Source: a bacterium | GTDB lineage: Bacteria > Patescibacteriota > Minisyncoccia > UBA6257 > 2-01-FULL-56-20 | Length of the DNA stretch: 64,000 bases | Direction: 5' to 3' | NCBI GenBank assembly: GCA_027310625.1 | Contig: DAIDAM010000003.1 | Coordinates: 2,239-66,238 of the forward strand | Shown: one piece after another, positions 1 through 64,000 of the stretch | Numbering within the stretch: the stretch's first letter is position 1 | Layout: every line of letters begins with the position of its first letter | Notes under the pieces: model-generated | What the model saw: the letters and a program-made list of their open reading frames with translations, nothing else | Databases searched by the model: none | Told to the model about the DNA's origin: nothing | Position numbers and translations under genes: made by a program

Positions 1-46
1 TATTTGTAGATACTGATGGATATTAATAGATACTGACCCGCAAAAC

Positions 47-946
47 ATGCTCAATATCATTAACAACAAAAATATTTTTCTGACCATATCGCTGATTGTC
101 GTGGGTGCGGCGGTGGTTGCAATGACCGCTTTCGGATTCCGGCAGGGGATTGATTTCGCCGGCGGCACGCTTTGGCAATTTGTCATAACAAAGGACTCGC
201 CGTCAGCCGATAGTTTGGAAAACTTTTTTAAAATAAATCTGAATGGAGCAGATACAATCGTCACCTATGATTCTTCCAGCAGAACTTTCCTTGCGCGTCT
301 TCCGGAAATATCGGAAGAAAATCATCAGAAACTTCTCTCGGCTCTCAAAGAAAAATATCCTTCGCTCGAAGAATCGGGATTTCAGTCCATCGGGCCGTCA
401 ATCGGCAGCGAGCTTAGGAAAAAATCAATCACGGCGATGATAATCGTTCTCATCGGCATCTCGTTCTATGTCGCCTTCGCTTTCAGAAAAGTTTTCCAAC
501 CGGTGAGTTCGTGGACTTACGGGTTGATAACCCTCGTTACCCTCTTTCACGACGTCGCCGTGCCCGCCGGCCTGCTCGCTTTTCTCGGGCGATACGCAAA
601 CGTGGAAATAGACGGGAACTTCGTCGTTGCCCTTCTTGTCGTCATGGGCTTCTCGGTTCACGACACAATAGTCGTTTTTGACAGAATCAGGGAGAATCTT
701 TTGCTTGACCGCGGCAGGACGGCATTTACGGAAATTGTAAACCGGAGCGTAAATCAAACAATGGCGCGCTCAATCAACACTTCGCTCACTTTGATACTGG
801 TTTTGCTCGCGATTTACTTTGCGGGCCCGCCGACGCTCCAATATTTCATCCTTACGCTTCTCGTCGGGGTATCAACGGGGATATACTCGTCAATTTTTAT
901 CGCCAGCCCCCTTCTTGTGACATGGCACATGTGGAGAAAGCAATGA
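47..946 (+). CDS. secF: protein-export membrane protein SecF
   Basis: 299 aa. N-terminal TM, then the SecF signature 'GIDFAGGT', followed by a six-TM SecD/F-type C-terminal half ('VHDTIVVFDRIREN'). Confidence 0.85.
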   Translation: MLNIINNKNIFLTISLIVVGAAVVAMTAFGFRQGIDFAGGTLWQFVITKDSPSADSLENFFKINLNGADTIVTYDSSSRTFLARLPEISEENHQKLLSALKEKYPSLEESGFQSIGPSIGSELRKKSITAMIIVLIGISFYVAFAFRKVFQPVSSWTYGLITLVTLFHDVAVPAGLLAFLGRYANVEIDGNFVVALLVVMGFSVHDTIVVFDRIRENLLLDRGRTAFTEIVNRSVNQTMARSINTSLTLILVLLAIYFAGPPTLQYFILTLLVGVSTGIYSSIFIASPLLVTWHMWRKQ

Positions 947-964
947 TTTGACGCCTCACGCCAT

Positions 965-1030
965 AACGGCAATTGCGCCCGCCTACCGGCGGGCGCAGAT
1001 TCTCATGAAAGTTGCCGTTTGGTGTGGGGG
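965..1030. repeat. partial copy of an ~70-85 bp inverted-repeat (MITE-like) element; right arm TTGCCGTTTGGTGTGGGGG plus internal GC hairpin GCGCCCGCC-TACC-GGCGGGCGC
   Basis: Shares 'caattgcgc...gcgcagattc...aaagttgccgtttggtgtggggg' with the copies at 50421-50504 and 51084-51152. The left arm is truncated. Confidence 0.6.
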
Positions 1031-1072
1031 TTGACTACCATACCTCCTTGATTTACAATAATTCCCATCAAT

Positions 1073-2104
1073 ATGGCTACGGTAGACAAGGTTTTAAACT
1101 GGCTTTGGTCGCACTTGGACGAACGCCAGAGAAAAGTTATTGAAGGACGCTTCGGGGTGGGTGAAAACGACGAGTCCATGACGCTCGCCGAGCTCGGAGA
1201 GAAATACGGCATTACGAGGGAAAGAGTACGCCAAATAGAATCCGGCGCCCTTTCGATTTTGAGAGAAAAAGCAAAAGCGCACGATGATTTCTCCGAATTC
1301 GTCGAGAACGGGAAAAGGATTCTTAAAAATTCGGGCGGAGTGATTCTGAGAGAAAGATTTTTGGACGGGCACAGAAAAGTTTTCAGCGACATCGGCGGCA
1401 GCCACGTTGACCTCCTTGTGGAAATGCACGGCGGCTTCAATTTTCATCACGAAGACGACGAGTTTCATCCTTTTTACTTTTACGACAAGGAAAGCTTGAA
1501 TAACGCCCGCGGCTTCATAAATGATTGGGAAAAACTTTTGAAATCGGAGAGGGAAGAAATTCTCCTTTCGCCGAAGTATCATATCCACTTCAAAGCTTTC
1601 GTAAGGAAGTCGGGGGTCAATCCCAATCACGCGGAAAATTACGTTTTGATTTCGAAGAAATTTCACACGAACAGCTACGGCGACTCCGGACTCGCGGAAT
1701 GGCCGGAAATAAAACCGGTTACCGTCCGCGATTACATTTATCTCATTCTGAAAAAGGAAGAAAAGCCGATGCATTTCATTGACATAGCGGAACTGATAAA
1801 CGAGAAGAACGCTGCGAAACGAGCCGTCGGAGCCACCGTCCACAACGAACTCATAAAAGACAGGCGTTTCGTTCTTGTGGGGAGGGGAATTTACGGGCTC
1901 GCCGAAAACGGCTATCGTCCGGGAACGGCAAAAGAAGTGATACAAAGGATTTTGGATGAAAACGGGCCGATGCGAACGAGAGAAATAATCTCCGCGGTGC
2001 AAAAGGAAAGATTTTTCAAGCCCAACACGGTTTTGGTGAATCTTCAGAACAAAAAATACTTCTCGCGTCAGCCCGACGGAACTTATCTTATTCGCTCAAA
2101 ATAG
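1073..2104 (+). CDS. sigma-70 region-4-like HTH protein with C-terminal HARE-HTH-like winged helix domain
   Basis: N-terminus 'LTLAELGEKYGITRERVRQIESGALSILRE' is a textbook sigma-70 region 4 HTH. C-terminus 'VTVRDYIYLILKKEEKPMHFIDIAELI...RRFVLVGRGIYGLAENGY' resembles the HARE-HTH/RpoE-delta N-terminal domain. No regions 1-3 are present. Confidence 0.6.
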   Translation: MATVDKVLNWLWSHLDERQRKVIEGRFGVGENDESMTLAELGEKYGITRERVRQIESGALSILREKAKAHDDFSEFVENGKRILKNSGGVILRERFLDGHRKVFSDIGGSHVDLLVEMHGGFNFHHEDDEFHPFYFYDKESLNNARGFINDWEKLLKSEREEILLSPKYHIHFKAFVRKSGVNPNHAENYVLISKKFHTNSYGDSGLAEWPEIKPVTVRDYIYLILKKEEKPMHFIDIAELINEKNAAKRAVGATVHNELIKDRRFVLVGRGIYGLAENGYRPGTAKEVIQRILDENGPMRTREIISAVQKERFFKPNTVLVNLQNKKYFSRQPDGTYLIRSK

Positions 2105-2157
2105 GCCCTTTCTTGCGCGCCTTCAAAGAATGCGGGAGAATTAGGGGAATATAGCAC

Positions 2158-3555
2158 ATGCTTTCGGAATTCCTCGGAGTAATTTGGCAGATAATCTACA
2201 CAGGCGGCACGGGAGTTTTGAATTTCCTCGCGATAAGCTGGTGGCTTTGGACGTTTATAATACTTCTCGGGCTCACTTATTCGGCATGGTTCACGTGGAG
2301 AAAATTCATCTACAAGGAAAAAACCGATTTCATACTGCTGGAAATTAAAATCCCCCGCGAGCTGAAAGAAAATCCGAGGGCAATGGAGCAGGTTTTTACC
2401 GCGGTGCATTCTTTGCGAAACGTCTACAGCACATGGCTGGAGAAATGGTGGGACGGGGAAATAACGCGCTGGTATTCTTTTGAAATAGTAAGTTTCGGCG
2501 GCGAAACGCATTTTTACGTCCGCCTTTACAAAAAACAAAAGTCCCTGATGGAAGCGGCGTTTCTTTCTTATTATCCGGATATCGAGCTGGTGGAAGTTGA
2601 CGATTATATTGACCGTCTGCCGAAAAACGTATCGGAGATGTACGAGCAGGGATACGACATTTGGGGGAGCGAGATTGCGCTGACCAGAGAAGCGGCTTAT
2701 CCGATTAAAACGTACGTTGATTTCGAGTCGTCTCCCGACGAAGAAAAACAGTACGATACAATGTCGAGTTATCTTGAGTTTTTCTCAAGTTTAAAGAAGG
2801 AGGAGATAATAGCTTTTCAAATACTGGTGGCGCCAGCCGACCCCGACTGGTGGGAAAAATGGAAGGGACTTTTGGACAAACTCAACCAAAGAGCGGAAGA
2901 CAAACAAAAATCGGCAACCGCCACTTCCTTCCCGAGCGATTACGCAATCGGGCCGCTGCCGAGGTTTGAAATAGTGAAGCCGACAAAAGACGAGCTGAAA
3001 TTGCTGAAAACCGCTTTCAGAACTCCGGGGGAAACCGCCATCCTTGAAAAAGTCGCCAACAATTTGTCCAAGTTGGCTTTCGACACGACTATCCGCTTTA
3101 TCTATTTGGCGCCGAGGTCGATATATTACGATACCATACCGAGGCGAGGAGTGAAGGGAATTTTAGCCCACTTCGCCTCCCTCGACTTGAACTCCCTGGA
3201 TTACAAAATAAAAACCGACGTCGGTTCTGCGAGAGTGCTTCTCTTCAAGCCGCCGTACATCTTCCCAAAAAAAAGAGCGGAAAAAAGAAAAGCAAGAATT
3301 CTTTATAACTACATTCACAGAGAAATCCCGGAAGAAAATTTCGTCGGCGAAGTAATAACGTCGAGTTTATTCAGCTGGAGTTTTTCATCGAAGCGTTTTG
3401 AAATGAACACGGAGTGCCTGGCGACGATTTTCCATCCGCCGACGTACCTTTCGCTGACGGCGCCCCATATCGAGCGTGTAGAAAGCAAAAAGGGAGGGCC
3501 GCCCGCCGGACTGGCGATTTTCGGCGGCGAAGAAAACGTCGAAAAATTAAAATGA
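2158..3555 (+). CDS. hypothetical membrane-anchored protein (N-terminal 2 TM + ~400 aa soluble domain), upstream partner of ATPase copy 1
   Basis: 465 aa, no recognisable catalytic motif. Hydrophobic N-terminus 'FLAISWWLWTFIILLGLTYSAWF'. Same strand and close spacing with the ATPase at 4212. Confidence 0.5.
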   Translation: MLSEFLGVIWQIIYTGGTGVLNFLAISWWLWTFIILLGLTYSAWFTWRKFIYKEKTDFILLEIKIPRELKENPRAMEQVFTAVHSLRNVYSTWLEKWWDGEITRWYSFEIVSFGGETHFYVRLYKKQKSLMEAAFLSYYPDIELVEVDDYIDRLPKNVSEMYEQGYDIWGSEIALTREAAYPIKTYVDFESSPDEEKQYDTMSSYLEFFSSLKKEEIIAFQILVAPADPDWWEKWKGLLDKLNQRAEDKQKSATATSFPSDYAIGPLPRFEIVKPTKDELKLLKTAFRTPGETAILEKVANNLSKLAFDTTIRFIYLAPRSIYYDTIPRRGVKGILAHFASLDLNSLDYKIKTDVGSARVLLFKPPYIFPKKRAEKRKARILYNYIHREIPEENFVGEVITSSLFSWSFSSKRFEMNTECLATIFHPPTYLSLTAPHIERVESKKGGPPAGLAIFGGEENVEKLK

Positions 3556-3676
3556 CAGTATCTGCCAGTATCCATCAGTATCTACAAGTATCAACCAACA
3601 TCCACAAACATCTCGCCGATACCGATTGATACTCATCGATACTTATTGATGTTGTCTGAATTCGAAGAGTAAAAAC

Positions 3677-4174
3677 ATGGACCAACAAACAATCGTTTAT
3701 CTTTACGAACTTTTCAAAACGATTTTCACCGCCGCCAATGTTTTCTTGCTGGTATTTTTTGTTTTCTTGGTGATAAAGTCCGTAAAATACAGACCTAATT
3801 TCAAAATTGCAGAGGAAGAAAAAAAGGAGATAGTTTACACTCTGGGAAATGTTGTCATCCGCGAACGCTGGCAGTCCATCGTCAATAGGAGCAGAATAAA
3901 TTCTCCCGAAGCGATGAAACTCGCGGTGATTGACGCCGACAACCTTGTTGACGAACTTTTGAAAAGAATGGGTCTGGAAGGGGAGCACATGGCCGACCGC
4001 CTGGAAAATCTCACAACCGAGGACTTCAGAAGCCTCGATCGCATATGGGACGCCCATCGGCTGAGAAACAGATTGGTTCACGAATCGGGATTCGTTGTTT
4101 CACGCGAGGAAGCATGGAAAGCGATTGAGGATTACGCTTCGTTCCTTAAAGAAATAAGGGTGATTGAGGAATAA
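3677..4174 (+). CDS. small hypothetical protein with N-terminal TM helix (possible C-terminal Rx4H HEPN-like motif, weak)
   Basis: 165 aa. TM 'IFTAANVFLLVFFVFLVI'. C-terminal 'RLRNRLVHE' fits an R-x4-H pattern, which is speculative. Sits between the membrane protein and ATPase 1. Confidence 0.4.
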   Translation: MDQQTIVYLYELFKTIFTAANVFLLVFFVFLVIKSVKYRPNFKIAEEEKKEIVYTLGNVVIRERWQSIVNRSRINSPEAMKLAVIDADNLVDELLKRMGLEGEHMADRLENLTTEDFRSLDRIWDAHRLRNRLVHESGFVVSREEAWKAIEDYASFLKEIRVIEE

Positions 4175-4211
4175 CTAATAACTGATGACTGATAACTGAT
4201 GACTTAAATTT

Positions 4212-5651
4212 ATGCCAAAAGCCGGCAAAATTCAGATAATAAAATACGCCCCGCCTCCGCCGGAACTGCCAGTTTACGGAAGAGTGAAAACAAGGGACGT
4301 TTCTTTCGTCGGAAGGACAAACTACGTCGCCGCTCTTGAAGAAAAAAGATTTATTTTCGGGATAAAACGCATAGACCGCAGGCGCCACCTTTACATAATA
4401 GGAAAAACCGGCGTGGGCAAATCGAAGATGCTCGAACTGCTCATGCGGCAGGACATCGCCTACGGATACGGCGCGTGCTTCATCGACCCTCACGGCGACG
4501 TTATTGATTCGCTCCTGGATTTCGTTCCGGAAGAAAGAATGGACGACGTGGTTATCATCGACCCCTCGGACGCGAAACACCCGGTATCTTTCAATCCGCT
4601 CGCAAACGTAATAGCCGATTTCAAGCACCAGTTGGCGCAGGACCTGATTGAAGTGATGCAAAAACAGTTCGGAGCGAACTGGACTCCGCGACTGGAGCAC
4701 GTTTTTCGCTTCAGCGTTCTTGCGCTTCTCGATTATCCGCACGCGACCATGCGCGGAATGATTTCGCTTTTGACGGACAGGAATTACCGACAAAAAGTTA
4801 TCGAATACATAGAAGACGACATGGTGCGGCGTTTCTGGGCTATTGAGTTCGCCGATTGGAGCGAAAAGTTCGACACCGACGCCATCATTCCGCTTGTCAA
4901 CAAACTCGGGCAATTCCTTTCCAACCCGTTGCTCCGCAACATTTTCGGTCAAAAGGAAAACAAAATTGATTTGGACCGCTTCATGAAAGAGAAAAAAATA
5001 ATTTTCATCAATCTTTCCAAGGGACGGCTGGGAGAAGAAAACTCAAGCTTTTTCGGCTCTATGTTTCTGACAAAAATAAAGCAGGCAGGGATGGCGAGGG
5101 CAAGAATGAGGCCCGAAGAACGGGAGGACTTTTATTTGTACGTGGATGAGTTTCATAATGTCGTGACGGACACTTTTGAAAACCTTCTTACCGAATCGAG
5201 AAAATACGGCCTCTGCATAACCATCGCGCATCAGTACTTCGGCCAGCTGACGTCAAGGGTGCAATCGGCGGCGCTGGGAAACTCCGGAAACATAATTGTT
5301 TTCCGCGTCGGCGGTGAGGACGCGGTGAAACTCAAGCCGGAAATGTCGCCCGTATTTGATACGAAAGATATGATAAATCTCGGCACGCAGGAATTTTACA
5401 TAAAGGAAACGATAGACGGCGAAACCTATGACCCGTTTTCCGCAGAAACGCTGAAAGTAATGCCCGCGCCGCATCCGTCTTACCGGGAACGAATCATTGA
5501 GCAGTCGCGCGCGAAGTATTCCATCACCGCCGACGCGGCGAAAAAACTTATAAAAGAGGAGGAGTCGTCAATACTCCGGCATTCCCGCGAAAAAGCGATT
5601 ATAGAGGGTTCAACAAGCGCGGCGGAAAAAGAACCGGAACCATTAATTTAG
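4212..5651 (+). CDS. FtsK/HerA/TraD(VirD4)-superfamily P-loop ATPase (DUF87-like), copy 1
   Basis: 479 aa. Walker A 'IIGKTGVGKS', Walker B 'FYLYVDEFHN', Arg-finger/ATQ-type motif 'RKYGLCITIAHQYFGQL'. Paralogous to 11901-13652, aligning from 'RRHLYIIGKTG' to 'IAHQY'. Confidence 0.8.
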   Translation: MPKAGKIQIIKYAPPPPELPVYGRVKTRDVSFVGRTNYVAALEEKRFIFGIKRIDRRRHLYIIGKTGVGKSKMLELLMRQDIAYGYGACFIDPHGDVIDSLLDFVPEERMDDVVIIDPSDAKHPVSFNPLANVIADFKHQLAQDLIEVMQKQFGANWTPRLEHVFRFSVLALLDYPHATMRGMISLLTDRNYRQKVIEYIEDDMVRRFWAIEFADWSEKFDTDAIIPLVNKLGQFLSNPLLRNIFGQKENKIDLDRFMKEKKIIFINLSKGRLGEENSSFFGSMFLTKIKQAGMARARMRPEEREDFYLYVDEFHNVVTDTFENLLTESRKYGLCITIAHQYFGQLTSRVQSAALGNSGNIIVFRVGGEDAVKLKPEMSPVFDTKDMINLGTQEFYIKETIDGETYDPFSAETLKVMPAPHPSYRERIIEQSRAKYSITADAAKKLIKEEESSILRHSREKAIIEGSTSAAEKEPEPLI

Positions 5652-5698
5652 AATCCAGTATCTAGTATTTAGAATTTGGAACACAAGCAGAGTAGAGG

Positions 5699-6223
5699 TT
5701 ATAAATTCCTTCCTTTCAAAAAATCCCTTAAGGGGGTGGGCGATACGGCGAAGTGCGTCAGAAAACCGAAAATTCCTCCGAGAATTGATGATAAAAGAAT
5801 GTTATTGTATGTTCTTATGAAGAGATAGTGGAAAAGCGCGGAGAAAGCGAGGAATGTAAGAATTAAAACGAGAAGCCCCGAAATAATCGGTGGAGCGACT
5901 TTCTTGCCGCCGATAAAAAGAACGAAAACCACAAAAGCGCTGATGAGCGCGAGCGTCAAACTGAACCCCTGGTAAATATCGTTTCTCGGAAAACCGACTT
6001 TAAGGAAAACGCTCACCTGATAAACGAGAATTATGAGAAAAAGCATCACGCCCGCCCAATAGCCGGCGTTCATCGCCAAGCGGTGCTTTTTTTCCTCCGC
6101 CTTGTCAGCCATCGCTCTTATGAGCCAGATGCAAACCAAAAGAACGATGGGCACGGCGAGCCACACGATAAAATAAAAAACCAACTCCAAAGCGCTAGCC
6201 ATTTTTGCAACTTTATAATACAA
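5699..6223 (-). CDS. hypothetical integral membrane protein (5-6 TM)
   Basis: 174 aa, almost entirely hydrophobic helices. No motifs recognised. Confidence 0.5.
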   Translation of the reverse strand: MYYKVAKMASALELVFYFIVWLAVPIVLLVCIWLIRAMADKAEEKKHRLAMNAGYWAGVMLFLIILVYQVSVFLKVGFPRNDIYQGFSLTLALISAFVVFVLFIGGKKVAPPIISGLLVLILTFLAFSALFHYLFIRTYNNILLSSILGGIFGFLTHFAVSPTPLRDFLKGRNL

Positions 6224-6245
6224 TAAGGGATATTAAATTTCAACA

Positions 6246-7775
6246 ATGAAGATAGAACTCTCAAAAATCGTCAAACCTTCATCGGCTCCGGTGTTTTTGG
6301 TTGATGACGCAAGAAAAATAAAGGAGCACAAACTTTTTAAATTTCTCGGCGCGGAAGACAAAGATTACATCGTAAGGCTCTTTGAAGAAAACGGGGACGA
6401 AGAGTTTCTGCGTTTTATTGTCCTGCCGTCGGGCAAAAAGGCCTTAATCGGCTTTCTCAAAAACAAGAAAACTTCTTTGAGAAAAATGATAATCGCGATG
6501 CGCCGCGTAATTTCCCTTGCACACCGCGAAAAAATAAAAGAAATCGCAGTCAATCTCGGAGATTTTTTGACCGCCGGCTCAAAAAGCGAAGAAATTGCCG
6601 AACTTCTCGGAACGCAACTGGAACTGGCCAATTTTGAGTTTACCGGATATAAAACGGCGCCGAAAGAAGGATGGAATTTTGTCGAACGCGTTTTTGTAAT
6701 CGGTAAGGAAAGCTCACCCTCCAAAATTTCAAAAAGAAATTTAGGAGGGCAAGCCCTCAAAAAAGCGCTCGCCGACGGGAAAATAATCGGCGAAGAAATA
6801 AACAAAGCAAGAGCGCTATCGAATACGCCCGGCGGGGATATGACCCCACAACGACTTGCTGAGGCGGCAAGTCGTGAGGGGCGCAGCGCCGGCTTTCGCG
6901 TGAAGATTCTCAAAGAAGACCAAATCAAAAAACTCGGTATGGGCGGCGTGCTCGGGGTCGCCAAGGGCTCAGCAGAACGGCCGCGGTTCATTATTATGGA
7001 ATATTTCAAAGGAAAGAAAGGCGAAAAACCGGTCGTTCTCGTCGGCAAGGGCGTGACTTTCGACACGGGCGGGTTGAACCTTAAGCCCGACAATTATATC
7101 TACGAGATGCATATGGATATGTCCGGCGGCGCGGCGGTGATTCACGCCATCGCGGCGCTGGCGCGCTTGAAGGTAAAGAAAAATATCGTCGGCTTGGTTC
7201 CGGCGGTTGAAAATATGCCTTCCGGTTCGAGCTATCATCCGGGAGATTTGCTGAAAACGCTCGGCGGAAAAACAATCGAGGTTCTGAATACCGATGCCGA
7301 AGGGCGAGTGATTCTCGCGGACGCGCTTGAGTACGCAAAAAAATACAAGCCGCAACTCGTCATTGACGTCGCGACTTTGACGGGCGCGGCGATTGCGGCT
7401 TTGGGTCAGCGTGCGTCGGCGATTTTTTCTACCGACAAAAAAACAGAAAAAGAAATGATTGACGCCGGAGAAAAAACAGGGGATTACGTTTGGCCGCTGC
7501 CGCTTTGGGAAGAATACGAAGAGGAAATAAAAGGAACATTCGGCGATTTCGCGAATGTCGGCAAAACGCGCTACGGCGGCGCGATAACCGGCGCGGTGTT
7601 TCTCTGGCAATTCGTTAAAAACCAAGCTCCAAGTTCTAATCTCCAAGATTTTCCTTGGGTTCATCTCGACATCGCGCCGCGGATGACGACAATCGAAAGC
7701 GACTCGCTCGCCAAAGGCGCCGCCGGCGCGTCCATCGCGCTTTTAGTAAAGTTTTTACGAGAAGCAAATAGATAG
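6246..7775 (+). CDS. pepA: leucyl aminopeptidase (M17 family)
   Basis: M17 signature 'NTDAEGRVILADAL', 'VGKGVTFDTGG', 'DMSGGAAV'. Length 509 aa. Confidence 0.9.
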   Translation: MKIELSKIVKPSSAPVFLVDDARKIKEHKLFKFLGAEDKDYIVRLFEENGDEEFLRFIVLPSGKKALIGFLKNKKTSLRKMIIAMRRVISLAHREKIKEIAVNLGDFLTAGSKSEEIAELLGTQLELANFEFTGYKTAPKEGWNFVERVFVIGKESSPSKISKRNLGGQALKKALADGKIIGEEINKARALSNTPGGDMTPQRLAEAASREGRSAGFRVKILKEDQIKKLGMGGVLGVAKGSAERPRFIIMEYFKGKKGEKPVVLVGKGVTFDTGGLNLKPDNYIYEMHMDMSGGAAVIHAIAALARLKVKKNIVGLVPAVENMPSGSSYHPGDLLKTLGGKTIEVLNTDAEGRVILADALEYAKKYKPQLVIDVATLTGAAIAALGQRASAIFSTDKKTEKEMIDAGEKTGDYVWPLPLWEEYEEEIKGTFGDFANVGKTRYGGAITGAVFLWQFVKNQAPSSNLQDFPWVHLDIAPRMTTIESDSLAKGAAGASIALLVKFLREANR

Positions 7776-7815
7776 GATAGATTAGGATAATTTGTAAATT
7801 CTTATTTTGTCTATA

Positions 7816-7842
7816 CCCTCATTCGCGCGAATGGTAGAATAA
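7816..7842. promoter_or_regulatory. 27-bp operator/promoter motif CCCTCATTCGCGCGAATGGTAGAATAA (14-bp perfect palindrome CATTCGCGCGAATG fused to a TAGAAT -10-like box), copy 1, ~30 nt upstream of arsR-like gene
   Basis: The identical 27-mer occurs at 10078-10104. A 26-bp perfect-palindrome variant occurs at 8171-8196. All three sit immediately upstream of consecutive genes. Confidence 0.7.
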
Positions 7843-7872
7843 GAAAAGAGGTAAGGCAATCCAATGATATAA

Positions 7873-8148
7873 TTGCAATTGCAAACCATGAAAGAACTCG
7901 AACGAAATTTGAAAGCATTAGCCAATCGCAGGCGGCTGGCCATTTTGAAGTATCTCAAAGAAAATCGCGAAGCGTCGGTAGGCGATATTGCGGCAGAAAT
8001 AAATCTTTCGCTAAAAGCAACTTCAAAACATTTGGGAGTTCTCGCAGCGGCGGATATTGTGGAAAAAGACCAAAGAAGCTCGCAAGTATTTTATCGGCTT
8101 GCTTCTCCCGTAAAATCGGCGGCAAGGCATATTGTGTTACTTCTTTAA
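7873..8148 (+). CDS. ArsR/SmtB-family HTH transcriptional regulator
   Basis: 91 aa. 'NRRRLAILKYLKENREASVGDIAAEINLSLKATSKHLGVLAAADIV' is the classic ArsR wHTH. Confidence 0.85.
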   Translation: MQLQTMKELERNLKALANRRRLAILKYLKENREASVGDIAAEINLSLKATSKHLGVLAAADIVEKDQRSSQVFYRLASPVKSAARHIVLLL

Positions 8149-8170
8149 CTTTAGTGTTTTAACATCTTGA

Positions 8171-8196
8171 TTCCACCATTCGCGCGAATGGTGGAA
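8171..8196. promoter_or_regulatory. 26-bp perfect palindrome TTCCACCATTCGCGCGAATGGTGGAA (operator variant, copy 2) upstream of Zn-ribbon gene A
   Basis: The sequence equals its own reverse complement. It shares the CCATTCGCGCGAATGG core with the copies at 7816 and 10078. Confidence 0.7.
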
Positions 8197-8249
8197 TGTG
8201 GAAAACAAATGGAAAACAAAAAACTTTTGAAACAATCATCAAAAGTAAA

Positions 8250-10064
8250 ATGAATTCCGAAACGAGAAATTGTCAAAACTGCAAGCAGAATTTCGTCATT
8301 GATTCCGATGATTTTGCTTTCTATGAAAAAATGAAAGTTCCGCCGCCGACGTTCTGCCCGGAATGCAGAATGATAAGGCGATTCGTCTGGCGCAACGAGC
8401 GGCATCTTTTCCGGAGAAAAGACGATGCGACCGGAATGGTTCGACCCGGTTCACCACCACAGGAAATTTTCTCGAGTTTTCCGCCGCAGGTAACTGTAAA
8501 GGTTTATAACCATGATTACTGGTGGAGCGACAACTGGGACCCGTCGGACTACGGACGCGATTACGACTTTTCCCGTCCGTTTTTTGAACAATTCAGAGAA
8601 CTGTTTTACAGCGTCCCGTTGCCCGCAAGGAGCGTTTTCGACACAACCAATTCTGAATATTGCGACAACGCTTCTTATGTAAAAAATTCGTATCTTTCTT
8701 TCAATGTCGGATACTTGGAAAACTCCGCTTACTGCGTTACAACCTTCTACAGCAAAGATAATTTAGACCTCTACGAAGCAAGACACGCCGAGCTATCTTA
8801 TGAAAATTACATGTCGGACGAGGCGTATCGCGTCTTTTTTTCCGTTAATATTGAGGATTCAACCGACATCTGGTTTTCGCGAAATCTTATGGGGTGCAAT
8901 AACTGCTTCGGATGCGTGAATCTGCGCAACAAGTCCTATTACATTTTCAACAAACCGTACTCCAAAGAGGATTACTTCGCCTACATAAAACAATTTGACC
9001 TCGGCTCTTACAAAACAAAAGAAGAATTGTTGAATCGCGCCCGCAAATTCTGGATGCAGTTTCCGATGCGCTTCACGCTCGCGATAAACGTCGTTAATTC
9101 CACAGGCGAACACATTGAGCACTCGCGGAACCTGAAAAGGTGCTATTCCATCCACAAAGGAGAAAATATGGCTTACTGTCAAATTTTTGAACCGCCGGGG
9201 GCCGATTCGTACGATTGCACGGTTTTTGGCTGGGGCGCATCGCGGAGTTATGAATCCCTTGTCTGCGGCGAAGAGTGCTATGATTTAAAGTTTTGCATTG
9301 AGTGCTGGCCGAGTTTAACCAATCTTGAATATTCCGCCCATTGTCATTCCTCCAATAATCTCTTCGGCTGTATTGGTTTGAAGAAAAAAGAATACTGCAT
9401 TTTGAACAAGCAATACTCGAAAGAAGAGTATTTCAAACTCCGCGAAAAAATAATACAACATATGAACGAAATGCCCTACATAGGCAAAATCCGAAATCAG
9501 AAATCCGAAATCCGAAACATTGAATACAAATACGGGGAATTTTTTCCGGCGGAGCTTTCTCCGTTCGCTTACAACGAAACACTTGCAAACGACTTCTTCC
9601 CGCTGACGAAAGAAGAAGCGGAGGCAAAAGGATTTCTCTGGCGCGAACAGGAACGGAGGGAATACGAAACGACGATAAACGCTTTGGATTTGCCGGACAA
9701 CATCAAAGACGTTCAGGATTCCATTCTCAAGGAAATCATAAAATGCGGCGACTGCGGACGGGCGTACAGAATAATTGAGATGGAGCTTCAGTTTTACCGC
9801 CGCATCCCGCTTCCGCTGCCGCGAAAATGTCCGGAGTGCAGATTCAAAGACAGATTCAAATTTGTAAACCCGCCGAAGTTGTGGAAAGGGAAATGTCAGT
9901 GCGCGGGAGAAACCAGTGACCAGCGACCAGAGACCAGTTACAGAAACGCTGTAAAGCATTTTCACGGAGCGGAACATTGCCCGAATGAATTTGAAACATC
10001 TTACCAACCCAACAGGCCGGAAATTGTTTACTGCGAAAGCTGTTATAACAGCGAGGTTGCTTGA
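8250..10064 (+). CDS. multi-zinc-ribbon protein A (N-terminal CxxC...CPxCR ribbon, internal Cys-containing repeats, C-terminal double ribbon)
   Basis: Start moved to 'MNSETRNCQNCKQNF' by analogy with paralog B ('MNNETKTCQNCKNQF'); the ORF-track start at 8196 lies inside the palindrome. Motifs 'KVPPPTFCPECRMIRR', 'NCFGCVNLRNKSYYIFNKPYSKEDYF', 'FGCIGLKKKEYCILNKQYSKEEYF', 'CGDCGRAYRIIEMELQFYRRIPLPLPRKCPECR'. Confidence 0.7.
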   Translation: MNSETRNCQNCKQNFVIDSDDFAFYEKMKVPPPTFCPECRMIRRFVWRNERHLFRRKDDATGMVRPGSPPQEIFSSFPPQVTVKVYNHDYWWSDNWDPSDYGRDYDFSRPFFEQFRELFYSVPLPARSVFDTTNSEYCDNASYVKNSYLSFNVGYLENSAYCVTTFYSKDNLDLYEARHAELSYENYMSDEAYRVFFSVNIEDSTDIWFSRNLMGCNNCFGCVNLRNKSYYIFNKPYSKEDYFAYIKQFDLGSYKTKEELLNRARKFWMQFPMRFTLAINVVNSTGEHIEHSRNLKRCYSIHKGENMAYCQIFEPPGADSYDCTVFGWGASRSYESLVCGEECYDLKFCIECWPSLTNLEYSAHCHSSNNLFGCIGLKKKEYCILNKQYSKEEYFKLREKIIQHMNEMPYIGKIRNQKSEIRNIEYKYGEFFPAELSPFAYNETLANDFFPLTKEEAEAKGFLWREQERREYETTINALDLPDNIKDVQDSILKEIIKCGDCGRAYRIIEMELQFYRRIPLPLPRKCPECRFKDRFKFVNPPKLWKGKCQCAGETSDQRPETSYRNAVKHFHGAEHCPNEFETSYQPNRPEIVYCESCYNSEVA

Positions 10065-10077
10065 GTGGAAATTATGT

Positions 10078-10104
10078 CCCTCATTCGCGCGAATGGTAGA
10101 ATAA
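10078..10104. promoter_or_regulatory. operator/promoter motif copy 3 (identical 27-mer to copy 1) upstream of Zn-ribbon gene B
   Basis: CCCTCATTCGCGCGAATGGTAGAATAA, ~50 nt upstream of the start at 10153. Confidence 0.7.
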
Positions 10105-10152
10105 ACAAAACAACAAAATCATAGGCGCTATGACTAGTCATAGCGGTATAAA

Positions 10153-11880
10153 ATGAACAACGAAACCAAAACCTGTCAAAATTGCAAAAACCAGTTTGCC
10201 GTCGAGCCAGATGATTTTGATTTCTACGCCAAAATCAAAGTCCCGCCGCCGACGTTCTGCCCGCCGTGCCGACTGCAGAGGCGGCTGGCGTTTTTCAATA
10301 TTTTCAATCTCTATAAACGGCCGTGCGATTTATGCAAGAAAGATTTCATTTCGATGTATCGAGCCGACACGCCGTACACTATTTACTGCCCGAAATGCTG
10401 GTGGAGCGACGATTGGGATACTTTTGAATACGGCAGAGAATACGATTTTTCGCGGCCGTTTTTCGAGCAATACAACGAACTACTGCATCGAGTTCCGCTC
10501 ATCGGCGCTTCGATAGATATTCCGACAATGGAAACATCGCCGTACACGAACCATGCCGGCCATCTCAAGAATTCTTACCTTTTGTTCCACGTCGATTATG
10601 TCGAAGATTCCGCTTACGGATTTAACACATTCAACAATAAATCATTATTTGACTGTACCAATTTAATTCTATCCGAATTATCTTATGACATAATTCACGC
10701 CTACAAGATATCGCGCTCCGCCGGCTCGCAGGATTTGCTCGAATCCATCAATTGTTTCTTTATGAAGGATTCGGAAAATTGCCAAGATTGTTTTGCGTCC
10801 GCGAATTTACGGAATAAAAAACACTACATTTTCAATGAGCCGTATTCCAAAGAGGACTATTTTGACGAAATCAAGAAATGGAATTTAGGTTCTTATAAAA
10901 TTTATCAAGAAGTTAAAAAACGGGCGGAAGAGCACTGGAAAAAATTTCCGCCAGACCCGATTTATCAAAAATTTGCCATTAATTCAACGGGGAACAGGAT
11001 ATATGAGTCGAAAAACTGCAAGGAATGTTTTGAGGTCTCTTATGCCGAGGACTGCAAATGGGCGATGATGATGTACATTCGGACAATTAAGGATTGTTAC
11101 GACGTCGTCAGTTGGGGAAATAATATGTCGCGTTCGTACGAGTGCTGCAATGTCGGCGAGGATGTTTCCGAAGCGCGGTTCTGCAGCGAATCCGGACTGG
11201 GATTGATGGACGCAGAATATTGCAAACTCTCGACGGGCAACCATCATTTCGGCTGCGTATCCGTAAAGAAAGGCGATTACGTAATTCTAAACAAAAAATA
11301 TTCAGAGGATGAGTACCGGAAATTGCGCGAAAAAATTATCGCGCAAATGAACGAGTTGCCCTACGTTTCAAGGGCGACCAGCAACCGGGGACCAGAGACA
11401 AGGGAGATAATTTACAAATACGGGGAATTTTTCCCGGCGGAAATCAGCCCCTTTGCCTACAACGAAACGATTGCAAATAATTTCTTTCCCTTGGAAAAAG
11501 AAAAGGTCTTGGCGAACAGCTGGCGATGGAACGAACCGGAAACGCACGCCTACTCAATTACAAAACACGCCCAAGATTTGCCCGACCACATAAAAGACGC
11601 CGGTGACGATATTTTGAAAGAGGTAATCGCCTGCGCGAAATGCGGACGGGGATTCAGAATCATACGAATGGAACTCGATTTTCTGCGGCGGATGAATTTG
11701 CCTTTGCCGCGCGAGTGTCCGTTTTGCCGCATCGGCGAGAAATTCAATTACTGGGTCAAAGAATCGCGGCTGGTGAAACGAACCTGCGACAAATGCGGCG
11801 CGGAATTCGACAGCCCGCACACGAAAGAGAACTATCCGAAAATTCTTTGCAAAAAACACTGGCTGGAAGAAGTGGTGTAA
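10153..11880 (+). CDS. multi-zinc-ribbon protein B (tandem paralog of A)
   Basis: 575 aa, collinear with A: 'KVPPPTFCPPCRLQRR', 'YDFSRPFFEQYNEL', 'ANLRNKKHYIFNEPYSKEDYF', 'FGCVSVKKGDYVILNKKYSEDEYRKLREKIIAQMNELPYV', 'CAKCGRGFRIIRMELDFLRRMNLPLPRECPFCR'. It carries an extra CxxC...CPKCWW ribbon where A has lost the cysteines. Confidence 0.7.
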   Translation: MNNETKTCQNCKNQFAVEPDDFDFYAKIKVPPPTFCPPCRLQRRLAFFNIFNLYKRPCDLCKKDFISMYRADTPYTIYCPKCWWSDDWDTFEYGREYDFSRPFFEQYNELLHRVPLIGASIDIPTMETSPYTNHAGHLKNSYLLFHVDYVEDSAYGFNTFNNKSLFDCTNLILSELSYDIIHAYKISRSAGSQDLLESINCFFMKDSENCQDCFASANLRNKKHYIFNEPYSKEDYFDEIKKWNLGSYKIYQEVKKRAEEHWKKFPPDPIYQKFAINSTGNRIYESKNCKECFEVSYAEDCKWAMMMYIRTIKDCYDVVSWGNNMSRSYECCNVGEDVSEARFCSESGLGLMDAEYCKLSTGNHHFGCVSVKKGDYVILNKKYSEDEYRKLREKIIAQMNELPYVSRATSNRGPETREIIYKYGEFFPAEISPFAYNETIANNFFPLEKEKVLANSWRWNEPETHAYSITKHAQDLPDHIKDAGDDILKEVIACAKCGRGFRIIRMELDFLRRMNLPLPRECPFCRIGEKFNYWVKESRLVKRTCDKCGAEFDSPHTKENYPKILCKKHWLEEVV

Positions 11881-11900
11881 AGATGGTATAGTTTTGCGAA

Positions 11901-13652
11901 ATGGCTCCGTTTTTCAAAACCGACAAGCAGAAAGACGTCGTTTATTTCGCGCGCACCGATTTCCGCAATCAGAATCGGCTTTTCGGCATTAAAAGAAAAG
12001 ACCGCCGCCAGCACACGTACGTCGTCGGCAAAACCGGCACCGGTAAAACCGCGCTCCTCAACAATTTAATTGTTCAAGACATCGCAAACGGCGAAGGCGT
12101 CTGCGTCATTGACCCGCACGGCGAGCTCGTCGAGGGATTGCTCGACAAAATTCCGGCCGAGCGGATAAACGACATCATCTATTTCAATCCCGCCGACCCC
12201 GACCACCACATCGGTTTCAACATTCTGGAATTGCCCGACCCGAAATACAAACATCTGGTCGCTTCCGGTTTGATGGGAATTTTCACCAAAATCTGGTCGA
12301 ATGTCTGGTCGGCAAGAATGGAATACATTTTGAATAACGCCGTTTTGGCGCTTCTCGAAAATCCCGGCTCGACTTTGCTCGGCATCAACCGCATTCTTGT
12401 CGACAAGGACTACCGACAGCAAATCATTTCCAACGTCAAAGACCCGGTGATCAAGGCGTTTTGGGTCAACGAATACGAACAGTGGCGCGACCAGTTCCGG
12501 AACGAAGCCATCGCCCCGATTCAAAACAAAGTCGGCCAGTTCCTTTCGACGGCGATGATTCGAAACATCGTCGGGCAGGAAAAAAGCACGATAAACATTT
12601 TCGATTTGATGAACGAGAAAAAAATACTTCTCGTGAATGTCTCCAAGGGAAGAATAGGGGAGGACAATTCGGCGCTTCTGGGCGCGATGCTCATCACCAA
12701 AATTCAGCTTTCGGCGATGGAACGCGTCAGGATTCCCGAAGACGAGCGTCCGGATTTTTATCTTTACGTCGACGAGTTCCAGAATTTCGCCACCGATTCT
12801 TTTGCCGGCATTTTGTCCGAAGCAAGAAAATATCGCCTGAATCTCATCGTCGCGCATCAGTACATCGGACAATTGGTCACCGATGTTTCCACAAAAGTCC
12901 GCGACGCGGTCTTCGGGAACGTTGGGACAATGATTCTTTTCAGAATAGGCGCGGCGGACGCGGAATTTCTGGAAACGGAATTTGAACCGGAATTCGCCAT
13001 TCAGGACATGGTCAATCTGCCGAACTACCGCATTTACCTGAAATTGATGGTTGACGGCATCACCTGCCGTCCGTTTTCCGCGCAAACTTTGCCGCCGTTC
13101 AATCTCGAATCATCGGAGGAAATAAAAGATAAAATCATCGCCGTTTCGAGGAAACTTCATTCAAAGCCGAGCGTGGAAGTGGAAAAGGCGATCAATCGCT
13201 GGAGCGGAATGATGGGCGAAACTGCGGCACAGCTGCCCGGAGCCAAAATGTTTCCGGCTGTTTGCTCGAACTGCGGTAAAAACACCATGGTGCCTTTCGA
13301 GCCGGCGAAGGGCAGACCGGTTTACTGCGACGATTGTTTTGAAAAGATACAATCGGGAAAACTCGCTCCCGTCGGCGGCGCAGGAAGACAGGGAAAACCA
13401 TCGGAAGAATTCTCGCGCGACCTTGCGGAACTCGGAATAGAATTCGAATTCAGAAAACCGCCGGCGAGACGTTTGGAAGAAGTGCCCTCGGCGATTCCCG
13501 TTGAAAGAAAAGGAATTTCGCTCGCGGAATTGAAGCCGCAGGAGGAGAAAGAGAGAAAAGAAAAGACGAAGCAGGCGGGCGAAAAACCGAAAGTGGATAT
13601 AAACGAACTCCGCGAAGCGATAAAAGAATCGCTTAAGAAAGCAGAGGGTTAA
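11901..13652 (+). CDS. FtsK/HerA/TraD(VirD4)-superfamily P-loop ATPase (DUF87-like), copy 2, with C-terminal zinc ribbon and K/E-rich tail
   Basis: 583 aa. Walker A 'YVVGKTGTGKT', Walker B 'FYLYVDEFQNF', 'RKYRLNLIVAHQYIGQL'. C-terminal 'CSNCGKNTMVPFEPAKGRPVYCDDCF' followed by 'KPQEEKERKEKTKQAGEKPK'. Confidence 0.8.
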   Translation: MAPFFKTDKQKDVVYFARTDFRNQNRLFGIKRKDRRQHTYVVGKTGTGKTALLNNLIVQDIANGEGVCVIDPHGELVEGLLDKIPAERINDIIYFNPADPDHHIGFNILELPDPKYKHLVASGLMGIFTKIWSNVWSARMEYILNNAVLALLENPGSTLLGINRILVDKDYRQQIISNVKDPVIKAFWVNEYEQWRDQFRNEAIAPIQNKVGQFLSTAMIRNIVGQEKSTINIFDLMNEKKILLVNVSKGRIGEDNSALLGAMLITKIQLSAMERVRIPEDERPDFYLYVDEFQNFATDSFAGILSEARKYRLNLIVAHQYIGQLVTDVSTKVRDAVFGNVGTMILFRIGAADAEFLETEFEPEFAIQDMVNLPNYRIYLKLMVDGITCRPFSAQTLPPFNLESSEEIKDKIIAVSRKLHSKPSVEVEKAINRWSGMMGETAAQLPGAKMFPAVCSNCGKNTMVPFEPAKGRPVYCDDCFEKIQSGKLAPVGGAGRQGKPSEEFSRDLAELGIEFEFRKPPARRLEEVPSAIPVERKGISLAELKPQEEKERKEKTKQAGEKPKVDINELREAIKESLKKAEG

Positions 13653-13717
13653 AAGTTATCAGACAACAGTAATCAGACATCAGAAGTAATTTTTAATTCT
13701 CTGATTTCTGATGACTA

Positions 13718-14443
13718 ATGATTAATCTCTTAACTATGCATTTTGATATTATTACTATCTTCCCGAAGATTTTCAATTCTTTTTTAAAGGAGTCGCTTAT
13801 TAAGCGCGCCATCAAAAAGAAAATCATCGAGGTAAAAATAACGAACCTCAGGAATTTTTCCGACGACAGAAAGCACAGGAAAATTGACGACCGTCCCTAC
13901 GGCGGGGGACCGGGAATGGTCTTACAAATTGGACCTATCTATCGCGCAGTCCAATTTGTAATTTCAAAGTTCTCCGCCAAAGGCGGATCCGCCTCCGGAG
14001 GAAAAGTTCAAAGTTCAAAAACTCGGACAATTCTTTTTTCAACGCGCGGCAGAAAATTTGACGCAAAAACGGCGAAGCGGCTTTCAAAATACGGTTCGCT
14101 TATTCTGATTTGCGGACGCTACGAGGGCGTTGACGAAAGGGTTGCGAAATACATCGCCGACGAAGAAATCTCCATCGGCGATTACGTTTTGAACGGCGGA
14201 GAAGTGGCGGCAATGGCGCTTATGGAAGCGGTAAGCAGATTTTTGCCGGGATTTCTCGGCAAAACGGAATCGCTTGAAGAAATAAAGGGTCATTACGCCA
14301 CTTACACCCGTCCTGCCGAATTCGTCCCCGACGTTTCTTCAAGAAAAAAATTTTTTCCGAGAACGCCGAGGAAGTGGAGCGTTCCGAGCGTTCTTATGTC
14401 GGGACACCATGAAAAAATAAACAAATTGAGAAAATCGCGGTAG
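13718..14443 (+). CDS. trmD: tRNA (guanine37-N1)-methyltransferase
   Basis: 'HFDIITIFP', 'DDRPYGGGPGMV', 'LICGRYEGVDERV', 'SIGDYVLNGGE'. The true start may be the Met at 13736 (MHFDII...). Confidence 0.9.
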   Translation: MINLLTMHFDIITIFPKIFNSFLKESLIKRAIKKKIIEVKITNLRNFSDDRKHRKIDDRPYGGGPGMVLQIGPIYRAVQFVISKFSAKGGSASGGKVQSSKTRTILFSTRGRKFDAKTAKRLSKYGSLILICGRYEGVDERVAKYIADEEISIGDYVLNGGEVAAMALMEAVSRFLPGFLGKTESLEEIKGHYATYTRPAEFVPDVSSRKKFFPRTPRKWSVPSVLMSGHHEKINKLRKSR

Positions 14444-14449
14444 AGCAAA

Positions 14450-15859
14450 ATGCCGATTTACGATGTAGCTTTTTACGGAGCGCTGTCGTTTATTGCAGGG
14501 GCGCTTGCCGCCGGATTGAATTTATCGGCCGCAAAAGCGGTTTTCTTTTTTGCAATCCTCGCCCTTATTCTCGCCTACGTAAAAATCTGGGGAAAATTTC
14601 CGGCTTTTTTCTTCATTTTTTTCTTTGTCTTCGGAACGTTTTATTACAATTTTTTCTTTGCCATCAAAGAATCAAGCCAAAAAATAACTTTTGAAAAAAC
14701 CGTAGAATTTTCCGGAATGATAACAAGCGAGCCGCAACTCAACGAAAAATTCCAGAAAGCGACCATTGAACTTAATCCGCCATTTTCAGGGGAAATAAGC
14801 GTTCTTGCGCCGCTTTATCCTCAAATAAACTACGGCGACGTAATTGAAGCAAAAGGAGAAATAAGGCCATCCGTTTCAAAAAACCAAAGCCCCGTCTCAT
14901 TTTTCCCTGAATTAAAAATCATGGAAAGTCATCGCGGCTTCTGGCTGAAAGAAAAACTTCTTAACATCAAAAAGGGGATGATATCGCAGTTTAGAAATCT
15001 CCTGCCGGGCGATCCCGCGGCGCTTTTAAGCGGCATGACGCTCGGCTGGCGCGGCGATTTCACGGAAAAATTCAAGAAAGAAATGTCCTTGAGCGGCACG
15101 ACGCACATCGTCGCGCTTTCGGGATACAACATAACCATTCTTGTCATCGCCGTCGCCGCCGTTTTCGGCAACTGGCTCTCGCGGAGAATGACGTTTTTCC
15201 TCACCTCTTTCATAATTCTTCTCTTTATTTTTATGGTCGGCGCCGAAGAATCTGTGGTGCGCGCCGCAATAATGGGCTTCATTGCCCTCATTGCAAAGGA
15301 ATCGGGCAGAAGATTCAGTTTCAGGAACGCGATTGCGCTCACGGCGGCGGCAATGATTCTTTTCCGTCCCGATGTTTTATTCGATATCGGATTCATTCTC
15401 TCCTTTCTGAGCTTAATCGGGATAATCTATATCGCCCCGGAGCTGAAAGAGATTTTCAGAATCGGCGAATCGGGAAGTTTTATGTCATGGAAAGAAAACG
15501 CGATAACGACATTGTCGGCGCAGATGATGGTCGCGCCCGTTCTCATAAACGTTTTCGGAAATTTTTCGCTGACGAGCATCGCCGCGAACGTTCTCATTCT
15601 TGAATTCGTCCCGTTGACGATGCTTTTGGGTTTTGTGATCGCCGTTTTCGGATGGATTTTCTATTACGCCGGTTTCATTTTTTCGGTTTTCGGGAATATT
15701 CTTCTCCGCTACGAAATCGGGGTCATAAAATTTTTCGCGTTCTGGAGTATGCCCGTTTTTTCGGGAACACGCTCGCTGATTTTTTCTTTTTTTTATTACA
15801 TTGCATTGCTCGTTTTTCTTCTCTACAGAAAGGAAATTAAATCCCGCGAATTGATATAA
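14450..15859 (+). CDS. comEC: ComEC/Rec2 competence protein, N-terminal part (DUF4131 + competence channel domain)
   Basis: Polytopic membrane protein with 'GTTHIVALSGYNITIL' (the ComEC 'HxxAISGxHv' motif). It ends with TGA 8 nt before the MBL-domain ORF. Confidence 0.75.
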   Translation: MPIYDVAFYGALSFIAGALAAGLNLSAAKAVFFFAILALILAYVKIWGKFPAFFFIFFFVFGTFYYNFFFAIKESSQKITFEKTVEFSGMITSEPQLNEKFQKATIELNPPFSGEISVLAPLYPQINYGDVIEAKGEIRPSVSKNQSPVSFFPELKIMESHRGFWLKEKLLNIKKGMISQFRNLLPGDPAALLSGMTLGWRGDFTEKFKKEMSLSGTTHIVALSGYNITILVIAVAAVFGNWLSRRMTFFLTSFIILLFIFMVGAEESVVRAAIMGFIALIAKESGRRFSFRNAIALTAAAMILFRPDVLFDIGFILSFLSLIGIIYIAPELKEIFRIGESGSFMSWKENAITTLSAQMMVAPVLINVFGNFSLTSIAANVLILEFVPLTMLLGFVIAVFGWIFYYAGFIFSVFGNILLRYEIGVIKFFAFWSMPVFSGTRSLIFSFFYYIALLVFLLYRKEIKSRELI

Positions 15860-15866
15860 TCAAAAA

Positions 15867-16745
15867 ATGTCCGGCAACAAGGGCAAAAACAAACCGGGGA
15901 ATATTATTATTTCCTTCTTTATATTATCAATTGTCGTTGATTTCTTTGTCTGGTATCGCGTAATTTTCGGAGGTTACGAATCGAAACCGAAAGCGTATTT
16001 CCTCGACGTCGGGCAGGGGGACGCCGAGCTCGTAATTTTTCCGGGAAACACAAAGATTCTCACCGATGCCGGGCCCGACTCAAAAATCGTTGGCGAACTT
16101 GAGAAAATTCAGGAACTTGCCGGCAAATACATCGATTTGGCCGTAATAACCCATCCTCAGCTGGATCATTTCAACGGCTTTCTCGGTCTCCTTGATAGAT
16201 ATAATTTCGGCGCATTTATTTACAACGGGCGCTCCGACTCTCAAGAAGGATGGAGTGAGTTAATCGCAAAAATAAAAGAAAAGAAGATACCGCTGATAGC
16301 GCTGAAAGCGGGCGATGTGATAAAAAACGGCGAGAATAGAATAAATTTCCTCTCTCCCGACGAGAATCTCCTCGGGAGCGCGGAGTTGAACGACACGGGA
16401 CTTGTCCAGTTGACGGATATTTCCGGCTTAAAAATGCTTCTTGCGGCGGACATAGGAGGGGAAATAGAAAAATATCTCGCCGAAAATTTTGATTTGAAAG
16501 CGGATGTTTTGAAAGTGGCGCATCACGGCTCAAAATTCTCTTCGTCGGAGGAATTCCTAAAAGCCGTCGGTTCCCGAGTTGCGATAATTGAAGTCGGGGA
16601 AAACAACAAATACGGCCATCCTGCCTCCTCAACCCTTGAAAAACTTTCTGATTTTTCGCCGGCAATCCTGAGAACGGACGTCAACGGGCAGATTATGGCG
16701 CTCTTGGACAACGAAAAACTCAAAATTTTCGCAGAAAAGGAATAA
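15867..16745 (+). CDS. comEC: ComEC C-terminal metallo-beta-lactamase domain encoded as a separate ORF
   Basis: 'YFLDVGQGDAELVIFPGNTKILTDAG', 'VAHHGSKFSSS', 'NKYGHPASSTLEKL' are typical of the ComEC MBL domain. Confidence 0.75.
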   Translation: MSGNKGKNKPGNIIISFFILSIVVDFFVWYRVIFGGYESKPKAYFLDVGQGDAELVIFPGNTKILTDAGPDSKIVGELEKIQELAGKYIDLAVITHPQLDHFNGFLGLLDRYNFGAFIYNGRSDSQEGWSELIAKIKEKKIPLIALKAGDVIKNGENRINFLSPDENLLGSAELNDTGLVQLTDISGLKMLLAADIGGEIEKYLAENFDLKADVLKVAHHGSKFSSSEEFLKAVGSRVAIIEVGENNKYGHPASSTLEKLSDFSPAILRTDVNGQIMALLDNEKLKIFAEKE

Positions 16746-16768
16746 AATCTGTATAATTACAACGAATA

Positions 16769-18292
16769 ATGACCGTAATTATAAAAAACGTACGGCCGCT
16801 CGCAGCCGCGCGGCAACTTCCGCAGCAGGTTGACGTCCTCATAAGCGGCGACAAAATCTCCGCCTTCGGAAGTTTTCCCTCAAAAGGGGCGGATGAAACG
16901 ATAGACGGACAGGGAGCGTATTTAAGCCCCGGATTTGTAGACGTAAATACGGACTCCGACCACTACCTCACTCTTTTTGACGACCCGGCGCAGGAAGATT
17001 TTTTGATGCAGGGCGTCACGACAATCATCGGCGGACAGTGCGGTTCGTCGCTTGCGCCCCTCATCTACGGCGGACTTGAATCCGTAAGGAAGTGGGCGGA
17101 CATAAGCAAAGTAAACGTCGGCTGGCATTCTCTTGCAGAATTTGTTTCGGTTCTTGAAAAAAAACGCATCGGCGTCAATTTCGGCACGCTTGTGGGTCAT
17201 TCCACGATAAGAAGAGCTCTCGTCGGCGAATCGCAAAGGGCGCTTACGAAAAACGAACTGTCGATTTTTCTGGAAGTGCTCAAAAAATCCCTTCACGAGG
17301 GCGGCTTCGGTTTTTCAACCGGCCTCGGATATATTCACAGCAGAAACACCCCCTACCAGGAAATAAAGTCCTTTCTTAAAATAGTAAAAAACTACGACGG
17401 CGTATACGCCACGCATTTAAGAAAGAGCGGCGACGGCCTCGCCGAATCAATAGAGGAAACGCTTAAGGTTCACAACGAGACCGGCGTTAAAACCGTTATC
17501 AGCCACTTCCTGCCGCATTTCGGCGAAGAGGAAGAATACGAAAAAGCGCTTGAAGAATTCGCGAAACTGCCGGGGACGAGCGATTTTAACTTTGACGTTT
17601 ATCCTTTCAATCACACAATAGTTCCTCTTTACACGCTTTTGCCGGAATGGGCGCAAAGGGACAATCTTGAAACAATGAACAAACTTTTGCAGGATGAGTG
17701 GCAGCGTTCAAAAATACTGAAAGAGATTCCCAAACTTGAACCAGATAGCATCGTCGTTTCGAAAGCGCCCAAAAACGAAGCGGTTGTCGGGCATTCGTTG
17801 GGGGAACTCTCGTCAATTTACGGAATGAAGAATCCGAAAGACGCGCTGATGCGGCTGATGATGACGACGAATCTCAAAGCCGTCGTTTTTTACAAAAATA
17901 TAAACGAAAGGCTGATTAAAACGGCGCTTTCTCATCCGCGCTCTCTTATTGCGTCCAATGCCGCAAGCTCAGCCGACAAAAGCGATGAAAAATCGCTTAA
18001 ATCCGAGCGCGCTTTGTCAACTTTCAAGAAATTCATTTCTCTTGCGGCAAACGAAAATCTTATGCCTCTTGAAAAAGCGGTGAGAAAAATAACTTCCATT
18101 CCCGCGGAAAAGTTCAATTTGCGGGGCAGAGGAGAACTAAAAGAAGGTAATTTCGCCGATTTGGTCGTTTTCGGCGCCGGGGAAGGAAAAGATACGGAAA
18201 TAAAAGCGGTGGTCGCAAACGGCAAAGTGGCCGTAAAAGACGGCATCCTTAAAAACGGCGAAGCCGGAAAAATTCTGCGGCATGAAATATAA
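16769..18292 (+). CDS. amidohydrolase-family protein (D-aminoacylase/N-acyl-D-amino-acid deacylase-like), metal-binding motif degenerate
   Basis: 507 aa. 'LSPGFVDVNTDSDHY' sits at the position of the canonical 'FIDVHTHSD', with His replaced by Asn/Asp. The overall layout matches Amidohydro_3. Confidence 0.55.
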   Translation: MTVIIKNVRPLAAARQLPQQVDVLISGDKISAFGSFPSKGADETIDGQGAYLSPGFVDVNTDSDHYLTLFDDPAQEDFLMQGVTTIIGGQCGSSLAPLIYGGLESVRKWADISKVNVGWHSLAEFVSVLEKKRIGVNFGTLVGHSTIRRALVGESQRALTKNELSIFLEVLKKSLHEGGFGFSTGLGYIHSRNTPYQEIKSFLKIVKNYDGVYATHLRKSGDGLAESIEETLKVHNETGVKTVISHFLPHFGEEEEYEKALEEFAKLPGTSDFNFDVYPFNHTIVPLYTLLPEWAQRDNLETMNKLLQDEWQRSKILKEIPKLEPDSIVVSKAPKNEAVVGHSLGELSSIYGMKNPKDALMRLMMTTNLKAVVFYKNINERLIKTALSHPRSLIASNAASSADKSDEKSLKSERALSTFKKFISLAANENLMPLEKAVRKITSIPAEKFNLRGRGELKEGNFADLVVFGAGEGKDTEIKAVVANGKVAVKDGILKNGEAGKILRHEI

Positions 18293-18375
18293 AATCTGAA
18301 GCATGAAGCCCGAAATCCCAAACAACAAGTGAATTTTGTTTAAAATTTAAAATTTGAGATTTCGGATTTAGCAAC

Positions 18376-19476
18376 ATGTTTTTTAAAAGAAGCTACAAAC
18401 CAGATTACCTCCTGATGAGCGTTTTATTCATTCTCACCGTCCTCGGGATGGTCATTCTTGCAAGCGCTTCCTCAGAGCTCGGCAAATCCAAATTCAACGA
18501 CAGTTATTATTATCTGAAACACCAGATTATTTTCGGGCTGTCGTTCGGAATCATCGGTTTCATCGCGGCATATTTCATTCCTTATAAAAACTGGAGATAT
18601 TTTTCATTCGCTCTTTTAATTTTGAGCATCATTTTCCTTTCGCTTGTTTTCACCAAACTCGGGATTTCGTCCGGCGGCGCATCGCGATGGGTTAAAATCG
18701 GTCCCGTCTCCTTCCAACCCGCCGAAATAATCAAACTTACTTTCATCGTTTATCTCGCGGCATGGCTCAGTAATCCGAAAATGGACAGGATAAAAGATTT
18801 TTGGGTGGGTTTCATCCCCTTTATCCTTGTATCCGGCTTTATCGCAACTATGTTGATTCTCCAGCCGGCAACAAGCGTTGTTATGATACTTTTGGGCACG
18901 GCTTTGGTCATGTACTTGGTAAGCGGCGCGCGTCTTTTGCACATCGCCATCGCCATTGCAGCCGGAGCGGCCGTTATCGCCGTTGCGATACTCGCCACCC
19001 CCTACCGACTCCAAAGAATAATGACTTTTATAAATCCGCAAAAAGATACGACAACTTATTCTTATCAGATAAATCAATCCCTTAACGCCATAGGTTCGGG
19101 GGGAATTTTCGGGGTCGGCTATGGACGCTCGGTGACAAAAGGCGGATTTCTTCCAGGGCCCGCCGACGACTCCATCTTCGCGGTCGCGGCGGAAGAACTG
19201 GGTTTTGCGGGAGCGGGCACGATAGTGGCCCTTTTCGCCATTTTCGTTTTCCGTCTCTTTTGGCTGGCGAAGAATCTCCGCGACAAATTCGGCCAGCTGA
19301 TTCTGGTCGGCTTTGGTTCTCTGGTTGCTTTCCAATCGCTGATAAACATGGCGGCTTTGTCGGGGCTTATGCCGCTCACGGGAATCCCGCTTCCGTTCAT
19401 AAGTTACGGCGGAACCGCCCTCGCGGTCTTTTTGACTCTCGGGGGCATATCGGCAAACATATCGAAATATGTCTGA
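18376..19476 (+). CDS. ftsW: SEDS-family peptidoglycan glycosyltransferase FtsW/RodA
   Basis: 366 aa, 10 TM. 'SGGASRWVKIGPVSFQPAEIIKL', 'PADDSIFAVAAEELGF'. Lies immediately upstream of murG. Confidence 0.85.
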   Translation: MFFKRSYKPDYLLMSVLFILTVLGMVILASASSELGKSKFNDSYYYLKHQIIFGLSFGIIGFIAAYFIPYKNWRYFSFALLILSIIFLSLVFTKLGISSGGASRWVKIGPVSFQPAEIIKLTFIVYLAAWLSNPKMDRIKDFWVGFIPFILVSGFIATMLILQPATSVVMILLGTALVMYLVSGARLLHIAIAIAAGAAVIAVAILATPYRLQRIMTFINPQKDTTTYSYQINQSLNAIGSGGIFGVGYGRSVTKGGFLPGPADDSIFAVAAEELGFAGAGTIVALFAIFVFRLFWLAKNLRDKFGQLILVGFGSLVAFQSLINMAALSGLMPLTGIPLPFISYGGTALAVFLTLGGISANISKYV

Positions 19477-19529
19477 AAAATTGAATAATGAATTACGAAT
19501 TATGAATAAAGCGGAGATAAACTAAAACC

Positions 19530-20672
19530 ATGAAAACAATAAGAATTGCACTCACGGGAGGAGGAAGCGGGGGACACATATATCCCCTGGTCGCCGTGGC
19601 GGAAAAGCTGGAGCTCATCGCTATCGAACAGAAACTCTACATGGAGATAACGTATTTCGGTCCCGTTGACGTCTATAAACCCGTTCTTGAAGACGCCGGG
19701 ATAAAAACAAGCAAAATCGTTTCGGGAAAAATCCGGAGATACGGTTCTTTTTCAAACATAACCGACATACCGAAGTTTCTAATAGGGTTTTTGCAGGCGC
19801 TCGCGAAATTATTATTTTTCATGCCCGACGTTCTTTTTTCAAAAGGCGGCAGCGGGGCGTTCCCCGTCGTCCTTGCGGCGTGGTTTTACAGAATCCCCGT
19901 GGTGATTCACGAATCCGACGCGCAGCCGGGGCTCAACAATCTTTTTTCGGCGCGCTTTGCAAAAAGAATAGCGGTAAGTTTTGAAAAAGCCCTGAATTAT
20001 TTTGAGCCGAAAAAGACGGCATTGACGGGAACCCCGATAAGAAAATCAATGACGGACAACAGACAGGACGCGGGACTTGTCAAAGAAGAACTTGGATTCA
20101 ATTCCGACAAGCCGCTTGTCCTTTTTCTCGGCGGCTCACAGGGCTCCGAGAGAATAAACAAACTCCTGCTTTCCGTATTGAAGGATTTGACGAAAGAAGC
20201 GCAAATTCTTCATCAAACCGGGTTCGCGAATTTTTCGGCGGTTGAAGAAAGCGTCAAATCTTCCGCGTTGGAACTCATGCAAAAAACTCAGGAGGGGATA
20301 AAATATCTTCCCGTTCCCTATCTTGACCCGAAGGAAATGAAAATGGCGATGACGGCGGCGGATTTGATAGTTTCAAGAGGAGGAAGCAACACAATTTTTG
20401 AAATAGCGGCTTTTTCGAAGCCGTCCGTTATAATTCCGCTCCCGGAATCGGCGAACGACCATCAGCGCATAAATGCTTACGAGTTTGAAAAAATCGGGGC
20501 AACAATAGTCATAGAGGAAACGAATCTTTTCCCGAATCTGTTTCTCAACCAAATATCAAATCTGTTCAAGAATAAGGAACTTCTTAAAAAGATGGGTGAT
20601 GCCGCCGGCGGATTTTTCAAGCCGGACGCATCCAAAATAATTGCGGAAGAAATAATGAAACTCGCAAAGTGA
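19530..20672 (+). CDS. murG: UDP-N-acetylglucosamine--N-acetylmuramyl-(pentapeptide) pyrophosphoryl-undecaprenol GlcNAc transferase
   Basis: 'IALTGGGSGGHIYPLVAVAEKL', 'LGGSQGS'. GT28 architecture, 380 aa. Confidence 0.9.
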   Translation: MKTIRIALTGGGSGGHIYPLVAVAEKLELIAIEQKLYMEITYFGPVDVYKPVLEDAGIKTSKIVSGKIRRYGSFSNITDIPKFLIGFLQALAKLLFFMPDVLFSKGGSGAFPVVLAAWFYRIPVVIHESDAQPGLNNLFSARFAKRIAVSFEKALNYFEPKKTALTGTPIRKSMTDNRQDAGLVKEELGFNSDKPLVLFLGGSQGSERINKLLLSVLKDLTKEAQILHQTGFANFSAVEESVKSSALELMQKTQEGIKYLPVPYLDPKEMKMAMTAADLIVSRGGSNTIFEIAAFSKPSVIIPLPESANDHQRINAYEFEKIGATIVIEETNLFPNLFLNQISNLFKNKELLKKMGDAAGGFFKPDASKIIAEEIMKLAK

Positions 20673-20837
20673 AACGCGATACAAATATACAAATGCATGC
20701 GAATGATACGAATAATGCTGATTCGTATTCATTTGTATCATTAGAACAATTCGTAATATTTCGTATATTGGCATCATAGTTTACTGGATTACCGTTGGAA
20801 AATATGTCAAAATTCGCCCCATGTCCCGTAGGAAACT

Positions 20838-20866
20838 ATGCGGAAATACCTGTGCATTTCCGCATA
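20838..20866. promoter_or_regulatory. perfect 9-bp-stem hairpin TGCGGAAAT-ACCTGTGC-ATTTCCGCA in gltX leader region
   Basis: Inverted repeat read directly from the sequence ~95 nt upstream of the gltX start. No T-box consensus was found. Confidence 0.35.
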
Positions 20867-20959
20867 AAAATCCTAAGGGAGACTCTCTTCTATTCACGCC
20901 AACCGATTTAAGAAATAAAAAGGTATGGGTCGCCGAAAATATTTAATTTCCTACGGGAT

Positions 20960-22501
20960 ATGACAGCCACTCAAAAAAGAGGGGTACGTGTTCGTTTTGC
21001 TCCGTCGCCGACGGGGTTTCTGCACGTCGGCTCCGTAAGAACCGCACTCTTCAACTGGATTTTTGCAAAACAGAATAGCGGAAAATTTATTCTCAGAATC
21101 GAAGATACTGATAAGGAACGCTCAAAACCGGAATATGAAAAAAACATTCTTGAAAGTTTGAAATGGCTGGGTCTTGACTGGGATGAAGGACCCTCGCCCA
21201 ATGGCGCGCAGAATAACGCAGACGATACGCAGAATAACGCAGAAAAAAGTCAGCGTGAGTCAGCGTCAAGTCGGCGCAAGTCAGCGTATATTGGAGATTA
21301 TGGTCCTTATCGTCAGTCGGAAAGGATAAAAATTTACAGAAATTACATTGAACGTTTGATTGGCGAAGGAAGGGCTTATCGCTGCTTTTGCTCCAAAGAA
21401 CAGCTTGAATCAGACCGGCAAACGATGCTTGCCGAAGGTTTGCCTCCGAAATACGGCGGGCGATGCAGAAACATAAAAAAAGAAGACGGCGAAAAGAGAA
21501 TGAAAAACGGCGAAGCGTGCGTCATACGTTTCGTCGTTCCCGAAACGGATGTAGAATTCAACGATTTGGTCAGAGGGAATGTGAAATTCAGCGGCGAACT
21601 GATGGGGGACATGATAATCGCCAAAAGCGAGGATGAGCCGCTTTATAACTTCGCCGCAACGATAGACGACGAACTGATGGAAATAACCCACGTCATAAGG
21701 GCGGAAGAACACCTTTCAAACACGCCGAAACAAATATTTCTTCAGCAGGCGCTGAATTTCAGAGAGATTAAATACGCCCACATCCCTCTCATACTCAATC
21801 CCGACAGAAGCAAAATGTCCAAACGCTATCTTGAATCGTCGGTAAACGATTACCGCTCGGGAGGTTATCTGCCGGAAGCAATGCTGAATTTTCTTTCGCT
21901 TCTCGGATGGCATCCGAAAGAAGAAAAAGAAATTCTCGGCATTGACGAAATAATAAAAGAATTTGACATCAAGCGCGTGCAAAAAGCCGGAGCCGTTTTC
22001 AATATTGAAAAGCTGAACTGGATAAATTCCCAATACATAAAGAAGAAAACGAATACAGAGTTGGCGGCGCTTTTGAGAATTTTTCTTGAAAATAAAAATA
22101 TTGACGCGGAAGATGAATTTGTCGCAAAGGTCGCCGGCGCCGAGAAAGAGCGCGTAAAGACCATTGCCGAATTAGCCGAAGCCGCCGAGTTTTTTTTCAA
22201 ACTTCCCGATTACGGTCCGGAGCTTTTGACATGGAAAAATAGAACAGCCGCCGAGACGAAAAATGCAATAAATGAATCGCTTAAGATGTTGGATGAGATA
22301 CCGGAAGAAAAATTCGCGAGGGAAGAAATCGGGAACGCGCTGCAGCAATTGATAGAAAAAACGGGCAGGGGAGAGGTTCTGTGGCCAATCAGAGCCGCAC
22401 TTTCAGGGCAAAAAGCTTCGCCGGACCCCCTTGAAATAATGGGGATTTTAGGCAAAAAGGAAACGGAAAGGCGATTAAAAATCGCGATGAAAAAATTATA
22501 A
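20960..22501 (+). CDS. gltX: glutamyl-tRNA synthetase (non-discriminating likely), with ~28-aa low-complexity insertion
   Basis: 'RFAPSPTGFLHVGSVRTALFNW' (HIGH region) and 'KMSKR'. An insertion 'NGAQNNADDTQNNAEKSQRESASSRRKSAY' lies between the conserved 'WDEGP' and 'GDYGPYRQSER'. Confidence 0.9.
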   Translation: MTATQKRGVRVRFAPSPTGFLHVGSVRTALFNWIFAKQNSGKFILRIEDTDKERSKPEYEKNILESLKWLGLDWDEGPSPNGAQNNADDTQNNAEKSQRESASSRRKSAYIGDYGPYRQSERIKIYRNYIERLIGEGRAYRCFCSKEQLESDRQTMLAEGLPPKYGGRCRNIKKEDGEKRMKNGEACVIRFVVPETDVEFNDLVRGNVKFSGELMGDMIIAKSEDEPLYNFAATIDDELMEITHVIRAEEHLSNTPKQIFLQQALNFREIKYAHIPLILNPDRSKMSKRYLESSVNDYRSGGYLPEAMLNFLSLLGWHPKEEKEILGIDEIIKEFDIKRVQKAGAVFNIEKLNWINSQYIKKKTNTELAALLRIFLENKNIDAEDEFVAKVAGAEKERVKTIAELAEAAEFFFKLPDYGPELLTWKNRTAAETKNAINESLKMLDEIPEEKFAREEIGNALQQLIEKTGRGEVLWPIRAALSGQKASPDPLEIMGILGKKETERRLKIAMKKL

Positions 22502-22521
22502 AATTCATCGTCGGAATTAAA

Positions 22522-23817
22522 ATGAGAATATACATATCGGTACTCCTCGTAATTTTCTTCTTTGGAAATTTTCTTTCGGTTGTTTTCGGACAGGAAGCAA
22601 CATCAACTTCTCCGCAAACCGAGCTGCAATCAAAAATACAGGAAAGAACACGGCAACTGGAGGAAATAAACGGTAAGCTTAAGGAAGCTGAAAAAAATCT
22701 CTCGGAAACGCAAAACCAGCGCCAAACTCTTCAAAATCAGGTAAAAATTTATCAAAACACGATAAACCAGCTTAACCTCAACATTAATAACGACAACGTC
22801 TCAATTCAGAAATTAAGTTTAGAAGTGGAATCTCTCAACTACGATTTAAGAGACATACAGGAATCAATAGACAATAAAAAAATCGCAATAAATAAACTCC
22901 TCGTCGAGATTCAAAAAAACGACTACGAAAATTCCAATTTGCTGGCGGTTTTTCTCAAAAGCAAAACTCTTGCCGACGGCGTAATGGAAGCGCAGTCACT
23001 TGTGAATATAAGAAGTCAGCTCGATGACGATATCCAGAATCTTTCAACTCTCAGCGAACAATACACCTCCAAAATACAGGATAAAAACGGAAAAATCTCG
23101 GAAACGGAAATTCGTAAAAACAATCTTTCCGCAAGAAAATCAATAGTGGCTGGTCAAAAAGAAGAACAACAGACGCTCCTGACGCAAACAAGAGAGCGGG
23201 AGAGTGTCTACCAGAAACAACTCTCCGATATATACGCGCTGCAGGAAAAAGTCGCCGCCGAAATAGAAGAGATGGATAGGCAGCTGCGGCAGAATATTGA
23301 TCCTTCTCTTTTACCGCCGACAGACCCGAATACTTTCCTGAACCCCGTTCCCGCCGCCTATTTAACGCAGGGGTACGGAAGCACAAGTTTTGCCTTAAGA
23401 AATTACCGCGGAAAATGGCACAACGGGATAGATTTGGGCGCCCCTCTCGGCACCGAAATTTTCGCCGCCGCTGACGGCGTTGTGATCAATGTTGGAAATC
23501 AGGACAAATTTTGCCCCAAAGCCGGCTACGGAAAATTCGTGGTCATCAAGCACAATAACGGTCTGACAACGCTGTACGCGCACATGTCACTCTACGTTGT
23601 CTCCATCGGAGACAAAGTATCCCGCGGCCAGCTGATCGGATACGTCGGAAGAACGGGGTATGCGACGGGACCCCATACGCACCTCACCGTTTTCGCGAGC
23701 CAAACGCTGACACCCGCAAGAAGCGGCTACCCGGAAGGCGCAAAACCGTCAAGCTGCGGGCCTACGCCGGTGGGCGGCGACCTGAACCCGTTGCTCTATG
23801 TTTCCGTCAGAAAATAA
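22522..23817 (+). CDS. secreted coiled-coil M23-family peptidoglycan metalloendopeptidase (EnvC/NlpD-like)
   Basis: Signal peptide, long Q/N/E-rich coiled coil, and a C-terminal M23 domain with 'HNGIDLGAPLGTEIFAAADGVV', 'LYAHMS', 'GPHTHL'. Confidence 0.85.
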   Translation: MRIYISVLLVIFFFGNFLSVVFGQEATSTSPQTELQSKIQERTRQLEEINGKLKEAEKNLSETQNQRQTLQNQVKIYQNTINQLNLNINNDNVSIQKLSLEVESLNYDLRDIQESIDNKKIAINKLLVEIQKNDYENSNLLAVFLKSKTLADGVMEAQSLVNIRSQLDDDIQNLSTLSEQYTSKIQDKNGKISETEIRKNNLSARKSIVAGQKEEQQTLLTQTRERESVYQKQLSDIYALQEKVAAEIEEMDRQLRQNIDPSLLPPTDPNTFLNPVPAAYLTQGYGSTSFALRNYRGKWHNGIDLGAPLGTEIFAAADGVVINVGNQDKFCPKAGYGKFVVIKHNNGLTTLYAHMSLYVVSIGDKVSRGQLIGYVGRTGYATGPHTHLTVFASQTLTPARSGYPEGAKPSSCGPTPVGGDLNPLLYVSVRK

Positions 23818-23831
23818 CTTCCGACGATTCG

Positions 23832-25049
23832 ATGCAAATTTTCAGCACGCTTAAAAAAATAGTAAGAAATTTTCTGCCGGATTCTCTCATCAGCTTTTAT
23901 CATTTTGTTTTGGCATATTTGAGCGCTTTAATTTACGGTTTTCCGTCGCACCAGCTTTGCGTAATCGGCGTGACGGGCACAAAAGGCAAAACAACCGTAA
24001 CCGAACTGCTTACCGCGATTCTTGAATCGTCCGGGAAAAAAGTGGCGCTGGCGAACGGTCTCCGCTTCAAAATCGGAGACAATGAAACTCCCAACCTTTT
24101 CAAAATGACGATGCCCGGGCGGGGAAGGCTTCAAAAATTTCTGTCTGAGGCACGAAAATCGGGATGCAGCTATGCGGTACTTGAAGTCACTTCGGAAGGC
24201 ATCCGTCAGCATAGAAACGCATTTATCCGGTTTGCAATCGCCTCGTTAACGAATGTGCAAAAAGAACATTTGGAATCGCACGGTTCTTTTGATGCCTACC
24301 GCGCGGAAAAGGGCAAATTTTTCCGAGAAGTAGGGGATACCCATGTCATTAACGCCGAAGACCCGAACGCGGAATATTTCGGAAGATTCCCGGCAAAGAA
24401 AAAAATATTTTATTCACTGAAAGATGCCGAGAGATTAAAACTCAAGCCGCGCATTTGGGGCGAATTCAATATCATGAACGCGGTTTGCGCCGCGACGATT
24501 GCCGAAACGCTCGGCATCCCCGTTGAAAAAATACGGAAGGCAGTTTCCGATTTCAGAGGAACGCCGGGAAGGATGGAATCAATGCAGCGCGAACCTTTCA
24601 CGGTGATAGTGGATTACGCCCATACGCCCGATTCTTTAGAATCCGTTTATCGGGCAATCCGGGACAACATTAAACCCGCTCATATGGTGTGCCTGCTCGG
24701 CGCCGCAGGAAATCGCGACAAGTGGAAAAGACCGGTTATGGGCGGCATTGCCGCGCAATATTGCGATTTGATTTTCCTTGCAGACGAAGACCCGTACGAC
24801 GAAAACCCGGCCGAGATATTAAATGAAATAAAGTCGGGGATACCGAACGCCAAAATAAAACAAACAAATGTGGTGCCGGACAGAAAAAAGGCGATCGGAG
24901 AAGCGATTAAATCGGCGGGGGCGGGCGATGCCGTAATCATTACCGGCAAAGGAGCGGAACAATACATGATTGTCGGTTCAAAAAAAATCCCTTGGGACGA
25001 CCGCGAGGTGGTTCGCCAGGAATTAAGAAAAATGGTAAAATCGCATTGA
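23832..25049 (+). CDS. Mur ligase family protein (MurE-like, lacks N-terminal domain)
   Basis: 'VIGVTGTKGKTTVTELL' (P-loop), 'DYAHTPDSLESVYRAI', 'GNRDK'. 405 aa. Confidence 0.7.
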   Translation: MQIFSTLKKIVRNFLPDSLISFYHFVLAYLSALIYGFPSHQLCVIGVTGTKGKTTVTELLTAILESSGKKVALANGLRFKIGDNETPNLFKMTMPGRGRLQKFLSEARKSGCSYAVLEVTSEGIRQHRNAFIRFAIASLTNVQKEHLESHGSFDAYRAEKGKFFREVGDTHVINAEDPNAEYFGRFPAKKKIFYSLKDAERLKLKPRIWGEFNIMNAVCAATIAETLGIPVEKIRKAVSDFRGTPGRMESMQREPFTVIVDYAHTPDSLESVYRAIRDNIKPAHMVCLLGAAGNRDKWKRPVMGGIAAQYCDLIFLADEDPYDENPAEILNEIKSGIPNAKIKQTNVVPDRKKAIGEAIKSAGAGDAVIITGKGAEQYMIVGSKKIPWDDREVVRQELRKMVKSH

Positions 25050-25054
25050 TAAAA

Positions 25055-25462
25055 ATGAAAAAAATCCTTGTTATTTTTACAACCGTTGTTTTGCTGATAC
25101 CGACGTTATCGTTGGCGGAAATTTCACTCCAAACGCCGCAGAGCACATTGAATCTTCAAAGCTTGCCGTCGCCGTTCAGTGAATTCATCGGGAACCTTCG
25201 AGACATAAACAATTCTTTCAATACTCAAATAAGCAAATACTTCAGCATCTCGCCGATTCAGGCGCCGATAAGTTTTGAACAAATAAGCAAACTAAGTCCC
25301 AATCAATGGATCCAAAACATTCAAAACATGTTCCAAAATACGCCGCTGTCTGGTTTATATTCCATAGTAGTTAAAATTATCCAGACGGTGGGAAACATAG
25401 TTCTTTGGATTCTTGAAACGGCGATAGATCTCATAAAAGGCGGGTTGTCCATGTTGCGTTGA
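25055..25462 (+). CDS. small secreted hypothetical protein
   Basis: Start moved to 'MKKILVIFTTVVLLIPTLSLA' (signal peptide). The longer ORF-track start overlaps the preceding Mur ligase gene. Confidence 0.45.
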   Translation: MKKILVIFTTVVLLIPTLSLAEISLQTPQSTLNLQSLPSPFSEFIGNLRDINNSFNTQISKYFSISPIQAPISFEQISKLSPNQWIQNIQNMFQNTPLSGLYSIVVKIIQTVGNIVLWILETAIDLIKGGLSMLR

Positions 25463-25522
25463 TTGCGCTGATAGTCAAAGTAGATTTTATGATATTTGCT
25501 GGGCAAATGTTATAAAATTCAC

Positions 25523-25548
25523 GTCAACCTTGTTACGTCAGATATCAG
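25523..25548. promoter_or_regulatory. perfect palindrome ACGTCAGATAT-CAGA-ATATCTGACGT upstream of murC
   Basis: 11-bp arms with a 4-nt spacer, ~40 nt upstream of the murC start. No T-run follows, so an operator is more likely than a terminator. Confidence 0.4.
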
Positions 25549-25586
25549 AATATCTGACGTAAAAGGTATATTGGGCGACATATCTT

Positions 25587-26603
25587 ATGGCGAAGAAACA
25601 AAAAGAAAACCAATATCCCCTAGCAGATGTGCCATTCCTCTCAATAAGCCCGAAATCCGTTCATTTTATCGGCGTTCTGGGCATCGGCATAAGCTCCCTT
25701 GCCCAGTGGTTTATGGCCCGCCCTGAGCGCGGTCGAAGGGCTCAAAAATGGGCTGTTTCGGGGTCGGATACGGCAATTGGTCCTACCTATCAAATGCTCA
25801 AAAAAGCCGGTTTAAAAGCAAAAATTGGGCATAAAAGAGGCAATATTCCAGCAAAATGCGGTCTTGTTATATATAGCCGGGCGATAAAAAAGAATAACCC
25901 CGAACTTAAAGAAGCAAAAAGAATGGACATACCCGCGCTCTCCTATCCGCAGGCCGTCGGGAAGCTGACAAAGTTCTACAAAACGATTTGCATTTCCGGC
26001 ATGCACGGAAAGAGCACTACAACGGCGCTGACTGCGTTTCTTTTAATTAATGCGGGGTTGGATCCGACGGTAATCATCGGCACGCGCCTGAAGGAATTCG
26101 GATACAGAAATTTCCGCAATGGAAAAAACGAATTTCTTGTTTTAGAGGCGGACGAATACAAAGACGCTTTTTTGAACTACTCCCCTGCTTTTGCGATAGT
26201 CACCAATATAGACAAAGAACATCTGGACTATTTCAAAAACATAAACGAAATAAAAAATTCTTTTCTGAATTTTTTCCGCCGCGTAAAAAAAGGCGGAATA
26301 ATTATATTAAACCGCGACGATGCAATGCTTTATTCCCTCAAACGAAAAATAGATAAATTAAGCAAAATCAGAAACATAAAAACAAAATGGTATTCACTGC
26401 GAGACAAAGAAGCGGCGGAAGTAAAAAAGTATATAAAGTTGCCGGGAATGCATAATGTATCAAATGCTCTAGCGGTATATTGTTTGTCAAAGTTTCTCGG
26501 AATAAGCGGAAAAACCTTCTTAAAAACCATCTCCGAATACGCCGGTTCGTGGAGAAGAATGGAATACCGCGGCAAGTATCAAGTATCAAGTATCAGTTTA
26601 TGA
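25587..26603 (+). CDS. murC: UDP-N-acetylmuramate--L-alanine ligase, N-terminal and central domains (reading frame broken at 3' end)
   Basis: 'HFIGVLGIGISSLAQWF', 'CISGMHGKSTTTAL', 'LVLEADEY'. The ORF terminates inside the tandem heptamer AAGTATC x3 at 26582-26602. Confidence 0.8.
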   Translation: MAKKQKENQYPLADVPFLSISPKSVHFIGVLGIGISSLAQWFMARPERGRRAQKWAVSGSDTAIGPTYQMLKKAGLKAKIGHKRGNIPAKCGLVIYSRAIKKNNPELKEAKRMDIPALSYPQAVGKLTKFYKTICISGMHGKSTTTALTAFLLINAGLDPTVIIGTRLKEFGYRNFRNGKNEFLVLEADEYKDAFLNYSPAFAIVTNIDKEHLDYFKNINEIKNSFLNFFRRVKKGGIIILNRDDAMLYSLKRKIDKLSKIRNIKTKWYSLRDKEAAEVKKYIKLPGMHNVSNALAVYCLSKFLGISGKTFLKTISEYAGSWRRMEYRGKYQVSSISL

Positions 26604-27093
26604 CGATTACGCTCATCATCCGACGGAGATAAAAGCGACGCTTGCCGCGTTCAGGGAAAAGTTTCCTAAAAGCGAGATTGTCTGCGTTTTCCAGCCGCAT
26701 CAGGCGGAGCGGCTCAAGCTTTTATTCAAAGAATTTCGTAACGCCTTTGACGGCGCTGATAAAACAATAATTATGCCGATTTACAAAGTCGCCGGCCGCG
26801 AATCGTCGGTTAACTCCGAATATGACGCCGCGGCGCTCGTAAAATCAATCCAAAAAATGAAACCGCCGCGGAAAGTTTTTTATCTGAAAGACCCGAAAAA
26901 CTTGAAAAAGGCGCTAAAAATTCTCTTGTCCGATTACTCGCTCCCCTGCCCCCTTCCGCGTAAGTCGGCGTTAAGTCAGCGTGAGTCTGCGTCAGGTCCG
27001 CGTCAGTCCGCGGTCGTGATAATGATGGGCGCCGGCGACATTGTAAATTACACGGATTCACTCATTAAAAAAGACAGGGCCAGCAAGCGCTAG
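26596..27093 (+). pseudogene. murC: murC C-terminal domain in shifted frame (frameshift at AAGTATC x3; alternatively a sequencing or population variant)
   Basis: The frame gives 'VYDDYAHHPTEIKATLAAF...VCVFQPHQ...IMMGAGDI', the canonical MurC C-terminal motifs. Deleting one 7-bp unit restores a single ORF ('...RGKYQVSVYDDYAHHPTEI'). Confidence 0.7.
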
Positions 27094-27115
27094 CCCTTTA
27101 TCCCCGACGCCCCGT

Positions 27116-27345
27116 TCAGAATGGCCGCGACAGATGCGGATGGACGGAAGATTCGTACGACTCGTGGATTGAATCCCAACAGCTTCCGCAGAAGAGAAGC
27201 CCTTCTGGATAGTGCGGGGAAGGCGTCCCACGATCGCAGACATCGTAGTAGTTGCCGCTTCCGCACCCCGCACACCTGCCCTGCTTGGATAGCTTCTTCA
27301 TTCGCCCTATTTCTTCTTTTGAAGGTTCATAACCCCCGAACGTCA
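27116..27345 (-). CDS. small zinc-finger protein (CxxC...CxxC)
   Basis: 76 aa starting 'MTFGGYEPSKEE'. A strong SD 'AAAGGAGGTG' lies 5 nt upstream of the ATG. 'CAGCGSGNYYDVC...CGSCW'. Confidence 0.5.
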
Positions 27346-27516
27346 TAGAACCACCTCCTTTCACGCCCGAGTTAATACAAAAAATATCACAGGAAATATT
27401 TTCTTGCAACACGATTGTAAATTACCTGACTTTGCTGATAAAATGACACAGCAGTAATCAGCAATTAGACATCAGTAATCAGTTGTCGGCAGTCGGTTCC
27501 TAATGTCTAATGACTA

Positions 27517-28326
27517 ATGTCAATTGTCTATCTTACTTATATGTCCGAATACTATTCAACGCCCGAAAGTTTCAAGGAAGCCAACGGATATATTATTGAG
27601 GGCATTTGGTATCCGCGAGTAACAAAAATCGTTTCCATCAAGGCGAAGCCCGCTCTTTACCGCTTTTACGCCGAGCAGGAAAGCTTTGAAGCGAGCAGAA
27701 AAATAACGGAGCAATCGGCGGCCGAGGGAACGCTCGTCCACGAAGCGGCGGAGGCGATTCTCCTCGGACAAGCTCCGGAAATTGACGAGTCAATAAAGCC
27801 GGCCATAAAGGCGTTCCAAAAATTTCTGGAAGAGAAAAATATTCAGACCTCTCCGGAATACGTCGAGCGGCAAATTTTTCATCCCGGACACAGATACGCC
27901 GGAACAATAGACGTAATGGCGCTGATTGACGGAAAATTCGGCGTCCTCGACATAAAAACTTCACAGGGAATTTATCGCGATTACAATTTGCAAACGGCGG
28001 CGTATATGGGCGCGCTCAAAGACCAGTTTCAGCATTTGCAGACAAGATGGATTTTGAGAATTGATCAGATTCAAACCTGTCTCCGATGCGGCGCCACAAG
28101 GAGAACAAAAGGCGGACGCGAAAAGATAAGTTTGTGGAACAAAAACGGCGCGATGAACAAAGAAAAGATGAAAAAATGCGAACACGAGTGGTCAGAGGTT
28201 CGGGGAGAAATAGAATTCAAAGAATTCCCCTACTGGGAAAGCGATTTCGAAGCGTTCTTGGGGGCGAAAAAATTGTGGGAATGGGAAAATGAGAATTGGT
28301 TGCGGAAAATAGGATATTTAACTTAA
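27517..28326 (+). CDS. PD-(D/E)xK nuclease superfamily protein (Cas4/RecB-nuclease-like fold) with C-terminal Cys cluster
   Basis: 'GTIDVMALIDGKFGVLDIKTSQ' gives D...D-x-K after 'LVHEAAE'. C-terminal 'CLRCG...CEHEW'. Not adjacent to any cas genes. Confidence 0.55.
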   Translation: MSIVYLTYMSEYYSTPESFKEANGYIIEGIWYPRVTKIVSIKAKPALYRFYAEQESFEASRKITEQSAAEGTLVHEAAEAILLGQAPEIDESIKPAIKAFQKFLEEKNIQTSPEYVERQIFHPGHRYAGTIDVMALIDGKFGVLDIKTSQGIYRDYNLQTAAYMGALKDQFQHLQTRWILRIDQIQTCLRCGATRRTKGGREKISLWNKNGAMNKEKMKKCEHEWSEVRGEIEFKEFPYWESDFEAFLGAKKLWEWENENWLRKIGYLT

Positions 28327-28336
28327 ATCGGCGAAA

Positions 28337-29455
28337 ATGTTTGACCTTCTTTATTTGGTAACCTATAGAACGGGAGAAATTATCGCCTCAGTGGCGGCAG
28401 TTTTCGTCGCTTTTTCGCAACCGAGCGTCGAAATAATAAATCCCTCGCCGATTTTGGTTCTGCCCGTTCCGACTTCAACCGAGTTAATTGAAACTGCAGT
28501 GTCAACAACAACATCAACGGCTTTAGCTGCCGCCGTTGCTCCACTGTCTTCCCCAAAGCCGGCCCCAACCGCAAGCGTTCCTAAACCAAAGCAATCCTTT
28601 GCCCCCAAACCGGCAACAGTTCAGTCAATTCTTGAAGGAACAACGTTTTCTCTCGGCAAACGCTCCGACGGAACCTACTGGGTTTCTTTGCGTACAGATA
28701 TTGGAAACGGCTCGGGATTTGACTGGGGTTTCAGCGACTCATCGATAGGAGGAAGCGGGTCCGTTCCGCAAATGAAAACGTCTTTTTTATGCGACCCGCA
28801 ATGGATTTCACCGCCGTCCAATTCACCGGACCAAAACCCGATTTTTGATGTAAACACATCTTACAGCTGCAACATCTCGCTCACTGACGCCATGCTGCGA
28901 ATCGCCGAGAAAAAAATAACTTTCAAAACCGAGAACGGCCGATTAGTTGTTAAGTCGTCCAATTTAGGCACCACCCTAAGAAGCGGCACCGACAATAATG
29001 GTTTTGTCTTTGACAACCAAAGCGACTCGCCGATAAACGTCAATGGAATTGTCGTAGACGTTTCTTTCAGGTCGCTTAATACTTCATCCCCTATTGCGCT
29101 TCGTTTTTACAGCCCCGACAACGAGTCGCTTATCTCCGATTTCCAAATTCAAAATAGCCCGCCAGACCCACTCAAGTTAAATTTCAAAACAACCCAGGGG
29201 ATAGTTGTTTCGTTTCCTTTCACGTTTACGGTCAAGCCGCGGAGTCAACGCATGCTGCCGGTGCAGATTCTCGGCGTACAGCCGCTGAACGAGGTAGGAA
29301 TAAACCCTGAAATAGACATTGTGTTGAGACAGGTAAATTACGACAACCAGGGAATAAAAATTTCCTTGGTGTCGCCCGCAATATCGTGGAGCTGCATTCC
29401 TTACGATGCCCTTACTTCCGGAGGAAACCTACCGAACGAAAGCAACTGTCAGTAG
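28337..29455 (+). CDS. hypothetical secreted/membrane-anchored protein with Thr/Pro-rich linker
   Basis: N-terminal hydrophobic anchor, a 'PKPAPTASVPKPKQSFAPKP' linker, and a beta-rich C-terminus. No motif assignment. Confidence 0.45.
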   Translation: MFDLLYLVTYRTGEIIASVAAVFVAFSQPSVEIINPSPILVLPVPTSTELIETAVSTTTSTALAAAVAPLSSPKPAPTASVPKPKQSFAPKPATVQSILEGTTFSLGKRSDGTYWVSLRTDIGNGSGFDWGFSDSSIGGSGSVPQMKTSFLCDPQWISPPSNSPDQNPIFDVNTSYSCNISLTDAMLRIAEKKITFKTENGRLVVKSSNLGTTLRSGTDNNGFVFDNQSDSPINVNGIVVDVSFRSLNTSSPIALRFYSPDNESLISDFQIQNSPPDPLKLNFKTTQGIVVSFPFTFTVKPRSQRMLPVQILGVQPLNEVGINPEIDIVLRQVNYDNQGIKISLVSPAISWSCIPYDALTSGGNLPNESNCQ

Positions 29456-29483
29456 TCACTAGTCCGTCGCCTGTCGCCCGATT

Positions 29484-29645
29484 TACGATTTTAATTCGCA
29501 CTTCTCTATTACTATCGGCGCGTGATTAAACTCGCGGTTAGCAAGATATCCCAGGGCGAAATTTATCGTCGCCACCAAGAAAATCACCACGGCGAAAATG
29601 ATTTCCTTCTTGTAAAAAATAACCCAGTCGCGCAGTTTTTCCATA
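29484..29645 (-). CDS. possible 53-aa single-TM micro-protein
   Basis: 'MEKLRDWVIFYKKEIIFAVVIFLVATINFALGYLANREFNHAPIVIEKCELKS'. Below the ORF-track cutoff and speculative. Confidence 0.25.
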
Positions 29646-29767
29646 TTTCTGATTGTTTATGGCTAGTAGCTAACAGCTAATGGCTAAAGACCAATTACTA
29701 TCATTATATCACAATTGTGACATAATAATAAGTAATAAACTTTTTAATTAAATTTCGTTTTTTATGA

Positions 29768-30241
29768 TTACGAATGGAAAAGTTTTTTACACTCGTCTCG
29801 CATAAAGTCTTTGACGATTTCAATTTTTCCCGGCGATTTCTTTACAATTTCCTTTGAAGATATTTTTATCGTGCGCCAACTATATCTCTGATTGCCGTGA
29901 TTTTTGCCATGGTCGTTCATGTCAGAAACCCTGCTGCCATAAACGATACCATTCAATTTCGCCCATACCGCGGCAGAAGAGCACATCGGGCAAGGTTCGT
30001 GAGTAGTATACAACACACAATCACTCATATGCCTCCGTTTAAGAACTTTACTAGCTTGCAGAATCGCCAATGTTTCTGCGTGGCCGATTGGATTTTCATC
30101 CCTAATGCTGCGATTGCTCGCCGATGAAATTATCCTGTTTCCTCTCGCCATCACGGCGCCGATTGCGTAATCGCCCATCCGCTTCGCGGCTTTAGCCTCG
30201 CGAATCGCTCTTTCCATAAACTTTTTCTGCGGTTTCAGCAT
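29768..30241 (-). CDS. CMP/dCMP-type zinc deaminase (TadA/guanine deaminase-like)
   Basis: 'HAE' and 'PCPMC' zinc-binding motifs in 'PIGHAETLAILQAS...HEPCPMCSSA'. Confidence 0.75.
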   Translation of the reverse strand: MLKPQKKFMERAIREAKAAKRMGDYAIGAVMARGNRIISSASNRSIRDENPIGHAETLAILQASKVLKRRHMSDCVLYTTHEPCPMCSSAAVWAKLNGIVYGSRVSDMNDHGKNHGNQRYSWRTIKISSKEIVKKSPGKIEIVKDFMRDECKKLFHS

Positions 30242-30274
30242 AGTTATCAGTTATTAGTTATTGGTTATTGGTCA

Positions 30275-30994
30275 TCAAAATTTTAAGTACTTCTCCCATT
30301 TTTCATAAAGTTCTTTCGTCGCGTTTAAATCGCCGGCGTTATAGCGCGCTATTTCGGCGTATTTTTTTTCTTTGAAAAGTTTTCCGACATCGTCGCCGGT
30401 TATGCCGCCTGCCTTCGGGCTTGTTATGCCGAAAGCCCTCGTCCAAAGGTGGAGATTGCCTTTTCTCCGCACCGCGCCGTAAAAAGAAAGCTGGTCCAAA
30501 AGGTCAACATGGACGGCGTCGAAATTCTGCTGCGAAAAATATCTTCCGCGCATCAAATCTTTTGCGGGCCTGATGCTGTGCACCGCGGAACGGACCATCA
30601 AAAAAGGAATATCGAACGCCCTGCCGTTGAAAGTTATGAAGTAATTGTAATTCTTCGCGATATCCCAGAAATTCCGGAGCATCTCCTTTTCGGAACATTT
30701 TTTAAACGAAAAATTGTTTTCTCTGAAATCGCCGGCGTCGCTCTCCGGCGCCTGAAAATAAACCGCTCCTTCGTTTTTTTCACATTCAAGAACTCCTATC
30801 GCAACAACTTCCGCCGTAAGCGGCGAAAAGCCGAGACGATTTTTCAACTCGCTCAACGCTTCATCATAATCGGCATTGCTCTCCGATTCTTTCCTTATCC
30901 AGCGCGTGAGATTTTCCCTTGTCGCCTCATCAAGAGAATCAAAATCTTCCCCAACTGTTTCTATGTCCAAAACGAGTTTCTTAAAGGTTGACAT
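30275..30994 (-). CDS. RNase H-like 3'-5' exonuclease (PolB-exonuclease-like, YprB/RNase_H_2 family)
   Basis: 'LVLDIETVGEDF' (Exo I, DxE), 'FITFNGRAFDIPFL' (Exo II), 'YNAGDLNATKELY' (Exo III, YxxxD). Confidence 0.7.
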   Translation of the reverse strand: MSTFKKLVLDIETVGEDFDSLDEATRENLTRWIRKESESNADYDEALSELKNRLGFSPLTAEVVAIGVLECEKNEGAVYFQAPESDAGDFRENNFSFKKCSEKEMLRNFWDIAKNYNYFITFNGRAFDIPFLMVRSAVHSIRPAKDLMRGRYFSQQNFDAVHVDLLDQLSFYGAVRRKGNLHLWTRAFGITSPKAGGITGDDVGKLFKEKKYAEIARYNAGDLNATKELYEKWEKYLKF

Positions 30995-31120
30995 TCGTCT
31001 GAATTATATACTATAATCTTTTTTCATAAGTATCCATTAGTATCAACAAATATCGATGAGTATCATCTTTGATATTCGTAGATACTCGCTTCGCGATATT
31101 GATGGAAATTATCTCAAACT

Positions 31121-31393
31121 ATGGCTCACACAAAAAGTGGTGGTTCAACTAAATTAGGAAGGGACTCGGAAGCAAAACGCCTTGGCGTGAAAGTCCAGGA
31201 CGGCATGCCGGTACTTGCCGGACAAATAATAATACGCCAGCGCGGCACCAAATATTTTCCGGGAACAAACGTTTTGAGAGGCGCGGACGACACGCTTTAC
31301 GCCGCGCGCAATGGAAAAGTGAAATTCTACGAAAAGAATAAAACGAGATTTGACGCTTCGCGCCGAAAATCTACTTTTGTGAGCGTGGTGTAA
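31121..31393 (+). CDS. rpmA: 50S ribosomal protein L27
   Basis: '[24 protein letters not shown]...[11 protein letters not shown]'. Confidence 0.95.
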
Positions 31394-31404
31394 TGGTATA
31401 GTAT

Positions 31405-31854
31405 TTACTTTTCGGGGCGTAGTATAACTTTCAGTTCCGCAACTATCCCCTTCTTCAGACGGACTTCAATCTTGTGTTCGCCGAGTTCCTTGAGCGGCTT
31501 ATCAAGCTTTATTTCCACTCTTTCGGCGCGCACAAGCCCGGCGCCCCTTAAACCTTTGAGTATCATTTCTTTCGTAACCGAACCGAAAACTTCTCCTGAT
31601 TTTCCGGTTTTTATATCAAATTCCAGATAACGCTCTTTAAGATTTCTTGCGATTTCTTCAAGGCGTTTTTTTAATTCCCTGTTTTCCTTATCCGCTTCCG
31701 CTTTTTCTTTCTCCAGTTCCTTTAAGGAGCTTGGCGTAGCCGGTTTTGCAAGTTTGTTCGGAAAAAGAAAATTTCTCGCGTAGCCGTCAGCAACATTCTT
31801 GACTTCATCTTTTTTGCCGAGATTGCGGACGTCTTCAAGTAAAATTACCTGCAT
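31405..31854 (-). CDS. rplI: 50S ribosomal protein L9
   Basis: '[36 protein letters not shown]'. Confidence 0.9.
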
Positions 31855-31957
31855 AATTTTGTTTGAAAATCCTAAATTCTAAATCTGAAATCCGAAACAA
31901 ATTCTAAACACTAAATTCCAAATTGCAAACGTTTGGGATTTGGAATTTGTGATTTGT

Positions 31958-33199
31958 TTAGGATTTAGTGCTTCGAATTTCGGATTTGATAACTTCCAGT
32001 GCCTTGTCCAGCTGGGGGTCGCGTTTGTTTTTAACGTCGTCTTCCGTCATTTTAACCTCGAAATCGGGTGTCAAGCCGCCGTTTTCAAGCGACTTTCCGC
32101 TCGGCAAAACCCAGCGCGCTATCGTAAGCTTTACAGTAGAGCCCTCCGACAGCGGTATAACCTGCTGAACCGTTCCCTTGCCGAAACTTTTTTCGCCAAC
32201 CAGTTTCACTCTCCTGTTGTCGCGGAGCGCTCCGGCGATGATTTCAGAGGCCGAGGCGGAACCGCCGTTTATCAGGACAACAACCGGAACATCGGAAAGC
32301 GCTTCGTTGCCGACAGCGCGGAAATCTTTCTTGCCTTCCTCTTTTGACTCTTCACTCACTATCAAAGCTCCTCTCTTCAAAAACCATCCGCCCAAATCAA
32401 CGGCGACTTCAAGATATCCGCCGGGGTTGTTGCGAAGATCCAAAATTACTCCTTTCGCGCCTTCGGAAGCAAGTTTGTAAACAGCATTGTAGAAAAGATA
32501 ACCGGTGTTCGCGTTGAAACTGTAGAGCTGAATGTACGCCACATTTCCGTCTTTCATTGAAAAATCGAGGGTCGGCACCGTTATCGTGTCGCGGATTATT
32601 TCAAAGTCCTTCGATTTCTCCCAGCCCTCGCGGATTATTGAAAGCGTCACCTTCGTTCCTTGCGGACCGCGTATCAGTCGCACCGCCTCATCAACCGACA
32701 TTCCTTCCGTTGAGGTTGAATTTATCGCAAGTATGATGTCGCCCGCCGTTATCCCGGCCCTCATCGCGGGGGTGTCCTTAAGCGGAGCGACTACGACGAT
32801 GTTGTTTTTCTTTGAACCGATTTCGGCTCCTATGCCGCCGAAGCTTCCCTGAACGTCCTCCTGGAATTTTTTGTTGTCTTTCGGGGAGAGGAAAACGGAA
32901 TAAGGGTCTTTCAGCGATTGAACAAGACCGCTTATTGCTCCGTAGACCTTGTCCTGGGGCGATATTTTGTCGGCTCCGATGTAGCTTTTATTTATCACGT
33001 CCCACGTCTGCCAGAAAGTGCCGAAATTCACGGAGGACGGTTGTCCCGCGGACGTATTGCTGACTTCGGTAACGGTTATGTTTTGCGGGTACATTTTCCC
33101 CAAACTGAAACCGGCGGCAAAACCGCTTCCCAAAAGAGCGGCTCCGGCAATAACCCCCAATCCCCACCAGATCGCTTTGTCCCTTAAAAATTTCTTCAT
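31958..33199 (-). CDS. ctpA: carboxyl-terminal processing protease (S41 family)
   Basis: N-terminal anchor, PDZ region, and 'VVLINGGSASASEIIAGAL' with the catalytic Ser/Lys arrangement. Confidence 0.85.
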   Translation of the reverse strand: MKKFLRDKAIWWGLGVIAGAALLGSGFAAGFSLGKMYPQNITVTEVSNTSAGQPSSVNFGTFWQTWDVINKSYIGADKISPQDKVYGAISGLVQSLKDPYSVFLSPKDNKKFQEDVQGSFGGIGAEIGSKKNNIVVVAPLKDTPAMRAGITAGDIILAINSTSTEGMSVDEAVRLIRGPQGTKVTLSIIREGWEKSKDFEIIRDTITVPTLDFSMKDGNVAYIQLYSFNANTGYLFYNAVYKLASEGAKGVILDLRNNPGGYLEVAVDLGGWFLKRGALIVSEESKEEGKKDFRAVGNEALSDVPVVVLINGGSASASEIIAGALRDNRRVKLVGEKSFGKGTVQQVIPLSEGSTVKLTIARWVLPSGKSLENGGLTPDFEVKMTEDDVKNKRDPQLDKALEVIKSEIRSTKS

Positions 33200-33246
33200 T
33201 GCTCTCTATTCAAACGCAAGAACTTAATTGTACACTGCGTGAAAAA

Positions 33247-33798
33247 CTATTGCAAAAAATCCCAGTTCCCCATTTTGAAATATTCCGCACCGCTTCGTTT
33301 CAGAACTGATTCAAATAAATCAATGCTTTCCGGCTCGAACCGCACTTCAAAAGGCGACTCCGTTTTTTTGCGCGGTTGCGCCACCGGAAAGCGGGCGATT
33401 GTAACATGACCGTTGAATTTCCTGGATTCCTGCGCGAATTTTATCCCTTTCTCCGCCATCGCTTTCTCCAAAAATTCTTTAATTTCCAAGAGAATTTGCG
33501 ATGTTTTTTCGCTTGTCGTCAGCCAAATCATCCGCGGGGTTCTTCCGGGAGGGCCGAGCTCGAACCTGTCAAAAACTATTTCCGGCGGTTTGAAATTCTC
33601 CGCCGTTTCGCGGACGGCGTCAGTTATTTTCGGAATTTCGCCGTCATCCTGCGCGCCCAAAAAAGAAAGGGTTATGTGCAAGTTTTTTCCTGCAATAAAG
33701 CGAGCGTGGTCACCGAAGTTAATCTTTACAATTTCACTTTCTACTTTTTTCTTAATCCAATCCGGTAAATCCACGCCCACGAACAATCTTTTCTTCAT
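33247..33798 (-). CDS. thpR: RNA 2',3'-cyclic phosphodiesterase (2H phosphoesterase, LigT/ThpR)
   Basis: Two H-x-T/S-x motifs, 'HITLSF' and 'HVTIARF'. 183 aa. Confidence 0.8.
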   Translation of the reverse strand: MKKRLFVGVDLPDWIKKKVESEIVKINFGDHARFIAGKNLHITLSFLGAQDDGEIPKITDAVRETAENFKPPEIVFDRFELGPPGRTPRMIWLTTSEKTSQILLEIKEFLEKAMAEKGIKFAQESRKFNGHVTIARFPVAQPRKKTESPFEVRFEPESIDLFESVLKRSGAEYFKMGNWDFLQ

Positions 33799-33863
33799 TT
33801 CTAAATGATATTATTTACGGCCGAAAAATTGAAATTTATCGCTAAAAATCATAGAGTTTACGG

Positions 33864-34145
33864 ATGGGGCTTAAGGAAAATTACCTTAAAGAACTCAAAA
33901 AAAGGGCTGCGGAATCGAGAGTTTATAAAAAATATCAGCTCTTCGGACTTGAAATCGCTTCGCTTCTCGGAGACGAAAAACACAAATCGCTTTACATAAA
34001 ACTTGCGAAAGAAAACAACCCGGAAAAACTCTTGGGTATAGCCAAAAAAATCTCTGAAAACAAGAATGTAAAAAACAAAGGAGCGTATTTTATGACAATT
34101 GTTAAGACATCAGTCATCAGACACAAGACACCAGGGAGAAAATGA
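33864..34145 (+). CDS. hypothetical Lys-rich small protein
   Basis: ORF only, AT/Lys-rich. Confidence 0.25.
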   Translation: MGLKENYLKELKKRAAESRVYKKYQLFGLEIASLLGDEKHKSLYIKLAKENNPEKLLGIAKKISENKNVKNKGAYFMTIVKTSVIRHKTPGRK

Positions 34146-34516
34146 GCAAAATAAAATCTTTTCAGGAATTGAAAGTTTGGCAGGACGCGCACAAATTTAC
34201 GATTCTCATTTATAAAATAACAGAGAAGTTTCCCGCCAGCGAACAATTTGGACTAACCCTACAATTAAGACGCTCGGCGTCGTCAATCGGCGCGAACATT
34301 GCCGAAGGATTTGGAAGATATCACTACAGAGAGAAAGTAAAGTTTTATCTAAACGCGAGAGGTTCAGCAGTTGAATCAGAAAATCATATTTTGCTTGCGA
34401 GAGATTTAAAATACACAACAACAATCGAATACGAAGCACTGCATGAGTTAATAAAAGAAATATTGAGAGAATTGAACGGCTTAATAAATTCAACCGGTAA
34501 AACTCGTAACGATTGA
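34142..34516 (+). CDS. four-helix-bundle protein (23S rRNA-intervening-sequence protein family), copy 1
   Basis: 'FQELKVWQDAHKFTILIYKITEKFPASEQFGLTLQLRRSASSIGANIAEGFGR'. Confidence 0.8.
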   Translation: MSKIKSFQELKVWQDAHKFTILIYKITEKFPASEQFGLTLQLRRSASSIGANIAEGFGRYHYREKVKFYLNARGSAVESENHILLARDLKYTTTIEYEALHELIKEILRELNGLINSTGKTRND

Positions 34517-34565
34517 TGTTTTATACTTCTGATTACTGATGTCTAGTTACTGATTACTGATCATC

Positions 34566-35135
34566 ATGGATAAAATAGTCACAATAGAAAATAAAAAGGA
34601 CGAAAAATTTCTTCGCGAGAAAACGAAGAATTTTGACTTCGAAAAATTCAACAGAAAAGAAATAAATTCGCTGGTGGAAGGGATGAGGAAAGCGATGAAA
34701 ACGGCGAACGGCATAGGATTGAGCGCAAACCAAATCGGATTGGACATGCGCGTTTTCGTCGCCCAGATACAAAAAACCGACAGAATAGGCAAGGCGCGGC
34801 ATCTTTCGGCGGGAGAACAGAAATTTTACGCAATTTTCAATCCCGAAATAATAAAATCATCCGGAGAAAAAACGAAATCAGAGGAAGGATGTTTGAGCAT
34901 TCCCGGCTTTTATGGCGAAGTTGAAAGACCGGAGAAAATAACACTTGTCGGCATGGATAAAAACGGAAGGAAAATAAAAATAAACGCCTGGGGACTGCTC
35001 GCAAGAGTGTTCCAGCACGAAATGGACCACCTGAACGGCAAGCTGTTTATAGATAGGGCGAAAAAAGTTTATCATGTCCCGACTTCCGAGCGGTTAAAAG
35101 AGTATCAAGAATCAAGAAATATGAAGCATGAATGA
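34566..35135 (+). CDS. def: peptide deformylase
   Basis: 'EGCLSIPG', 'HEMDHLNG', 'GIGLSANQIG'. Confidence 0.9.
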   Translation: MDKIVTIENKKDEKFLREKTKNFDFEKFNRKEINSLVEGMRKAMKTANGIGLSANQIGLDMRVFVAQIQKTDRIGKARHLSAGEQKFYAIFNPEIIKSSGEKTKSEEGCLSIPGFYGEVERPEKITLVGMDKNGRKIKINAWGLLARVFQHEMDHLNGKLFIDRAKKVYHVPTSERLKEYQESRNMKHE

Positions 35136-35514
35136 AAATTCCAAAAAAATAAAAAATTTTACAGACCTGATTGCTTGGCAGGAAGCCCAAAAATTGATCC
35201 TGAGAATATACAAAATAACCAAAAATTTTCCGAGAGAAGAGCGATATTCTTTAACAGACCAAATAAGAAGAGCAGCAATTTCTGTTACGTCAAATATAGC
35301 TGAAGGATTCTCACGTAATTCCTACAAAGAAAAAATTTATTTCTATTCCATAGCGCAAGGTTCTTTAACAGAATTGCAGAATCAACTAATTCTCAGCAAA
35401 GATCTTGGATACCTCTCTAATAGTGATTTTGATGAAATTTTTGCGCACTCTGTTTCAACGCATAAGCTTATAAATGGATTAATAAAAGGAGCAAGAAAGA
35501 TTTCTCTTGCATGA
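35128..35514 (+). CDS. four-helix-bundle protein (23S rRNA IVS protein family), copy 2
   Basis: 'FTDLIAWQEAQKLILRIYKITKNFPREERYSLTDQIRRAAISVTSNIAEGFSR'. Its start overlaps the def stop. Confidence 0.8.
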   Translation: MNENSKKIKNFTDLIAWQEAQKLILRIYKITKNFPREERYSLTDQIRRAAISVTSNIAEGFSRNSYKEKIYFYSIAQGSLTELQNQLILSKDLGYLSNSDFDEIFAHSVSTHKLINGLIKGARKISLA

Positions 35515-35524
35515 TTCTTGATTC

Positions 35525-36448
35525 ATGATTCTTAATTCTCGATTTGTTTTCTTCGGCACGCCGGAATTTGCCGCAACAATCCTTGAAAAGCTGATAAGTT
35601 CCGGATTTGTTCCGGAGGCGGTTGTCTGCAACCCCGACCGCCCCGTCGGCAGGAAGAAGGTTATCACTCCCCCGCCGGTGAAACTGCTAATTATGAAGCA
35701 GGAAGCAAGAATCAAGAAGCAAGTTAAAATTTTTCAGCCAGAAAAATTAGATAAACAATTTCTTGATTCATTATTCTTGATTCATGATTCTTTTGATTTT
35801 TTTGTCGTTGCCGCCTATTCCCAAATTCTCCCTAAAGAAATAATCGAAATACCGCGGCTCGGAACAATCGGCGTCCATCCTTCGCTTCTGCCGAAATACC
35901 GCGGCGCCTCCCCCATCCAAGGCGCGATACTGAACGGAGAAAAGGAAACAGGCGTAACGCTTTATTTGATGGACGAGAAAACGGACCATGGGAAAATAGT
36001 ATCAAGTATCAGGTATCAAGTATCAGGGAATGAGAATTACAAAACATTGGAAAAAGAACTTGCGGAACTCGCGGGAAATCTGCTTGTGGAAACGTTGCCG
36101 AAATTCATCAAAGGAGAAATAAAACCCGTGCCGCAGGACGAATCAAAGGCGACCTACACGAAAAAATTCACGACTGAAGACGCGTTCATTGATGAAAAAA
36201 CTCTGGAAGAAGCGCTAAACGGAGAAAATGAAGAAACGGCTGAAAAAATCTATCGCAAAATTCTGGCTCTCAATCCCGAGCCGGGAACATGGACGTATGC
36301 GCGAGCACTGGAACATTCCAACGTTCTTGAGAATGTTGGAATGTCGTCTTCCGGCAAACGGATTAAGATTTTGGAGGCAAAAATTGAAAACGGAAAACTT
36401 GTTCTGAAAAAAATCCAGATTGAAGGAGAAAAACCCAAAGCCGTTTAG
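35525..36448 (+). CDS. fmt: methionyl-tRNA formyltransferase
   Basis: 'VFFGTPEFAATILEKL', 'NPDRPVGRKK', 'GVHPSLLPKYRGASPIQ'. Contains short in-frame repeat words (aagaatcaagaagcaag; agtatcaagtatcaggtatcaagtatcag). Confidence 0.9.
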   Translation: MILNSRFVFFGTPEFAATILEKLISSGFVPEAVVCNPDRPVGRKKVITPPPVKLLIMKQEARIKKQVKIFQPEKLDKQFLDSLFLIHDSFDFFVVAAYSQILPKEIIEIPRLGTIGVHPSLLPKYRGASPIQGAILNGEKETGVTLYLMDEKTDHGKIVSSIRYQVSGNENYKTLEKELAELAGNLLVETLPKFIKGEIKPVPQDESKATYTKKFTTEDAFIDEKTLEEALNGENEETAEKIYRKILALNPEPGTWTYARALEHSNVLENVGMSSSGKRIKILEAKIENGKLVLKKIQIEGEKPKAV

Positions 36449-38544
36449 CCGCGTCCCGATTCTTCCTCAACTTCCCAAACCTCTTTGCCGATATAGCGGC
36501 TGACCGCGTCCAGGTCCTTCATAAGTTTTTCTTCGCGGAGTTTTTCCTCCACGGAAATTTCTTTGCTCAATTTCACCTTGCGGATGACATTAAGTTCCGC
36601 TTCTATGTCGCGCTTCAAAATGGAAAACCCGCGGCGAACTGACTCTTCCGCTTCCTTAAGCATCGCATTGAGCCGGCGTTTCTTAACGTTGTAGTGATAA
36701 GCATGATAGACGGTGTAGGCGAGCAAACCGAGGAATGCAACAATGAATATGATGAAGAGAACGAGGTAAAGGTTCTCGAAACTCAAGCGCTTGCCGCCTA
36801 TTTGTATCGCCGTCTTCGCGACCGAAAGGTCCACTCGCGGGCTCGGCGGACTCACGCTGTCGCCATTCTGCAGCTGTGTCCAGGCGATATACTTGCCGGC
36901 GTCAAAGAATTTGGGGAAGGAGAAAAACCACGAACCGTCTTTGTCGGTCGTCGCCGTCTCCCCTATTGTGCTGCCGGTCTCCAGATTCTGAAGATAAATG
37001 AGAACTTTCGCCTGCGGAATTCCGGCGTTGCCGCCGATGTAAAGAATCTCGTCGTTCGAAATCGCCTGCGGGAAGAGAGTGACCACGGGCGGCTGCAGCG
37101 GAACGTTGTCTGTCGCCTGTGATTGCGATTGCGCGGCTTTCGCGGGAATGCCGGCGAACATCGAAAGCGAAAAGACGATTGCGAAGATGAGCGCTATCGC
37201 CAAATGTCTCCCGCCATATCCTTTGAATCTTTCCCTCATTTTTTTCAATTCTTCCAGTCCCGGAAGAATCGAGGGATGCTTCAGGCCGCCGTGCGCGAGG
37301 TGCTCTTCGATTTCGCGGTGCCGTTCCCAAAGCAGTTTCGCGAAATAGAAAAGTCCGATGAGAATTACGGCGCCGAGCGGCAGGGCGTAAATCCAGGGAA
37401 TGACGTATTCTCCTATGCCGATTCCTTCCAAATAAATAAATTCGAAGAATAGTTTTGTGATTGTCAGGTTTTGTTCCGTCTGATAATAGTTTCCCGCTTT
37501 GTCGTAGGCTTTGACGATGACTTTATAGCGTCCTTCGTCCAAATTGCGCGAATAAGGAGGCGCGGCCTCTATGAAAAACGGATTATTTCCCTGCGACGCG
37601 AGAGCGAGCTGTTTGTCGAGAGACGTGATGTTAAGTTCGTAATGGTCGATTCCGGAGGCGGCGTCGGTGGTTGCAAAATCGATAATCGGCCTGCGGTTGG
37701 AAGTTTGCCTGCTCGGCGAAATGTTTACTTTGAAAGACGCCGGCGGCGTGTTGTCCACATTTATGATGTAATCCGTTATTCCACCCCAGCTGCCGCTTCT
37801 CAGCGTTTTGATATGAAAATAGTAAACGCCGTCTGCTAAATTGTTGTACACTGCTCTCGTCTTAATACCTTCGGGAACATCGTCCACATCCGTAACAGGA
37901 TTCTGGTCGAGAATGTAACTGTAACCCTCGATATCCGGCGGGGAAGTCCATTCTAAAGAAACGGTTTTGGTGTTGTACCATTTTTCCTGGTCGGGGTTGG
38001 TTCTCGACGTGACTATCGGGCCAGCGGGCGGCGGCAGCGTGAGATAATAAACGCCGTCGGTCATTTGACCGAGAACGTTCGTGCCGCGGCCGTCGTTCAA
38101 AAGCACGCGCGAACTGTCGGAAAATTTCAAAACCGCCGTCCCGATGCTCTTTACGCGGAAAGTGACAGTTGAAATCAGTCCACCGTCGGTATTCAGCCCC
38201 GGCGCCGGTATCGCGCCCTGAAAATTAAGCGTGCCGTTCAGATTATCGTAAGACGGTTGGTTGACCCAGACCTGTATGGAAGACCTGCCCGCCGTAGGCG
38301 AAGCAACCTGCAGTTTATCCGGCGGAAAAGTGAGATTGGCTTCGACGGCGTTGACCGACTGCCCTCCCGTATCCACGTAAATGGAAACGGAAAAAGTGCT
38401 CCCGCTCGTGAAACTTCCGCTCGCCGGTGAAACGTAAAGCGAAGCGGCGGCATTCGCTCCTGACGGCGAAATAAAAAAACCGACGAAAAGGGCGCTTACC
38501 AAAACAACGGAAAAACGACAGGTTTTTGTCTGTTTATCCATCAC
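36445..38544 (-). CDS. large surface protein: signal peptide, cohesin-like domain, Ig/FN3-like domains, TM helix, cytoplasmic coiled-coil tail
   Basis: N-terminus 'LYVSPASGSFTSGSTFSVSIYVDTGGQSVNAVEANLTFPPDKLQV...TVTFRVKSIGTAVLKF' is cohesin-like. 'DNTPPASFKVNISPSRQTSNRRPIIDFATTDAASGIDHYEL' is paralogous to the 45030-45989 protein. TM 'VIPWIYALPLGAVILIGLFYF'. Confidence 0.65.
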   Translation of the reverse strand: MMDKQTKTCRFSVVLVSALFVGFFISPSGANAAASLYVSPASGSFTSGSTFSVSIYVDTGGQSVNAVEANLTFPPDKLQVASPTAGRSSIQVWVNQPSYDNLNGTLNFQGAIPAPGLNTDGGLISTVTFRVKSIGTAVLKFSDSSRVLLNDGRGTNVLGQMTDGVYYLTLPPPAGPIVTSRTNPDQEKWYNTKTVSLEWTSPPDIEGYSYILDQNPVTDVDDVPEGIKTRAVYNNLADGVYYFHIKTLRSGSWGGITDYIINVDNTPPASFKVNISPSRQTSNRRPIIDFATTDAASGIDHYELNITSLDKQLALASQGNNPFFIEAAPPYSRNLDEGRYKVIVKAYDKAGNYYQTEQNLTITKLFFEFIYLEGIGIGEYVIPWIYALPLGAVILIGLFYFAKLLWERHREIEEHLAHGGLKHPSILPGLEELKKMRERFKGYGGRHLAIALIFAIVFSLSMFAGIPAKAAQSQSQATDNVPLQPPVVTLFPQAISNDEILYIGGNAGIPQAKVLIYLQNLETGSTIGETATTDKDGSWFFSFPKFFDAGKYIAWTQLQNGDSVSPPSPRVDLSVAKTAIQIGGKRLSFENLYLVLFIIFIVAFLGLLAYTVYHAYHYNVKKRRLNAMLKEAEESVRRGFSILKRDIEAELNVIRKVKLSKEISVEEKLREEKLMKDLDAVSRYIGKEVWEVEEESGRG

Positions 38545-38574
38545 AATTATTATAACATTCTTGTTTTCGCGTTT

Positions 38575-39441
38575 TTATTTTGTTTTATAAAACCTTCCAA
38601 AAAAGAAAATAAACGAAAAAACAATAAGCACAACCAGCAAGGTTATCCCCGGCCCCCGGATAAACGCTTTCCAGTCATAGGCAGCCACGAGAGCGACATT
38701 GCCTTTATTGTCGGAAGCTGAAATTTCAACTGCCCAGACATTTTTCCCGACGGCGGCAGGATTGGTTATCTCCTGCCAATCCGTCCACAAAAACCAATTT
38801 TTCAGACGACCGCGAATTTCCTTGACGCCCGAGCCGGCGTCTTTGACGAGGAAACCGACTAGTTTTTGTTCCGGATTCAACGGGTCGGCGCTTAGAGAAA
38901 GCTCCTTTATTTCTGGCGGGGTTTTGTCGGTGACGCCCGATTCGCTTGCAAGATACTCTGAAGTTGACTTGGTAAGAACAATTGGCGCGGGTTCGACGAT
39001 TGGAGTATACTCCGTCCCCTTTCCGTCATTTACATAAACAAGCGGGTTTATAAACGAAAGCTCAATTTTCCCTTCTTTAAGAACTTGGAATCGCGCGATG
39101 ATTATCTCTCCGCCGCCGCCGCTGAACGGCGTTATGCTTACTCCGGCAAGCGCTATCGCCCCGCTTTCCGAAAAAGCAGGTCTTGTCTGCCATACGCTTA
39201 TAATGGAACGGCTGTCATCAAAGGAAACAATCTTAATCTTGTCCGCGGGAAAAGAAATGCCCAAAGAATACCCGTTCAACGGAGAATCGGAGTCAATCAA
39301 TGCCTTGACGGAAATTTCGGAACCGACGGCGGCAGACTCGGGAGCCGAAAAATAAACTTTTGTTGAAGAAGCGTCGGCGAAATGTGAAGAAACAAAGAAA
39401 GTCAGTGCGGATATAAGGATGATTAAATTTGTTTTTTTCAT
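38575..39441 (-). CDS. cohesin-like domain surface protein with C-terminal TM anchor
   Basis: Signal peptide, 'VYFSAPESAAVGSEISVKALIDSDSPLNGYSLGISFPADKIKIVSF...IIIARFQVLKEGKIELSF', C-terminal TM. Confidence 0.6.
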   Translation of the reverse strand: MKKTNLIILISALTFFVSSHFADASSTKVYFSAPESAAVGSEISVKALIDSDSPLNGYSLGISFPADKIKIVSFDDSRSIISVWQTRPAFSESGAIALAGVSITPFSGGGGEIIIARFQVLKEGKIELSFINPLVYVNDGKGTEYTPIVEPAPIVLTKSTSEYLASESGVTDKTPPEIKELSLSADPLNPEQKLVGFLVKDAGSGVKEIRGRLKNWFLWTDWQEITNPAAVGKNVWAVEISASDNKGNVALVAAYDWKAFIRGPGITLLVVLIVFSFIFFFGRFYKTK

Positions 39442-39480
39442 TTTTTCTAATTTCCAGATTCTAGTTTCCAGATTCTATTT

Positions 39481-40515
39481 TCACGATGCTATAGACCGGT
39501 AATATCTCTCGCCCGTCCAATAAAACATCATCACGGAAATGTCGGCGAAATCGACTCTGCTGTTTCCGTCAAAATCATATCGCGCAAACTCCGCTCCCCG
39601 CTCGCCATAAAAATAAATAAGTATTGAGAGGTCTATAAGATTAATTTTTCCGTCGCGATTCAGGTCAATCCTTGTGAAATCTTCCAGCGATGGTACGCGC
39701 GGGCCGAAGGGAGGCAAAAAGAACCCCGTTCCACCTCCCCCGCCTTGCTGAACGCCGCCACCATTATTGTTATTTTGCTGCTGTTGTTGCTGCTGGGAGC
39801 CGAAGAGCGCGAAGGAACTAAAATTGGCGGTAGAGAAAGTAACCGTTTTATTTGTAGTGTCGACTGTTGCCCCTGAAATTAATTGCCAAGAAGCATCACC
39901 GCTGCCCCACTTATAAGGGGCAAGGGTGCTTTGATCTATTCCGATAACATCGGAGTCGATATAAGTTGAAACAATAGTTGCCGTTTGCAGAAGAGTTGAA
40001 ACTGTCTCGCCGTCTGGGTTCACAAAAATGAAATCATAGGTTTTTCCTATAAAGTTTTTACCCGAGGGGGCCGGTTTGGTTGACGAAAAGAAACCGTTGG
40101 TATACGAAAACGCCTGCATCTGCAAGTCTTGAGTGTAAAAACCTGCCGGCAGAGTTATTTTAGCGGAGTCACCGCCGTTGGTTAGGGTGTAAGCACCACC
40201 AGTTGAAGCAGTAAAAGTTGGCTGTGCAGTTACCTCCGCACTGGTAGTGCAATTTGTTGTATTGAAAGTGCAAGAAGCGGAACAACTCAAAGTTCCGCTA
40301 CTAAAGCCGAGGTCGGTGCAACTTTTTACTCTCAAATCACTGCCATCGCACATTTCGCCGCCCTCCGCAGTATTATTTCCGCAAACCGAAATCTTGATTG
40401 TCGTATTTACCGTGGCATCTGGTGCGGCAAAACTAAATTTATGAAAAATAAAAAACGCGCCTCCAAAAACGAGTATGAAAAAGAAAAAATAAATAATTGA
40501 TTGATTGCTTTTCAT
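39481..40515 (-). CDS. secreted dockerin-domain protein with poly-Q/N/G linker
   Basis: C-terminal pair of Ca-binding dockerin repeats 'DLNRDGKINLIDLSIL' and 'DFDGNSRVDFADISVM'. Linker 'QQQQQQQNNNNGGGVQQGGGGG'. N-terminal signal peptide and Cys-rich module. Confidence 0.75.
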   Translation of the reverse strand: MKSNQSIIYFFFFILVFGGAFFIFHKFSFAAPDATVNTTIKISVCGNNTAEGGEMCDGSDLRVKSCTDLGFSSGTLSCSASCTFNTTNCTTSAEVTAQPTFTASTGGAYTLTNGGDSAKITLPAGFYTQDLQMQAFSYTNGFFSSTKPAPSGKNFIGKTYDFIFVNPDGETVSTLLQTATIVSTYIDSDVIGIDQSTLAPYKWGSGDASWQLISGATVDTTNKTVTFSTANFSSFALFGSQQQQQQQNNNNGGGVQQGGGGGTGFFLPPFGPRVPSLEDFTRIDLNRDGKINLIDLSILIYFYGERGAEFARYDFDGNSRVDFADISVMMFYWTGERYYRSIAS

Positions 40516-40564
40516 TCATCTCTAAAATATTCACCCCATTAGAAACGATGATTTTTTGATAGGG

Positions 40565-41179
40565 TCATTTTCTCGCTATTTGAAATTTAAACCTTTTGGA
40601 AATATACCAAAGCAAGGCCGCGACAAAAATCACCGCCAAAACAATGGTATCCCATGGGTGATAGCGCGAGTATAAACTGATAAAGCGGTAATAGATTCCT
40701 TGGAAAAAATTGGCTGGCGCAATTGTGAACCAAAGCTGAGTGGCAGCGGCAATGCCGATCGAAGTTTCGCCGGCAACAGATTTTTTCATCGGCTGGGCTT
40801 CCAAAAGCGCATAATAATTCCCCGGCGTTACTTTGGTCGGAAGAGTAAGTGTTACTTTGACGGTCTGGACCTTACCTGGTTCAAGAGAAAATGTTTGAGG
40901 CGTAAAAGTGAACCATTCTTCTGCCGGTCTAAGTCCCATATCGCTTCTCGTTTCCTGTTTTTCAAAGTATTGAACCGAAACTTGGTAATTAGCCGTCTCA
41001 TCGCCGGTGTTTAAAACCGGAACCGCCGGTAAATCATAAATACCGCCGGCTCTAAGCTGTTCATCTGTATAGATTTTGCCAGCACCAACTCCAACCCCGA
41101 TTCTGGCAAATACCGCAGCTGGCAGAATTAAAATCAGCGCAGATAATATTAAAAATTTTAACGCAGATTTAAAACTCAT
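40565..41179 (-). CDS. secreted beta-rich protein with C-terminal TM anchor and basic tail
   Basis: Signal peptide, then a C-terminal 'IVLAVIFVAALLWYISKRFKFQIARK'. The architecture recalls DUF916-type partners in WxL loci, which is an inference. Confidence 0.45.
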   Translation of the reverse strand: MSFKSALKFLILSALILILPAAVFARIGVGVGAGKIYTDEQLRAGGIYDLPAVPVLNTGDETANYQVSVQYFEKQETRSDMGLRPAEEWFTFTPQTFSLEPGKVQTVKVTLTLPTKVTPGNYYALLEAQPMKKSVAGETSIGIAAATQLWFTIAPANFFQGIYYRFISLYSRYHPWDTIVLAVIFVAALLWYISKRFKFQIARK

Positions 41180-41275
41180 AAATTATGATCGCAAAAACTT
41201 CCCATAGCCACATCCCGCTAGAAATGAAGCGCACAAAATTTTAATTTAACTTCGGCGTCAATTTCTAACGGGATT

Positions 41276-41797
41276 TTAAAAGGCAATAGCTGTGAGAGTA
41301 ACATTGGGGCTCTGCTGTGTGAACACGGTTGAAGGATTCGGCGTTGTGATCTGCAAGTTCAAGGTCGAGGTTCCCGCCGCCGCTATATTAGTCGCCAGGT
41401 CCTGATCCGAAGTGGTTAACGCCGTGCCACCAGAAAAAGTGGAACAAGTACCATTCTTGAACTGATGCACATATTGATCGCTTGCCGTCGTAGCTCCCAA
41501 TGCCCAGTTGGCGGTGGCCACCCCCTTGATCCTGAAAGTTTCCGCCACATTGCCATCATTAGTAACGGTTTGAGCATCGTTTAGTTCTGAAGTGCATGTG
41601 CTCTTGCTGGTATTAGAGCCGAGTGTTCCATACGCGACCGCACCATCAGCAACGGAAAGCGAAATACTCTGCACCGTAACCGTGGCCGTAACTGTTGCCG
41701 AAGAACCAGCCAAAGCCACTGAATAAGCGACGAGTATCCCAGCTAGCCCGATTATTCCAGTAGAAACAACGAACGGTTTTGTAATTTTTCTTGACAT
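41276..41797 (-). CDS. small secreted protein; whole protein is the domain shared with the C-terminus of 42104-43981 (W-x-L motif)
   Basis: 'TCTSELNDAQTVTNDGNVAETFRIKGVATANWALGATTASDQYVHQFKNGTCSTFSGGTALTTSDQ' aligns with 'TKSTCSTELNDAQTVTNNGNVNENFNIRGQNSANWTLGATAGSNQYVQKFLNGTCSTFSGGTALTTSDQ'. Confidence 0.55.
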   Translation of the reverse strand: MSRKITKPFVVSTGIIGLAGILVAYSVALAGSSATVTATVTVQSISLSVADGAVAYGTLGSNTSKSTCTSELNDAQTVTNDGNVAETFRIKGVATANWALGATTASDQYVHQFKNGTCSTFSGGTALTTSDQDLATNIAAAGTSTLNLQITTPNPSTVFTQQSPNVTLTAIAF

Positions 41798-41924
41798 ATC
41801 TTTGTTAATTTAAATTTATACCAAACTTATAATTCGACCATTTAATAAACACAAAAAGCGCCGCTAAAACAGCGCCTTAAGTGTCTACGATTATAAGTAA
41901 AGAAGTAAAATCGCGGAGCGATTT

Positions 41925-41959
<35 letters not shown>

Positions 41960-42103
41960 TTTTGACTCCGAGGTTTGATAAAATAAAATAAGTGTCCTTA
42001 TCATAGCCATATATAAACTACGAGTTTATTATACCACATATCAACTTGAAATGTAACCAATACAATTCCATTATATCACTAATCAGCTTGATAATCTACA
42101 ATT

Positions 42104-43981
42104 TTACGGTTGTACGGCGGTAATCGTCACATCCACTGACTGTTGAGTGTAAACCGTGGAAGGATTCGGGGTGTTAATTTGAAGATTCAGCGTGGCTGTC
42201 CCGCTCGGCGCAATACCAGTCGCAAATGACTGATCGGAAGTCGTCAGGGCAGTACCCCCAGAAAAAGTGGAACAAGTACCATTCAAAAATTTCTGCACAT
42301 ACTGGTTGCTTCCCGCTGTCGCCCCCAGCGTCCAGTTGGCGGAATTCTGACCACGGATATTGAAATTCTCGTTTACATTTCCATTATTAGTAACCGTTTG
42401 AGCATCATTTAATTCAGTAGAACAAGTGCTTTTGGTGGTGTTCGCCGGGATCGTCCCATAAGTGACCACTCCATCGGAAACGGTGACAGAAATAGTCGGC
42501 GTCAATGTGGTGAAAGTGTTGCAAGTCGTAGAATCTGTGAAAGTATTACTGCCATCAGGGTCTTTGACTGACGCCTTCCACCAGTATTGGGTGTTGTAGG
42601 AGAGTGCATCAGCTGACTGTAAAGTAAAACTGCCTTGAGTGCCGGAGTTATAGCATGATGTTGGATTATTGGTGCAGGTCGCGTCAGTTCCGCCCCAACC
42701 GGTAGAATTAGTTGATTGGTCATGAGCATTTCCTACAACCGTCGTGCATGCGCTGTTCGAATAAATTGTGACTTTATAGCTCAAATGGTCTGGGTCGGGA
42801 TCGGTCGCGGTCATTAAAAAAGTTGGGGTTACCGAAACGCCAGTCGCGCTATTTGCCGGCGAATCCTGCGAAGGCGCGTTGGGCGCGACATTAGTGTTTT
42901 TTTTCGCGTAAACCACATTGAAATAGAGCGGCATGTTGTCCGTACCGGTATTGAAAGTGGCAGTAAGGGTATGGGTATGCGTCGAACCGGCGGCCGCGGT
43001 GCCACTTGTTGAGCTGCCCTTTGTTTTGGCGCTGGCTGCGCCGGACGCGCCGCTGGTTTCGTTGGCATGATCATGGGTTGTGGCGCCCTGTGAAGTGCCA
43101 TTATAACTCGTGAAGTCGCGAATAAATTGCTGATAAAAGGGGCCTCCACTTGCCGATTTTATTGTCCATGCCGAACCCGGATCGCCGTCGAACATGGCAA
43201 TCATTCCATTGGGCAAAGATGCAGTATTAGAATTCGCCTTGGCGATGATTACTTGAATATAAGGCGGGAGAGCTGTCATGCTTGCGGTTTGCGTAGCAGC
43301 GGGGGCAGTATGGGTATGCGTAGTTGCGGCACCTGCATTAGCTGTACCAGAGCAAGTATTGAGCGTACCGTTTGCAGTTCCAAGAGAACTCCAAGTAAGC
43401 GAATGGGTATGCGTGTCTGATCCTCCCGTGCCGACCGTGGAGTTAACTTCAATCATTTTATTGTTGATGGTGCCCGATTGATCAGTCCATCCTGAAGGAG
43501 CAGCTGCGTCAAAAATCGCGATTGCGCCGGCCGGAATGGAAACAGGAATGCCGGCGTCAAATTGAATGAGTTTATAACTTTGATAAGCCGGCAAATTGTT
43601 CGCCGACCCAACCGTGACGGAAAGCGAAGCGTGTGTGTGATTGTAGGAAGAACAAGAGTTGGTAGAAGCCGCAGTCGTTCCTGCTGATGGCGCGCTGTTT
43701 GTGACACTTGCTACCGTTGGCGTATGCGTGGAATTTCCTCCAGTCGTGCCGAAATTCGCCACCGCCTCTCCGCGCGGGAACTTTCCGTCATAAGTTGTTA
43801 CGATACTCCAGCCGGTCGGAGCAGACGCACCATCCCAAAAAAGAAGCATGCGCACTGTGGCGGCTTTTGCATCTTTTGCCCCCGGGGGCACGGGTGGATT
43901 ATTCCAAATTCGCGGCCAGCCGGAAAAAATCCAACCTGCTATTAAAACTATAATTAAAAATTTTTTTATATAACGAGACAT
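42104..43981 (-). CDS. large surface protein: N-terminal anchor, three phage-tail-collar-like repeats each followed by THTH segments, C-terminal shared (W-x-L motif) domain
   Basis: 'MLLFWDGASAPTGWS', 'IAIFDAAAPSGWTDQSGT', 'MIAMFDGDPGSAWTIK' resemble the 'FAGxxAPxGW' motif of phage tail collar/Mdp domains. 'GGSDTHTHSLTW', 'TTHTHTAPAAT'. C-terminal 160 aa homologous to 41276-41797. Confidence 0.55.
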   Translation of the reverse strand: MSRYIKKFLIIVLIAGWIFSGWPRIWNNPPVPPGAKDAKAATVRMLLFWDGASAPTGWSIVTTYDGKFPRGEAVANFGTTGGNSTHTPTVASVTNSAPSAGTTAASTNSCSSYNHTHASLSVTVGSANNLPAYQSYKLIQFDAGIPVSIPAGAIAIFDAAAPSGWTDQSGTINNKMIEVNSTVGTGGSDTHTHSLTWSSLGTANGTLNTCSGTANAGAATTHTHTAPAATQTASMTALPPYIQVIIAKANSNTASLPNGMIAMFDGDPGSAWTIKSASGGPFYQQFIRDFTSYNGTSQGATTHDHANETSGASGAASAKTKGSSTSGTAAAGSTHTHTLTATFNTGTDNMPLYFNVVYAKKNTNVAPNAPSQDSPANSATGVSVTPTFLMTATDPDPDHLSYKVTIYSNSACTTVVGNAHDQSTNSTGWGGTDATCTNNPTSCYNSGTQGSFTLQSADALSYNTQYWWKASVKDPDGSNTFTDSTTCNTFTTLTPTISVTVSDGVVTYGTIPANTTKSTCSTELNDAQTVTNNGNVNENFNIRGQNSANWTLGATAGSNQYVQKFLNGTCSTFSGGTALTTSDQSFATGIAPSGTATLNLQINTPNPSTVYTQQSVDVTITAVQP

Positions 43982-43983
43982 AC

Positions 43984-44535
43984 TTAAGGCGTACCCAATA
44001 CATTGGGATTTGTAATATCAAAAAGTGTTTCGGAAATAAAATTGGAGCTATTTTTGCAGGATTCGTAACTCACTCCCGCACCGGAGCCAATACAAGCATC
44101 GAAATCATAGCCGTATTCTACAAAGCTATAATGGCCCGGCGGTAAATTGGTAAGAGGGGTGCCATTATTGCCGAAACACTGCGGAGTGCATAAAGAAAAT
44201 TCTCCGACAGTCCGCATGGAATTGATATCTTGATCAAAATATTTAATCGCAGCACAGAGGTTATTGGCGGCATCCAGATTATTACTAATGGCAATCGGAT
44301 GGTCGGGTTTATCTAAATTATAGATAAAGCCGTTATGATTATTAAAATCAAAATCGCTGAAAGCTATTGCGCAAGCATTATCTGCCGCTGGAGTGGCAAT
44401 ATTTATCGCCCGCGCCTCTCTAATTTCTGGCGGTATTCGTAGATTTTGCCAAATCTGCGGCCGGCCGGAAAAAATCCAAGCAAAAATAATAAGAAATATA
44501 ATTCCTGTCCGTAAATATTTAATGTGCGCATTCAT
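43984..44535 (-). CDS. hypothetical protein sharing N-terminal anchor motif with 42104-43981
   Basis: 'IFAWIFSGRPQIWQNLRIPPE' versus 'IAGWIFSGWPRIWNNPPVPPG'. The DNA is also similar (ccaaat(c/t)tgcggcc(g/a)gccggaaaaaatccaa). Confidence 0.45.
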   Translation of the reverse strand: MNAHIKYLRTGIIFLIIFAWIFSGRPQIWQNLRIPPEIREARAINIATPAADNACAIAFSDFDFNNHNGFIYNLDKPDHPIAISNNLDAANNLCAAIKYFDQDINSMRTVGEFSLCTPQCFGNNGTPLTNLPPGHYSFVEYGYDFDACIGSGAGVSYESCKNSSNFISETLFDITNPNVLGTP

Positions 44536-44606
44536 CTGCTATTAATCTATATTATAACAAGTGGAACGGCGTGCAATACTTAATTGCTTCTTGACTGCTT
44601 TACTTT

Positions 44607-44677
44607 ACCCCGTTAGAAATCGGACGAATAACGAATTCAGGCGGAGTTATGCAACTATGTCTGATTTCTAACGGGGT
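44607..44677. other. long near-perfect inverted repeat ACCCCGTTAGAAATCGGAC...(33 nt)...GTCTGATTTCTAACGGGGT
   Basis: 18 of 19 bp complementary arms in a 500-bp non-coding gap. Possible structured RNA or regulatory site. Confidence 0.4.
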
Positions 44678-44935
44678 TTATATTCAATCAAAATTTCCTG
44701 CTTATCTTTTAAAACATGATTTTCGTAGTCGGCATTCGGCTAACTGTCAACAGACGTTACAGTTTTGCGACTGTCATCGGTTTGATAATCCAAAATTTGG
44801 TTTTTGAAAAACAGCTTGCCTCAGACGCTGAAAAAATCTGCAAGCATTAGGGGGATTTACCGAAAAATTCTCGCTTTCACTCCCTAGCCGGGAGTTTGGA
44901 CGCTCAAACAAACGCCGGACAAGCGCCGGAGAGTC

Positions 44936-45030
44936 AAACTGCTTGAGGCAAAAATTGAAAACGGAAAATTAATTCTCCGAAAAATTCAGACGGAGGGAGA
45001 AAAACCGAAACGCCTTTACGGTGTTTGAGT
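44936..45030 (+). pseudogene. fmt: relic duplicate of fmt 3' end (encodes ...KLLEAKIENGKLILRKIQTEGEKPKRLYGV*)
   Basis: Matches the fmt C-terminus 'KILEAKIENGKLVLKKIQIEGEKPKAV*' at 36365-36448. The first 22 nt are identical (ggcaaaaattgaaaacggaaaa), then ~75% identity. No upstream ORF. Confidence 0.7.
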
Positions 45031-45989
45031 CAGCGCTTGAAGCCGTCTTTTTCTATTTTGTTTATTTCTCGCCGTAATTCTTTGCCAAATTCGGCGGCAT
45101 CGCGCTCAACCGCATCTCTCAATCTCTTGAACCGCAGACCAATTAAGTACAAAGTGAATAAAACCTCGATTATCGTGAGCGGCAAAATCCACCAACTGGT
45201 GAAAAATATCAGCAACCGGTAAAGAAGCGACGCCGGCTCGGTTTTGGGCACAACGCTGAACTGAATCACCGAATCGCGGAAATTTCCCGCGAAATCGTAG
45301 GCGCGAACGGCCAGAATTCTTGAATACTTCGTAGATTGTTCGGGTAAAACGTAATCTCCGTCTTCGTTTTTCAAAATTTCGGGATTAAACCATTCCCCTT
45401 CCCCGATTTTCGCTTTCTCGTAGGCAACGCCGGATACTCTGTCGCTTGCTTTCCAGCCGAAAACCGGACGATTGCTTGAAATATCTTTGTCAACGCGCGT
45501 TATGTCAAATGACTCCGGCGGCGTCCTGTCCAAAAGAAAATGTTTTACTGTAATCGGCCCCCAATAACCCCTTTCGTTAAAGGCGACGGAAAAATAACGG
45601 TCGCCGTCAACAAGCGGCCTCAGGTCATACGCGGCTTCCGACACTCTTCCTTTGCTGACTTTCGGAAATTCGTAATTGAGATTTTCCGAAAAAACATAAT
45701 TCACGCCTTCCACTGCCGGAGGAATTTCCCAGCTGAATTTTATCGAATCCAAACTGTAGTACCTGCATTCAATTACATTCACGGGCGGTTCCGAATAAAT
45801 CACCGGAGCCGGGATGTAAGGAACTGTTGATGTTGTGCGATAGAGCGTAAACTCGTTCGGCAGAAGTATGCAGGAACCGGTCCACTTGCAAACAATCGGC
45901 GTGCTTCTCACCCACAAAAGAGAAAAAATTATCGCGGCGGTGACGGCGATTATCAAAACAATCACGCCGACGTTGCCTTTGGCATTCAT
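45030..45989 (-). CDS. membrane-anchored surface protein with Ig/FN3-like ectodomain, paralog of central part of 36445-38544
   Basis: N-terminal TM, 'DRTPPESFDITRVDKDISSNRPVFGWKASDRVSGVAYEKAKI', 'VRAYDFAGNFRDSVIQFSV', C-terminal TM plus charged cytoplasmic tail. Confidence 0.55.
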   Translation of the reverse strand: MNAKGNVGVIVLIIAVTAAIIFSLLWVRSTPIVCKWTGSCILLPNEFTLYRTTSTVPYIPAPVIYSEPPVNVIECRYYSLDSIKFSWEIPPAVEGVNYVFSENLNYEFPKVSKGRVSEAAYDLRPLVDGDRYFSVAFNERGYWGPITVKHFLLDRTPPESFDITRVDKDISSNRPVFGWKASDRVSGVAYEKAKIGEGEWFNPEILKNEDGDYVLPEQSTKYSRILAVRAYDFAGNFRDSVIQFSVVPKTEPASLLYRLLIFFTSWWILPLTIIEVLFTLYLIGLRFKRLRDAVERDAAEFGKELRREINKIEKDGFKR

Positions 45990-46306
45990 CCCGTTAGAGA
46001 CAGGAAGCGTTTCATTCTATTTTTCAGATAGCGCTTGCCCATGCCTGATTTAAGGTATCTTTCTCTCGACCTTGCGTCGGCGACGTTTTTAGAAAATTCT
46101 CCATAGATGAGTTCAAATGGACCCCTGCCCCTAGTCCAGCCGGCAACACCATCATTGTGCTCATTGAAGCGCTTCCGTAAGTTATCAGTGAAGCCTGTAT
46201 ACCACACACCGTCCCTCTTGCTGCGCAAGACATAGACATAGTAGAATTTATTGTCTCTAACGGGATTCACTTCCGCTAGATTATACCAGCGGCAGCCGAA
46301 TATCAA
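45986..46306 (-). CDS. GIY-YIG nuclease family protein (UPF0213-like)
   Basis: 'FYYVYVLRSKRDGVWYTGFTDNLRKRFNEHN'. Confidence 0.75.
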   Translation of the reverse strand: MIFGCRWYNLAEVNPVRDNKFYYVYVLRSKRDGVWYTGFTDNLRKRFNEHNDGVAGWTRGRGPFELIYGEFSKNVADARSRERYLKSGMGKRYLKNRMKRFLSLTG

Positions 46307-46310
46307 AAAA

Positions 46311-46382
46311 TGGGGGTTCGTCTAATGGTAGGACACATCCCTTTGAAGGATGGTATTGGGGTTCGAGTCCCTGACCCCCAGC
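46311..46382 (+). tRNA. tRNA-Gln (anticodon UUG)
   Basis: Cloverleaf folded by hand: acceptor TGGGGGT/ACCCCCA, D-arm GTCT-AATGGTA-GGAC, anticodon arm CATCC-CTTTGAA-GGATG, T-arm TGGGG-TTCGAGT-CCCTG, discriminator G. Confidence 0.7.
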
Positions 46383-46394
46383 AAATAAAAAATC

Positions 46395-46970
46395 ATGCGA
46401 ACTTACGGAAAAATGAGAAAACACAGGCCGTATGAATTAAAGGAATACGATCCTGAATGGAAAGAAAAATTCCTTGAATACGCCGGACGATTGAAACCGA
46501 TTTTGGGCGACAACCTTCTTGAGATAGAACACATGGGAAGCACTGCTATTGAAGGAATGGTTGCAAAACCGCAAATCGATATACTCGCAATTGTAAAAGA
46601 TTTAGATAAAATTAAAGATATTTATGACCGTTTCATCTCCGAAGGATTTACTCCTCGCGGGAGAGAGTATGTCGGAATCGGGGATGAATATGTGACTCTC
46701 GACGCTCCAAACGGGAAAAGACTCGCAAGCATCCATATTTTTCAAAAAGGCCACCCCCGAATTGCGGAGGACAGATTATTCAGAAAATACTTGTCTACGC
46801 ATGAATCGGATAAACAGCTGTATATAAAAACCAAAAAAGAACTTTATGCCAAACACCGTGATAATTATGAAGGATACGACACGGGCAAAAATAATGTAAT
46901 CAAGGCAATCAAATTACGCGCTCAACAGTGGGCCGACGAAATTGATGGAAGTTCAATTCCAAGCCCATAG
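46395..46970 (+). CDS. GrpB-family protein (UPF0157)
   Basis: 'YDPEWKEKFLEYAGRLKPILGDNLLEIEHMGSTAIEGMVAKPQIDILAIV'. Confidence 0.7.
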   Translation: MRTYGKMRKHRPYELKEYDPEWKEKFLEYAGRLKPILGDNLLEIEHMGSTAIEGMVAKPQIDILAIVKDLDKIKDIYDRFISEGFTPRGREYVGIGDEYVTLDAPNGKRLASIHIFQKGHPRIAEDRLFRKYLSTHESDKQLYIKTKKELYAKHRDNYEGYDTGKNNVIKAIKLRAQQWADEIDGSSIPSP

Positions 46971-46979
46971 CCGCAAATT

Positions 46980-47585
46980 ATGCCCCACGCTTTTAAAACA
47001 GATTTGGTCGTTTCTCTTGCGAGCGGAATTTTTATCGGCGGCGCGCTATTTGGCGTCTTTCCCGAATCGTCCGGAAAGATCGGGATGACGGCGGCCGCAT
47101 TGTGGCTGGCGGGCGGACTCGTCGGCTGGTGGATAGCAAAAGTTTCTCTGCAGAAATTAAAAAAGCCGGCGATGCCGATTCTCACCGCAATCACAATCTG
47201 GATTCATTCCGTTTTGGAAGGAGTTGTTACGGGTCTTGCTTTCGGCGTATCGCAAATATTCGGCGTTTTCGTATTCGTCGCAATAACGCTTCACGTCCTA
47301 CCGGAATTTTTCGCGGCAACGGTGCTTATGAAAGGAACGGGTTCGACAACGAAAGGTTCGATTGCGACCTCTCTTGCGGGGTTTGGTCTTCTTTACGCAA
47401 GCTTTGCGGCGACGTATTTGCTGCTGCCCGACTTCGGAGCAGTACTGCCCGCGGCGCTTGCCGTGTCCGGCGGCGCGTTCATCTTCATCGGCCTTGCGAG
47501 TTTCTGGAAAAGAAAATCGTTTTGGAATTTTGTTTCGCTCCTGGTCGGCGCGCTGGCCGTTTTCCTGCAAACAAACCTGCAGTAA
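46980..47585 (+). CDS. ZIP-family divalent metal transporter (short ZupT-like)
   Basis: 'HSVLEGVVTGLAFG' and 'HVLPEFFAATVLM', i.e. the HxxxEG / HxxPE ZIP motifs. 6-7 TM. Confidence 0.6.
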   Translation: MPHAFKTDLVVSLASGIFIGGALFGVFPESSGKIGMTAAALWLAGGLVGWWIAKVSLQKLKKPAMPILTAITIWIHSVLEGVVTGLAFGVSQIFGVFVFVAITLHVLPEFFAATVLMKGTGSTTKGSIATSLAGFGLLYASFAATYLLLPDFGAVLPAALAVSGGAFIFIGLASFWKRKSFWNFVSLLVGALAVFLQTNLQ

Positions 47586-47641
47586 GAAAAATACTGAAAC
47601 TAATTTCATCGATAATCGCAAACCAGTAAACGAGAGTTTCC

Positions 47642-47680
47642 GAAAACACAAAAGCCCCGCAAAGGGGCTTTTGTGTTTTC
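47642..47680. terminator. bidirectional intrinsic terminator, 17-bp perfect arms GAAAACACAAAAGCCCC-GCAAA-GGGGCTTTTGTGTTTTC
   Basis: Lies between convergent genes ending at 47585 and 47703. GC core stem with U-tracts on both sides. Confidence 0.8.
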
Positions 47681-47702
47681 GGCGTTTTCAGTTTTCAGAA
47701 AC

Positions 47703-47921
47703 TTACAGCGAATTCAAATCGGTATCAACAGGTCCGAAGTCCGGCTCCTGAACGTTTATGCTGTTCAGATTGCTGTTGATGGAAGCGGTGTTGTCGCTCG
47801 TTGACAAAGCTCCCGCCGGCGCGCCGGTTGTCGGAGCGGAAGCGGGCTGATTCGACCACCACCAAACACCGAGAATAATAATGACGACAACTGCGATTAA
47901 AATGTAGGTTGATTTGTTCAT
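47703..47921 (-). CDS. small membrane/secreted protein
   Basis: 'MNKSTYILIAVVVIIILGVWWWSNQ' anchor, then a low-complexity S/N/T tail. Confidence 0.4.
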   Translation of the reverse strand: MNKSTYILIAVVVIIILGVWWWSNQPASAPTTGAPAGALSTSDNTASINSNLNSINVQEPDFGPVDTDLNSL

Positions 47922-47931
47922 GGGCTAAAAT

Positions 47932-48663
47932 TTACTGGTTTGTAGATGTGGTAGTTGATGTTGCCGTGGAGGTTGGCTGCTTCAATTCGTCAACGCCGCG
48001 AATCTGACCCAAGGTTACCGCGGCGTTTCTCACTGCTTCGCGCGCCGCTTTTACGGCATCGCCAACTTTTTTCAAGTCCCCTTGCAACGCTTTGCGAGCT
48101 TCGCCTACAACGTTTTTGAGAGTCGCATCGGTCGTGACATTAAGCGTGTAAACTTTACTCACCTGCGCCGTTACGGCCGCACGCGCGGCGTCAATCGCCG
48201 TCTGCGCTTTTGTAATCGCCGTCCTCACAGAAGCGACGTCAAGGCCGCTGGTCTGCGCCTTGTCCGCGCGCGAAACAATCCTTTTCAGAACGTCGCTGAT
48301 TTGGTCAAGAACATTAGAATAGTGAGTTGTCATTCTGGCGTTGAGATCGGTCAAACTCTTATCAATCCGCTCAACTGCCGCTTTCTTTCTTTCGTCTTTT
48401 ATATTCTGAAGTTTCGTCTTCAGTTCCTCGCGGCTTGACTGTATCGCTGTTTTCAAATTCTCGCGCATAGATTCGACTTTCTGCTTGAAAGCTTCCCGCT
48501 CTTTCTGTATTTGTTCCTGAGTCGCCTGACGCATAACCTGAACCTGCTGTTTCGCCGCCGACCTTATATCCTGAACCCGCGTTGAGGTCGTAGAAGTCGT
48601 CTGCGCCGACGCGCTAAAAACGAGCGCTGACGAAAAAACGACCGTTAAAAATGTTTTAAGCAT
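47932..48663 (-). CDS. secreted alpha-helical coiled-coil protein
   Basis: Start moved to 'MLKTFLTVVFSSALVFSASA' (signal peptide). The rest is Q/K/A-rich coiled coil. Confidence 0.5.
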   Translation of the reverse strand: MLKTFLTVVFSSALVFSASAQTTSTTSTRVQDIRSAAKQQVQVMRQATQEQIQKEREAFKQKVESMRENLKTAIQSSREELKTKLQNIKDERKKAAVERIDKSLTDLNARMTTHYSNVLDQISDVLKRIVSRADKAQTSGLDVASVRTAITKAQTAIDAARAAVTAQVSKVYTLNVTTDATLKNVVGEARKALQGDLKKVGDAVKAAREAVRNAAVTLGQIRGVDELKQPTSTATSTTTSTNQ

Positions 48664-48742
48664 GGGGTAATTATAGCAAACCCGCCAGTGGCGCAAGCAT
48701 CCCCTGTGGATAAAATGTTTAACAGGGAACTCTTTTGATATA

Positions 48743-49198
48743 ATGATGATGTCCGAAGATAAAGACGAAATGACCAATAAAAATCTTACTTTGATAATAG
48801 TGGCTCTTTTGGCAATTGCCGCGGTTTTTTTGGCCTTTAAAACAAATTACAGAAACGAGGTGAGCAAATTTTCTGAAACCGCAGGTCTGGGCGGGCCGCT
48901 TTATGCGGTGATAGTCACTTACACAAACGACGGATTTTCTCCAAAAACCGTTGAAATACAGAACGGCGTTTCGGTTATTTTCAAAAACCAATCCTCCAAG
49001 AATCTCTGGGTTGCTTCCGGTCCGCACCCGACACATAACGCCTACCCGGAAATCGACGGCTGCATCGGGAGCACGTTTGATTCCTGCGCCAATATCCCGC
49101 CGAACGTCTCGTGGTCGTTCACCTTCAAAAATTCCGGTTCCTGGAAATACCATGATAATCTGAATCCCTCGCAAACAGGAACGGTAATCGTCAAGTAA
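48743..49198 (+). CDS. membrane-anchored cupredoxin-like domain protein
   Basis: TM anchor. 'TVEIQNGVSVIFKNQSSKNLWVASGPHPTH...CIGSTFDSC...YHDNLNPSQTGTVIV' fits the Cupredoxin_1-like fold with His/Cys/His ligands. Confidence 0.5.
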   Translation: MMMSEDKDEMTNKNLTLIIVALLAIAAVFLAFKTNYRNEVSKFSETAGLGGPLYAVIVTYTNDGFSPKTVEIQNGVSVIFKNQSSKNLWVASGPHPTHNAYPEIDGCIGSTFDSCANIPPNVSWSFTFKNSGSWKYHDNLNPSQTGTVIVK

Positions 49199-49200
49199 AA

Positions 49201-49416
49201 ATGCCTACAATCCACGGACACACAATCGAGGGCGACCCAACGGCGCTTCATTACCTTGCGAATCTCGACTACGGAGAAATAGAAACCCTCGTCAATCAGG
49301 CAAAGTACGGAGGGAAAGCGAAGTTCAAATACGACTACAAGCATTACGAAATTGCCTACACTTCATCCGGAACTTACGTCGTCACGAGAGTGGAAACGGA
49401 TTCGGGGTTGTTCTGA
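49201..49416 (+). CDS. small hypothetical protein
   Basis: 71 aa, 3 nt downstream of the preceding gene. Confidence 0.35.
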   Translation: MPTIHGHTIEGDPTALHYLANLDYGEIETLVNQAKYGGKAKFKYDYKHYEIAYTSSGTYVVTRVETDSGLF

Positions 49417-49425
49417 AAAAAAGAG

Positions 49426-49458
49426 CGGCTGTCCGCCTAGGGCGGACAGCCGTTTTTG
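49426..49458. terminator. intrinsic terminator CGGCTGTCCGCC-TAG-GGCGGACAGCCG + TTTTTG
   Basis: Perfect 12-bp GC-rich stem followed by a T-run. Confidence 0.85.
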
Positions 49459-49498
49459 TTTCGACACAGCGCGCCGGGCGCGGCGTGTCAGTGTACCG

Positions 49499-50173
49499 TC
49501 AGAACCTCATCCCCGGAATGAATCCCGTCGCCGGACCGTAGCTGCGGTCCGGTTCCGAAACTTTCCTCATGAGACACCGCCTCCTCCTCACAGAATAATC
49601 CAAGAAGGAATTGAGACAGGGGATCTTGGGAGAACCATTACCGTTAAAGTCCGCGTTGCCGGAGCAATCAATGCCGAGCTCGCCTGACTCTCCCGTCAGC
49701 CGCCCCGGATGCGTAACAAGGGCGGCAGCGGAGAGATAAAAATCAAGGCCGAATTCGTTTTTCTCGAGATTTCTTCTTGTTTTTTCCACGCATACTCCTG
49801 CGTAAAACCGGCCGAGCTGTCCCGGAATCAGCCAGAAATCGCCTCTGTAAAGTCGCCTCATCACCCTCAGCGCCTGAACCGTTCTCTCTTCCCTTTCAAG
49901 TTCATCGAGAGGAACGTGTTTCGTATCGATGCCGAGGTAGTAGAGCATGAACGCCGTCGCCTCGGCGAGCGACTTTCCGACCCTCCTGTCGTCCGGAATG
50001 ACGAAGAAGTCGTCGATGCCGTTCGGCGTGTTCCACGGCAAGCGACTAATAACTTCCTCTCCGTCAAGGTACGGCAGTATTTTTTTGAGAATTGAAACCT
50101 GCGCGTCCACTGGAACGCGGACATACGTCCGCGGATAGCCGAGCGGACGCAACGAAGGAATTATCTCTTGCAC
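49499..50173 (-). CDS. hypothetical protein in compositionally GC-rich segment
   Basis: 224 aa, no motif recognised. The local sequence is visibly more GC-rich than flanking DNA. Bounded by terminators at 49426 and 50513. Confidence 0.45.
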   Translation of the reverse strand: MQEIIPSLRPLGYPRTYVRVPVDAQVSILKKILPYLDGEEVISRLPWNTPNGIDDFFVIPDDRRVGKSLAEATAFMLYYLGIDTKHVPLDELEREERTVQALRVMRRLYRGDFWLIPGQLGRFYAGVCVEKTRRNLEKNEFGLDFYLSAAALVTHPGRLTGESGELGIDCSGNADFNGNGSPKIPCLNSFLDYSVRRRRCLMRKVSEPDRSYGPATGFIPGMRF

Positions 50174-50420
50174 AAAACCTCCTTATTCATTGTTACAAGT
50201 TGCACATTGGCCCGAAGGCCATCCGAAAACGAAACGAGCTCTTTATCCAAGAGCTCGTTTTTGATGTCGTATGTTTCTTGTAGTGAGTTTTATCGAATCA
50301 TTACAACAGCAAAAATGAACTCTCGGACGAGTTTCTAAAGAAGAAAAATCCAAAAAAGCGGCGTTTCGAGTTCATTTTGTTTATAGGAAAAATGTTAAAG
50401 CCGGCAAGAAAAAATGTCAA

Positions 50421-50504
50421 CCCCCACACCAAACGGCAATGTATTTAATTTTTGCGCTGCGCCTGCCTGCTGGCGGCAGGCATAGTTGCCGTTTGGTGTG
50501 GGGG
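50421..50504. repeat. MITE-like element with 19-bp terminal inverted repeats CCCCCACACCAAACGGCAA / TTGCCGTTTGGTGTGGGGG and internal hairpin GCCTGCCTGC-TGGC-GGCAGGC
   Basis: Arms are exact reverse complements. Located 3' of the major pilin gene. Confidence 0.7.
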
Positions 50505-50512
50505 TAAACGAA

Positions 50513-50539
50513 AAACGCCCGCCTAAGGCGGACGTTTTT
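50513..50539. terminator. intrinsic terminator-like hairpin AACGCCCGCC-TAA-GGCGGACGTTTTT
   Basis: GC stem plus T-run, downstream of the pilin gene (minus strand). Also A-run on the other side. Confidence 0.6.
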
Positions 50540-50555
50540 CAAGAAACCAGCGAAT

Positions 50556-51008
50556 TTACTGGGTCAAAGAAATTGCGGTTCCGAGTTCTGCTGATGGCGC
50601 GCTGACGGTTACGCGTCCGGTGCTGGATGAAACCGAAACGTTATAGCCGCTGTCGTAGTCGGAAGTGCTCGTCCAGTGCGCTCCCGTCGCCGACGGGTCG
50701 AAGGGCATATTCGGAAGATAGGTGGGAACAACGCAACCCGCTATGTCGTATCCCCCGGTGTTCGCCATTTTTGTAGCCGTTTGAGGCAAAGCCCCCGCGG
50801 CGCAAGTGAAGATGCCTTTGTTGTCGGCCATGTTTTGTCCGATGGCGTTAAGTATTGCAAGAACGTTGGACTGTCTTTGCGTATTCCTTGCCTGAGCAAA
50901 CTGCCTTGCGGGGTTCAACGCAACTATTACTACCGCCGCCAAGATAGCTATGATGCCGATCACAACGAGAAGTTCTATCAAAGTGAAACCTTTCCTTGAT
51001 TGAAACAT
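50556..51008 (-). CDS. pilA: type IV major pilin (PilA-like)
   Basis: 'MFQSRKG|FTLIELLVVIGIIAILAAVV', the class III prepilin leader with cleavage/methylation site. 150 aa. Confidence 0.85.
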   Translation of the reverse strand: MFQSRKGFTLIELLVVIGIIAILAAVVIVALNPARQFAQARNTQRQSNVLAILNAIGQNMADNKGIFTCAAGALPQTATKMANTGGYDIAGCVVPTYLPNMPFDPSATGAHWTSTSDYDSGYNVSVSSSTGRVTVSAPSAELGTAISLTQ

Positions 51009-51083
51009 AATTTGAAAACCTGTAATTTCTCGACCTTTCTGATTTGTTTGATTATACCAAAAAGGAGAATTAATTTATCCACA

Positions 51084-51152
51084 CCCCCACACCAAACAGC
51101 AATTGCGCTTCGCGCAGATTCAATTTTGCAAAAGTTGCCGTTTGGTGTGGGG
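51084..51152. repeat. MITE-like element copy (arms CCCCCACACCAAACAGCAA / TTGCCGTTTGGTGTGGGGG, internal GCGCTTCGCGC hairpin)
   Basis: Sits between the pilin start and the upstream pseudopilin stop. Its internal sequence matches the partial copy at 965-1030. Confidence 0.7.
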
Positions 51153-51153
51153 G

Positions 51154-51585
51154 TCAGAAATTAGGCAATTCTTCCCGTCTCACAACGGAAAGAGTTGAAG
51201 AATTCACGGTAACCTTGAGATTTGTAAATGAGGAATTGAACTGCGCCTGTGTTGAAATCACTTTTTCTGCGGTTCCGCTCGCAACAATTGAAATTATTCT
51301 GCACGTATCGCTTGCAATGGAAATCGTTTCATTGCCGGAGTAAGAACTGTTCTGTGATAACTTCAAGAGCGCTTCTTCCACGCACGCCCTTGCAAGCAGT
51401 GAGCTCTTTTCCTTGTAAGAGGTGGTGGAAATATTAACGCGCGAAAGAAAAGAACCCGTGCTGATTACAAAAATTATCACGAGAACCATCGCGCCGATGA
51501 AAATGGCGGAAGTCAGAGCGATGTATCCCCCACACAACTTGCTTATGCGGGGGACAAGCCCTTCTTTGTTTTTAGAAAAGCTCAT
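51154..51585 (-). CDS. pseudopilin/minor pilin with extended leader (…LVPRISKLCGG|YIALTSAIFIGAMVLVIIF)
   Basis: Hydrophobic pilin-like helix after a Gly. Conserved leader motif shared with 52118 and 54158. Confidence 0.6.
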   Translation of the reverse strand: MSFSKNKEGLVPRISKLCGGYIALTSAIFIGAMVLVIIFVISTGSFLSRVNISTTSYKEKSSLLARACVEEALLKLSQNSSYSGNETISIASDTCRIISIVASGTAEKVISTQAQFNSSFTNLKVTVNSSTLSVVRREELPNF

Positions 51586-52118
51586 CTCAGATAAATTGTA
51601 TTTTCAATGGTTGTGGAAGCCCTTACAACTGCCTCGGATGTGGAAGCAACCACAGATAAAGTTATCCGGACTGCTTCAGGCGCAGTTCCGGAAGCAACAA
51701 GATGAGAAAAAACGATTTCCGTCACGTTTACGTTCCCGTTTGTAAGCGGAGCGGCAGTTCCGCCACCGCGACCCAAACGGACAGAGCCGGACGAAACGTC
51801 AAAAGTAAGAGGATTTTGCGAAAAATTGTATCTACTAAGGGTTAGAACGGAAGACGTCGCTCCTGCGGCCGGCGAGGAAACGCTTTCCGCGGAATTCAAA
51901 GCCCAAACGATTTTTCTCATCAAAAAGTCGGCTTCCGTTTCAACCTCGCGACGTGTTCTGTTTTGCGATTCCAGCGAAACAATTTGATAAAAAATTATCA
52001 CCGCAAAGCTGATGACTATCGCAAAAAGACCGGAATAAACCAGGGTTTCTACAAGAGTGAATCCTCCGCATAACTTGCTTACGTGGGGGACAAGTCCCCT
52101 TTGCAGTTTCTTTCTCAT
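51582..52118 (-). CDS. pseudopilin/minor pilin (MRKKLQRGLVPHVSKLCGG|FTLVETLVYSGLFAIVI)
   Basis: Start moved to the internal Met. The extended ORF-track N-terminus has no support. Confidence 0.65.
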   Translation of the reverse strand: MRKKLQRGLVPHVSKLCGGFTLVETLVYSGLFAIVISFAVIIFYQIVSLESQNRTRREVETEADFLMRKIVWALNSAESVSSPAAGATSSVLTLSRYNFSQNPLTFDVSSGSVRLGRGGGTAAPLTNGNVNVTEIVFSHLVASGTAPEAVRITLSVVASTSEAVVRASTTIENTIYLR

Positions 52119-52120
52119 TT

Positions 52121-53596
52121 TTACTGGCTTGAAGTTATGATTCTGAAGGCATCGTTCGACCTGACTGAAACGTAGACGAAGTTGTCCTCGTAATCTATCC
52201 CGGTGCCTACGTTGGGGAAATTGTACGAACTCCAGAGCGAAGGCGCGGAGGAAGTGGAGATATTCCATGCCTGGAACTCTTTATTCGTGTCCGATGTGGC
52301 AAGAAACGCAAGGTAATCTGTAACGTAAATCCCGTTAACCGATACGTTTCCCAAATTCGCAATGCCGAGCTGCGTCGGCGAGGAAGAATTGGAAACGTCG
52401 ATAATGATGAAATCGCTCGTTCCACCGGCTCTCCCGAGATAAGCTTTCGCGCCGGAAATGTAAATACTTTTCCCGTCGTCATTCCCCGAAGCGTTGAAAC
52501 TGCCGAGTTGCGCTATATGCGCGGGGTCGCTAACGTCGAGAATTAGAAGTTCCTTGGAATCGTCGGAGGTGGCGAGGTAAGCGGTCGTGCCGGAAACGAA
52601 AATGTCGTTCACGTCCGCTCCCACTTCGTAACTTCCGAACTCCGAGGGCGCCGCGGGATTAGAAACGTCGACGACATGAAACTCCGGTCCGCTCGCCGCT
52701 TTCGTGCCGATGTAGATTTTATTGTTGTAGAAAAACAGGCTTTGTCCCATTGCTCCTGAGCCGGAAACGCCTGGGAGTTTGAAAGACGCGAGAACGTAGG
52801 GCGCGGCGGGATTGTTCATATCTATCACCTGCAGCTGGGCGTTAGTGTCGGAATTGGCGACGTAGGCGTAATTTTGGACGGCATCGACAGCATTAAGTCC
52901 CGGACCGGTGTCAATTTTGGAAACGAGGTAGGGATTCCGGCCGTCGGTGGCGTTGATGATGAAAAAGTCGGGCTTGGTGCGATCCGACGCGGTGGCCGAC
53001 ATATAAATTATTTTGTTGATGACGTCTAAGCCGGTGGCGGACTCACCCGGCCCCAGGTCTATCGAGCCGAATGTGGTCGGATTTTTCCAATCGCCTGTCA
53101 CTCCCCCGCCACTGGTGTCTCCGCCGGTTGCCTGATTAACCTGCCAATTGGTGACAATTGTCGTCAGTTCAATTTTTTGGATGCGCAAGGGGTCGGTGCT
53201 CCAGCTCACTCGGCTCGTAATTTTTTTCTTGTTCGCGTCAACGTTTTCAACAATTATTTCTTTTAGAAATTCTCCTTGTGTGCTTGAACTTGAAACAAGT
53301 CCGCCGAAGTCGTTTTTCGCAAAAGCGATGGAATTCTCAATTGATTGCCTCGCCAAGTTAACGGCTCGGTTTGATTCCTGTGTATCCGCCAAAAGCGATT
53401 GACTGCTCGAAATTACCACTGCTATCGCCGACAAACTTATCGCGATAACGGCAAAGGCGATAAGAATTTCAAGCGTTGACTGCCCGGCTGCTCTAGAGAC
53501 CAGAGACCAGAAAGTAGAAACCGGGGGACGGAAACTAGAGACTAGAAACCGGAGACCAGAGAAAGAGAATAGGTTTGTTATTTTTGCGTTGTCCAT
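52121..53596 (-). CDS. large pilin-like protein with C-terminal LVIVD-repeat beta-propeller (putative pilus tip adhesin)
   Basis: 'AAGQSTLEILIAFAVIAISLSAIAVV' prepilin-like helix. Repeated 'YAYVANSDTNAQLQVIDMNNPAAP', 'AYLATSDDSKELLILDVSDPAHIA', 'FIIIDVSNSSSP' match LVIVD repeats. The N-terminal leader is encoded by GACCAGAGACCAG-type tandem repeats. Confidence 0.6.
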   Translation of the reverse strand: MDNAKITNLFSFSGLRFLVSSFRPPVSTFWSLVSRAAGQSTLEILIAFAVIAISLSAIAVVISSSQSLLADTQESNRAVNLARQSIENSIAFAKNDFGGLVSSSSTQGEFLKEIIVENVDANKKKITSRVSWSTDPLRIQKIELTTIVTNWQVNQATGGDTSGGGVTGDWKNPTTFGSIDLGPGESATGLDVINKIIYMSATASDRTKPDFFIINATDGRNPYLVSKIDTGPGLNAVDAVQNYAYVANSDTNAQLQVIDMNNPAAPYVLASFKLPGVSGSGAMGQSLFFYNNKIYIGTKAASGPEFHVVDVSNPAAPSEFGSYEVGADVNDIFVSGTTAYLATSDDSKELLILDVSDPAHIAQLGSFNASGNDDGKSIYISGAKAYLGRAGGTSDFIIIDVSNSSSPTQLGIANLGNVSVNGIYVTDYLAFLATSDTNKEFQAWNISTSSAPSLWSSYNFPNVGTGIDYEDNFVYVSVRSNDAFRIITSSQ

Positions 53597-53645
53597 ATTT
53601 TTATTTCTTGCCCGGTTGCCGGTCACTGGTTACTGGTCGCTCTTT

Positions 53646-54158
53646 TCACCAATCAATCCTACCCTCGGAATTAACGAACACATTTAGCGTTTTCACGCCG
53701 TTGGAAATTGAAACCGTGCCGGAGACGTTGGAGTTACCATCAAGTTGCGAAAAAACAATCTCCGGTGCACCGCTGATATTCATTCCGCCCGTTCTTGGAA
53801 AAAACTCGTCGTAAACGGGATTTCTCGAGGCGTATAAGCTGCCCTGAAAAATGACGTAATTCCCCGCTGAGCCGAAGTAAATGCCGTGAGCGGACTGGTT
53901 CACGTTGTTCTGCGCGCTGTTGCGGGCTTTTTTCAAAATATAGACAACTGTATCGCGCTCCGCGCTTATTACCTTTTGCCTGTAAAAATCAACGCTTACG
54001 AGCAAACCGAGCGAAAAAATCACAACCATTATGAAAGCGGATATGGAAATTTCCCACAGAGTGAATCCCCCGCATAAATCATACTTTGTGCGGGGGAGCC
54101 CCTCACATAACTTGCTTATGCGGGGGGTATCGTCAGCGAATACTTGAGGTAACTTCAT
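53646..54158 (-). CDS. pseudopilin with extended leader (…DTPRISKLCEGLPRTKYDLCGG|FTLWEISISAFIMVVIF)
   Basis: Pilin-like N-terminal helix. The leader motif is duplicated. Confidence 0.6.
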   Translation of the reverse strand: MKLPQVFADDTPRISKLCEGLPRTKYDLCGGFTLWEISISAFIMVVIFSLGLLVSVDFYRQKVISAERDTVVYILKKARNSAQNNVNQSAHGIYFGSAGNYVIFQGSLYASRNPVYDEFFPRTGGMNISGAPEIVFSQLDGNSNVSGTVSISNGVKTLNVFVNSEGRIDW

Positions 54159-55215
54159 AAATCGGCGTTATTATGGAGAGAGCAACAAAACCGACGATTA
54201 ACCCCATGAAAACAAGGAGTGCCGGCTCAAGCAACTCAGTTAACCTTGAAACCATCAACTGCACTTCTTCGGCGTAGTAGTCGGAAAGATAAAAAAGATT
54301 TTCCTCCAAATTGCCCGTGTTCTCCCCTATTTCAATCAAACTCAAAAGTATGTAAGGGAAAAACTTTTTGTTCTTGTTCAAAATGTTCACGAATTGCTCT
54401 CCTTTTCTTATATCGTCCGCCGTCTGAAGAAGTATCCTCCTGTAAACGAGATTGTTCAGCGTATAAGCCGTTATACTAACGGCTTCAACTATTTTTACGC
54501 CGCTTTTAAGAAGGACGGCCATCGTCCTCGTGAAATTGGACATCGCCATTCCCACTGTGAGCGACGAAACAATCGGCGTATAAAAGAGAAGCATATTTGA
54601 AACGTACTTCACCGGCTGGAAGCGAAGAGCGATTCTCAAAACAACGATGACCAAAACGAGCGCAACAATTAAAGTCCACCAGTAATTGAGGAGGAAATTG
54701 AAAACAACTATGAGAATTTTTGTCGTAATCGGAAGTTCTATCCTTAAGCTTGAAAATATCGGGAGGACCTTCGGGAAAACGGAGAAAGTAAGAAGAGCCG
54801 TTATGCCTATCGTTGCCGTAAAAATCACGATGGGATAAATCATCGCCGAACGGATTTTGTTTTTAAGTTCCTTCGCTTTTTTCATTTCGTCCGCAAGATA
54901 AAGAAGATTCTGAAAAAGCGTCCCGCTTTGCTCGCCGACGTGGACGATGCTTATGAAAAAATCGCTGAAAACGTTTCTGTGTTTTTCCATTCCCTGCGCG
55001 AGAAATTGTCCGCCTTCCACGCTTGAAATGATGTCCCCTATTGCCCGCTTCAGCGCGCCGGATTGCGTTTGTTTTTCAACTATTTTCAGCGATTCCAAAA
55101 GGGGCATCCCCGACTTTATCGTCAGAGAAAGGTGACGCGCGAAATTTATCTTTTCCTGTTCGGAGACGTGCGAAAAAACGCGCTTCCACCAAGGAAATTT
55201 TCCCTTTTTATTCAT
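54133..55215 (-). CDS. pilC: type IV pilus assembly platform protein PilC / GspF family
   Basis: Two GspF repeats, 'ARHLSLTIKSGMPLLESL', 'MAVLLKSGVKIVEAV'. 360 aa, 3 TM. Confidence 0.8.
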   Translation of the reverse strand: MNKKGKFPWWKRVFSHVSEQEKINFARHLSLTIKSGMPLLESLKIVEKQTQSGALKRAIGDIISSVEGGQFLAQGMEKHRNVFSDFFISIVHVGEQSGTLFQNLLYLADEMKKAKELKNKIRSAMIYPIVIFTATIGITALLTFSVFPKVLPIFSSLRIELPITTKILIVVFNFLLNYWWTLIVALVLVIVVLRIALRFQPVKYVSNMLLFYTPIVSSLTVGMAMSNFTRTMAVLLKSGVKIVEAVSITAYTLNNLVYRRILLQTADDIRKGEQFVNILNKNKKFFPYILLSLIEIGENTGNLEENLFYLSDYYAEEVQLMVSRLTELLEPALLVFMGLIVGFVALSIITPIYEVTSSIR

Positions 55216-56437
55216 GAATTATCCTCAAAATTTCCTGTACGGTCGTTATTCCCATCCTCGCTTTTTCAATGCCGTCCTGAAGCATTGTTGTCATGCCGTT
55301 TTTGATTGCGGCTTCCTTTATCTGTTTTGCGTTTGCCCGCGACATAATGAGCTCTCTTATTTCGTCGTTTATCTCGAGAACTTCGCGGATGCCGATTCTC
55401 CCCTCGTAACCCGTGCCTCCGCATTTGTCGCAGCCCTCGCCGGCGTAAAAAGTTTTCATGTCGCCGACGTCGGGGATTATTTCCTTCAAACTCGCCAGTT
55501 CTTCTTTCTTTATGTCGCGTTCTTTCTTGCAATTTTTGCAAATCATTCTCACGAGACGCTGTCCCATCGCGATGTTCACAGTTGAGGCGACAAGGAACGG
55601 CGGAACACCCATATCAATGAGGCGCGGGAAAGTGGTGGCGGCGTCGTTTGTGTGCAGCGTTGAAAGAACAAGGTGTCCGGTGAGCGCGGCGTTGACGGCG
55701 ATGTCGGCCGTTTCCTCATCGCGGATTTCTCCGACCATAATGACGTTCGGGTCCTGGCGGAGAATGGAGCGGAGACCGTTCGCGAATGTGAGACCAACTT
55801 TCGCGTCCACTTGTATCTGCGTGGTTCCTGCAAGCGAATATTCAATCGGGTCTTCTATCGTGATGATGGAAATCTCCGGCTTGTTGAGATTTTTAAGAAT
55901 GGTGTAGAGGGTCGTTGTCTTTCCGGAACCGGTCGGACCGTTGGCAAGAATCATTCCGTAGGGCTTTTTGATGGAGCGTTTTACTCTTTCAAGGTCGTTT
56001 TTGGAAAAGCCGAGGTCTTCAAGATTGAAGGCGCGCGTCTCCGCAAGAATTCTCAAAATGGCGTTCTCGCCGTGGTATGTCGGCATGATGGAAACTCTTA
56101 TGTCCACGTCGCCGAAGCCCTCAATGTTAACCCTGAATCTTCCATCCTGCGGCAGAAGGTGTTCGTCCGTGCGGAGACCGGCAAGAACCTTGATTCTCGT
56201 AATCACTTCCTGATGCAAATCTTTGGAAAGCCCTTTATCAAGGATATCGCGGAGCATTCCGTCTATCCTGAAACGCAGGCGCACCGCGTCGACTTCCGGC
56301 TCTATATGAATATCGGAAGAGCGCGAGCTGTAGGCGTATTCTATGAAAAGGTCAACTATTTCAACTATGGAAACTTCGTCCGCTTTGACGCTCAATTTTT
56401 TCTCGATCAGCGGCTTGAGGGTTTTTATGTCGCGCAT
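55208..56437 (-). CDS. pilB: type IV pilus assembly ATPase PilB / GspE family (short form)
   Basis: Walker A 'LANGPTGSGKTTTLYTIL', 'VMVGEIRD', His box, and C-terminal tetracysteine 'CKNC...CDKCGGTGY'. Confidence 0.85.
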   Translation of the reverse strand: MRDIKTLKPLIEKKLSVKADEVSIVEIVDLFIEYAYSSRSSDIHIEPEVDAVRLRFRIDGMLRDILDKGLSKDLHQEVITRIKVLAGLRTDEHLLPQDGRFRVNIEGFGDVDIRVSIMPTYHGENAILRILAETRAFNLEDLGFSKNDLERVKRSIKKPYGMILANGPTGSGKTTTLYTILKNLNKPEISIITIEDPIEYSLAGTTQIQVDAKVGLTFANGLRSILRQDPNVIMVGEIRDEETADIAVNAALTGHLVLSTLHTNDAATTFPRLIDMGVPPFLVASTVNIAMGQRLVRMICKNCKKERDIKKEELASLKEIIPDVGDMKTFYAGEGCDKCGGTGYEGRIGIREVLEINDEIRELIMSRANAKQIKEAAIKNGMTTMLQDGIEKARMGITTVQEILRIIHE

Positions 56438-56484
56438 TTTGAAAAGTTGTCAGTTGCTAGTTGTCAGTTACTGGTTACTAGTTA

Positions 56485-57393
56485 CTAGTTCTTCAGATAC
56501 CTTCTGACGGCGAGGAAGCTCGAAAGTCCGCCGATTATTACCGCGAAGAGAATTTGATAAAGCGTGAGGCGGAAAATATTGGAAACGAAATATCCAAAAA
56601 CGTTCAGTTGCGGAACGAAAGAATTCAAATACGGCGAAGCGGAATAAACGATGGGCGCCGAAATTATTACGCTCACGACCGCGGCAAGCACTCCGTTTAT
56701 AATTCCCTCCACGACGTAAGGTCCGCGCACGAGACCGTTGGAAGCTCCGACCGCGCGCATTATCCCTATCTCTTCGCGGTTGGAGTAAATGGCGAGGCGA
56801 ATGGTGTTGAAAACGACAAGCCCCGCAATAACCGCCATTGCGATTGTGACAACCAGCCCGCCGCGGCTTATGCTTTGGATAATCGCGTTAAGCCGGTCTA
56901 TCGCCGTCTGATTTTCGGTGTAAGTAACGCTGTCCACATACTGCTTGAGGTCGGGGGAATCAAAATAGGAAGCGATTGTCTTGTACTGGTCCGGCTGTTT
57001 TGCCTTGATGTTCAAAGACGCCTCAAGCGGATTTATGTTAAGTTCGTTTATCGCCTGACTGATTGTTTCATCGCCGGCGTGTTTGCTTTTGAAAATCTCA
57101 AGCGCCTGGTCTTTGGAAACATATTCGGCGCTTTTGACTTCCGCCATTTTTTCAAGAGTGCTTTTAATGTTTAATATCTCGTCTTCGGGAGCGTCGGTTT
57201 TGAAGTAAACGCTGATGTCGATTTTTTCCTGAATGGAAGCGACTGCTTTGGCGGTGACGTATCCGAAAAGCATCAGCCCCATGGAAACCAAAAGTGCGAG
57301 CGTCATCACGACAACCGTCGTCGCCGACAGCCATCCGTTTCTCCGGAAACTCGTCATCCCGTACTGAATTATTCTTGAAATGACCGTGAACAT
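56485..57393 (-). CDS. ftsX: cell division permease FtsX
   Basis: 4 TM with a large periplasmic loop, FtsX-like C-terminus. Sits downstream of ftsE. Confidence 0.75.
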   Translation of the reverse strand: MFTVISRIIQYGMTSFRRNGWLSATTVVVMTLALLVSMGLMLFGYVTAKAVASIQEKIDISVYFKTDAPEDEILNIKSTLEKMAEVKSAEYVSKDQALEIFKSKHAGDETISQAINELNINPLEASLNIKAKQPDQYKTIASYFDSPDLKQYVDSVTYTENQTAIDRLNAIIQSISRGGLVVTIAMAVIAGLVVFNTIRLAIYSNREEIGIMRAVGASNGLVRGPYVVEGIINGVLAAVVSVIISAPIVYSASPYLNSFVPQLNVFGYFVSNIFRLTLYQILFAVIIGGLSSFLAVRRYLKN

Positions 57394-57605
57394 GCCAATT
57401 TTACCCGCGAGGGCAAGTTTTTATCTGCATTTATTCAATACTACACGCAGCCCGAGTGGTTGTAAAATTGAGCACCCCGCACCATTTGTGGCACGGTGCA
57501 TGCACATTCTTTGTCTGTAGCCGATAGGCGGCTTCGCCTTTATTGTGTAATATATTGACGTTCATACTTGCAAATGGTGCGGGGTTAAGATTTTGTAGAA
57601 AAAAT

Positions 57606-58286
57606 CTAAACAAGGATGTACTTTCCTTTCTCCTCGTCTCTTATCATCCTCCCTTTGTCCAGCGTGACAACCCTTTTCTCCAGGTCATTGACGATGTCTT
57701 TCTCGTGAGTCGCAAGAATCAAAGTCGTGCCGAGGTCATTGATTTTTTTCAAAAGCCCGATGATTTCCGCGCTATGAAACGGGTCGAGGTTCCCCGTCGG
57801 CTCGTCGGCGATTATCACTTCGGGGCGGTTCGCCATCGCGCGCGCTATCGCGACTCTCTGTTTCTCTCCGCCAGAAAGTTCGTGCGGAAAATTCTTCATC
57901 TTGTCGCTCAACCCAACCATCTCAAGAACCTGCGGGGCGATTTCTTTTATCTCGCTCTGCGGGCGGCTGGCGGCTTCCATCGCGAAGGCGACGTTTTCAA
58001 AAGAGTTTTTGTTCGGCAAAAGGCGGAAATCCTGAAAAACGACTCCGATGTGTCTCCTGAAAAGCGGCAGCTCATCGTCCGCAAGCTTATTCACTTCGTA
58101 CTGACCGAAAAATATTCTCCCTTTCGTCGGTTTTTCGGTGCCGATAAGGAGATTTATCGCCGTCGTTTTGCCCGCGCCCGAGCGGCCGACGAGTATCACA
58201 AACTCGCCGGGATCCACCTTCAAATTGAAGTCCTCAAGAGCAGTAGTGCCGTTATACAGCTTATAAACGTTCTGGAAAGAAATCAT
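57606..58286 (-). CDS. ftsE: cell division ATP-binding protein FtsE
   Basis: ABC ATPase 'GRSGAGKTT', '[14 protein letters not shown]', 'ILATHE'. 226 aa. Confidence 0.85.
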
Positions 58287-58322
58287 TGTATCCGAATGCC
58301 TTAACGAATAGGCACATACGAA

Positions 58323-59445
58323 TTAAATTCGCGACATTCGCATGGAATTCGCGTCATTCGCATCGCACAGTAATTCTACCTCACTCTCAATAAATATGTC
58401 TATGTCTCCTTCAAGAACATTATCCACCTGCGTCGTTTCCACATTTGTCCTGTTGTCTTTCACGAGTTTATAAGGATTCAGAACATAGGAGCGTATCTGA
58501 TTTCCCCATTCCGGCTTGACGTTCACGCGCAACTTGGAAAGCTCATCAACCTTGTTTTTTTCCATCAACTGCATGAGTTTTGATTTCAGCAAGCTCAGCG
58601 CTTTCTGCCTGTTTTGCTCCTGCGAACGCTCGGCGCGCGAACTGGCGGAAATTCCGGTCGGGACGTGAACGACGCGGACGGCGGTTTCCACTTTGTTGAC
58701 ATTCTGCCCTCCGGGTCCGCCGGAGCGCGAAAATTCAAGTTTCAAATCTTTTTCGGGAATCTCCAGTTTTGACTCTTCAATTTCCGGAAGTTCGGGAACA
58801 ACCTCAACCAAAGCGAAAGAAGTGTGGCGGAGTTTTTTTGCCGAAAATGGCGAAACTCTAACGAGGCGGTGCACGCCTGATTCGTTCTTCAAATAACCAT
58901 AAATGTAATCCCCCTTCCCGCCCGAGGCGGGTCCCTGCCCGACGGCGGGCGTGGCGCCTCTGGCGGAGATTTCGAGCGTCCGACGATTCGGAGTATCGTC
59001 AAGAATTGCTATTTGCCATTTGCGCTTCGCCGCATAGCTTCTGTACATTTCAAAAAGCATTCTCGCCCAATCAGCCGCGTCCTCTCCTCCCGCGCCGGGA
59101 TAAACCGAAATCACCGCCGGCTCTTTGTCGTATTTGCCTTTGAAAAGTTCTTCCAGTTCCAGCTGGCGGAATTTCCGCTTCGTTTCGTAAAACTTATTCT
59201 CGTCAAAATTCTTTTCTAGTATCTCAATATCATTTTCAATATCCGAGTATCGCTTCAATAGATTATCCAATTCGCCGAACTCCTTTATTTTTTGGTCAGC
59301 CCTCTTTCTGTCCGCCCAAAAATCCGGCTGCGACATTTCCGCCTCGATTTCGTTTTTCAGTTGTTCTTTTCCGGCGACGTCAAAGCCGGCCGCCTAAGCG
59401 GCGGCATTCAACTGCTAAATCCTTTAATTCCTGTCTGAGGTCCAT
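58323..59445 (-). CDS. prfB: peptide chain release factor 2 with programmed +1 ribosomal frameshift
   Basis: Frame 0 reads '[21 protein letters not shown]' and stops at CTT TGA C (plus-strand ~59380-59386). The +1 frame continues '[22 protein letters not shown]...[20 protein letters not shown]'. An SD-like 'TAGGCGGCC' lies upstream of the shift site. Confidence 0.85.
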
Positions 59446-59547
59446 GAGGGAAGTATTACACAAATTAGAGAACTTGAAAATAACACGCCCGTACTCGCTT
59501 TTCCGCAACCGAATTTCGTGACAGCTAAGCTGGTGCGCCGCTTAAAA

Positions 59548-61059
59548 TTAAGCGAATAACGTCAATTCTCGTTTTGCGGGATGCAAATCAAATTCTTTCA
59601 CCAAAGTAGAATTTATTGGGAGTTTTTCAAGTGATCTTGGCTCAACCTTAATGGCACCCGAGCCATAAGATTTCCCAACCAACTGTAGATTTGAAATTGT
59701 ACTTGGGTGTTGCAGAACTTGCCAAAGCTTCTCGATGAATTCCTTATCGTTTGAACGAGGATATACACAAAGAAATCCGGTGAGGGGAACGATGCCCGCC
59801 TCATTTTTGATAAATCGGGCATTACGCCGTCCCAAATATGCAAAGAGGAACATTGGTACTTCTCTCACTTCCATTTTATACCAAGGTTGTCGTGTGGAAA
59901 TTAGAGCGCGTTTTGCTAGGCCACTTTTTTCCCCCTCTTGAATATAACTTTTGACCGATTCTGGTAAATCTTCCCATTTAACACCGTTCGGAAAGAAAAG
60001 CAGTGTCGGTCGTCCTTTTTCTTCAAGTCTTTTAATCGTTTCTTCTGTGATAAAAGATTCCTCCGCATCTCTTGTTCTACCTATTGCGGGCAAGAAAAAT
60101 TTTTCTGGAATTTGAAGATTTTTTGCCTGTTCTTTTGTGAGAAAGAAAAACTCATTTGCACCCGTAGCAATTCCTCGCATTACTCGAGCGAAATCGGCAA
60201 GCGTAAATTCAAAATGATGATCTTCGAGCGGTTTTCGAGAAAGCCCAACAGATAGAGCTTCTTCTAAACTGCGATTGTAAATTTCTAAATCATCAAAGTT
60301 GTCATCGAGGAGATCATTTTTTAGAAATTCAAATAATCCTCGGCTTTGTGGCTCAAGACAACGACCCCATTTCAGTTTTTCTTGGGGTCTGGCATTTCTT
60401 ATCAAGAAAATAACAGCATTTGTATCAACACCAGGGAATGGTGTTGCCTTCTGATCAAAAGTGATAACTCCATCAATGCAGAATTTCTTTGAAATCCAAT
60501 TCCAAAGTTTTTTTGAAAATACGCCCTCGCAGGTATCGGCTGGCATAATAAACGCCAATCTTCCGCTTTTATCGAGCAAACTCAATGCTTGTATCAAAAA
60601 GTAAATATGAAGCCCTGCTCGTCCGTCCAAAGTATCGCCAATGTTAAGCAAACTTATTTTGCGGAACTGATCTTTTTGCTCTTGTGAGAGGCGGTGGTGG
60701 CGGATATAGGGCGGATTTGCAACGATGGCTTTAAAAAGTTTTTGGGGTGGATTAAGAATAAAATCCCGCATTTCTAGTTGAGCATTACGATCAAAAATTC
60801 CTTTTTCTTTTGCTTGAGAAATCACTTCTGGATCAATATCTATTCCAAAAAACATTCTTCTTGGAGTAACTTTCTTTAGTGCAGTGTAAAAAGCTCCCAT
60901 TCCCACGCCAGGGTCAAAAATTAAATCAGCATCGTGCGAGACATACGCCACCATCGCCTCTGCAACCCAGTCAGGTGTCCAAAATTGCCCTTTATCGCGC
61001 AATTTTTCGCGTTCGTTCCATTGCTTATTAGGTAATTTTTGATGAATTACTTTTTTCAT
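59548..61059 (-). CDS. N6-adenine DNA methyltransferase, gamma-class (type II R-M, PstI/BsuBI-like size and organisation)
   Basis: 'GQFWTPDWVAEAMV' (motif X), 'DPGVGMGAF' (motif I), 'ANPPYIRHH' (motif IV NPPY). 503 aa. Confidence 0.8.
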   Translation of the reverse strand: MKKVIHQKLPNKQWNEREKLRDKGQFWTPDWVAEAMVAYVSHDADLIFDPGVGMGAFYTALKKVTPRRMFFGIDIDPEVISQAKEKGIFDRNAQLEMRDFILNPPQKLFKAIVANPPYIRHHRLSQEQKDQFRKISLLNIGDTLDGRAGLHIYFLIQALSLLDKSGRLAFIMPADTCEGVFSKKLWNWISKKFCIDGVITFDQKATPFPGVDTNAVIFLIRNARPQEKLKWGRCLEPQSRGLFEFLKNDLLDDNFDDLEIYNRSLEEALSVGLSRKPLEDHHFEFTLADFARVMRGIATGANEFFFLTKEQAKNLQIPEKFFLPAIGRTRDAEESFITEETIKRLEEKGRPTLLFFPNGVKWEDLPESVKSYIQEGEKSGLAKRALISTRQPWYKMEVREVPMFLFAYLGRRNARFIKNEAGIVPLTGFLCVYPRSNDKEFIEKLWQVLQHPSTISNLQLVGKSYGSGAIKVEPRSLEKLPINSTLVKEFDLHPAKRELTLFA

Positions 61060-62003
61060 AGTGAGTCTAGGATTTCAACAGCTTCCTTGCGAATTTTCAA
61101 TTTTCCGCCATCGAATTTTACATAAGGCAAAATGTGTCCATTTTTGTCCTCGACATACGCTGAAACAAGTTTCGGCTCCTCAACAGCATCACCGAGTGGG
61201 TATCCGTACCGATAGTAAATTTTGTATATTGCTTTCTTTGTTGTCGCGCCGCCTGGAGCTTGGAATGTTTGAATTGTCGGCTGAATAAGGCCGTCGTTTA
61301 TTAAACGCTCTGCTTCATCAAGAGGAATGCCAAATGCTTGATCGTAAAATACATGCCAAACATGAATTGGCACATGATTTTGATCTTGCCATTTCTTTAG
61401 TGGCTCACGATCTTCTTCTTTAATAATGATTGTCGGCAATACTGCGGTCTTTTTTAATCCAAGTTTTCCATTCAACCTTTTTTGAGCCGAGAATTCCGTC
61501 GCATAATCCGGCATTTTCTTTGACTTCCATAAACTGTTTTCACATTCAATCGCGGCAACAGCTTTCTTGAGCAATGGCTTTAATTTATCTTCTTGGATAA
61601 ACGGCAATTCCTGCACTCCGCCAATCACCTTCAAAAATTTATCAATTTCGCTCTTGTCTTCTTTTTTGAAAACGAGCAAATCCGGTCTTTTGATGTTTCC
61701 AAGTCCAGCGGCCTCCAATCGTTCGAAATATAACTCGAATGCACGGACATCATCCGTTGGGGCAGTGCCGCTTGGTCCATAAGGAATCGCAAAATATCCA
61801 CCATTTTCGTTTACGGCTTCAATCAAGCGATTTTCGCTCCACACACCTTGCGACCACCGCATTAGAAAGTCGCTTCCGCGAAGCCGTCGAGGATTTAGAA
61901 GAAAATCAGTCCAAGGCAACAAAGGAAAATCATGTATCTCCAGGGCGATGTTTTCTTTCGAAACACTTAAGACTTTTTCAAATGAGTGAATGTGTTTTTT
62001 CAT
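61056..62003 (-). CDS. putative cognate type II restriction endonuclease
   Basis: 315 aa. 4-nt overlap with the downstream MTase gene (translationally coupled). Candidate PD...ExK elements 'RPDLLVF' and 'AIECENSLWK'. Assignment is by context. Confidence 0.55.
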   Translation of the reverse strand: MKKHIHSFEKVLSVSKENIALEIHDFPLLPWTDFLLNPRRLRGSDFLMRWSQGVWSENRLIEAVNENGGYFAIPYGPSGTAPTDDVRAFELYFERLEAAGLGNIKRPDLLVFKKEDKSEIDKFLKVIGGVQELPFIQEDKLKPLLKKAVAAIECENSLWKSKKMPDYATEFSAQKRLNGKLGLKKTAVLPTIIIKEEDREPLKKWQDQNHVPIHVWHVFYDQAFGIPLDEAERLINDGLIQPTIQTFQAPGGATTKKAIYKIYYRYGYPLGDAVEEPKLVSAYVEDKNGHILPYVKFDGGKLKIRKEAVEILDSL

Positions 62004-62197
62004 AATTACTTATTTAAAGTAGTATAGCTTTGTTTAATAGATTTACGGCTTCAATCTTACAATACTAGTGGGCCAGGAAGGACTCTCCGCCCGAGGCGGA
62101 TGCGCCCTGGGCGCAGAACCTAGAACCTCGAGGTATATGAAACAAAACTTCGTTTTGTTTCATCAATCAGGTCGCTCGTCGAAGATTAGAATATTTG

Positions 62198-62271
62198 TGG
62201 GCATGCCTGGACTCGAACCAGGAACCGCTAAGGTATAAGCTTAGTGCTCTAACCAGTTGAGCTACATGCCC
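62198..62271 (-). tRNA. tRNA-Ile (anticodon UAU)
   Basis: Reverse-complement fold: GGGCATG acceptor, TAGCTCAACTGGTTAGAGC D-arm (Ile-like), anticodon arm CTAAG-CTTATAC-CTTAG, T-arm CCTGG-TTCGAGT-CCAGG, discriminator A. Confidence 0.65.
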
Positions 62272-62299
62272 ATTTTAATATTCTAATCCTCTTCTCGCT

Positions 62300-62342
62300 A
62301 CTGATTGTAAGCTTAGCGCTCTGCCGTTGAGCTATGTGCGCA
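62300..62342 (-). pseudogene. 5'-half tRNA fragment related to adjacent tRNA-Ile
   Basis: GCGCACATAGCTCAACGGCAGAGCGCTAAGCTTACAA matches the tRNA-Ile 5' half (acceptor, D-arm and anticodon 5' stem) but has no T-arm. Confidence 0.5.
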
Positions 62343-62441
62343 TATTAGCAACCAGAATTTTGAGACCAGAAACCGGAGTTATTTTTACTCAACAGTCGCT
62401 TTGTCTCTGGTCGCTGGTCTCTGGTCGCTGGTCGCTGGTCG

Positions 62442-64000
62442 CTACACCGTCACCGGCTTTATCTTATAAGGTTTCAGCAAATTGTAAAATTCGTCGCCTT
62501 CGATAGTTTCTTTCTCAATGAGCGTTTCGGCGACTTTTTTGAGAGCGTTTTTGTTGGTCTGAAGAATTTTTTGCGCGACAGCGTGAGCGCGTTCAACGAA
62601 GGCGCGGACTTCTTCGTCTATTTTTTCCGCCATTTTCTCGGAGTAATTTTTCTCGGTGGCGATTTCCCGTCCGAGGAAAATGAGCTCTTCGGTTTTGCCG
62701 AAAGTCAGCGGGCCGAGTTTTTCGCTCATACCGTATTTGGTAACGAGAGCGCGGGCGAGTTCCGACGCCTGGCGCAAATCATTGGAAGCGCCGGTGGAAA
62801 CGTCGCCGAAAATTATTTTTTCCGAAGCGTAGCCGCCCATCATCACGGCGATGTCGTTCAAAAACTGCGTTTTGGTGCGAAGGTGCTGTTCCTCCATCGG
62901 CAGTTTCATCGTGTATCCTCCCGCCATCCCTCTGCTGATGATGGAAATTTTATGAACGGGGTCGGAGCCCTTGAGCGATGCGGCGACGAGCGCGTGCCCG
63001 CCTTCGTGATAAGCGGTGATTTTCTTTTCGTTTTCCGAAATCGCGCGGCTTCTCCTTTCAGGCCCGAGTATTACTTTCTCAATCGCTTCCTGAAGTTCTT
63101 CCTGACCGATTTCTTTTTTGTTCGCGCGTCCGGCAAGAATCGCCCCTTCGTTCATAAGATTCGCCAAGTCGGCGCCGGAAAACCCGGGTGTCCTGATGGC
63201 GAGTTTTCTTAAGTCAATGCCCTTTGCGAGAATTTTTCCCTTGCTGTGGATTTTTAAAATCTCCTCACGGTCGTTGATGTCCGGCAAATCAAGAACAACG
63301 CGCCTATCAAACCTTCCCGGACGGAGAAGCGCAGGGTCGAGAATGTCGGGGCGGTTGGTTGCAGCAAGAACGATAACGCGCGTGTCTCTGTCAAAGCCGT
63401 CGAGCTCCACGAGAATCTGGTTGAGCGTTTGTTCGCGCTCGTCGTTTCCCCCGCCGAGCCCCGCGCCGCGCTGGCGACCGACGGCATCAATTTCATCAAT
63501 GAAAAGTATGGAAGGCGCCGCTTTCTTTGCGGTCGCGAAAGCGTCGCGCGTTCTTGAGGCGCCGACGCCAACAAACATCTCAACGAACTCCGAAGCGGAA
63601 ATGTGGAAGAAAGGAACGTTTGATTCGCCCGCAACGGCCCGCGCCATAAGAGTTTTTCCGGTTCCCGGAGGACCCATCAAAAGGACGCCGCGCGGGATTC
63701 TCGCGCCCAAATCAAGAAATTTTTTCGGGTCCTTCAGAAACTGGACGATTTCCAGAAGTTCTTCTTTCGCCTCCTTCAACCCTGCAACGTCCTTGAAAGT
63801 TATTTTTTCTTTTTCAAAACCGGAGAGGCGGATGTTGGAACGCCCGAAGCTGAACGCCTGATTGACGCCCGTCCGCGCTTGACGGAGCATGAACCAAAAA
63901 ATCAGTCCGATTATCAAAACCGGCAAAACGGAGGGAATGAGAATCGCGGCCCAGTACTGAAATCCCGACTCGCTTTCAACGCCGATTTTAACTTTTTCAA
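62442..64000 (-). CDS. ftsH: ATP-dependent zinc metalloprotease FtsH (N-terminus beyond window)
   Basis: '[22 protein letters not shown]', SRH '[19 protein letters not shown]', 'HEGGHAL' zinc site. The frame stays open upstream of the TTG at 63926 to the window edge ('...[31 protein letters not shown]'). Confidence 0.9.

What the first reader, a model, noticed from the sequence alone, without database searches (positions are those of the whole stretch)
7816..13652. ArsR-controlled regulon candidate: a 26-27 bp perfect palindrome repeated in front of arsR, two tandem multi-zinc-ribbon paralogs, ending in an FtsK/HerA/VirD4-like ATPase
Three copies of CCATTCGCGCGAATGG-containing operators sit immediately upstream of three consecutive genes: 7816-7842, 8171-8196 and 10078-10104. 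Two are identical 27-mers and one is a 26-bp self-complementary variant. The first gene is an ArsR/SmtB repressor, so this looks like autoregulation plus control of the next two genes. The palindrome is fused to a TAGAAT -10-like hexamer, so repressor binding would occlude the promoter. The regulated genes are two ~600-aa paralogs full of CxxC ribbons and internal repeats of the type N(C/L)FGC..L(R/K)(N/K)K.Y.I.NK.YS(K/E)E(D/E)YF. They are followed with 20 nt spacing by a P-loop ATPase carrying its own C-terminal zinc ribbon. I do not recognise this architecture as any named system. It could be a metal- or stress-inducible DNA/protein translocation or defence module.
Basis: partly seen in the sequence, partly recalled or inferred. 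Interest (0 to 1): 0.85.

Follow-up and report, generated by a model that had tools for sequence, protein, structure and literature searches.

The report
Shared operator before zinc-ribbon/ATPase genes
The three palindromes are real copies of a promoter-linked DNA motif that almost always brackets a small, metal-blind ArsR-type regulator gene in Patescibacteria. The genes behind them belong to a huge uncharacterised zinc-ribbon protein family that forms tandem arrays next to two soluble VirD4-like ATPases.

Summary
The 14-bp core CATTCGCGCGAATG occurs exactly three times in 64 kb, 45-52 nt before arsR, ZnA and ZnB.

- The motif has a 28-bp frame, ATTC-N4-ATTC-N4-GAAT-N4-GAAT. It is conserved across Patescibacteria and lies upstream of 27 and just downstream of 26 of 29 orthologous arsR genes, so this ArsR is its likely binder.
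- The motif is not specific to this module. In other genomes it precedes many unrelated housekeeping genes, and only about 4% of Zn-family genes carry it.
- It is directional: the gene lies on the side with the intact outer GAAT in 70 of 74 cases. This fits an operator that overlaps the promoter core.
- The ArsR has no cysteine and no metal site, so metal induction is unsupported.

The more unusual part is the proteins.
- ZnA and ZnB belong to a family with no Pfam model and about 5,200 clusters at 50% identity.
- The predicted structure (pLDDT 90.7) is double zinc-ribbon modules flanking a beta-solenoid, with no structural match.
- The genes form co-directional arrays of 1-10 ancient paralogs.
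- The only family strongly co-located with them is a pair of soluble, membrane-anchor-less VirD4/TrwB-like ATPases. The literature describes these ATPases as unexplained orphans.

Function remains unknown.

The parts
4212..5651 (+). ATPase2: soluble VirD4/TrwB-like (T4CP-like) P-loop ATPase, paralog of the ATPase at 11901. In other genomes it is the usual upstream bracket of Zn arrays.
   Evidence: Pfam TrwB_AAD_bind 3.6e-12, DUF87, TraG-D_C. 43% identical to 11901-13652. No hydrophobic segment, max KD19 1.0. Sits directly upstream of Zn genes in many loci.
6246..7775 (+). M17 leucyl aminopeptidase. A syntenic neighbour that is embedded in Zn arrays in several genomes.
   Evidence: Peptidase_M17 5.6e-112. 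Found inside or beside arrays in L005, L009, L014 and L085.
7813..7840 (.). Motif copy 1 in the 28-bp frame, ATACCCTCATTCGCGCGAATGGTAGAAT. Upstream operator of arsR.
   Evidence: The same position is occupied upstream of 27 of 29 arsR orthologs.
7865..7873 (+). TGaTATAAT extended -10-like element between motif copy 1 and the arsR ATG. Similar TGn-TAnnAT elements follow the motif in other arsR loci at variable distance.
   Evidence: Read from the sequence and from the upstream regions of L082-L088. Inference only; no transcription start data.
7888..8148 (+). arsR: 86-aa minimal ArsR/SmtB-fold winged-helix protein, cysteine-free and basic (pI 10.2).
   Evidence: NF033788 68 bits, HTH_5 and HTH_20. 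0 Cys. About 1000 orthologs at 70-90% identity. No conserved metal ligands.
8170..8197 (.). Motif copy 2, a perfect 28-bp palindrome ATTCCACCATTCGCGCGAATGGTGGAAT. It lies 22 nt after the arsR stop and 52 nt before the ZnA ATG.
   Evidence: A copy directly after arsR is present in 26 of 29 orthologous loci.
8250..10064 (+). ZnA: 604-aa member of the Zn-ribbon/beta-solenoid family.
   Evidence: No Pfam, NCBIfam, PADLOC or PHROG family. 7989 homologs scored. 44% identical to ZnB.
10075..10102 (.). Motif copy 3, TGTCCCTCATTCGCGCGAATGGTAGAAT. Identical to copy 1 over 27 nt. Lies 48 nt before the ZnB ATG.
10127..10144 (.). 18-bp perfect palindrome GCTATGACTAGTCATAGC in the ZnB leader, 8 nt before the ATG. 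Role unknown.
   Evidence: Not followed up.
10153..11880 (+). ZnB: 575-aa member of the same family. It has four zinc ribbons (C8/11/36/39, C58/61/79/82, C494/497/522/525, C545/548/566/569) around a duplicated Cys-rich beta-solenoid.
11901..13652 (+). ATPase: soluble VirD4/TrwB-like P-loop ATPase, 20 nt after ZnB and probably co-transcribed with it. In other genomes it is the usual downstream bracket of Zn arrays.
   Evidence: TrwB_AAD_bind 7.7e-14, DUF87, TraG-D_C. No hydrophobic segment. No terminator-like site in the gap. Adjacent to Zn genes in many loci.
13245..13346 (+). C-terminal CxxC-x17-CxxC zinc ribbon of the ATPase (residues 449-482). It has the same Cys spacing as the second ribbon of each Zn-protein module.
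   Evidence: zf_Tbcl_2 4.6e-17 and TIGR04272 1e-17. hhalign against the C-terminal ribbon of the family gives E 4e-4, probability 35%. Sub-threshold zf_Tbcl_2 hits in ZnA and P0462.

Best explanation
Two layers are present.

(1) Regulation.
- The three palindromes are copies of a lineage-wide 28-bp motif made of four GAAT/ATTC units, consensus cT-aTTC-TCTA-ATTCG-CG-CGAAT-ARGM-GAAT-AG.
- The motif is the operator of the adjacent 86-aa ArsR-fold protein. Its promoter-proximal outer GAAT(A) doubles as the -10-like element.
- Bound protein, probably two dimers on four half-sites, would therefore occlude RNA polymerase.
- In this window the circuit autoregulates arsR and co-regulates two further units, ZnA and ZnB-ATPase.
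- The regulator has no metal or thiol ligands, so the signal is not metal. Across genomes the same operator sits in front of many unrelated, mostly housekeeping genes. This makes it a pleiotropic regulator whose target set changes from genome to genome, not the dedicated switch of this module.
- Shown: motif conservation, its linkage to arsR, its position and its directionality. Inferred: binding, repression and the signal.

(2) The regulated genes.
- ZnA and ZnB belong to a very large, uniform protein family found here almost only in Patescibacteria records. The proteins are cytoplasmic and consist of double zinc-ribbon modules at both ends of a duplicated beta-solenoid.
- The genes form co-directional tandem arrays of ancient paralogs.
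- Their only strongly co-located partner is a pair of soluble VirD4/TrwB-like ATPases. One of these carries the same CxxC-x17-CxxC ribbon type.
- My working model is that the Zn proteins are intracellular partners (adaptors or clients) of these hexameric translocase-type ATPases, in a process unrelated to a classical type IV secretion channel. This model is inferred and low-confidence. What they act on is not known.
For: Motif is real and conserved:
- 18 hits at 14 or more of 16 positions in 1.14 Mb, against 0-2 in shuffles.
- At least 120 metagenome contigs carry the motif.

Linkage to arsR:
- All 7 loci fetched through ArsR orthologs have the motif upstream, one of them cut by an IS1595, and 6 of 7 have it again after the stop.
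- Over all loci, 27 of 29 have it upstream and 26 of 29 downstream. Two distant paralogs at 35% identity lack it.
- ArsR is the largest single class among motif-downstream ORFs, 15 of 124.
- A divergent ArsR in L203 is flanked by a correspondingly altered site.

Regulatory position:
- 148 of 179 sites are intergenic although 90% of the DNA is coding.
- The median distance from site centre to start codon is 61 nt.
- Among asymmetric sites the gene lies on the intact-GAAT side 70 times against 4.
- No other fixed element lies downstream in the logo.

No metal site.

Broad targets.

Zn family:
- Size and uniformity.
- Structure.
- Arrays and ATPase adjacency: 27 of 79 loci have an ATPase and 26 of those are within 1.5 kb of a Zn gene. 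The next most frequent neighbour family is in 11 loci.
- In loci not selected through Zn genes, the close ATPase orthologs are near Zn genes in 4 of 4 cases.
- Ancient paralogy: 162 of 170 proteins are closer to a protein of another genome than to any neighbour.

Orphan status of Patescibacteria T4CP homologs: 5,713 in 2,918 genomes, of which only 148 are near virB4 (PMC12102498).
Against: - No binding or expression data exist. The ArsR-operator assignment rests on genomic linkage only.
- Many loci were fetched through the motif itself, which biases the counts. The ArsR-selected set is small (7 loci plus the window and L014).
- In front of arsR there is also a canonical TGnTATAAT element downstream of the motif at variable distance. 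At those promoters the site could lie upstream of the core promoter and act differently, for example as an activator.
- Many downstream genes are housekeeping genes, which would also fit a strong-promoter class.
- The ATPase-Zn adjacency could be inherited synteny among related genomes. The T4CP-like pair is reported across Patescibacteria classes (PMC12102498), whereas the Zn family was retrieved here mostly from Parcubacteria-type records, so the ATPases may not need Zn proteins.
- The shared-ribbon homology is weak: hhalign probability 35%.
Confidence: 0.6

Rival explanations
1. The motif is a promoter class read directly by RNA polymerase, with the housekeeping or an alternative sigma factor, and not an ArsR operator. 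ArsR would be just one of many genes driven by it.
For: Strong directionality, 70 against 4, and a fixed distance to start codons. No separate -10 lies downstream in the logo. Many downstream genes are highly expressed housekeeping genes such as L21, RF, ClpP and tRNA synthetases. The scan found no canonical sigma-70 promoter at these three sites.
Against: Promoters have no reason to be 28-bp palindromes with a conserved inner ATTCGCGCGAAT dyad. 62 sites have both outer half-sites. The motif brackets arsR on both sides in about 90% of orthologous loci regardless of the next gene, which a generic promoter does not explain. Only 3 type-1 copies occur in this 64-kb window of several dozen genes, too few for a general promoter.
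Confidence: 0.15
2. The unit motif-arsR-motif is a small mobile or recombinogenic cassette. The palindromes would be its repeat ends, similar to REP, MITE or attC elements, so their presence before the Zn genes would reflect insertion history rather than regulation.
For: arsR is always bracketed by two copies and sits in different contexts: before Zn genes, LigT-like, DinB, M23 peptidase. The whole unit is present between M17 and the Zn gene in the window and L085 but absent at the same place in L009 and L005. Spacer variants are homogeneous within a genome. An IS1595 lies next to one copy in L088.
Against: No recombinase travels with the unit. Most motif copies are solitary and sit in front of unrelated genes with a consistent orientation and distance to the start codon. 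Copies share nothing beyond the 27-32 bp. ArsR orthologs are 70-90% identical and look vertically conserved.
Confidence: 0.1
3. One reading: a dedicated metal- or stress-inducible ArsR regulon that switches on a DNA or protein translocation or defence module.
For: Three operators precede three consecutive transcription units that end in a translocase-type ATPase. The same arrangement occurs in L085, L084 and L014.
Against: The regulator has no metal or thiol ligands. The motif is mostly found before unrelated genes. About 96% of Zn genes and all ATPase genes seen lack it. The Zn proteins have no PADLOC or PHROG match. The Zn family is absent from viral contigs and consists of conserved ancient paralogs.
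Confidence: 0.05
4. The Zn arrays and the two VirD4-like ATPases are neighbours by conserved synteny only. The ATPases work with the distant type IV secretion system or alone, and the Zn proteins have an unrelated role.
For: The T4CP-like pair is reported across Patescibacteria, about 2 per genome (PMC12102498). 52 of 79 Zn loci show no ATPase within 8 kb. TrmD and M17 are also recurrent neighbours. More divergent ATPase homologs at 47% identity or less are not next to Zn genes.
Against: The ATPase family is by far the most frequent neighbour, 27 loci against 11 or fewer for any other family. It is almost always directly adjacent and co-directional, often 19-50 nt apart. The bracket order ATPase2-Zn(n)-ATPase recurs with variable n. 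Both protein types carry the CxxC-x17-CxxC ribbon type.
Confidence: 0.35

Closest known systems
ArsR/SmtB-family autoregulated repressors with 12-2-12 inverted-repeat operators (SmtB, CzrA, ArsR). The properties of these named proteins are taken from established knowledge.
   Same: Winged-helix HTH_5 fold above the NCBIfam cut-off. The gene is preceded by a long palindrome of about 12-13 bp arms. The site overlaps a -10-like hexamer, which is the geometry of a repressor. The regulator gene is first in the regulated cluster.
   Different: Only 86 aa, with no alpha3N or alpha5 metal ligands and no cysteine. The site is built of four GAAT units at 8-bp spacing. A second operator directly follows the gene, often overlapping its stop codon. 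Targets are many and unrelated, not a metal-efflux operon.
Type IV coupling proteins (VirD4, TrwB, TraD)
   Same: P-loop ATPase that matches TrwB_AAD_bind, T4SS-DNA_transf and TraG-D_C. The closest solved structure by sequence is TrwB.
   Different: No N-terminal membrane anchor. No virB4 or relaxase nearby. Scores are far below the NCBIfam equivalog cut-offs. One paralog has a C-terminal CxxC-x17-CxxC ribbon and a K/E-rich tail. They occur as a paralog pair bracketing Zn-ribbon gene arrays.
HerA/FtsK-type ATPase operons with accessory proteins (HerA-NurA, HerA-based defence systems)
   Same: A hexameric-translocase-type ATPase encoded next to non-ATPase partner genes. Weak HerA and mad8 HMM hits.
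   Different: The partner proteins have no nuclease, Sir2 or other effector domain. The module looks conserved rather than patchy. The partners are multiplied into arrays of ancient paralogs.
Beta-solenoid proteins (left-handed beta-helix acyltransferases, curli CsgA, insect antifreeze proteins)
Tandem VirB2 pilin arrays of Patescibacteria (PMC12102498)
   Same: Tandem arrays of 2-11 diverged paralogs in the same phylum.
   Different: Those are small secreted pilins near virB4. These are 570-600-aa cytoplasmic zinc proteins near orphan T4CP-like ATPases.

Membership tests
ArsR/SmtB transcription factors | Winged helix-turn-helix of the HTH_5/ArsR type, above the curated threshold | tested here: met
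   NF033788 68 bits (cut-off 55). PF01022 38.3 bits (cut-off 22). PF12840 42.4 bits (cut-off 27).
ArsR/SmtB transcription factors | Inducer-sensing site: alpha3/alpha3N Cys motif, alpha5 His/Asp/Glu site, or reactive Cys pair as in BigR and HlyU | tested here: not met
   0 Cys and 2 His in the window protein. In 40 aligned orthologs the only invariant His is in the recognition helix, and no Cys is conserved.
ArsR/SmtB transcription factors | Palindromic operator in front of its own gene (autoregulation) | tested here: met
   The sequence criterion is met: a 28-bp dyad lies 35-80 nt upstream of 27 of 29 orthologs. Actual binding cannot be tested with these tools.
Type IV coupling protein (VirD4/TrwB/TraD) | P-loop NTPase domain of the TrwB/VirD4 type | tested here: met
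   PF10412 51.8 and 46.3 bits (cut-off 20.5). PF12696 and PF02534 are above their cut-offs. TrwB is the only PDB sequence hit.
Type IV coupling protein (VirD4/TrwB/TraD) | N-terminal transmembrane anchor | tested here: not met
   The maximum 19-residue Kyte-Doolittle mean is 1.18 and 1.01, and the Walker A motif begins near residues 40-65.
Type IV coupling protein (VirD4/TrwB/TraD) | Encoded with a type IV secretion system (virB4) or a relaxase | tested here: not met
   No ORF of 400 aa or more in the 64-kb window has a VirB4/CagE, relaxase or other T4SS domain. The only secretion ATPase is a T2SSE protein at 55208-56437. Three of these ORFs have no Pfam match: 2158-3555, 42104-43981 (625 aa) and the 699-aa ORF at 36445-38544, which was not scanned. 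The literature reports only 148 of 5,713 Patescibacteria T4CP homologs near virB4.
Type IV coupling protein (VirD4/TrwB/TraD) | Equivalog-level similarity to TraD, VirD4 or CD1115 models | tested here: not met
   The best NCBIfam scores are 62 and 55 bits, against cut-offs of 250-647.
Known anti-phage defence systems (PADLOC) | Match of the component proteins to a defence-system model | tested here: not met
   The Zn proteins have 0 hits. The ATPases have only weak mad8 and HerA hits.
Left-handed beta-helix acyltransferases | Hexapeptide-repeat Pfam match and a close structural match | tested here: not met

The most novel reading that the evidence does not exclude
The Zn-ribbon/beta-solenoid paralog arrays together with the two soluble VirD4-like ATPases form one previously undescribed intracellular machine of Parcubacteria-type Patescibacteria. 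In one 621-kb contig the array takes up at least 2.8% of the sequence. This would explain what the 'orphan' coupling-protein homologs of this phylum do. The Zn proteins would be paralog-specific adaptors or clients that dock through the shared CxxC-x17-CxxC ribbon. A second, smaller novelty is that motif-arsR-motif may be a portable 'repressible promoter cassette'.
Probability: 0.35. Interest if true: 0.8.

Novelty: new variant of a known kind. Interest (0 to 1): 0.6.

Why it matters
Very little is known about how Patescibacteria, which have tiny genomes and few regulators, control their genes. I found no prior description of this motif in the paper searches run here.
- A 28-bp motif with an identifiable candidate binder, hundreds of copies in public data and a clear promoter geometry is a directly testable entry point. 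EMSA, DAP-seq and metatranscriptome start-site mapping could all address it.
- The protein side may matter more. The family has about 5,200 clusters at 50% identity, no Pfam model, no structural relative and up to 10 tandem copies per genome. It is one of the larger blind spots in this phylum.
- Its consistent pairing with the soluble VirD4-like ATPases gives a concrete hypothesis for a question the recent literature left open: why almost every Patescibacteria genome carries about two coupling-protein homologs far from any secretion system.

Tried and rejected
- Metal or redox sensing by the ArsR: rejected, as there are no ligands.
- Dedicated regulon: rejected, because the motif precedes 83 different Pfam families.
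- Known RNA element: none in 7000-14500 at E up to 1 apart from one chance hit.
- Canonical sigma-70 promoters or intrinsic terminators at the three sites: none. The only hairpin called is the 18-bp palindrome at 10126-10145, on the minus strand.
- Sequence search of family profile A2 against PDB: nothing below E 0.077.
- Pfam on separated segments: only sub-threshold zf_Tbcl and zf_Tbcl_2 hits, and the core has none.
- DNA-mimic idea for the solenoid: rejected, since net charge is only -5 to -8 and pI is about 6.
- Phage origin of the Zn family: no relative in IMG/VR and no PHROG match.
- Fused domains as functional clues: among the top 150 representatives only one GNAT fusion (P0495), possibly a gene-call artefact.
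- Literature: no paper found on this family or motif.
- ArsR in most Zn loci: absent within 8 kb in 77 of 79.

Full report
**Observation.** The 14-bp dyad CATTCGCGCGAATG occurs exactly three times in the 64-kb window, at 7820, 8177 and 10082. With up to two mismatches there are 4 hits against 0.6 expected, and none of 100 shuffles reached that number. The stretches 7816-7842 and 10078-10104 are identical 27-mers. The middle copy is a perfect palindrome of 28 bp (8170-8197). The copies end 45, 52 and 48 nt before the start codons of three consecutive genes, and the fourth gene follows after 20 nt. Small corrections apply. Only the middle copy contains CCATTCGCGCGAATGG. ZnA most likely starts at 8250, as its homologs do.

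**Genes.**
- 7888-8148 encodes an 86-aa ArsR/SmtB-fold protein. NF033788 scores 68 bits against a cut-off of 55, and HTH_5 and HTH_20 also match.
- 8250-10064 (ZnA, 604 aa) and 10153-11880 (ZnB, 575 aa) are 44% identical paralogs. They have no Pfam, NCBIfam, PADLOC or PHROG family.
- 11901-13652 is a P-loop ATPase that matches TrwB_AAD_bind, DUF87/HerA and TraG-D_C. It has a C-terminal CxxC-x17-CxxC ribbon (zf_Tbcl_2 4.6e-17, TIGR04272).
- A 43%-identical paralog without the ribbon lies at 4212-5651.
- Neither ATPase has a hydrophobic segment.
- M17 aminopeptidase (6246-7775) and TrmD (13718-14443) flank the cluster.

**The motif is a lineage-wide element.** In 79 loci from different Patescibacteria genomes, fetched through the Zn protein, the frame ATTC-N4-ATTC-N4-GAAT-N4-GAAT is matched at 14 or more of 16 positions 18 times in 1.14 Mb. 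Shuffles gave 0-2. Two sequence types exist.
- Type 1 has a CGCG centre (TCTCTAATTCGCGCGAATnnnnGAAT), and the window's three copies belong to it.
- Type 2 (ACATTCCAACATTCTnnAGAATGTTGGAATGT) is nearly invariant between genomes and has one copy in the window, inside fmt at 36315.

**Link to ArsR.** The ArsR has about 1000 orthologs at 70-90% identity.
- I fetched seven loci through the protein alone. All have a type-1 site 35-60 nt upstream of the arsR ATG, one of them truncated by an IS1595. Six have a second site right after arsR in front of the next gene.
- That next gene varies: Zn genes (L084, L085), a 2'-5' RNA-ligase-like gene, DinB, an M23 peptidase.
- L085 repeats the window's order M17-arsR-Zn-Zn-Zn-ATPase.
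- Over all loci held, 27 of 29 orthologs have the core upstream and 26 of 29 have it downstream. The downstream copy often overlaps the stop codon (CTTCTCTAA...). Two 35%-identical paralogs lack it.
- One divergent ArsR (L203) is flanked by sites whose outer half-sites are changed in the same way on both sides.
- The unit motif-arsR-motif is absent at the same M17-Zn junction in L009 and L005.

- Of 124 ORFs downstream of sites, 15 are ArsR, 5 are Zn family and 104 are other.
- Sixty-two of the others carry 83 different Pfam families. These include TGT, TatD, PIF1, GluRS, ArgRS, ClpP, TopA, DinB, MPG, RF-1, YchF, L21 and YdjM.
- Conversely, only about 8 of about 215 Zn genes in the 79 genome loci have a site of either type.

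**Geometry.**
- 148 of 179 sites are intergenic although 90% of the DNA is coding.
- The median distance from site centre to start codon is 61 nt.
- At sites where only one outer half-site is intact, the gene lies on that side 70 times against 4.
- The logo extends to cT-aTTC-TCTA-ATTCG-CG-CGAAT-ARGM-GAAT-AG and shows no further fixed element downstream.
- One caveat: arsR promoters also carry a TGnTATAAT-like element after the motif at variable distance (7865-7873 in the window). The geometry at arsR itself may therefore differ.

**The regulator is metal-blind.** The window protein has no Cys and two His. In 40 aligned orthologs no Cys is conserved, and the only invariant His lies in the recognition helix. 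The alpha3N and alpha5 sites of metal-sensing ArsR/SmtB proteins (established knowledge) are therefore absent.

**The Zn family.**
- Word-indexed searches scored 5,548 and 7,989 homologs. All are about 570-600 aa, all are 'hypothetical', almost all carry no Pfam domain (two of the 240 listed have a PF09606 hit), and those with names come from Parcubacteria-type lineages.
- An exhaustive profile search found 5,177 clusters at 50% identity (2,173 at E 1e-30 or better), with uniform architecture.
- Invariant cysteines define four ribbons. The second ribbon of each terminal module has exact CxxC-x17-CxxC spacing. The N- and C-terminal modules are homologous to each other.
- AlphaFold2 with 116 sequences gives pLDDT 90.7 and pTM 0.91. 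The model shows ribbon modules at both ends of a duplicated beta-rich solenoid.
- The proteins are mildly acidic, carry 28 Cys, and have no hydrophobic (membrane-spanning) segment.
- No relative occurs in IMG/VR.

**Arrays and partner.**
- Within 8 kb either side, loci hold 1-10 Zn genes (mean 2.7), all co-directional. L005 has 10 in 18 kb of a 621-kb contig.
- Array members are ancient paralogs. Within-locus identity has a median of 39%. 162 of 170 proteins are closer to a protein of another genome (median best 57%) than to any neighbour.
- Clustering of all neighbouring ORFs shows one outstanding partner, the VirD4-like ATPase family, with 36 genes in 27 loci. The next family is in 11 loci.
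- In 26 of those 27 loci the ATPase is within 1.5 kb of a Zn gene. The typical order is ATPase2 - Zn(n) - ATPase (- TrmD), often with gaps of 19-50 nt.
- In loci selected through the motif rather than through Zn genes, the close ATPase orthologs lie next to or within a few kb of Zn genes in 4 of 4 cases. More divergent homologs do not.
- The ATPase ribbon aligns weakly to the family's last ribbon (hhalign E 4e-4, probability 35%), and relatives give sub-threshold zf_Tbcl_2 hits.

**Comparison with what is known.**
- A 2025 survey counted 5,713 VirD4-type coupling-protein homologs in 2,918 Patescibacteria genomes. Only 148 were near virB4. The authors raised possible exaptation, because the gene is dispensable in a cultured Saccharibacterium whose secretion system is essential (PMC12102498).
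- The window fits that picture. No VirB4 or relaxase domain was found among its ORFs of 400 aa or more.
- The ATPases meet the domain criterion of coupling proteins but fail three others: the membrane anchor, the genomic association, and the equivalog thresholds. I therefore call them VirD4-like, not coupling proteins.
- The regulator is an ArsR-fold protein that fails the sensing-site criterion.

**Mechanism and confidence.**
- I put about 0.6 on the combined reading. ArsR binds the four-GAAT dyad, which overlaps the promoter core. It thereby autoregulates arsR and co-regulates ZnA and ZnB-ATPase here, as part of a wide and evolutionarily fluid target set.
- That the Zn arrays and the ATPase pair form one functional system I rate at roughly 0.35-0.5. 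What it does is unknown. My preferred guess is that the Zn proteins are paralog-specific adaptors or clients of the ring ATPases inside the cell.

**Novelty.** The regulatory part is a new member of a known kind. The protein module has no described counterpart but no demonstrated function. Overall I file it as a new variant of known kinds, and I state the categorically new reading separately.

Noticed in passing
window 36315-36342 (inside fmt, 35525-36448); also L043 3788, L056 3403 and 7939, L058 4054, L061 7949, L084 2626, L088 6063, L096 6562: A second, nearly invariant 28-32-bp palindrome, ACATTCCAACATTCTnnAGAATGTTGGAATGT, uses the same four-GAAT frame but different spacers and a variable centre. 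It coexists with the ArsR-linked type in the same genomes. It lies upstream of some Zn genes, and in the window and L056 it lies inside coding sequence. Its binder and role are unknown.
   Followed up: partly
L084 8259, L087 8253, L088 8253, L014 7827 and about 12 further loci: The operator copy downstream of arsR often overlaps the arsR stop codon. The last codons ...CTT CTC TAA form the left arm of the dyad, so the gene end and the next promoter's operator are physically fused.
   Followed up: partly
L088 6981-7880 and 7900-8000: An IS1595-family transposase gene sits immediately upstream of one arsR copy, and the upstream operator there lacks its left half. The same contig carries a second arsR paralog (4861-5121) with intact sites.
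   Followed up: no
window 10127-10144: An 18-bp perfect palindrome, GCTATGACTAGTCATAGC, lies 8 nt before the ZnB start codon. It could be a leader hairpin or another binding site.
   Followed up: no
window 62197-62271 (- strand): A tRNA-Ile gene with anticodon UAU. This is the less common way of reading AUA, without lysidine modification.
   Followed up: no
P0495 (731 aa, from the representative library): One family member carries an N-terminal GNAT acetyltransferase domain fused to the Zn-ribbon/solenoid protein. It is a single case and may be a merged gene call.
   Followed up: partly
L087 8756 (inside the DinB gene) and L008 1379 (before a YdjM-like gene): Motif copies occur before or within genes that belong to the LexA regulon in other bacteria (DinB, YdjM). 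Other targets include MPG glycosylase, PIF1-type helicase, TopA and TatD. There may be a DNA-maintenance bias among targets, but I did not test it statistically.
   Followed up: no
window 11901-13652 and 4212-5651: Both ATPases match phrog_5156, a phage protein family of unknown function with an 824-position profile, at E about 1e-58 over its C-terminal half. Phage relatives of these soluble VirD4-like ATPases therefore exist.
   Followed up: no
L010 484-1071, L051 7551-7979, L045 7556-8017 and similar: Other recurrent neighbours of the Zn/ATPase loci, seen in 6-11 loci each: a 175-aa membrane protein just upstream of ATPase2, a CutA-like 105-aa protein, and a 143-aa cytidylyltransferase-like protein just upstream of Zn genes.
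   Followed up: no

Follow-up and report, generated by a model that had tools for sequence, protein, structure and literature searches.

Genes A and B lie in tandem in a 64,000-nucleotide stretch of DNA (the window), downstream of a gene for an ArsR-family regulator and between two genes for soluble VirD4-like ATPases (Table 1). We set the start of gene A at the ATG at position 8250 and not where the open reading frame opens (8196), because its orthologs begin with MNSE or MNQE. The pairwise alignment proposed in the original prediction showed A and B to be homologous over their full length and collinear (BLASTP, 44% identity over 586 columns; E = 2e-163). The two genes are thus paralogs as predicted, with an identity slightly under the 45 to 50% estimated by eye. 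Both proteins are cytoplasmic, and neither a signal peptide nor a transmembrane (TM) segment was found in either. Their pI of about 6 is mildly acidic overall, whereas the zinc ribbons alone are basic. A protein identical to B was encoded on two independent Logan assemblies.

Table 1. Features of the A/B locus, with positions in the window
Feature	Position	Strand	Details
Upstream soluble VirD4/TrwB/HerA-like ATPase	4212..5651	+	479 aa; neither TM segment nor zinc finger
Palindrome	7820..7841	+	CATTCGCGCGAATG then GGTAGAAT (extended -10-like); upstream of ArsR-type gene
ArsR-family winged-HTH regulator	7873..8148	+	91 aa; HTH_20 8.9e-11, HTH_5 1.1e-9
Palindrome	8177..8198	+	CATTCGCGCGAATG then GGTGGAAT; 60 bp upstream of A
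Gene A	8250..10064	+	604 aa; A-type member of zinc-ribbon/beta-solenoid family; lacks ribbon-2 cysteines
A ribbon 1	8271..8366	+	C8xxC11-x24-C36xxC39; zf_Tbcl-like treble clef; sub-threshold PF13451 match
A degenerate ribbon 2	8406..8528	+	all four Cys absent; 9-aa insert MVRPGSPPQ
A beta-solenoid module 1	8664..8996	+	12-residue coils; last part CNNCFGCVNLRNKSYYIFNKPYSKEDYF
A beta-solenoid module 2	9108..9452	+	homologous to module 1; last part LFGCIGLKKKEYCILNKQYSKEEYF
7-bp tandem array AAATCCG x4.4	9487..9517	+	encodes KIRNQKSEIRN; TRF score 55
A ribbon 3	9744..9839	+	C499xxC502-x24-C527xxC530; aligns to B ribbon 1, E = 3e-8
A ribbon 4	9894..10043	+	A-type-specific inserted loop KCQC...HFHG..HC...YCESCY
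7-bp period array AGAGACC x4.3	9908..9937	+	encodes ETSDQRPETS; variable loop of ribbon 4
Palindrome	10082..10103	+	CATTCGCGCGAATG then GGTAGAAT; 58 bp upstream of B
Gene B	10153..11880	+	575 aa; B-type member of zinc-ribbon/beta-solenoid family; all four ribbons
B ribbon 1	10174..10269	+	C8xxC11-x24-C36xxC39; PF13451 E = 9.5e-4, below cutoff
B ribbon 2	10324..10398	+	C58xxC61-x17-C79xxC82 (C79PKC82WW); counterpart missing from A
B beta-solenoid module 1	10549..10881	+	
B beta-solenoid module 2	10993..11337	+	profile comparison
B ribbon 3	11632..11727	+	C494xxC497-x24-C522xxC525
B ribbon 4	11785..11859	+	C545xxC548-x17-C566xxH569; extreme C terminus
Downstream soluble VirD4/TraD-like ATPase	11901..13652	+	583 aa; no TM segment
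CxxC-x17-CxxC finger of downstream ATPase	13263..13337	+	aa 455-479

The layout of the proteins is nearly symmetrical: a pair of treble-clef zinc ribbons, a rod-like core of two homologous beta-solenoid modules, a hairpin/linker with the conserved motif YGEFFP..SPFAYNET, and another pair of ribbons. In each pair, a CxxC-x24-CxxC ribbon precedes a CxxC-x17-CxxC ribbon, and the N-terminal unit is homologous to the C-terminal one (hhalign probability 99.7%; E = 1.4e-26). The original prediction had correctly described the N-terminal ribbon (C36PxC39R..RR at its second half in A and B), the C-terminal ribbon C..CGR..RII.MEL.F.RR..LPLPR.CP.CR (ribbon 3 in our numbering), and an extra CxxC/CPKCWW pair in B at a site that has no cysteines in A, but it missed the fourth ribbon at the extreme C terminus and the homology between the two pairs. 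AlphaFold2 (AF2) models of A (pLDDT 89.1; pTM 0.90) and B (pLDDT 88.3; pTM 0.89) were least confident in the solenoid (pLDDT 70 to 78). The A-type insert in ribbon 4 scored about 81 to 82.

The layout of ribbons 1 and 3, CxxC...CPxCR, is that of PF13451 (zf_Tbcl, "probable treble clef domain"). Twenty of 77 family members matched this profile at an E value of ≤0.01, with A and B (20.3 and 19.5 bits in ribbon 1) below the 24-bit gathering score. The function of PF13451 is not known either, so this relationship is uninformative on mechanism. Ribbons 2 and 4 of B have cysteine spacing identical to that of the CxxC-x17-CxxC domain (TIGR04272/PF23477, zf_Tbcl_2). Here too A and B fell under the Pfam and NCBIfam thresholds, with just 2 of the 77 family members matching at an E value of ≤0.01. 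The downstream ATPase is a bona fide member (zf_Tbcl_2, 4.6e-17; TIGR04272, 1e-17), and its finger is homologous to ribbons 2 (hhalign probability 96.9%; E = 1.9e-10) and 4 (94.4%) of B. Zinc binding by this domain has been demonstrated by inductively coupled plasma mass spectrometry (ICP-MS) in Methanosarcina mazei, in small proteins (PMC12704099). The B finger, by contrast, is one of four ribbons in a protein of some 570 residues and neither stands alone in a small protein nor forms the tail of an ATPase. If A and B likewise bind zinc, B-type proteins would carry about four ions and A-type proteins about three.

We then considered how the ribbons vary among 205 sampled paralogs. Each of the four cysteines of ribbon 1 was 97 to 99% conserved, and the Cys4 sets were 88 to 100% conserved, with losses exclusively of whole units. 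The four ribbon-2 cysteines were present in 125 paralogs and covaried as one unit (phi of 0.99 to 1.0). The last ligand of B ribbon 4 is a histidine where 202 of the 205 have cysteine. At the ribbon-2 position, A reads RKDDATGMVRPGSPPQE...DYWW and has no cysteine; its MVRPGSPPQ insert was seen only in this genome among the inspected orthologs. The AF2 model of A retains the hairpin strands of this ribbon (E54-57 and E72-75), with a pLDDT of 70 in the insert-bearing block. The homology of the two ribbon pairs, the joint variation of the four cysteines, and the retained hairpin make loss in A the most likely direction of change. The difference between A and B is of the same kind as that between the C+ and C- paralogs of ribosomal proteins L31, L33, L36, and S14, in which a complete Cys4 ribbon is present or lost while the fold is kept. 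Unlike in those pairs, three further ribbons remain in A, the regulator encoded nearby is of the ArsR type without metal ligands and is not Zur, and there is no sign of zinc-dependent switching.

The two internal repeats of the original prediction were also recovered (A 157-243 versus A 305-395, 37% identity, E = 3e-15; at the profile level, hhalign probability 99.9%, E = 1.5e-35), but the CFGC motif marks the final coil of a beta-solenoid with a 12-residue period and is not a zinc knuckle. Module 1 shows this periodicity, with a ladder of Cys/Ser at every third position. The period was not seen in module 2, which we assigned to the solenoid through its homology with module 1. Beta-helical insect antifreeze proteins (spruce budworm CfAFP, PDB 1m8n, and the Tenebrio type with its 12-residue repeat, PF02420) resemble the family in fold only: sequence identity was 3%, and the family lacks the Thr-x-Thr ice-binding face. 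The insect proteins are also secreted and disulfide bonded, whereas the family is cytoplasmic, exchanges Cys and Ser freely, and flanks its solenoid with zinc ribbons. The left-handed beta-helix (hexapeptide-repeat) transferases and gamma-carbonic anhydrases also count among the closest known systems. Several acidic and amide residues (D86, Q106, D317, N228, N380, and E507) are nearly invariant, which leaves some probability for a catalytic function. The proteins would then be enzymes with an active site in the solenoid core and paralogs that differ in substrate. Such enzymes might be left-handed beta-helix acyltransferase-like, gamma-carbonic anhydrase-like, or a novel nuclease or transferase; we consider an enzymatic role improbable. 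Subfamily-specific conservation peaked in the two solenoid modules, with a small signal (0.08).

A and B belong to a very large, uncharacterized, and nameless family without a solved relative. Clusters (50% identity) that matched at an E value of ≤1e-3 numbered at least 5,138, and 2,161 matched at ≤1e-30. Nearly all named sources were Patescibacteria, chiefly Parcubacteria/Paceibacteria, and their annotations were all "hypothetical" or a generic zinc-ribbon label. The family lacks a model in both Pfam and NCBIfam, where A and B had no match above the cutoff, and a sequence search of the PDB gave none.

The original prediction took the pair for a snapshot of divergence after duplication, with the ribbon and internal repeats of A in decay. 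Adjacency on the same strand, collinearity, and four cysteines present in B and absent from A would fit such recent tandem duplicates. The orthologs, however, formed two separate sets, each spread over many Parcubacteria lineages and candidate phyla (B type, about 567 residues and 55 to 75% identity; A type, about 585 residues and 52 to 71%). Both types occurred together in single genomes of other lineages, for example, on the Liptonbacteria contig JACQKW010000014.1 (HY435_02210 and HY435_02230; locus L016). Ribbon 2 was already missing in all 38 A-type orthologs with an inspected N terminus and was kept by every full-length B-type ortholog. Conservation of the orthologs was similar to that of SecF, TrmD, and the M17 peptidase of the same loci; therefore, A and B are both old and under purifying selection, with nothing decaying now. 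Tandem arrays hold up to 11 or 12 old, mutually distinct paralogs, and members of one array come from different old subfamilies. Judged by these comparisons, A and B are anciently diverged paralogs, and the A-type subfamily most likely lost its ribbon-2 cysteines long ago while retaining the hairpin. The two ortholog sets and the fixed state of ribbon 2 refute a recent duplication, to which we attach next to no probability.

Upstream of the ArsR-type gene, A, and B lie three exact copies of CATTCGCGCGAATG, a perfect palindrome (observed match count reached in 0 of 100 shuffles). Its extended form before A is TTCCACCATTCGCGCGAATGGTGGAA, and in other genomes a related long palindrome precedes an ArsR gene and family genes. 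A and B may each have their own promoter in this genome, and the palindrome may be a shared operator through which the adjacent ArsR-type repressor coregulates them. A zinc store or buffer of three or four ions per protein under an ArsR/SmtB-type sensor, with the A type as a low-zinc alternative, would account for this arrangement, for the difference in one Cys4 site, and for the CutA-like genes that recur near the arrays. We find such a store very unlikely, as the ArsR-type protein has no cysteine and lacks the alpha-5 metal ligands of SmtB (DxH...H..E), more than 500 residues of conserved nonligand sequence go well beyond storage needs, and A still has three ribbons.

Type IV coupling proteins (VirD4/TraD/TrwB) and their substrate adaptors are the closest known systems for the neighboring genes, not for A or B. 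The flanking ATPases matched the domains TrwB_AAD_bind, TraG-D_C, T4SS-DNA_transf, and DUF87. The upstream ATPase matched TrwB_AAD_bind (3.6e-12), DUF87, and TraG-D_C and was 66 to 78% identical to its counterparts at related loci; the downstream ATPase matched TrwB_AAD_bind at 7.7e-14. In contrast to coupling proteins, both lack the N-terminal TM domain, and the large open reading frames of the window include no VirB4. Patescibacteria have about two VirD4-like genes per genome, almost none of them near virB4 and possibly "exapted for other functions" (PMC12102498). These features argue against A and B being substrates or effectors of a type IV-like secretion process, recognized by the VirD4-like proteins and arrayed as a host-directed repertoire, even though the paralog arrays adjoin coupling protein homologs and Patescibacteria are epibionts possessing T4SS (PMC12102498). 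The family is also much more conserved than is usual for effectors, and neither A nor B has a signal peptide or TM segment. Translocated substrates do not typically hold several tightly folded Cys4 zinc sites, and we regard an effector role as quite improbable.

The order upstream ATPase, family genes, downstream ATPase recurred at 9 loci. A coupling protein-like gene was present at 15 of the 35 loci that span at least 18 kb; among arrays with at least three genes, 16 of 29 had one. This adjacency of 43 to 55% compares with a rough expectation of about 4%, which assumes two VirD4-like genes (PMC12102498) per genome of about 1 Mb, the genome size being an assumption. The adjacency was kept despite local rearrangement at loci L044, L046, L084, and L085. 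Since gene order is strongly conserved in such streamlined genomes and the block also contains SecF, TrmD, ComEC, and a sigma-like protein, the adjacency could partly be plain synteny. The family might then be an autonomous core housekeeping factor whose ribbons bind the ribosome, RNA polymerase, tRNA, or DNA, with paralogs for different RNA or protein sites. Consistent with this, the sequences are very highly conserved for a family confined to one lineage, an ATPase was nearby at only 1 of 12 loci with a single dispersed gene, the remaining recurrent array neighbors are housekeeping genes, and one source carries the automated label "Zn ribbon nucleic-acid-binding protein / Trm112 family." The persistence of the adjacency through rearrangement, its frequency far over the estimate, and the CxxC-x17-CxxC finger common to the family and one ATPase lead us to see a purely housekeeping role as somewhat unlikely.

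With low confidence, we propose that A and B act as paralog-specific, zinc-dependent adaptors that cooperate with the two ATPases beside them, probably on nucleic acid. The family proteins would be nonenzymatic, zinc-stabilized binding modules in which the conserved ribbons and linker supply a common docking or nucleic-acid contact, and subfamily-specific solenoid surfaces may give each paralog its own client. We infer a probable nucleic-acid or nucleoprotein client from the descent of the ATPases from DNA translocases and from the basic character of the ribbons (CRxxRR). Against this explanation stand the mildly acidic pI of the proteins, the low model confidence in the solenoid, the small subfamily-specific signal there, and the rarity of ATPases near single dispersed genes. 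For the whole explanation (an ancient pair from a large family, ATPase-linked zinc adaptors, and a shared operator), we estimate a probability of roughly 0.4.

Gene A also contains an in-frame DNA repeat encoding ETSDQRPETS, as originally predicted. The array is weak (4.3 copies, 82% matches, TRF score of 39). We rejected a recent expansion: the peptide is part of a variable loop in which the closest orthologs have similar peptides, for example, TSDQRQETS in P0122. A second 7-bp array in A, at 9487 to 9517, had been overlooked.

The adjacent genes A (604 amino acids [aa]) and B (575 aa) encode homologous proteins that are collinear over their full lengths (44% identity across 586 columns in a pairwise BLASTP alignment; E = 2e-163), which confirmed the observation behind the original prediction. 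The motifs it listed were also found in the sequence: an N-terminal CxxC-x24-CPxCR ribbon, two internal FGC..L..K.Y.I.NK.YS.EEY repeats, a C-terminal C..CGR...LPLPR.CP.CR ribbon, and an extra CxxC...CPKCWW site in B, where A carries RKDDATGMVRPGSPPQE. A fourth ribbon at the extreme C terminus had been missed (C545xxC548-x17-C566xxH569 in B); in A-type proteins, it is interrupted by the insert KCQC...HFHG..HC...YCxxCY. We number the N-terminal pair ribbons 1 and 2 and the C-terminal pair ribbons 3 and 4, with modules 1 and 2 between them as a beta-solenoid core. The two ribbon pairs are homologous to each other (hhalign probability of 99.7%; E = 1.4e-26), and the internal repeats turned out to be only the terminal parts of a pair of homologous ~110-residue modules (probability of 99.9%; E = 1.5e-35).

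Positions of the features discussed, in window coordinates
Feature	Position	Strand	Remarks
465-aa protein	2158-3555		One N-terminal TM helix; no Pfam match
165-aa protein	3677-4174		One N-terminal TM helix; no Pfam match
Upstream VirD4/HerA-like ATPase	4212-5651	+	With the downstream ATPase, 57-78% identical to counterparts in other candidate phyla
Perfect 14-bp palindrome CATTCGCGCGAATG	7820-7833, 8177-8190, 10082-10095		Exactly three copies in 64 kb
ArsR-type gene	7873-8148	+	91 aa
Gene A	8250-10064	+	ORF
Tandem array in A, AAATCCG	9487-9517		7-bp unit, 4.4 copies, 91% matches; encodes KIRNQKSEIRN
Tandem array in A, weak	9908-9937		7-bp period, TRF score 39; encodes ETSDQRPETS
Hairpin CGCTATGACTAGTCATAGCG	10126-10145		Perfect 8-bp stem
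Gene B	10153-11880	+	ORF
Downstream VirD4/HerA-like ATPase	11901-13652	+	Bears a zinc finger
Cohesin/Big_13 protein, 698 aa	36445-38544	-	
LVIVD-repeat protein	52121-53626	-	
Type II/IV secretion ATPase	55208-56437	-	T2SSE, E = 8.6e-124
Eco57I-like N6 DNA methylase	59548-61059	-	

AF2 models had a pLDDT of 88.3 and a pTM of 0.89 for B and of 89.1 and 0.90, respectively, for A. Module 1 consists of eight to nine 12-residue coils with Cys or Ser at positions 3, 6, 9, and 12. Module 2 had no periodicity comparable to this; its link to module 1 is one of homology. In the Cys/Ser ladder, the CFGC motif forms the final coil. We considered an Fe-S or zinc site at the surrounding CxxCxxC (CNNCFGC) and rejected it: Cys and Ser follow a strict period of 3 throughout module 1 in the 12-residue register, Cys swaps freely with Ser, and position 216 has no covarying partner Cys. 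The true ribbon Cys residues covary (phi of 0.91 to 1.0) and are lost solely as complete sets.

Structural searches returned little. The best Foldseek E value against the PDB was no lower than 0.39, BFVD gave local zinc-ribbon matches only, and a profile search of PDB sequences gave only insignificant LIM-finger matches (E of ~1.7). A cytoplasmic solenoid built on a 12-residue Cys/Ser ladder had no solved counterpart in these searches. An enzymatic solenoid, the second most probable of the rival readings, would have its precedent in the left-handed beta-helix transferases with hexapeptide repeats; the hexapeptide motif, the 18-residue coil, and a Pfam Hexapep match were all absent here. The module 1 coils resemble the beetle antifreeze repeat in form only. 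Insect beta-helical antifreeze proteins, like them, have regular short coils (of 12 or 15 residues) that contain Cys, whereas Pfam AFP homology, the Thr-x-Thr face, and secretion with disulfides are all missing from the family. Identity to an insect antifreeze protein was 3%, and none of 77 family members matched Pfam AFP at an E of ≤0.01 (one paralog had a "faint" precomputed match). The family proteins had no signal peptide or TM segment, which speaks against a role as secreted effectors; such a role would suit the coupling-protein-like ATPases next door, and we rank it third, below an enzymatic one.

Ribbons 1 and 3 both have two CxxC knuckles forming a Cys4 set, conserved at 97 to 99% (C8/C11/C36/C39) and 88 to 99% (C494/C497/C522/C525). 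Their nearest Pfam model, zf_Tbcl (PF13451; gathering threshold of 24 bits), scored below threshold with A (20.3 bits) and with B ribbon 1 alone (19.5 bits) and did not match B ribbon 3 alone; at an E of ≤0.01, it matched 20 of the 77 family members (best E of 4.9e-5). The exact CxxC-x17-CxxC spacing of TIGR04272/PF23477 occurs in B ribbons 2 (C58xxC61-x17-C79xxC82) and 4, as opposed to A-type proteins, in which ribbon 2 is absent and ribbon 4 carries the insert. Scores stayed below the curated cutoff of that model: B ribbons 2 and 4 in isolation gave no match at an E of ≤10, and two of the 77 members matched at an E of ≤0.01. The CxxC-x17-CxxC domain binds zinc experimentally in small proteins of Methanosarcina mazei (PMC12704099). 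In the family itself, the four Cys residues are lost as a unit, which is indirect support for zinc binding. Roughly four zinc ions would be expected in B and three in A, or four in A should the His/Cys insert of the A type make an additional site. So many putative sites per protein could also serve zinc buffering, the fourth-ranked rival, which we consider improbable.

One ligand has changed in B, a detail peculiar to this genome. Residue 569 (nucleotides 11857 to 11859), the last ligand of the C-terminal ribbon, is His (LCKKHW), where orthologs have Cys (LCKKCW). Every one of the 23 listed B orthologs has Cys at this position, as do 202 of the 205 sampled paralogs; 2 of the 205 have His. Because two independent Logan assemblies encode an identical B protein, His569 is not an assembly error.

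The evolutionary part of the original prediction, a snapshot of divergence after duplication in which one ribbon was lost, held only in part. Adjacency and collinearity might suggest a recent tandem duplication, the least likely of the rival readings, but this is ruled out by separate A and B ortholog sets, with the state of ribbon 2 fixed in each. Searching with B returned >5,500 relatives, the best of which (~567 aa; 55 to 75% identical) came from Liptonbacteria, Jorgensenbacteria, Giovannonibacteria, Sungbacteria, Niyogibacteria, and others. Searching with A returned a different best set (~585 aa; 52 to 71% identical) from the same lineages. The two types share contigs elsewhere, e.g., in Liptonbacteria, where HY435_02210 (A type) and HY435_02230 (B type) lie on one 89,609-bp contig (locus L016). 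Ribbon 2 Cys residues were absent in all 38 A-type orthologs whose N terminus was inspected (LFRRKDxxxGKEIFSxFP...DYWWSD) and were kept in all full-length B-type orthologs inspected. In shared loci, the conservation of A and B orthologs equals that of SecF, TrmD, and the M17 peptidase; the split is therefore ancient, and both copies are under purifying selection.

The loss of ribbon 2 in the A type, the other half of that interpretation, is likely. Of 205 paralogs, 125 have an intact ribbon 2, and at least six clades lack it. Parsimony on a midpoint-rooted neighbor-joining tree, which is unreliable here, gave "absent" as the root state with at least 11 changes. Presence is nevertheless the likely ancestral state, given the homology between the two ribbon pairs. 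The AF2 model of A retains the ribbon 2 hairpin. Specific to this genome is a 9-residue insert, MVRPGSPPQ, in the degenerate ribbon 2 loop of A. The family is also a clean natural series in which an entire Cys4 zinc site has repeatedly been lost while the fold was kept.

Profile searching of 1.84 billion representatives gave 5,138 clusters at an E of ≤1e-3 and 2,161 at an E of ≤1e-30, and all of the top 150 were of the same length class. No Pfam or NCBIfam model passes its cutoff for the family, PDB sequence searches gave no relative, source names were all "hypothetical" or a generic zinc-ribbon label, and literature searches covering the family, DUF8128, and zf_Tbcl turned up no account of it. 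The family is undescribed and strikingly expanded in Patescibacteria, and it combines parts of familiar kinds in an arrangement that is new. A defense-system origin was rejected (PADLOC matched neither A nor B), as was a mobile-element or viral origin (no relatives in IMG/VR or GenBank phages). The window is also chromosomal core, since it includes SecF, GltX, Mur ligase, FtsH, and TrmD, and this speaks against a mobile origin.

While A and B are the only family members in the window, other genomes carry long arrays. The largest (locus L008), on the 621-kb Patescibacteria contig JANBVK010000001.1, has 11 or 12 paralogs of ~1.7 kb each, 32 to 61% identical to A or B, in a co-oriented 22-kb array that occupies ~3% of the contig and is interrupted solely by an M17 peptidase gene. 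This peptidase gene adjoins B-type genes in several genomes, as it does in the window. Another contig carries seven members, and the 225 family genes in 81 GTDB-derived loci are nearly all co-oriented. Upon clustering of 205 sampled sequences, 11 subfamilies had at least five members, and array members fell into different old subfamilies. Patescibacteria genomes, though tiny, retain up to a dozen copies of a 570-residue protein, each about as conserved as housekeeping genes. Family genes also occur on contigs labeled "uncultured Bdellovibrionales" (L052) and "uncultured Gammaproteobacteria" (L065). The former has typical Patescibacteria neighbors (sigma/HARE, 465-aa protein, and ATPase) and the latter shows family genes only; both are probably mislabeled bins rather than occurrences outside Patescibacteria.

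The gene order of the window is SecF, sigma-r4/HARE-HTH, 465-aa protein, 165-aa protein, upstream VirD4/HerA-like ATPase, an opposite-strand membrane protein, M17 peptidase, ArsR, A, B, finger-bearing VirD4-like ATPase, TrmD, and ComEC. Related genomes repeat this order, the two ATPases flanking anywhere from 1 to 12 family genes. In nine loci, family genes are bracketed by ATPases on both sides. Of 35 loci spanning 18 kb or more, 15 include an ATPase gene, as do 16 of the 29 arrays with at least three genes. In more distant genomes (loci L044, L046, L084, and L085), the order is rearranged and the ATPase adjacency is kept. Both ATPases have the VirD4/TrwB nucleotide-binding domain (TrwB_AAD_bind; E = 7.7e-14 and 3.6e-12) plus TraG-D_C. 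Canonical coupling proteins have an N-terminal TM anchor and a genetic link to VirB4 or a relaxase. Neither ATPase has a hydrophobic segment that could be such an anchor, and the ten largest ORFs that remained in the window included no VirB4. In nearly all shared loci, the conservation of the upstream ATPase (66 to 78% identical) exceeds that of SecF or TrmD. The genes for the 465-aa and 165-aa proteins always precede it in related loci, and in L005 the 465-aa protein corresponds to one recorded as DUF8128; these two proteins may anchor the upstream ATPase to the membrane.

A CxxC-x17-CxxC finger is confined to the downstream ATPase type (14 of 19, versus 0 of 25 of the upstream type). In the window, it passes the zf_Tbcl_2 cutoff (61.9 versus 27 bits), and an alignment of the ATPase fingers matched family ribbons 2 (hhalign probability of 96.9%; E = 1.9e-10) and 4 (94.4%; E = 8.7e-8). 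A 2025 survey counted 5,713 VirD4 homologs in 2,918 Patescibacteria genomes, 148 of them near virB4; its authors suggested possible exaptation and left as an open question the role of about two VirD4-like proteins per genome away from a secretion system (PMC12102498). By its recurrent neighborhood, the family is a candidate partner of these orphan ATPases. One of them shares its zinc finger with this recurrent partner, which makes the open question testable.

Our preferred reading, to which we give a probability of about 40%, is that A and B are zinc-stabilized, nonenzymatic adaptor or binding proteins that work together with the ATPases on either side. A common contact would come from the constant ribbons and linker, and the solenoid surfaces would select the client, probably a nucleic acid. 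Subfamily-specific conservation is largest, though small, in the solenoid modules. The strongest rival is an independent housekeeping role in RNA or DNA binding, with the ATPase adjacency reduced to synteny; housekeeping-like conservation would fit it, and the adjacency kept in rearranged genomes and the shared finger fit the adaptor reading better. A wider version of the adaptor reading strikes us as rather unlikely: the paralogs, the two soluble ATPases, and the membrane-anchored 465-aa and 165-aa proteins would form an unrecognized core machine of Patescibacteria, with the paralogs as client-specific adaptors to an exapted motor. If so, each old paralog would hand a different nucleic acid or protein substrate to a coupling-protein motor, the retention of about two "orphan" type IV coupling protein genes per genome would be explained, and a family occupying up to ~3% of a 0.6-Mb genome (JANBVK010000001.1) would have a role.

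The copies of the palindrome CATTCGCGCGAATG lie 40 to 60 bp upstream of the start codons of the ArsR-type gene, A, and B, and after each comes GGT(A/G)GAAT, a sequence similar to an extended -10 element. Predicted transcription starts fall near 7848, 8205, and 10110. In three related loci (L012, L015, and L016), an ArsR gene and family genes are preceded by the longer palindrome ATTCTCTAATTCGCGCGAATTAGAGAAT or close variants, and a longer related palindrome is found in two more (L010 and L066). The palindrome is probably a repressor operator; from its placement, it looks like an operator at which the ArsR-type repressor acts and which overlaps separate promoters of A and B. The ArsR-type gene product has the expected winged helix-turn-helix (HTH_20, E = 8.9e-11; HTH_5, E = 1.1e-9). 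Metal ligands of ArsR/SmtB proteins are an alpha-3 Cys pair or an alpha-5 DxH...H..E site. The 91-aa sequence has no Cys and two His residues, neither in the alpha-5 pattern, and we rejected a zinc sensor, as the ligand residues are missing.

Several smaller features accompany the genes. The hairpin CGCTATGACTAGTCATAGCG lies directly upstream of the B start codon, in the presumed 5' untranslated region, and is absent upstream of A. The DNA repeat reported in A by the original prediction is the weak array of the table. The AAATCCG array encodes part of the loop that joins the helix following module 2 to the conserved hairpin, and its length preserves the reading frame, though its unit is not a multiple of three. 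Neither array is a likely phase-variation or slippage tract: each has just ~4 imperfect copies, and the ETSDQRPETS peptide of the 9908-9937 array is common to orthologs. Near family genes in other genomes, a CutA-like 101-aa protein (assigned by eye) lies within 4 kb in 10 loci (e.g., 5088-5390 in L019), and a 142-aa cytidylyltransferase-like protein (Pfam CTP_transf_like) recurs in 8 loci.

What the first reader, a model, noticed from the sequence alone, without database searches (positions are those of the whole stretch)
21196..21297. Same decamer tandem repeat inserted in-frame into two essential genes (gltX and murC), both encoding ...SQRESAS...
gltX carries aaagtcagcgtgagtcagcgtcaagtcggcgcaagtcagcgta between the conserved WDEGP and GDYGPYRQSER, adding ~28 aa (…AEKSQRESASSRRKSAY). 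It is preceded by a duplicated cgcagaataacgcaga word. The murC C-terminal domain (26950-27015) carries cgtaagtcggcgttaagtcagcgtgagtctgcgtcaggtccgcgtcagtccgcg between ALKILL and VIMMGAGDI (…RKSALSQRESASGPRQSAV). Both are ~10-bp AGTC(A/G)GCGTN tandem arrays in the same translational phase. This recalls Rickettsia palindromic elements, which invade ORFs in-frame. It would be a mobile or self-propagating simple-repeat that survives inside coding sequence.
Basis: seen in the sequence. Interest (0 to 1): 0.7.

Follow-up and report, generated by a model that had tools for sequence, protein, structure and literature searches.

The report
In-frame palindromic repeat elements in CPR genes
The repeats inside gltX and murC are real and appear to be copies of a family of small hairpin-forming DNA elements, sometimes carrying a nuclease gene, that sit in frame inside many essential genes of tiny "candidate phyla radiation" bacteria, much as Rickettsia palindromic elements do in Rickettsia.

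Summary
gltX (Candidatus Liptonbacteria/Paceibacterota) has a 96-nt in-frame insert between WDEGP and IGDYGPYRQSER. murC has a 58-nt array of the same AGTCNGCGT unit in the same reading phases.

The insert is a hairpin whose arms are tandem arrays (cores CGCNGA / TCNGCG, spacing alternating 10/11 nt, A-rich tip). It is not specific to this genome. About 20 of 120 GluRS orthologs carry such a hairpin at the same site, in a patchy distribution, with arm cores that co-vary between lineages. Very close relatives show deletion scars. MurC orthologs carry arrays at the same site.

A metagenome scan found the same architecture in frame in about 17 further protein families (class I aaRS, RecG, LepA, GyrA, UvrC, enolase, GAPDH, TrmD, SecD/F and others). 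In LepA of several CPR lineages the two arms flank a complete GxxExxY (PD-(D/E)XK) protein. Stand-alone GxxExxY genes have similar arms. AlphaFold predicts the gltX insert to be a disordered loop.

Best reading: cargo-less copies of an RPE-like / IVS-like element family. Mobility is inferred, not shown. I found no published description.

The parts
20960..22501 (+). gltX (glutamate--tRNA ligase), the host gene of the hairpin insert
   Evidence: ORF of 513 aa. It has a 100% match to P0001 with PF00749 + PF19269, and its orthologs are named glutamate--tRNA ligase from Candidatus Liptonbacteria / Paceibacterota.
21194..21289 (+). In-frame insert (residues 79-110, SPNGAQNNADDTQNNAEKSQRESASSRRKSAY): a complete cargo-less hairpin element
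   Evidence: Absent from the closest uninserted orthologs, which read GPDKGGPFG. It folds as a periodic hairpin at -35.5 kcal/mol, z = -3.06. AlphaFold pLDDT is below 50 for residues 78-112, with confident flanks.
21207..21243 (+). Left arm: 4 units with core CGCAGA (GCGCAGAA, ACGCAGAC, ACGCAGAA, ACGCAGAA), spacing 10/11/10; encodes AQNNADDTQNNAE
   Evidence: TRF reports period 10 x3.7; chain of 4 cores; arm cores listed.
21244..21249 (+). A-rich tip of the hairpin (GAAAAAAG context)
   Evidence: Loop of the predicted fold. The same GGAAAA-type tip is seen in L005, L100 and L159, and at both cargo junctions of L210.
21250..21286 (+). Right arm: 4 units with core TCRGCG (GTCAGCGT x3, GTCGGCGC), spacing 10/11/10; encodes SQRESASSRRKSA
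25587..27093 (+). murC (UDP-N-acetylmuramate--L-alanine ligase), the host gene; frameshifted in this assembly (frame 0 to 26603, frame +1 afterwards)
   Evidence: ORFs; three-frame translation; alignment to five syntenic MurC orthologs.
26955..27012 (+). Single-arm (right-arm type) array: 6 TCNGCG cores, spacing alternating 11/10; encodes RKSALSQRESASGPRQSA
   Evidence: There is no complementary left arm and no hairpin (z = -0.56). Orthologs L002, L003 and L004 have arrays of the same core at the same site.
26573..26595 (+). Heptamer array (C)AAGTATC x3.3 at the murC frame break. This is a related but distinct array class, not part of the TCNGCG element.
   Evidence: Every MurC ortholog examined has a different heptamer array at this site. 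The frame is restored with 2.3 or 5.3 copies, and 5.3 copies would give the ortholog length of 12 aa.

Best explanation
The gltX insert is a complete, cargo-less copy, and the murC array a one-armed remnant, of a family of small palindromic DNA elements found in CPR/Patescibacteria genomes. Each element has a left arm of tandem (A)CGC-N-GA(C/A/T) units and a right arm of tandem (G/A/T)TC-N-GCG(T) units. Spacing alternates 10 and 11 nt (21 nt = 7 codons), and the arms meet at an A-rich tip. Full-length relatives carry a GxxExxY (PD-(D/E)XK superfamily) ORF between the arms. The elements enter or persist at the DNA level inside genes. The copies that survive are stop-free, in frame, and located in permissive surface loops, where the left arm is translated as T-Q-x-N-A-D / A-D-x-R-G and the right arm as S-x-R / x-S-A hydrophilic linkers. 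The arms stay complementary while their sequence drifts. Cargo can be lost by deletion between the GGAAAA repeats at the arm-cargo junctions. The whole insert can be lost by deletion between short flanking direct repeats. Shown here: the anatomy, the in-frame state, the predicted disorder, the same-site patchy distribution, arm covariation, many unrelated host genes, and the cargo association. Inferred: that the family is or was mobile, that the GxxExxY nuclease drives spread, the direction of the cargo-bearing to cargo-less derivation, and that the insert is neutral for GluRS and MurC.
For: 1. Hairpin anatomy and significance.
2. Seven GluRS loci at DNA level: every inserted ortholog has a tandem-arm hairpin, and the cores co-vary. 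L005 pairs CGCGGAC with GTCCGCG (-56 kcal/mol), L001 pairs ACGCAGAT with ATCTGCGT (-53), L007 pairs ACGCAGAC with GTCCGCGT, and L006 has no insert.
3. Patchy distribution on a 120-sequence GluRS tree. P0018 carries the hairpin while its closely clustering relatives (very similar by eye; identity not computed) read WDEG-PYRQSE. That reading is exactly what deletion between the GGACCC...GGACCC repeats flanking the L007 insert would give.
4. The same core arrays occur at the same murC site in L002-L004.
5. The metagenome scan finds the architecture in frame in class I aaRS, Toprim/primase-like, RecG, LepA, CCA/polyA polymerase, SecD/F, GyrA-C, P-type ATPase, class V aminotransferase, GAPDH, enolase, UvrC, TrmD, PheRS-beta and others. 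About 23 distinct hairpins fold at z from -2 to -15.
6. L132 LepA reads left arm + full-length GxxExxY (TIGR04256 positions 1-116 of 116, E = 2.5e-34) + right arm, all in frame, and the arms pair at -72 kcal/mol.
7. The closest cargo relatives are again LepA fusions from Candidatus Harrisonbacteria and Kaiserbacteria. P0124 and P0127 read through into ILNLIDTPGHVDF.
8. Stand-alone GxxExxY genes, including a Liptonbacteria one (L208), have inverted tandem-array arms and arm-encoded termini.
9. Cargo-removed elements found through protein homology align to gltX hairpins found through GluRS homology at 61-75% identity, z = 4.7-9.7.
10. The insert is predicted to be disordered.
Against: No transposition or homing event, target-site duplication, or empty/filled polymorphism within one population was observed. 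Within about 170 kb of this clade the TCNGCG arrays occur only at the gltX and murC sites. That looks more like two old, vertically inherited inserts than an actively spreading element. The metagenome hits were selected by the core motif, so their shared core is partly by construction. The taxonomy of most of those contigs is unknown; only the LepA cases are named CPR. The same loops also carry heptamer arrays of unrelated units in other lineages, which this model does not explain. GxxExxY has no demonstrated activity, and the window itself contains no GxxExxY gene.
Confidence: 0.6

Rival explanations
1. In-situ simple-sequence expansion. These genomes have a very high rate of short tandem duplication (units of 7 and 10-11 nt). 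Arrays arise and turn over independently wherever selection tolerates them, in intergenic DNA and in permissive protein loops. On this view the gltX and murC arrays are local products of slippage and template switching, not copies of an element. The shared core would reflect convergent constraints: stop-free, hydrophilic in several frames, and GC-rich enough to pair.
For: The window has 54 tandem arrays against 12.5 +/- 4.7 in shuffles, and period 7 is about 19-fold enriched. The murC mid-site carries a different heptamer array in each of six lineages. The gltX site and the murC C-terminal site carry heptamer-encoded inserts in some lineages. Heptamer-rich genomes are a known phenomenon (Mrazek 2007 as cited in PMC4679880). 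Within this clade the TCNGCG arrays are confined to two sites.
Against: The same core, the same 21-nt super-period and the same A-rich tip recur in about 19 unrelated host genes and in non-coding copies. The arms bracket a specific protein family. Elements found independently align at 61-75% identity. Independent de novo arrays, like the heptamers, show unrelated units.
Confidence: 0.22
2. A selected function in the host genes. The hairpin would be a conserved mRNA or DNA structure (for example a translational pause, a processing or stability signal, or a protein-binding site), or the Arg/Ser-rich peptide would be a functional appendage of GluRS or MurC.
For: The arms co-vary between lineages while the encoded peptide changes. 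The insert persists at the same site across GluRS lineages that are only about 55% identical. The right arm encodes a basic peptide in a tRNA-binding enzyme.
Against: The nearest relatives (P0006-P0014) lack the insert, and others have deleted it together with the native loop. L003 and L004 retain only one arm. The murC copy has no hairpin. The insert is predicted to be disordered. The same element sits in many functionally unrelated proteins and in intergenic DNA. No Rfam family matches.
Confidence: 0.1
3. Assembly or sequencing artefact: mis-assembled low-complexity reads, or chimeric joins at repeats.
For: The source is a metagenome-assembled genome. murC carries a frameshift inside a heptamer array, and read support could not be examined.
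Against: The inserts keep the reading frame. The identical GluRS protein is on record from NCBI and Logan. Homologous inserts at the same sites occur in at least seven independent assemblies.
Confidence: 0.02

Closest known systems
Rickettsia palindromic elements (RPE; Ogata et al. 2000/2002, as summarised in the MITE review PMC10969869)
   Same: Both are short palindromic repeats found many times inside unrelated housekeeping genes. Both are inserted in frame and translated as an extra peptide compatible with protein fold and function, in small, compact genomes of host-dependent bacteria.
   Different: The taxon differs (CPR rather than Rickettsia). The size is about 60-130 nt rather than about 150 bp. 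The arms here are tandem arrays of 10/11-nt units with a 21-nt super-period, not a unique palindromic consensus. The encoded peptide is predicted to be disordered. Some copies carry a GxxExxY ORF, whereas as far as I recall no autonomous RPE partner is known. Sequence similarity to RPE consensus sequences was not tested.
23S rRNA intervening sequences (IVS), e.g. Coxiella burnetii (PMC4990558), Leptospira, Salmonella
   Same: Both have a stem formed by terminal inverted repeats, with an optional small ORF in the loop. The Coxiella IVS also contains tandem heptamers whose copy number varies by strain. Both occupy the same conserved host sites with a sporadic distribution, and both show ORF decay that leaves the stem.
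   Different: IVS lie in rRNA and are excised by RNase III, and their ORF is the S23p four-helix-bundle protein. The elements here lie in protein-coding genes, stay in frame and stop-free (so they are presumably translated), and carry GxxExxY instead. Excision was not testable.
Heptamer simple-sequence repeats: TAACTGA repeats (MacGregor 2015, PMC4679880), long simple sequence repeats (Mrazek 2007, cited there), cyanobacterial STRR / small dispersed repeats (Elhai 2008, from memory)
   Same: The window is rich in heptamer arrays, several of them TAACTGA-like and placed immediately upstream of start codons, as in Beggiatoaceae. A few arrays lie inside ORFs.
   Different: The gltX and murC arrays have 10/11-nt units, a conserved core, an inverted partner arm, and a cargo-bearing relative. 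The heptamer arrays have unrelated units and are mostly direct and unstructured.
MITEs / REP-type elements and in-frame MITE insertions
   Same: Both are small non-autonomous palindromic repeats, possibly derived from a larger element by loss of the internal gene. Both can create in-frame fusions.
   Different: No target-site duplication was recognised. The putative autonomous partner encodes a PD-(D/E)XK-fold GxxExxY protein, not a known transposase or RAYT. Copies are concentrated in coding loops rather than extragenic DNA.
Inteins / free-standing homing endonuclease insertions
   Same: Both involve in-frame insertion of a nuclease-fold domain at the same conserved site of essential genes, with a sporadic phylogenetic distribution (LepA cases).
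   Different: Pfam detects no Hint/splicing domain, only PF13366. The insert is flanked by inverted tandem arrays. No evidence of protein splicing or homing was found.

Membership tests
Rickettsia palindromic elements (RPE) | Palindromic repeat inserted in frame in unrelated protein-coding genes | tested here: met
   Hairpin folds; in-frame copies in about 19 Pfam-distinct host families.
Rickettsia palindromic elements (RPE) | Belongs to one of the RPE sequence families of Rickettsia genomes | tested here: not met
   The host is Candidatus Liptonbacteria / Paceibacterota. The unit structure (10/11-nt tandem arms) differs from the ~150-bp RPE consensus described in PMC10969869. No direct alignment to RPE sequences was made.
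Rickettsia palindromic elements (RPE) | The inserted peptide lies where it does not disturb the host fold (surface) | tested here: met
   AlphaFold model of the window GluRS: pLDDT below 50 for residues 78-112 only, with confident flanks. This is a prediction, not an experiment.
23S rRNA intervening sequence (IVS) | Located in 23S rRNA helices (9/25/45) | tested here: not met
   The elements lie in protein-coding genes. Rfam finds only two tRNAs in the window.
23S rRNA intervening sequence (IVS) | Terminal inverted repeats form a stem, with an optional ORF in the loop | tested here: met
   L132, L210, L211 and L208 show arm-ORF-arm. The window copy is a stem only.
23S rRNA intervening sequence (IVS) | Excised from the transcript by RNase III | not testable with these tools
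   No transcript data. The consistent in-frame, stop-free state of coding copies argues that they are translated rather than removed.
23S rRNA intervening sequence (IVS) | The loop ORF is the S23p four-helix-bundle protein | tested here: not met
   The cargo is GxxExxY (TIGR04256 / PF13366).
GxxExxY-associated tandem-arm element (informal grouping defined here) | Inverted arms made of tandem 10/11-nt units with complementary cores and an A-rich tip | tested here: met
   Window 21207-21286. Its alignment to the cargo-removed L211 and L210 arms gives 73% and 67% identity, z = 7.3 and 4.7.
GxxExxY-associated tandem-arm element (informal grouping defined here) | GxxExxY ORF between the arms | tested here: not met
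   There is no GxxExxY-like sequence anywhere in the window (tblastn). The window copies are cargo-less.
MITE | Terminal inverted repeats plus target-site duplication, and a cognate transposase-encoding element | tested here: inconclusive
   Inverted arms are present. Only short flanking direct repeats were seen (GGACCC in L007), which may be host sequence. No transposase partner was found, and the cargo is a nuclease-fold protein of unknown activity.
Simple sequence repeat / contingency locus | Tandem direct repeats longer than chance, with copy-number change by slippage | tested here: inconclusive
   Arrays far exceed chance. Unit numbers differ between orthologs. A copy-number frameshift is seen only at the heptamer array in murC. 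No population data are available.
Intein | Hint/splicing domain with conserved junction residues | tested here: not met
   Pfam finds only PF13366 in the L132 insert. There are no Hint-domain hits.

The most novel reading that the evidence does not exclude
CPR/Patescibacteria harbour a previously undescribed class of mobile element: an IVS-like cassette (tandem-array inverted arms plus a GxxExxY PD-(D/E)XK nuclease) that homes into conserved loops of essential protein genes. It is tolerated because its arms are built on a 7-codon period and translate as flexible linkers, so the nuclease is expressed as an internal domain of the host protein without any splicing. The short hairpins in gltX, murC and many other genes would be the decayed stems left behind.
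Probability: 0.3. Interest if true: 0.8.

Novelty: new variant of a known kind. Interest (0 to 1): 0.62.

Why it matters
If this holds, CPR bacteria, which have very small genomes with little non-coding DNA, carry a selfish-element family that lives inside essential genes by being translatable. That would be a second, independent case of the RPE strategy, in a different branch of the bacterial tree.

It would matter in four ways:
- It would give a first genomic context, and a testable role, for the widespread GxxExxY proteins of unknown function.
- It would explain part of the unexplained 'CPR-specific insertions' and length variation in conserved proteins.
- It would connect rRNA intervening sequences with protein-gene insertions.
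- Practically, such inserts disturb gene calling (LepA is annotated as 'GxxExxY protein, partial') and can mislead alignments and phylogenies built from marker genes.

Tried and rejected
- A protein-database search with the insert peptide from P0048 returned only 2 word-sharing candidates and no hits, so it was uninformative.
It was useful only as a 1.03-Mb negative control.
- A look-up of the truncated MurC ORF in other assemblies found no record, so the reproducibility of the frameshift is unknown.
- Rfam gave no family at any array.
- I considered CRISPR and TIGR arrays and rejected them from my own knowledge of their layout. The units here are contiguous 7-11-nt repeats without spacers, whereas TIGR arrays have units of about 36 nt as I recall; the TIGR paper surfaced but I did not read it.
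- I considered programmed frameshifting at murC but found no support. The site is a plain heptamer array, and orthologs are in frame.
- I tested whether the 10/11 alternation is a coding-frame filter. It is not: it is equally present in non-coding copies.
- I tested for depletion of sense-strand T at the core centre as a sign of translational selection. An asymmetry exists (p = 0.009) but is confounded by the A-rich sense-strand bias, so I treat it as a hint only.
- Literature searches for CPR/Patescibacteria palindromic in-gene repeats and for GxxExxY found no description.
Full report
**1. The observation**

The window comes from a CPR bacterium. The gltX product (20960..22501, 513 aa) is identical to P0001, and its relatives are named glutamate--tRNA ligase of Candidatus Liptonbacteria / Paceibacterota.

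In gltX, residues 79-110 (SPNGAQNNADDTQNNAEKSQRESASSRRKSAY, about 21194-21289) lie between WDEGP and IGDYGPYRQSER. In murC an array at 26955-27012 encodes RKSALSQRESASGPRQSA between ...ALKILL and VIMMGAGDI. Both arrays use the unit AGTC-N-GCGT with start-to-start spacing alternating 10 and 11 nt. Both are read in the same two phases (S-x-R and x-S-A).

This is far beyond chance. AGTCRGCGT with up to one mismatch occurs 40 times against 19.7 +/- 4.7 in shuffles. Chains of three or more TCNGCG or CGCNGA cores at 10/11-nt spacing occur only at these two sites in the window, never in 200 shuffles. Only one such chain occurs in 1.03 Mb of other bacterial gltX neighbourhoods.

**2.

The 'duplicated cgcagaataacgcaga word' (21207-21243, four CGCAGA cores) is the inverted partner of the right array (21250-21286, four TCRGCG cores). 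The insert folds into a long periodic hairpin in which each left unit pairs with a right unit across small internal loops, closed by an A-rich tip. The energy is -35.5 kcal/mol against -25.1 +/- 3.4 for shuffles, z = -3.1; for the arms alone z = -4.3. The murC array has only the right-arm type and does not fold better than shuffles (z = -0.56).

murC is also frameshifted in this assembly. The frame changes at a separate heptamer array (AAGTATC x3.3, 26573-26595), and the conserved VYDDYAHHPTE continues in frame +1.

**3. Comparison with orthologs: GluRS**

An alignment of 35 orthologs, later extended to 120, shows that the segment between WDEG and PYRQSE is hypervariable. Sixty-one sequences have no insert (GPDIGGEYG-like, or even WDEG-PYRQSE). 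About 20 have a hairpin-type insert with left-arm peptides (TQINAD, ADKRGLNAD) followed by right-arm peptides (NLRKSAY, SPRESAY). Forty have other inserts, several with a 7-aa periodicity that suggests an in-frame heptamer DNA array (ERQETRDKRQD, KGQGTRDKGQG, EFSISNFQFSNK); this was inferred from the peptides, not checked on DNA. On a neighbour-joining tree built with the insert masked, the hairpin type is scattered over many clades.

DNA was obtained for seven orthologs. Every inserted one has a tandem-arm hairpin, and the arm cores differ between lineages while staying complementary:
- L005: CGCGGAC / GTCCGCG, -56 kcal/mol.
- L001: ACGCAGAT / ATCTGCGT, -53.
- L002: -38.
- L007: ACGCAGAC / GTCCGCGT, -35.5.
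- L003 and L004 keep only a left arm.
- L006 has no insert.

P0018 (L007) has the hairpin. On the tree it clusters with relatives (P0083, P0087, P0097-P0101) that look very similar by eye, though I did not compute their identity, and that read WDEG-PYRQSE. In L007 the insert is bracketed by GGACCC...GGACCC, and deletion between those repeats yields exactly that reading. These alleles are therefore best read as scars of loss.

**4. Comparison with orthologs: MurC**

Synteny (ftsW-murG-gltX-M23-...-murC) allowed five MurC orthologs to be read. At the C-terminal site, L002, L003 and L004 have TCNGCGT arrays encoding RKSA/SQR peptides. L005 has a heptamer array (CTCGTGT) there instead. L006 has a non-repetitive segment of similar length.

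At the mid site (EYRG...VYDDYAHHP) every lineage has a different heptamer array of 4-5 copies: CATGTCG, AAGTTMA, CAAYTAC, AAATTGA, AATTCNG, and AAGTATC in the window. The window copy is in frame only with 2.3 or 5.3 copies. With 5.3 copies it would give the 12-aa length seen in orthologs, so the assembly probably represents a two-unit contraction. Whether that contraction is real or an artefact is unknown.

**5. Is it confined to two genes?**

Within about 170 kb of this clade the TCNGCG arrays occur only at the gltX and murC sites. High-GC hits look like chance. Low-GC contigs, however, carry 67 arrays, 26 of them inside ORFs of at least 250 aa, encoding the same peptide types.

Pfam identifies the hosts as follows:
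- a class I aaRS (two hairpins)
- a Toprim/primase-like protein
- RecG
- LepA
- a CCA-adding / poly(A) polymerase family enzyme
- SecD/F
- the GyrA C-terminal domain
- a P-type ATPase
- an LTD protein
- an HD-associated protein
- a class V aminotransferase (two hairpins)
- GAPDH
- enolase
- UvrC
- TrmD
- a PheRS-beta fragment
- a PGA_cap protein

About 23 distinct left+right hairpins fold at z between -2 and -15. Adjacent spacings sum to 21 in 57 of 72 coding and 15 of 16 non-coding cases, so the 10/11 alternation is a property of the element rather than only a reading-frame filter.

**6. The cargo**

In L132, LepA is interrupted between ...VRMNW and HILNLIDTPGHVDF by three parts in frame: a left arm (ACGCGGA-type x4), a complete GxxExxY protein (PF13366; TIGR04256 positions 1-116 of 116, E = 2.5e-34), and a right arm (GTCCGCGT x4). 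The arms pair at -72 kcal/mol when joined.

The closest relatives of that cargo are again LepA fusions, from Candidatus Harrisonbacteria and Kaiserbacteria. P0124 and P0127 read through arm-cargo-arm into YILNLIDTPGHVDF. L210 has one in-frame TAA after the right arm. L211 is in frame up to a scaffold gap. Their arm cores co-vary: GCGGAC / GTCCGCG in L210, and ACGCAGAA / TTCTGCGT in L211.

A stand-alone GxxExxY gene from a Liptonbacteria assembly (L208) is bracketed by (TGCGAAA)n and (TTTCGCA)n, with its ATG inside the left arm. Other GxxExxY genes (L154, L144) are likewise bracketed. Many stand-alone GxxExxY proteins begin with ...NADKRR-LLYEDL and end with ...QRKSA-type peptides.

Elements found through cargo homology (L210, L211), with the cargo removed, align to gltX hairpins found through GluRS homology at 61-75% identity, z = 4.7-9.7. 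The window's hairpin against the L211 arms gives 73%, z = 7.3. GGAAAA motifs at both arm-cargo junctions of L210 match the tip of the cargo-less hairpins. That is consistent with cargo loss by deletion, or with cargo insertion at the tip; this step is inference.

**7. Effect on the host protein**

An AlphaFold model of the window GluRS, built with the 35-sequence alignment (mean pLDDT 79), has pLDDT below 50 for residues 78-112, which is the insert. The flanks are confident. This agrees with a disordered surface loop of the Rossmann-fold domain.

In coding copies the sense strand is asymmetric at the core centre. Left arms have A 28, G 36, C 3, T 1. Right arms have A 23, T 26, C 32, G 5. Overall A against T gives p = 0.009. 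This could reflect avoidance of Leu codons or simply the A-rich sense strand, so I treat it only as a hint.

**8. Interpretation**

The best-supported reading (about 0.6) is that the gltX insert is a cargo-less copy, and the murC array a one-armed remnant, of a family of palindromic tandem-arm elements associated with GxxExxY genes. These elements would be tolerated in frame in permissive loops, kept palindromic while drifting, and lost by deletion. Functionally they behave like Rickettsia palindromic elements. Architecturally they resemble 23S rRNA intervening sequences, which have a stem of inverted repeats, tandem heptamers, and an ORF in the loop (PMC4990558). They are a member of neither family.

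The main rival (about 0.2) is in-situ array generation in tolerant loops. The heptamer arrays support it, and the shared core, shared tip and cargo association argue against it. A selected structural or peptide function in GluRS and MurC (about 0.1) is unlikely given the losses and the many unrelated hosts. An assembly artefact is very unlikely. Mobility and the role of GxxExxY remain inferred.

**9. Context in the window**

The window has 54 tandem arrays against 12.5 +/- 4.7 expected. Period 7 accounts for 26 rows against 1.4 in shuffles. The arrays fall into two classes:
- Hairpins with tandem-repeat arms of other cores: AGTATC/GATACT at 3553-3665 and 31020-31115; heptamer arms at 13650-13722, 31862-31966 and 35690-35800. 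Their z values run from -2.8 to -5.5.
- Unstructured TAACTGA-like direct heptamer arrays immediately upstream of start codons, for example 4171-4204 before the ATG at 4212 (MFE 0). These match the repeats described in Beggiatoaceae, cyanobacteria and Bacteroidetes (PMC4679880).

**10. Novelty**

Searches of the held literature found no description of in-gene palindromic elements in CPR/Patescibacteria, or of repeat-flanked GxxExxY genes. I rate this as a new variant of a known kind (in-frame palindromic selfish repeats). One caveat: annotation-database notes on TIGR04256, which I could not consult, may already mention repeat flanks.

Noticed in passing
window 26573-26595 (murC 25587..27093): murC is frameshifted at a heptamer array (AAGTATC x3.3). 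The frame is restored with 2.3 or 5.3 copies, and 5.3 copies would match the ortholog length. This could be a real contraction, population heterogeneity or an assembly error.
   Followed up: partly
murC mid site: window 26573-26595; L002 15655-15685; L003 16801-16829; L004 13848-13875; L005 14530-14561; L006 16657-16687: Every MurC ortholog has a different heptamer tandem array (4-5 copies) encoding the segment between EYRG and VYDDYAHHP. The site is conserved but the units are unrelated.
   Followed up: partly
window 4171-4204, 34529-34561, 30241-30277 (-), 56445-56490 (-), 27452-27530: TAACTGA-like direct heptamer arrays lie immediately upstream of start codons in the sense orientation and are unstructured (MFE 0 for 4165-4212). 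They match the repeats described by MacGregor 2015 in Beggiatoaceae, cyanobacteria and Bacteroidetes, which I have not seen reported for CPR.
   Followed up: partly
window 3553-3665, 31020-31115, 1-40: Intergenic hairpins whose arms are 10-nt tandem arrays with core AGTATC on the left and GATACT on the right (z = -3.4 and -4.3). The copy at 1-40 is cut off by the window edge. The architecture matches the gltX element but the core differs.
   Followed up: partly
window 13650-13722, 31862-31966, 35690-35800, 53495-53640: Hairpins with heptamer tandem arms: ATCAGAN/CTGATNN, AAATYCN/TTTGGRA, GAAGCAA/TTCTTGA, GAGACCA/CTGGTYN. The last spans the 5' end of the minus-strand ORF 52121-53626. ORF 35525-36448 contains several arrays and may not be a real gene.
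   Followed up: partly
window 9487-9517, 9908-9937 (ORF 8196-10064); 62403-62443: Heptamer arrays (AAATCCG; CAGNGAC family) lie inside or at the end of long ORFs. The CAGAGAC/CAGCGAC unit recurs at 9908, 53495 and 62403.
   Followed up: no
L117, L120, L124 (5 copies), L128 (2), L130, L131, L152, L182: A separate repeated family in the metagenome hits: three GTCTGCGNNN units followed by GGTTAA/GCTAATTAA, next to a GC-rich terminator-like hairpin. In L182 two copies in direct orientation flank a GxxExxY gene. It looks like the ends or junctions of another cassette-type element.
   Followed up: no
L100 3338-7084: A class I aminoacyl-tRNA synthetase ORF of 1249 aa contains a His_Phos_1 domain (aa 520-701) inside the catalytic domain, in addition to two hairpin inserts (aa 761-784 and 904-931).
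   Followed up: no
L210 3001-5238: LepA carrying the arm-GxxExxY-arm insert has a single in-frame TAA between the right arm and ILNLIDTPGH. Gene callers split it into two genes. It may be a split gene, a pseudogene or a case of readthrough.
   Followed up: no
L005 9144-9473: A Y1_Tnp (IS200/IS605-type, PF01797) gene lies between murG and gltX in one relative. It is absent from the window, and no link to the hairpins was examined.
   Followed up: no
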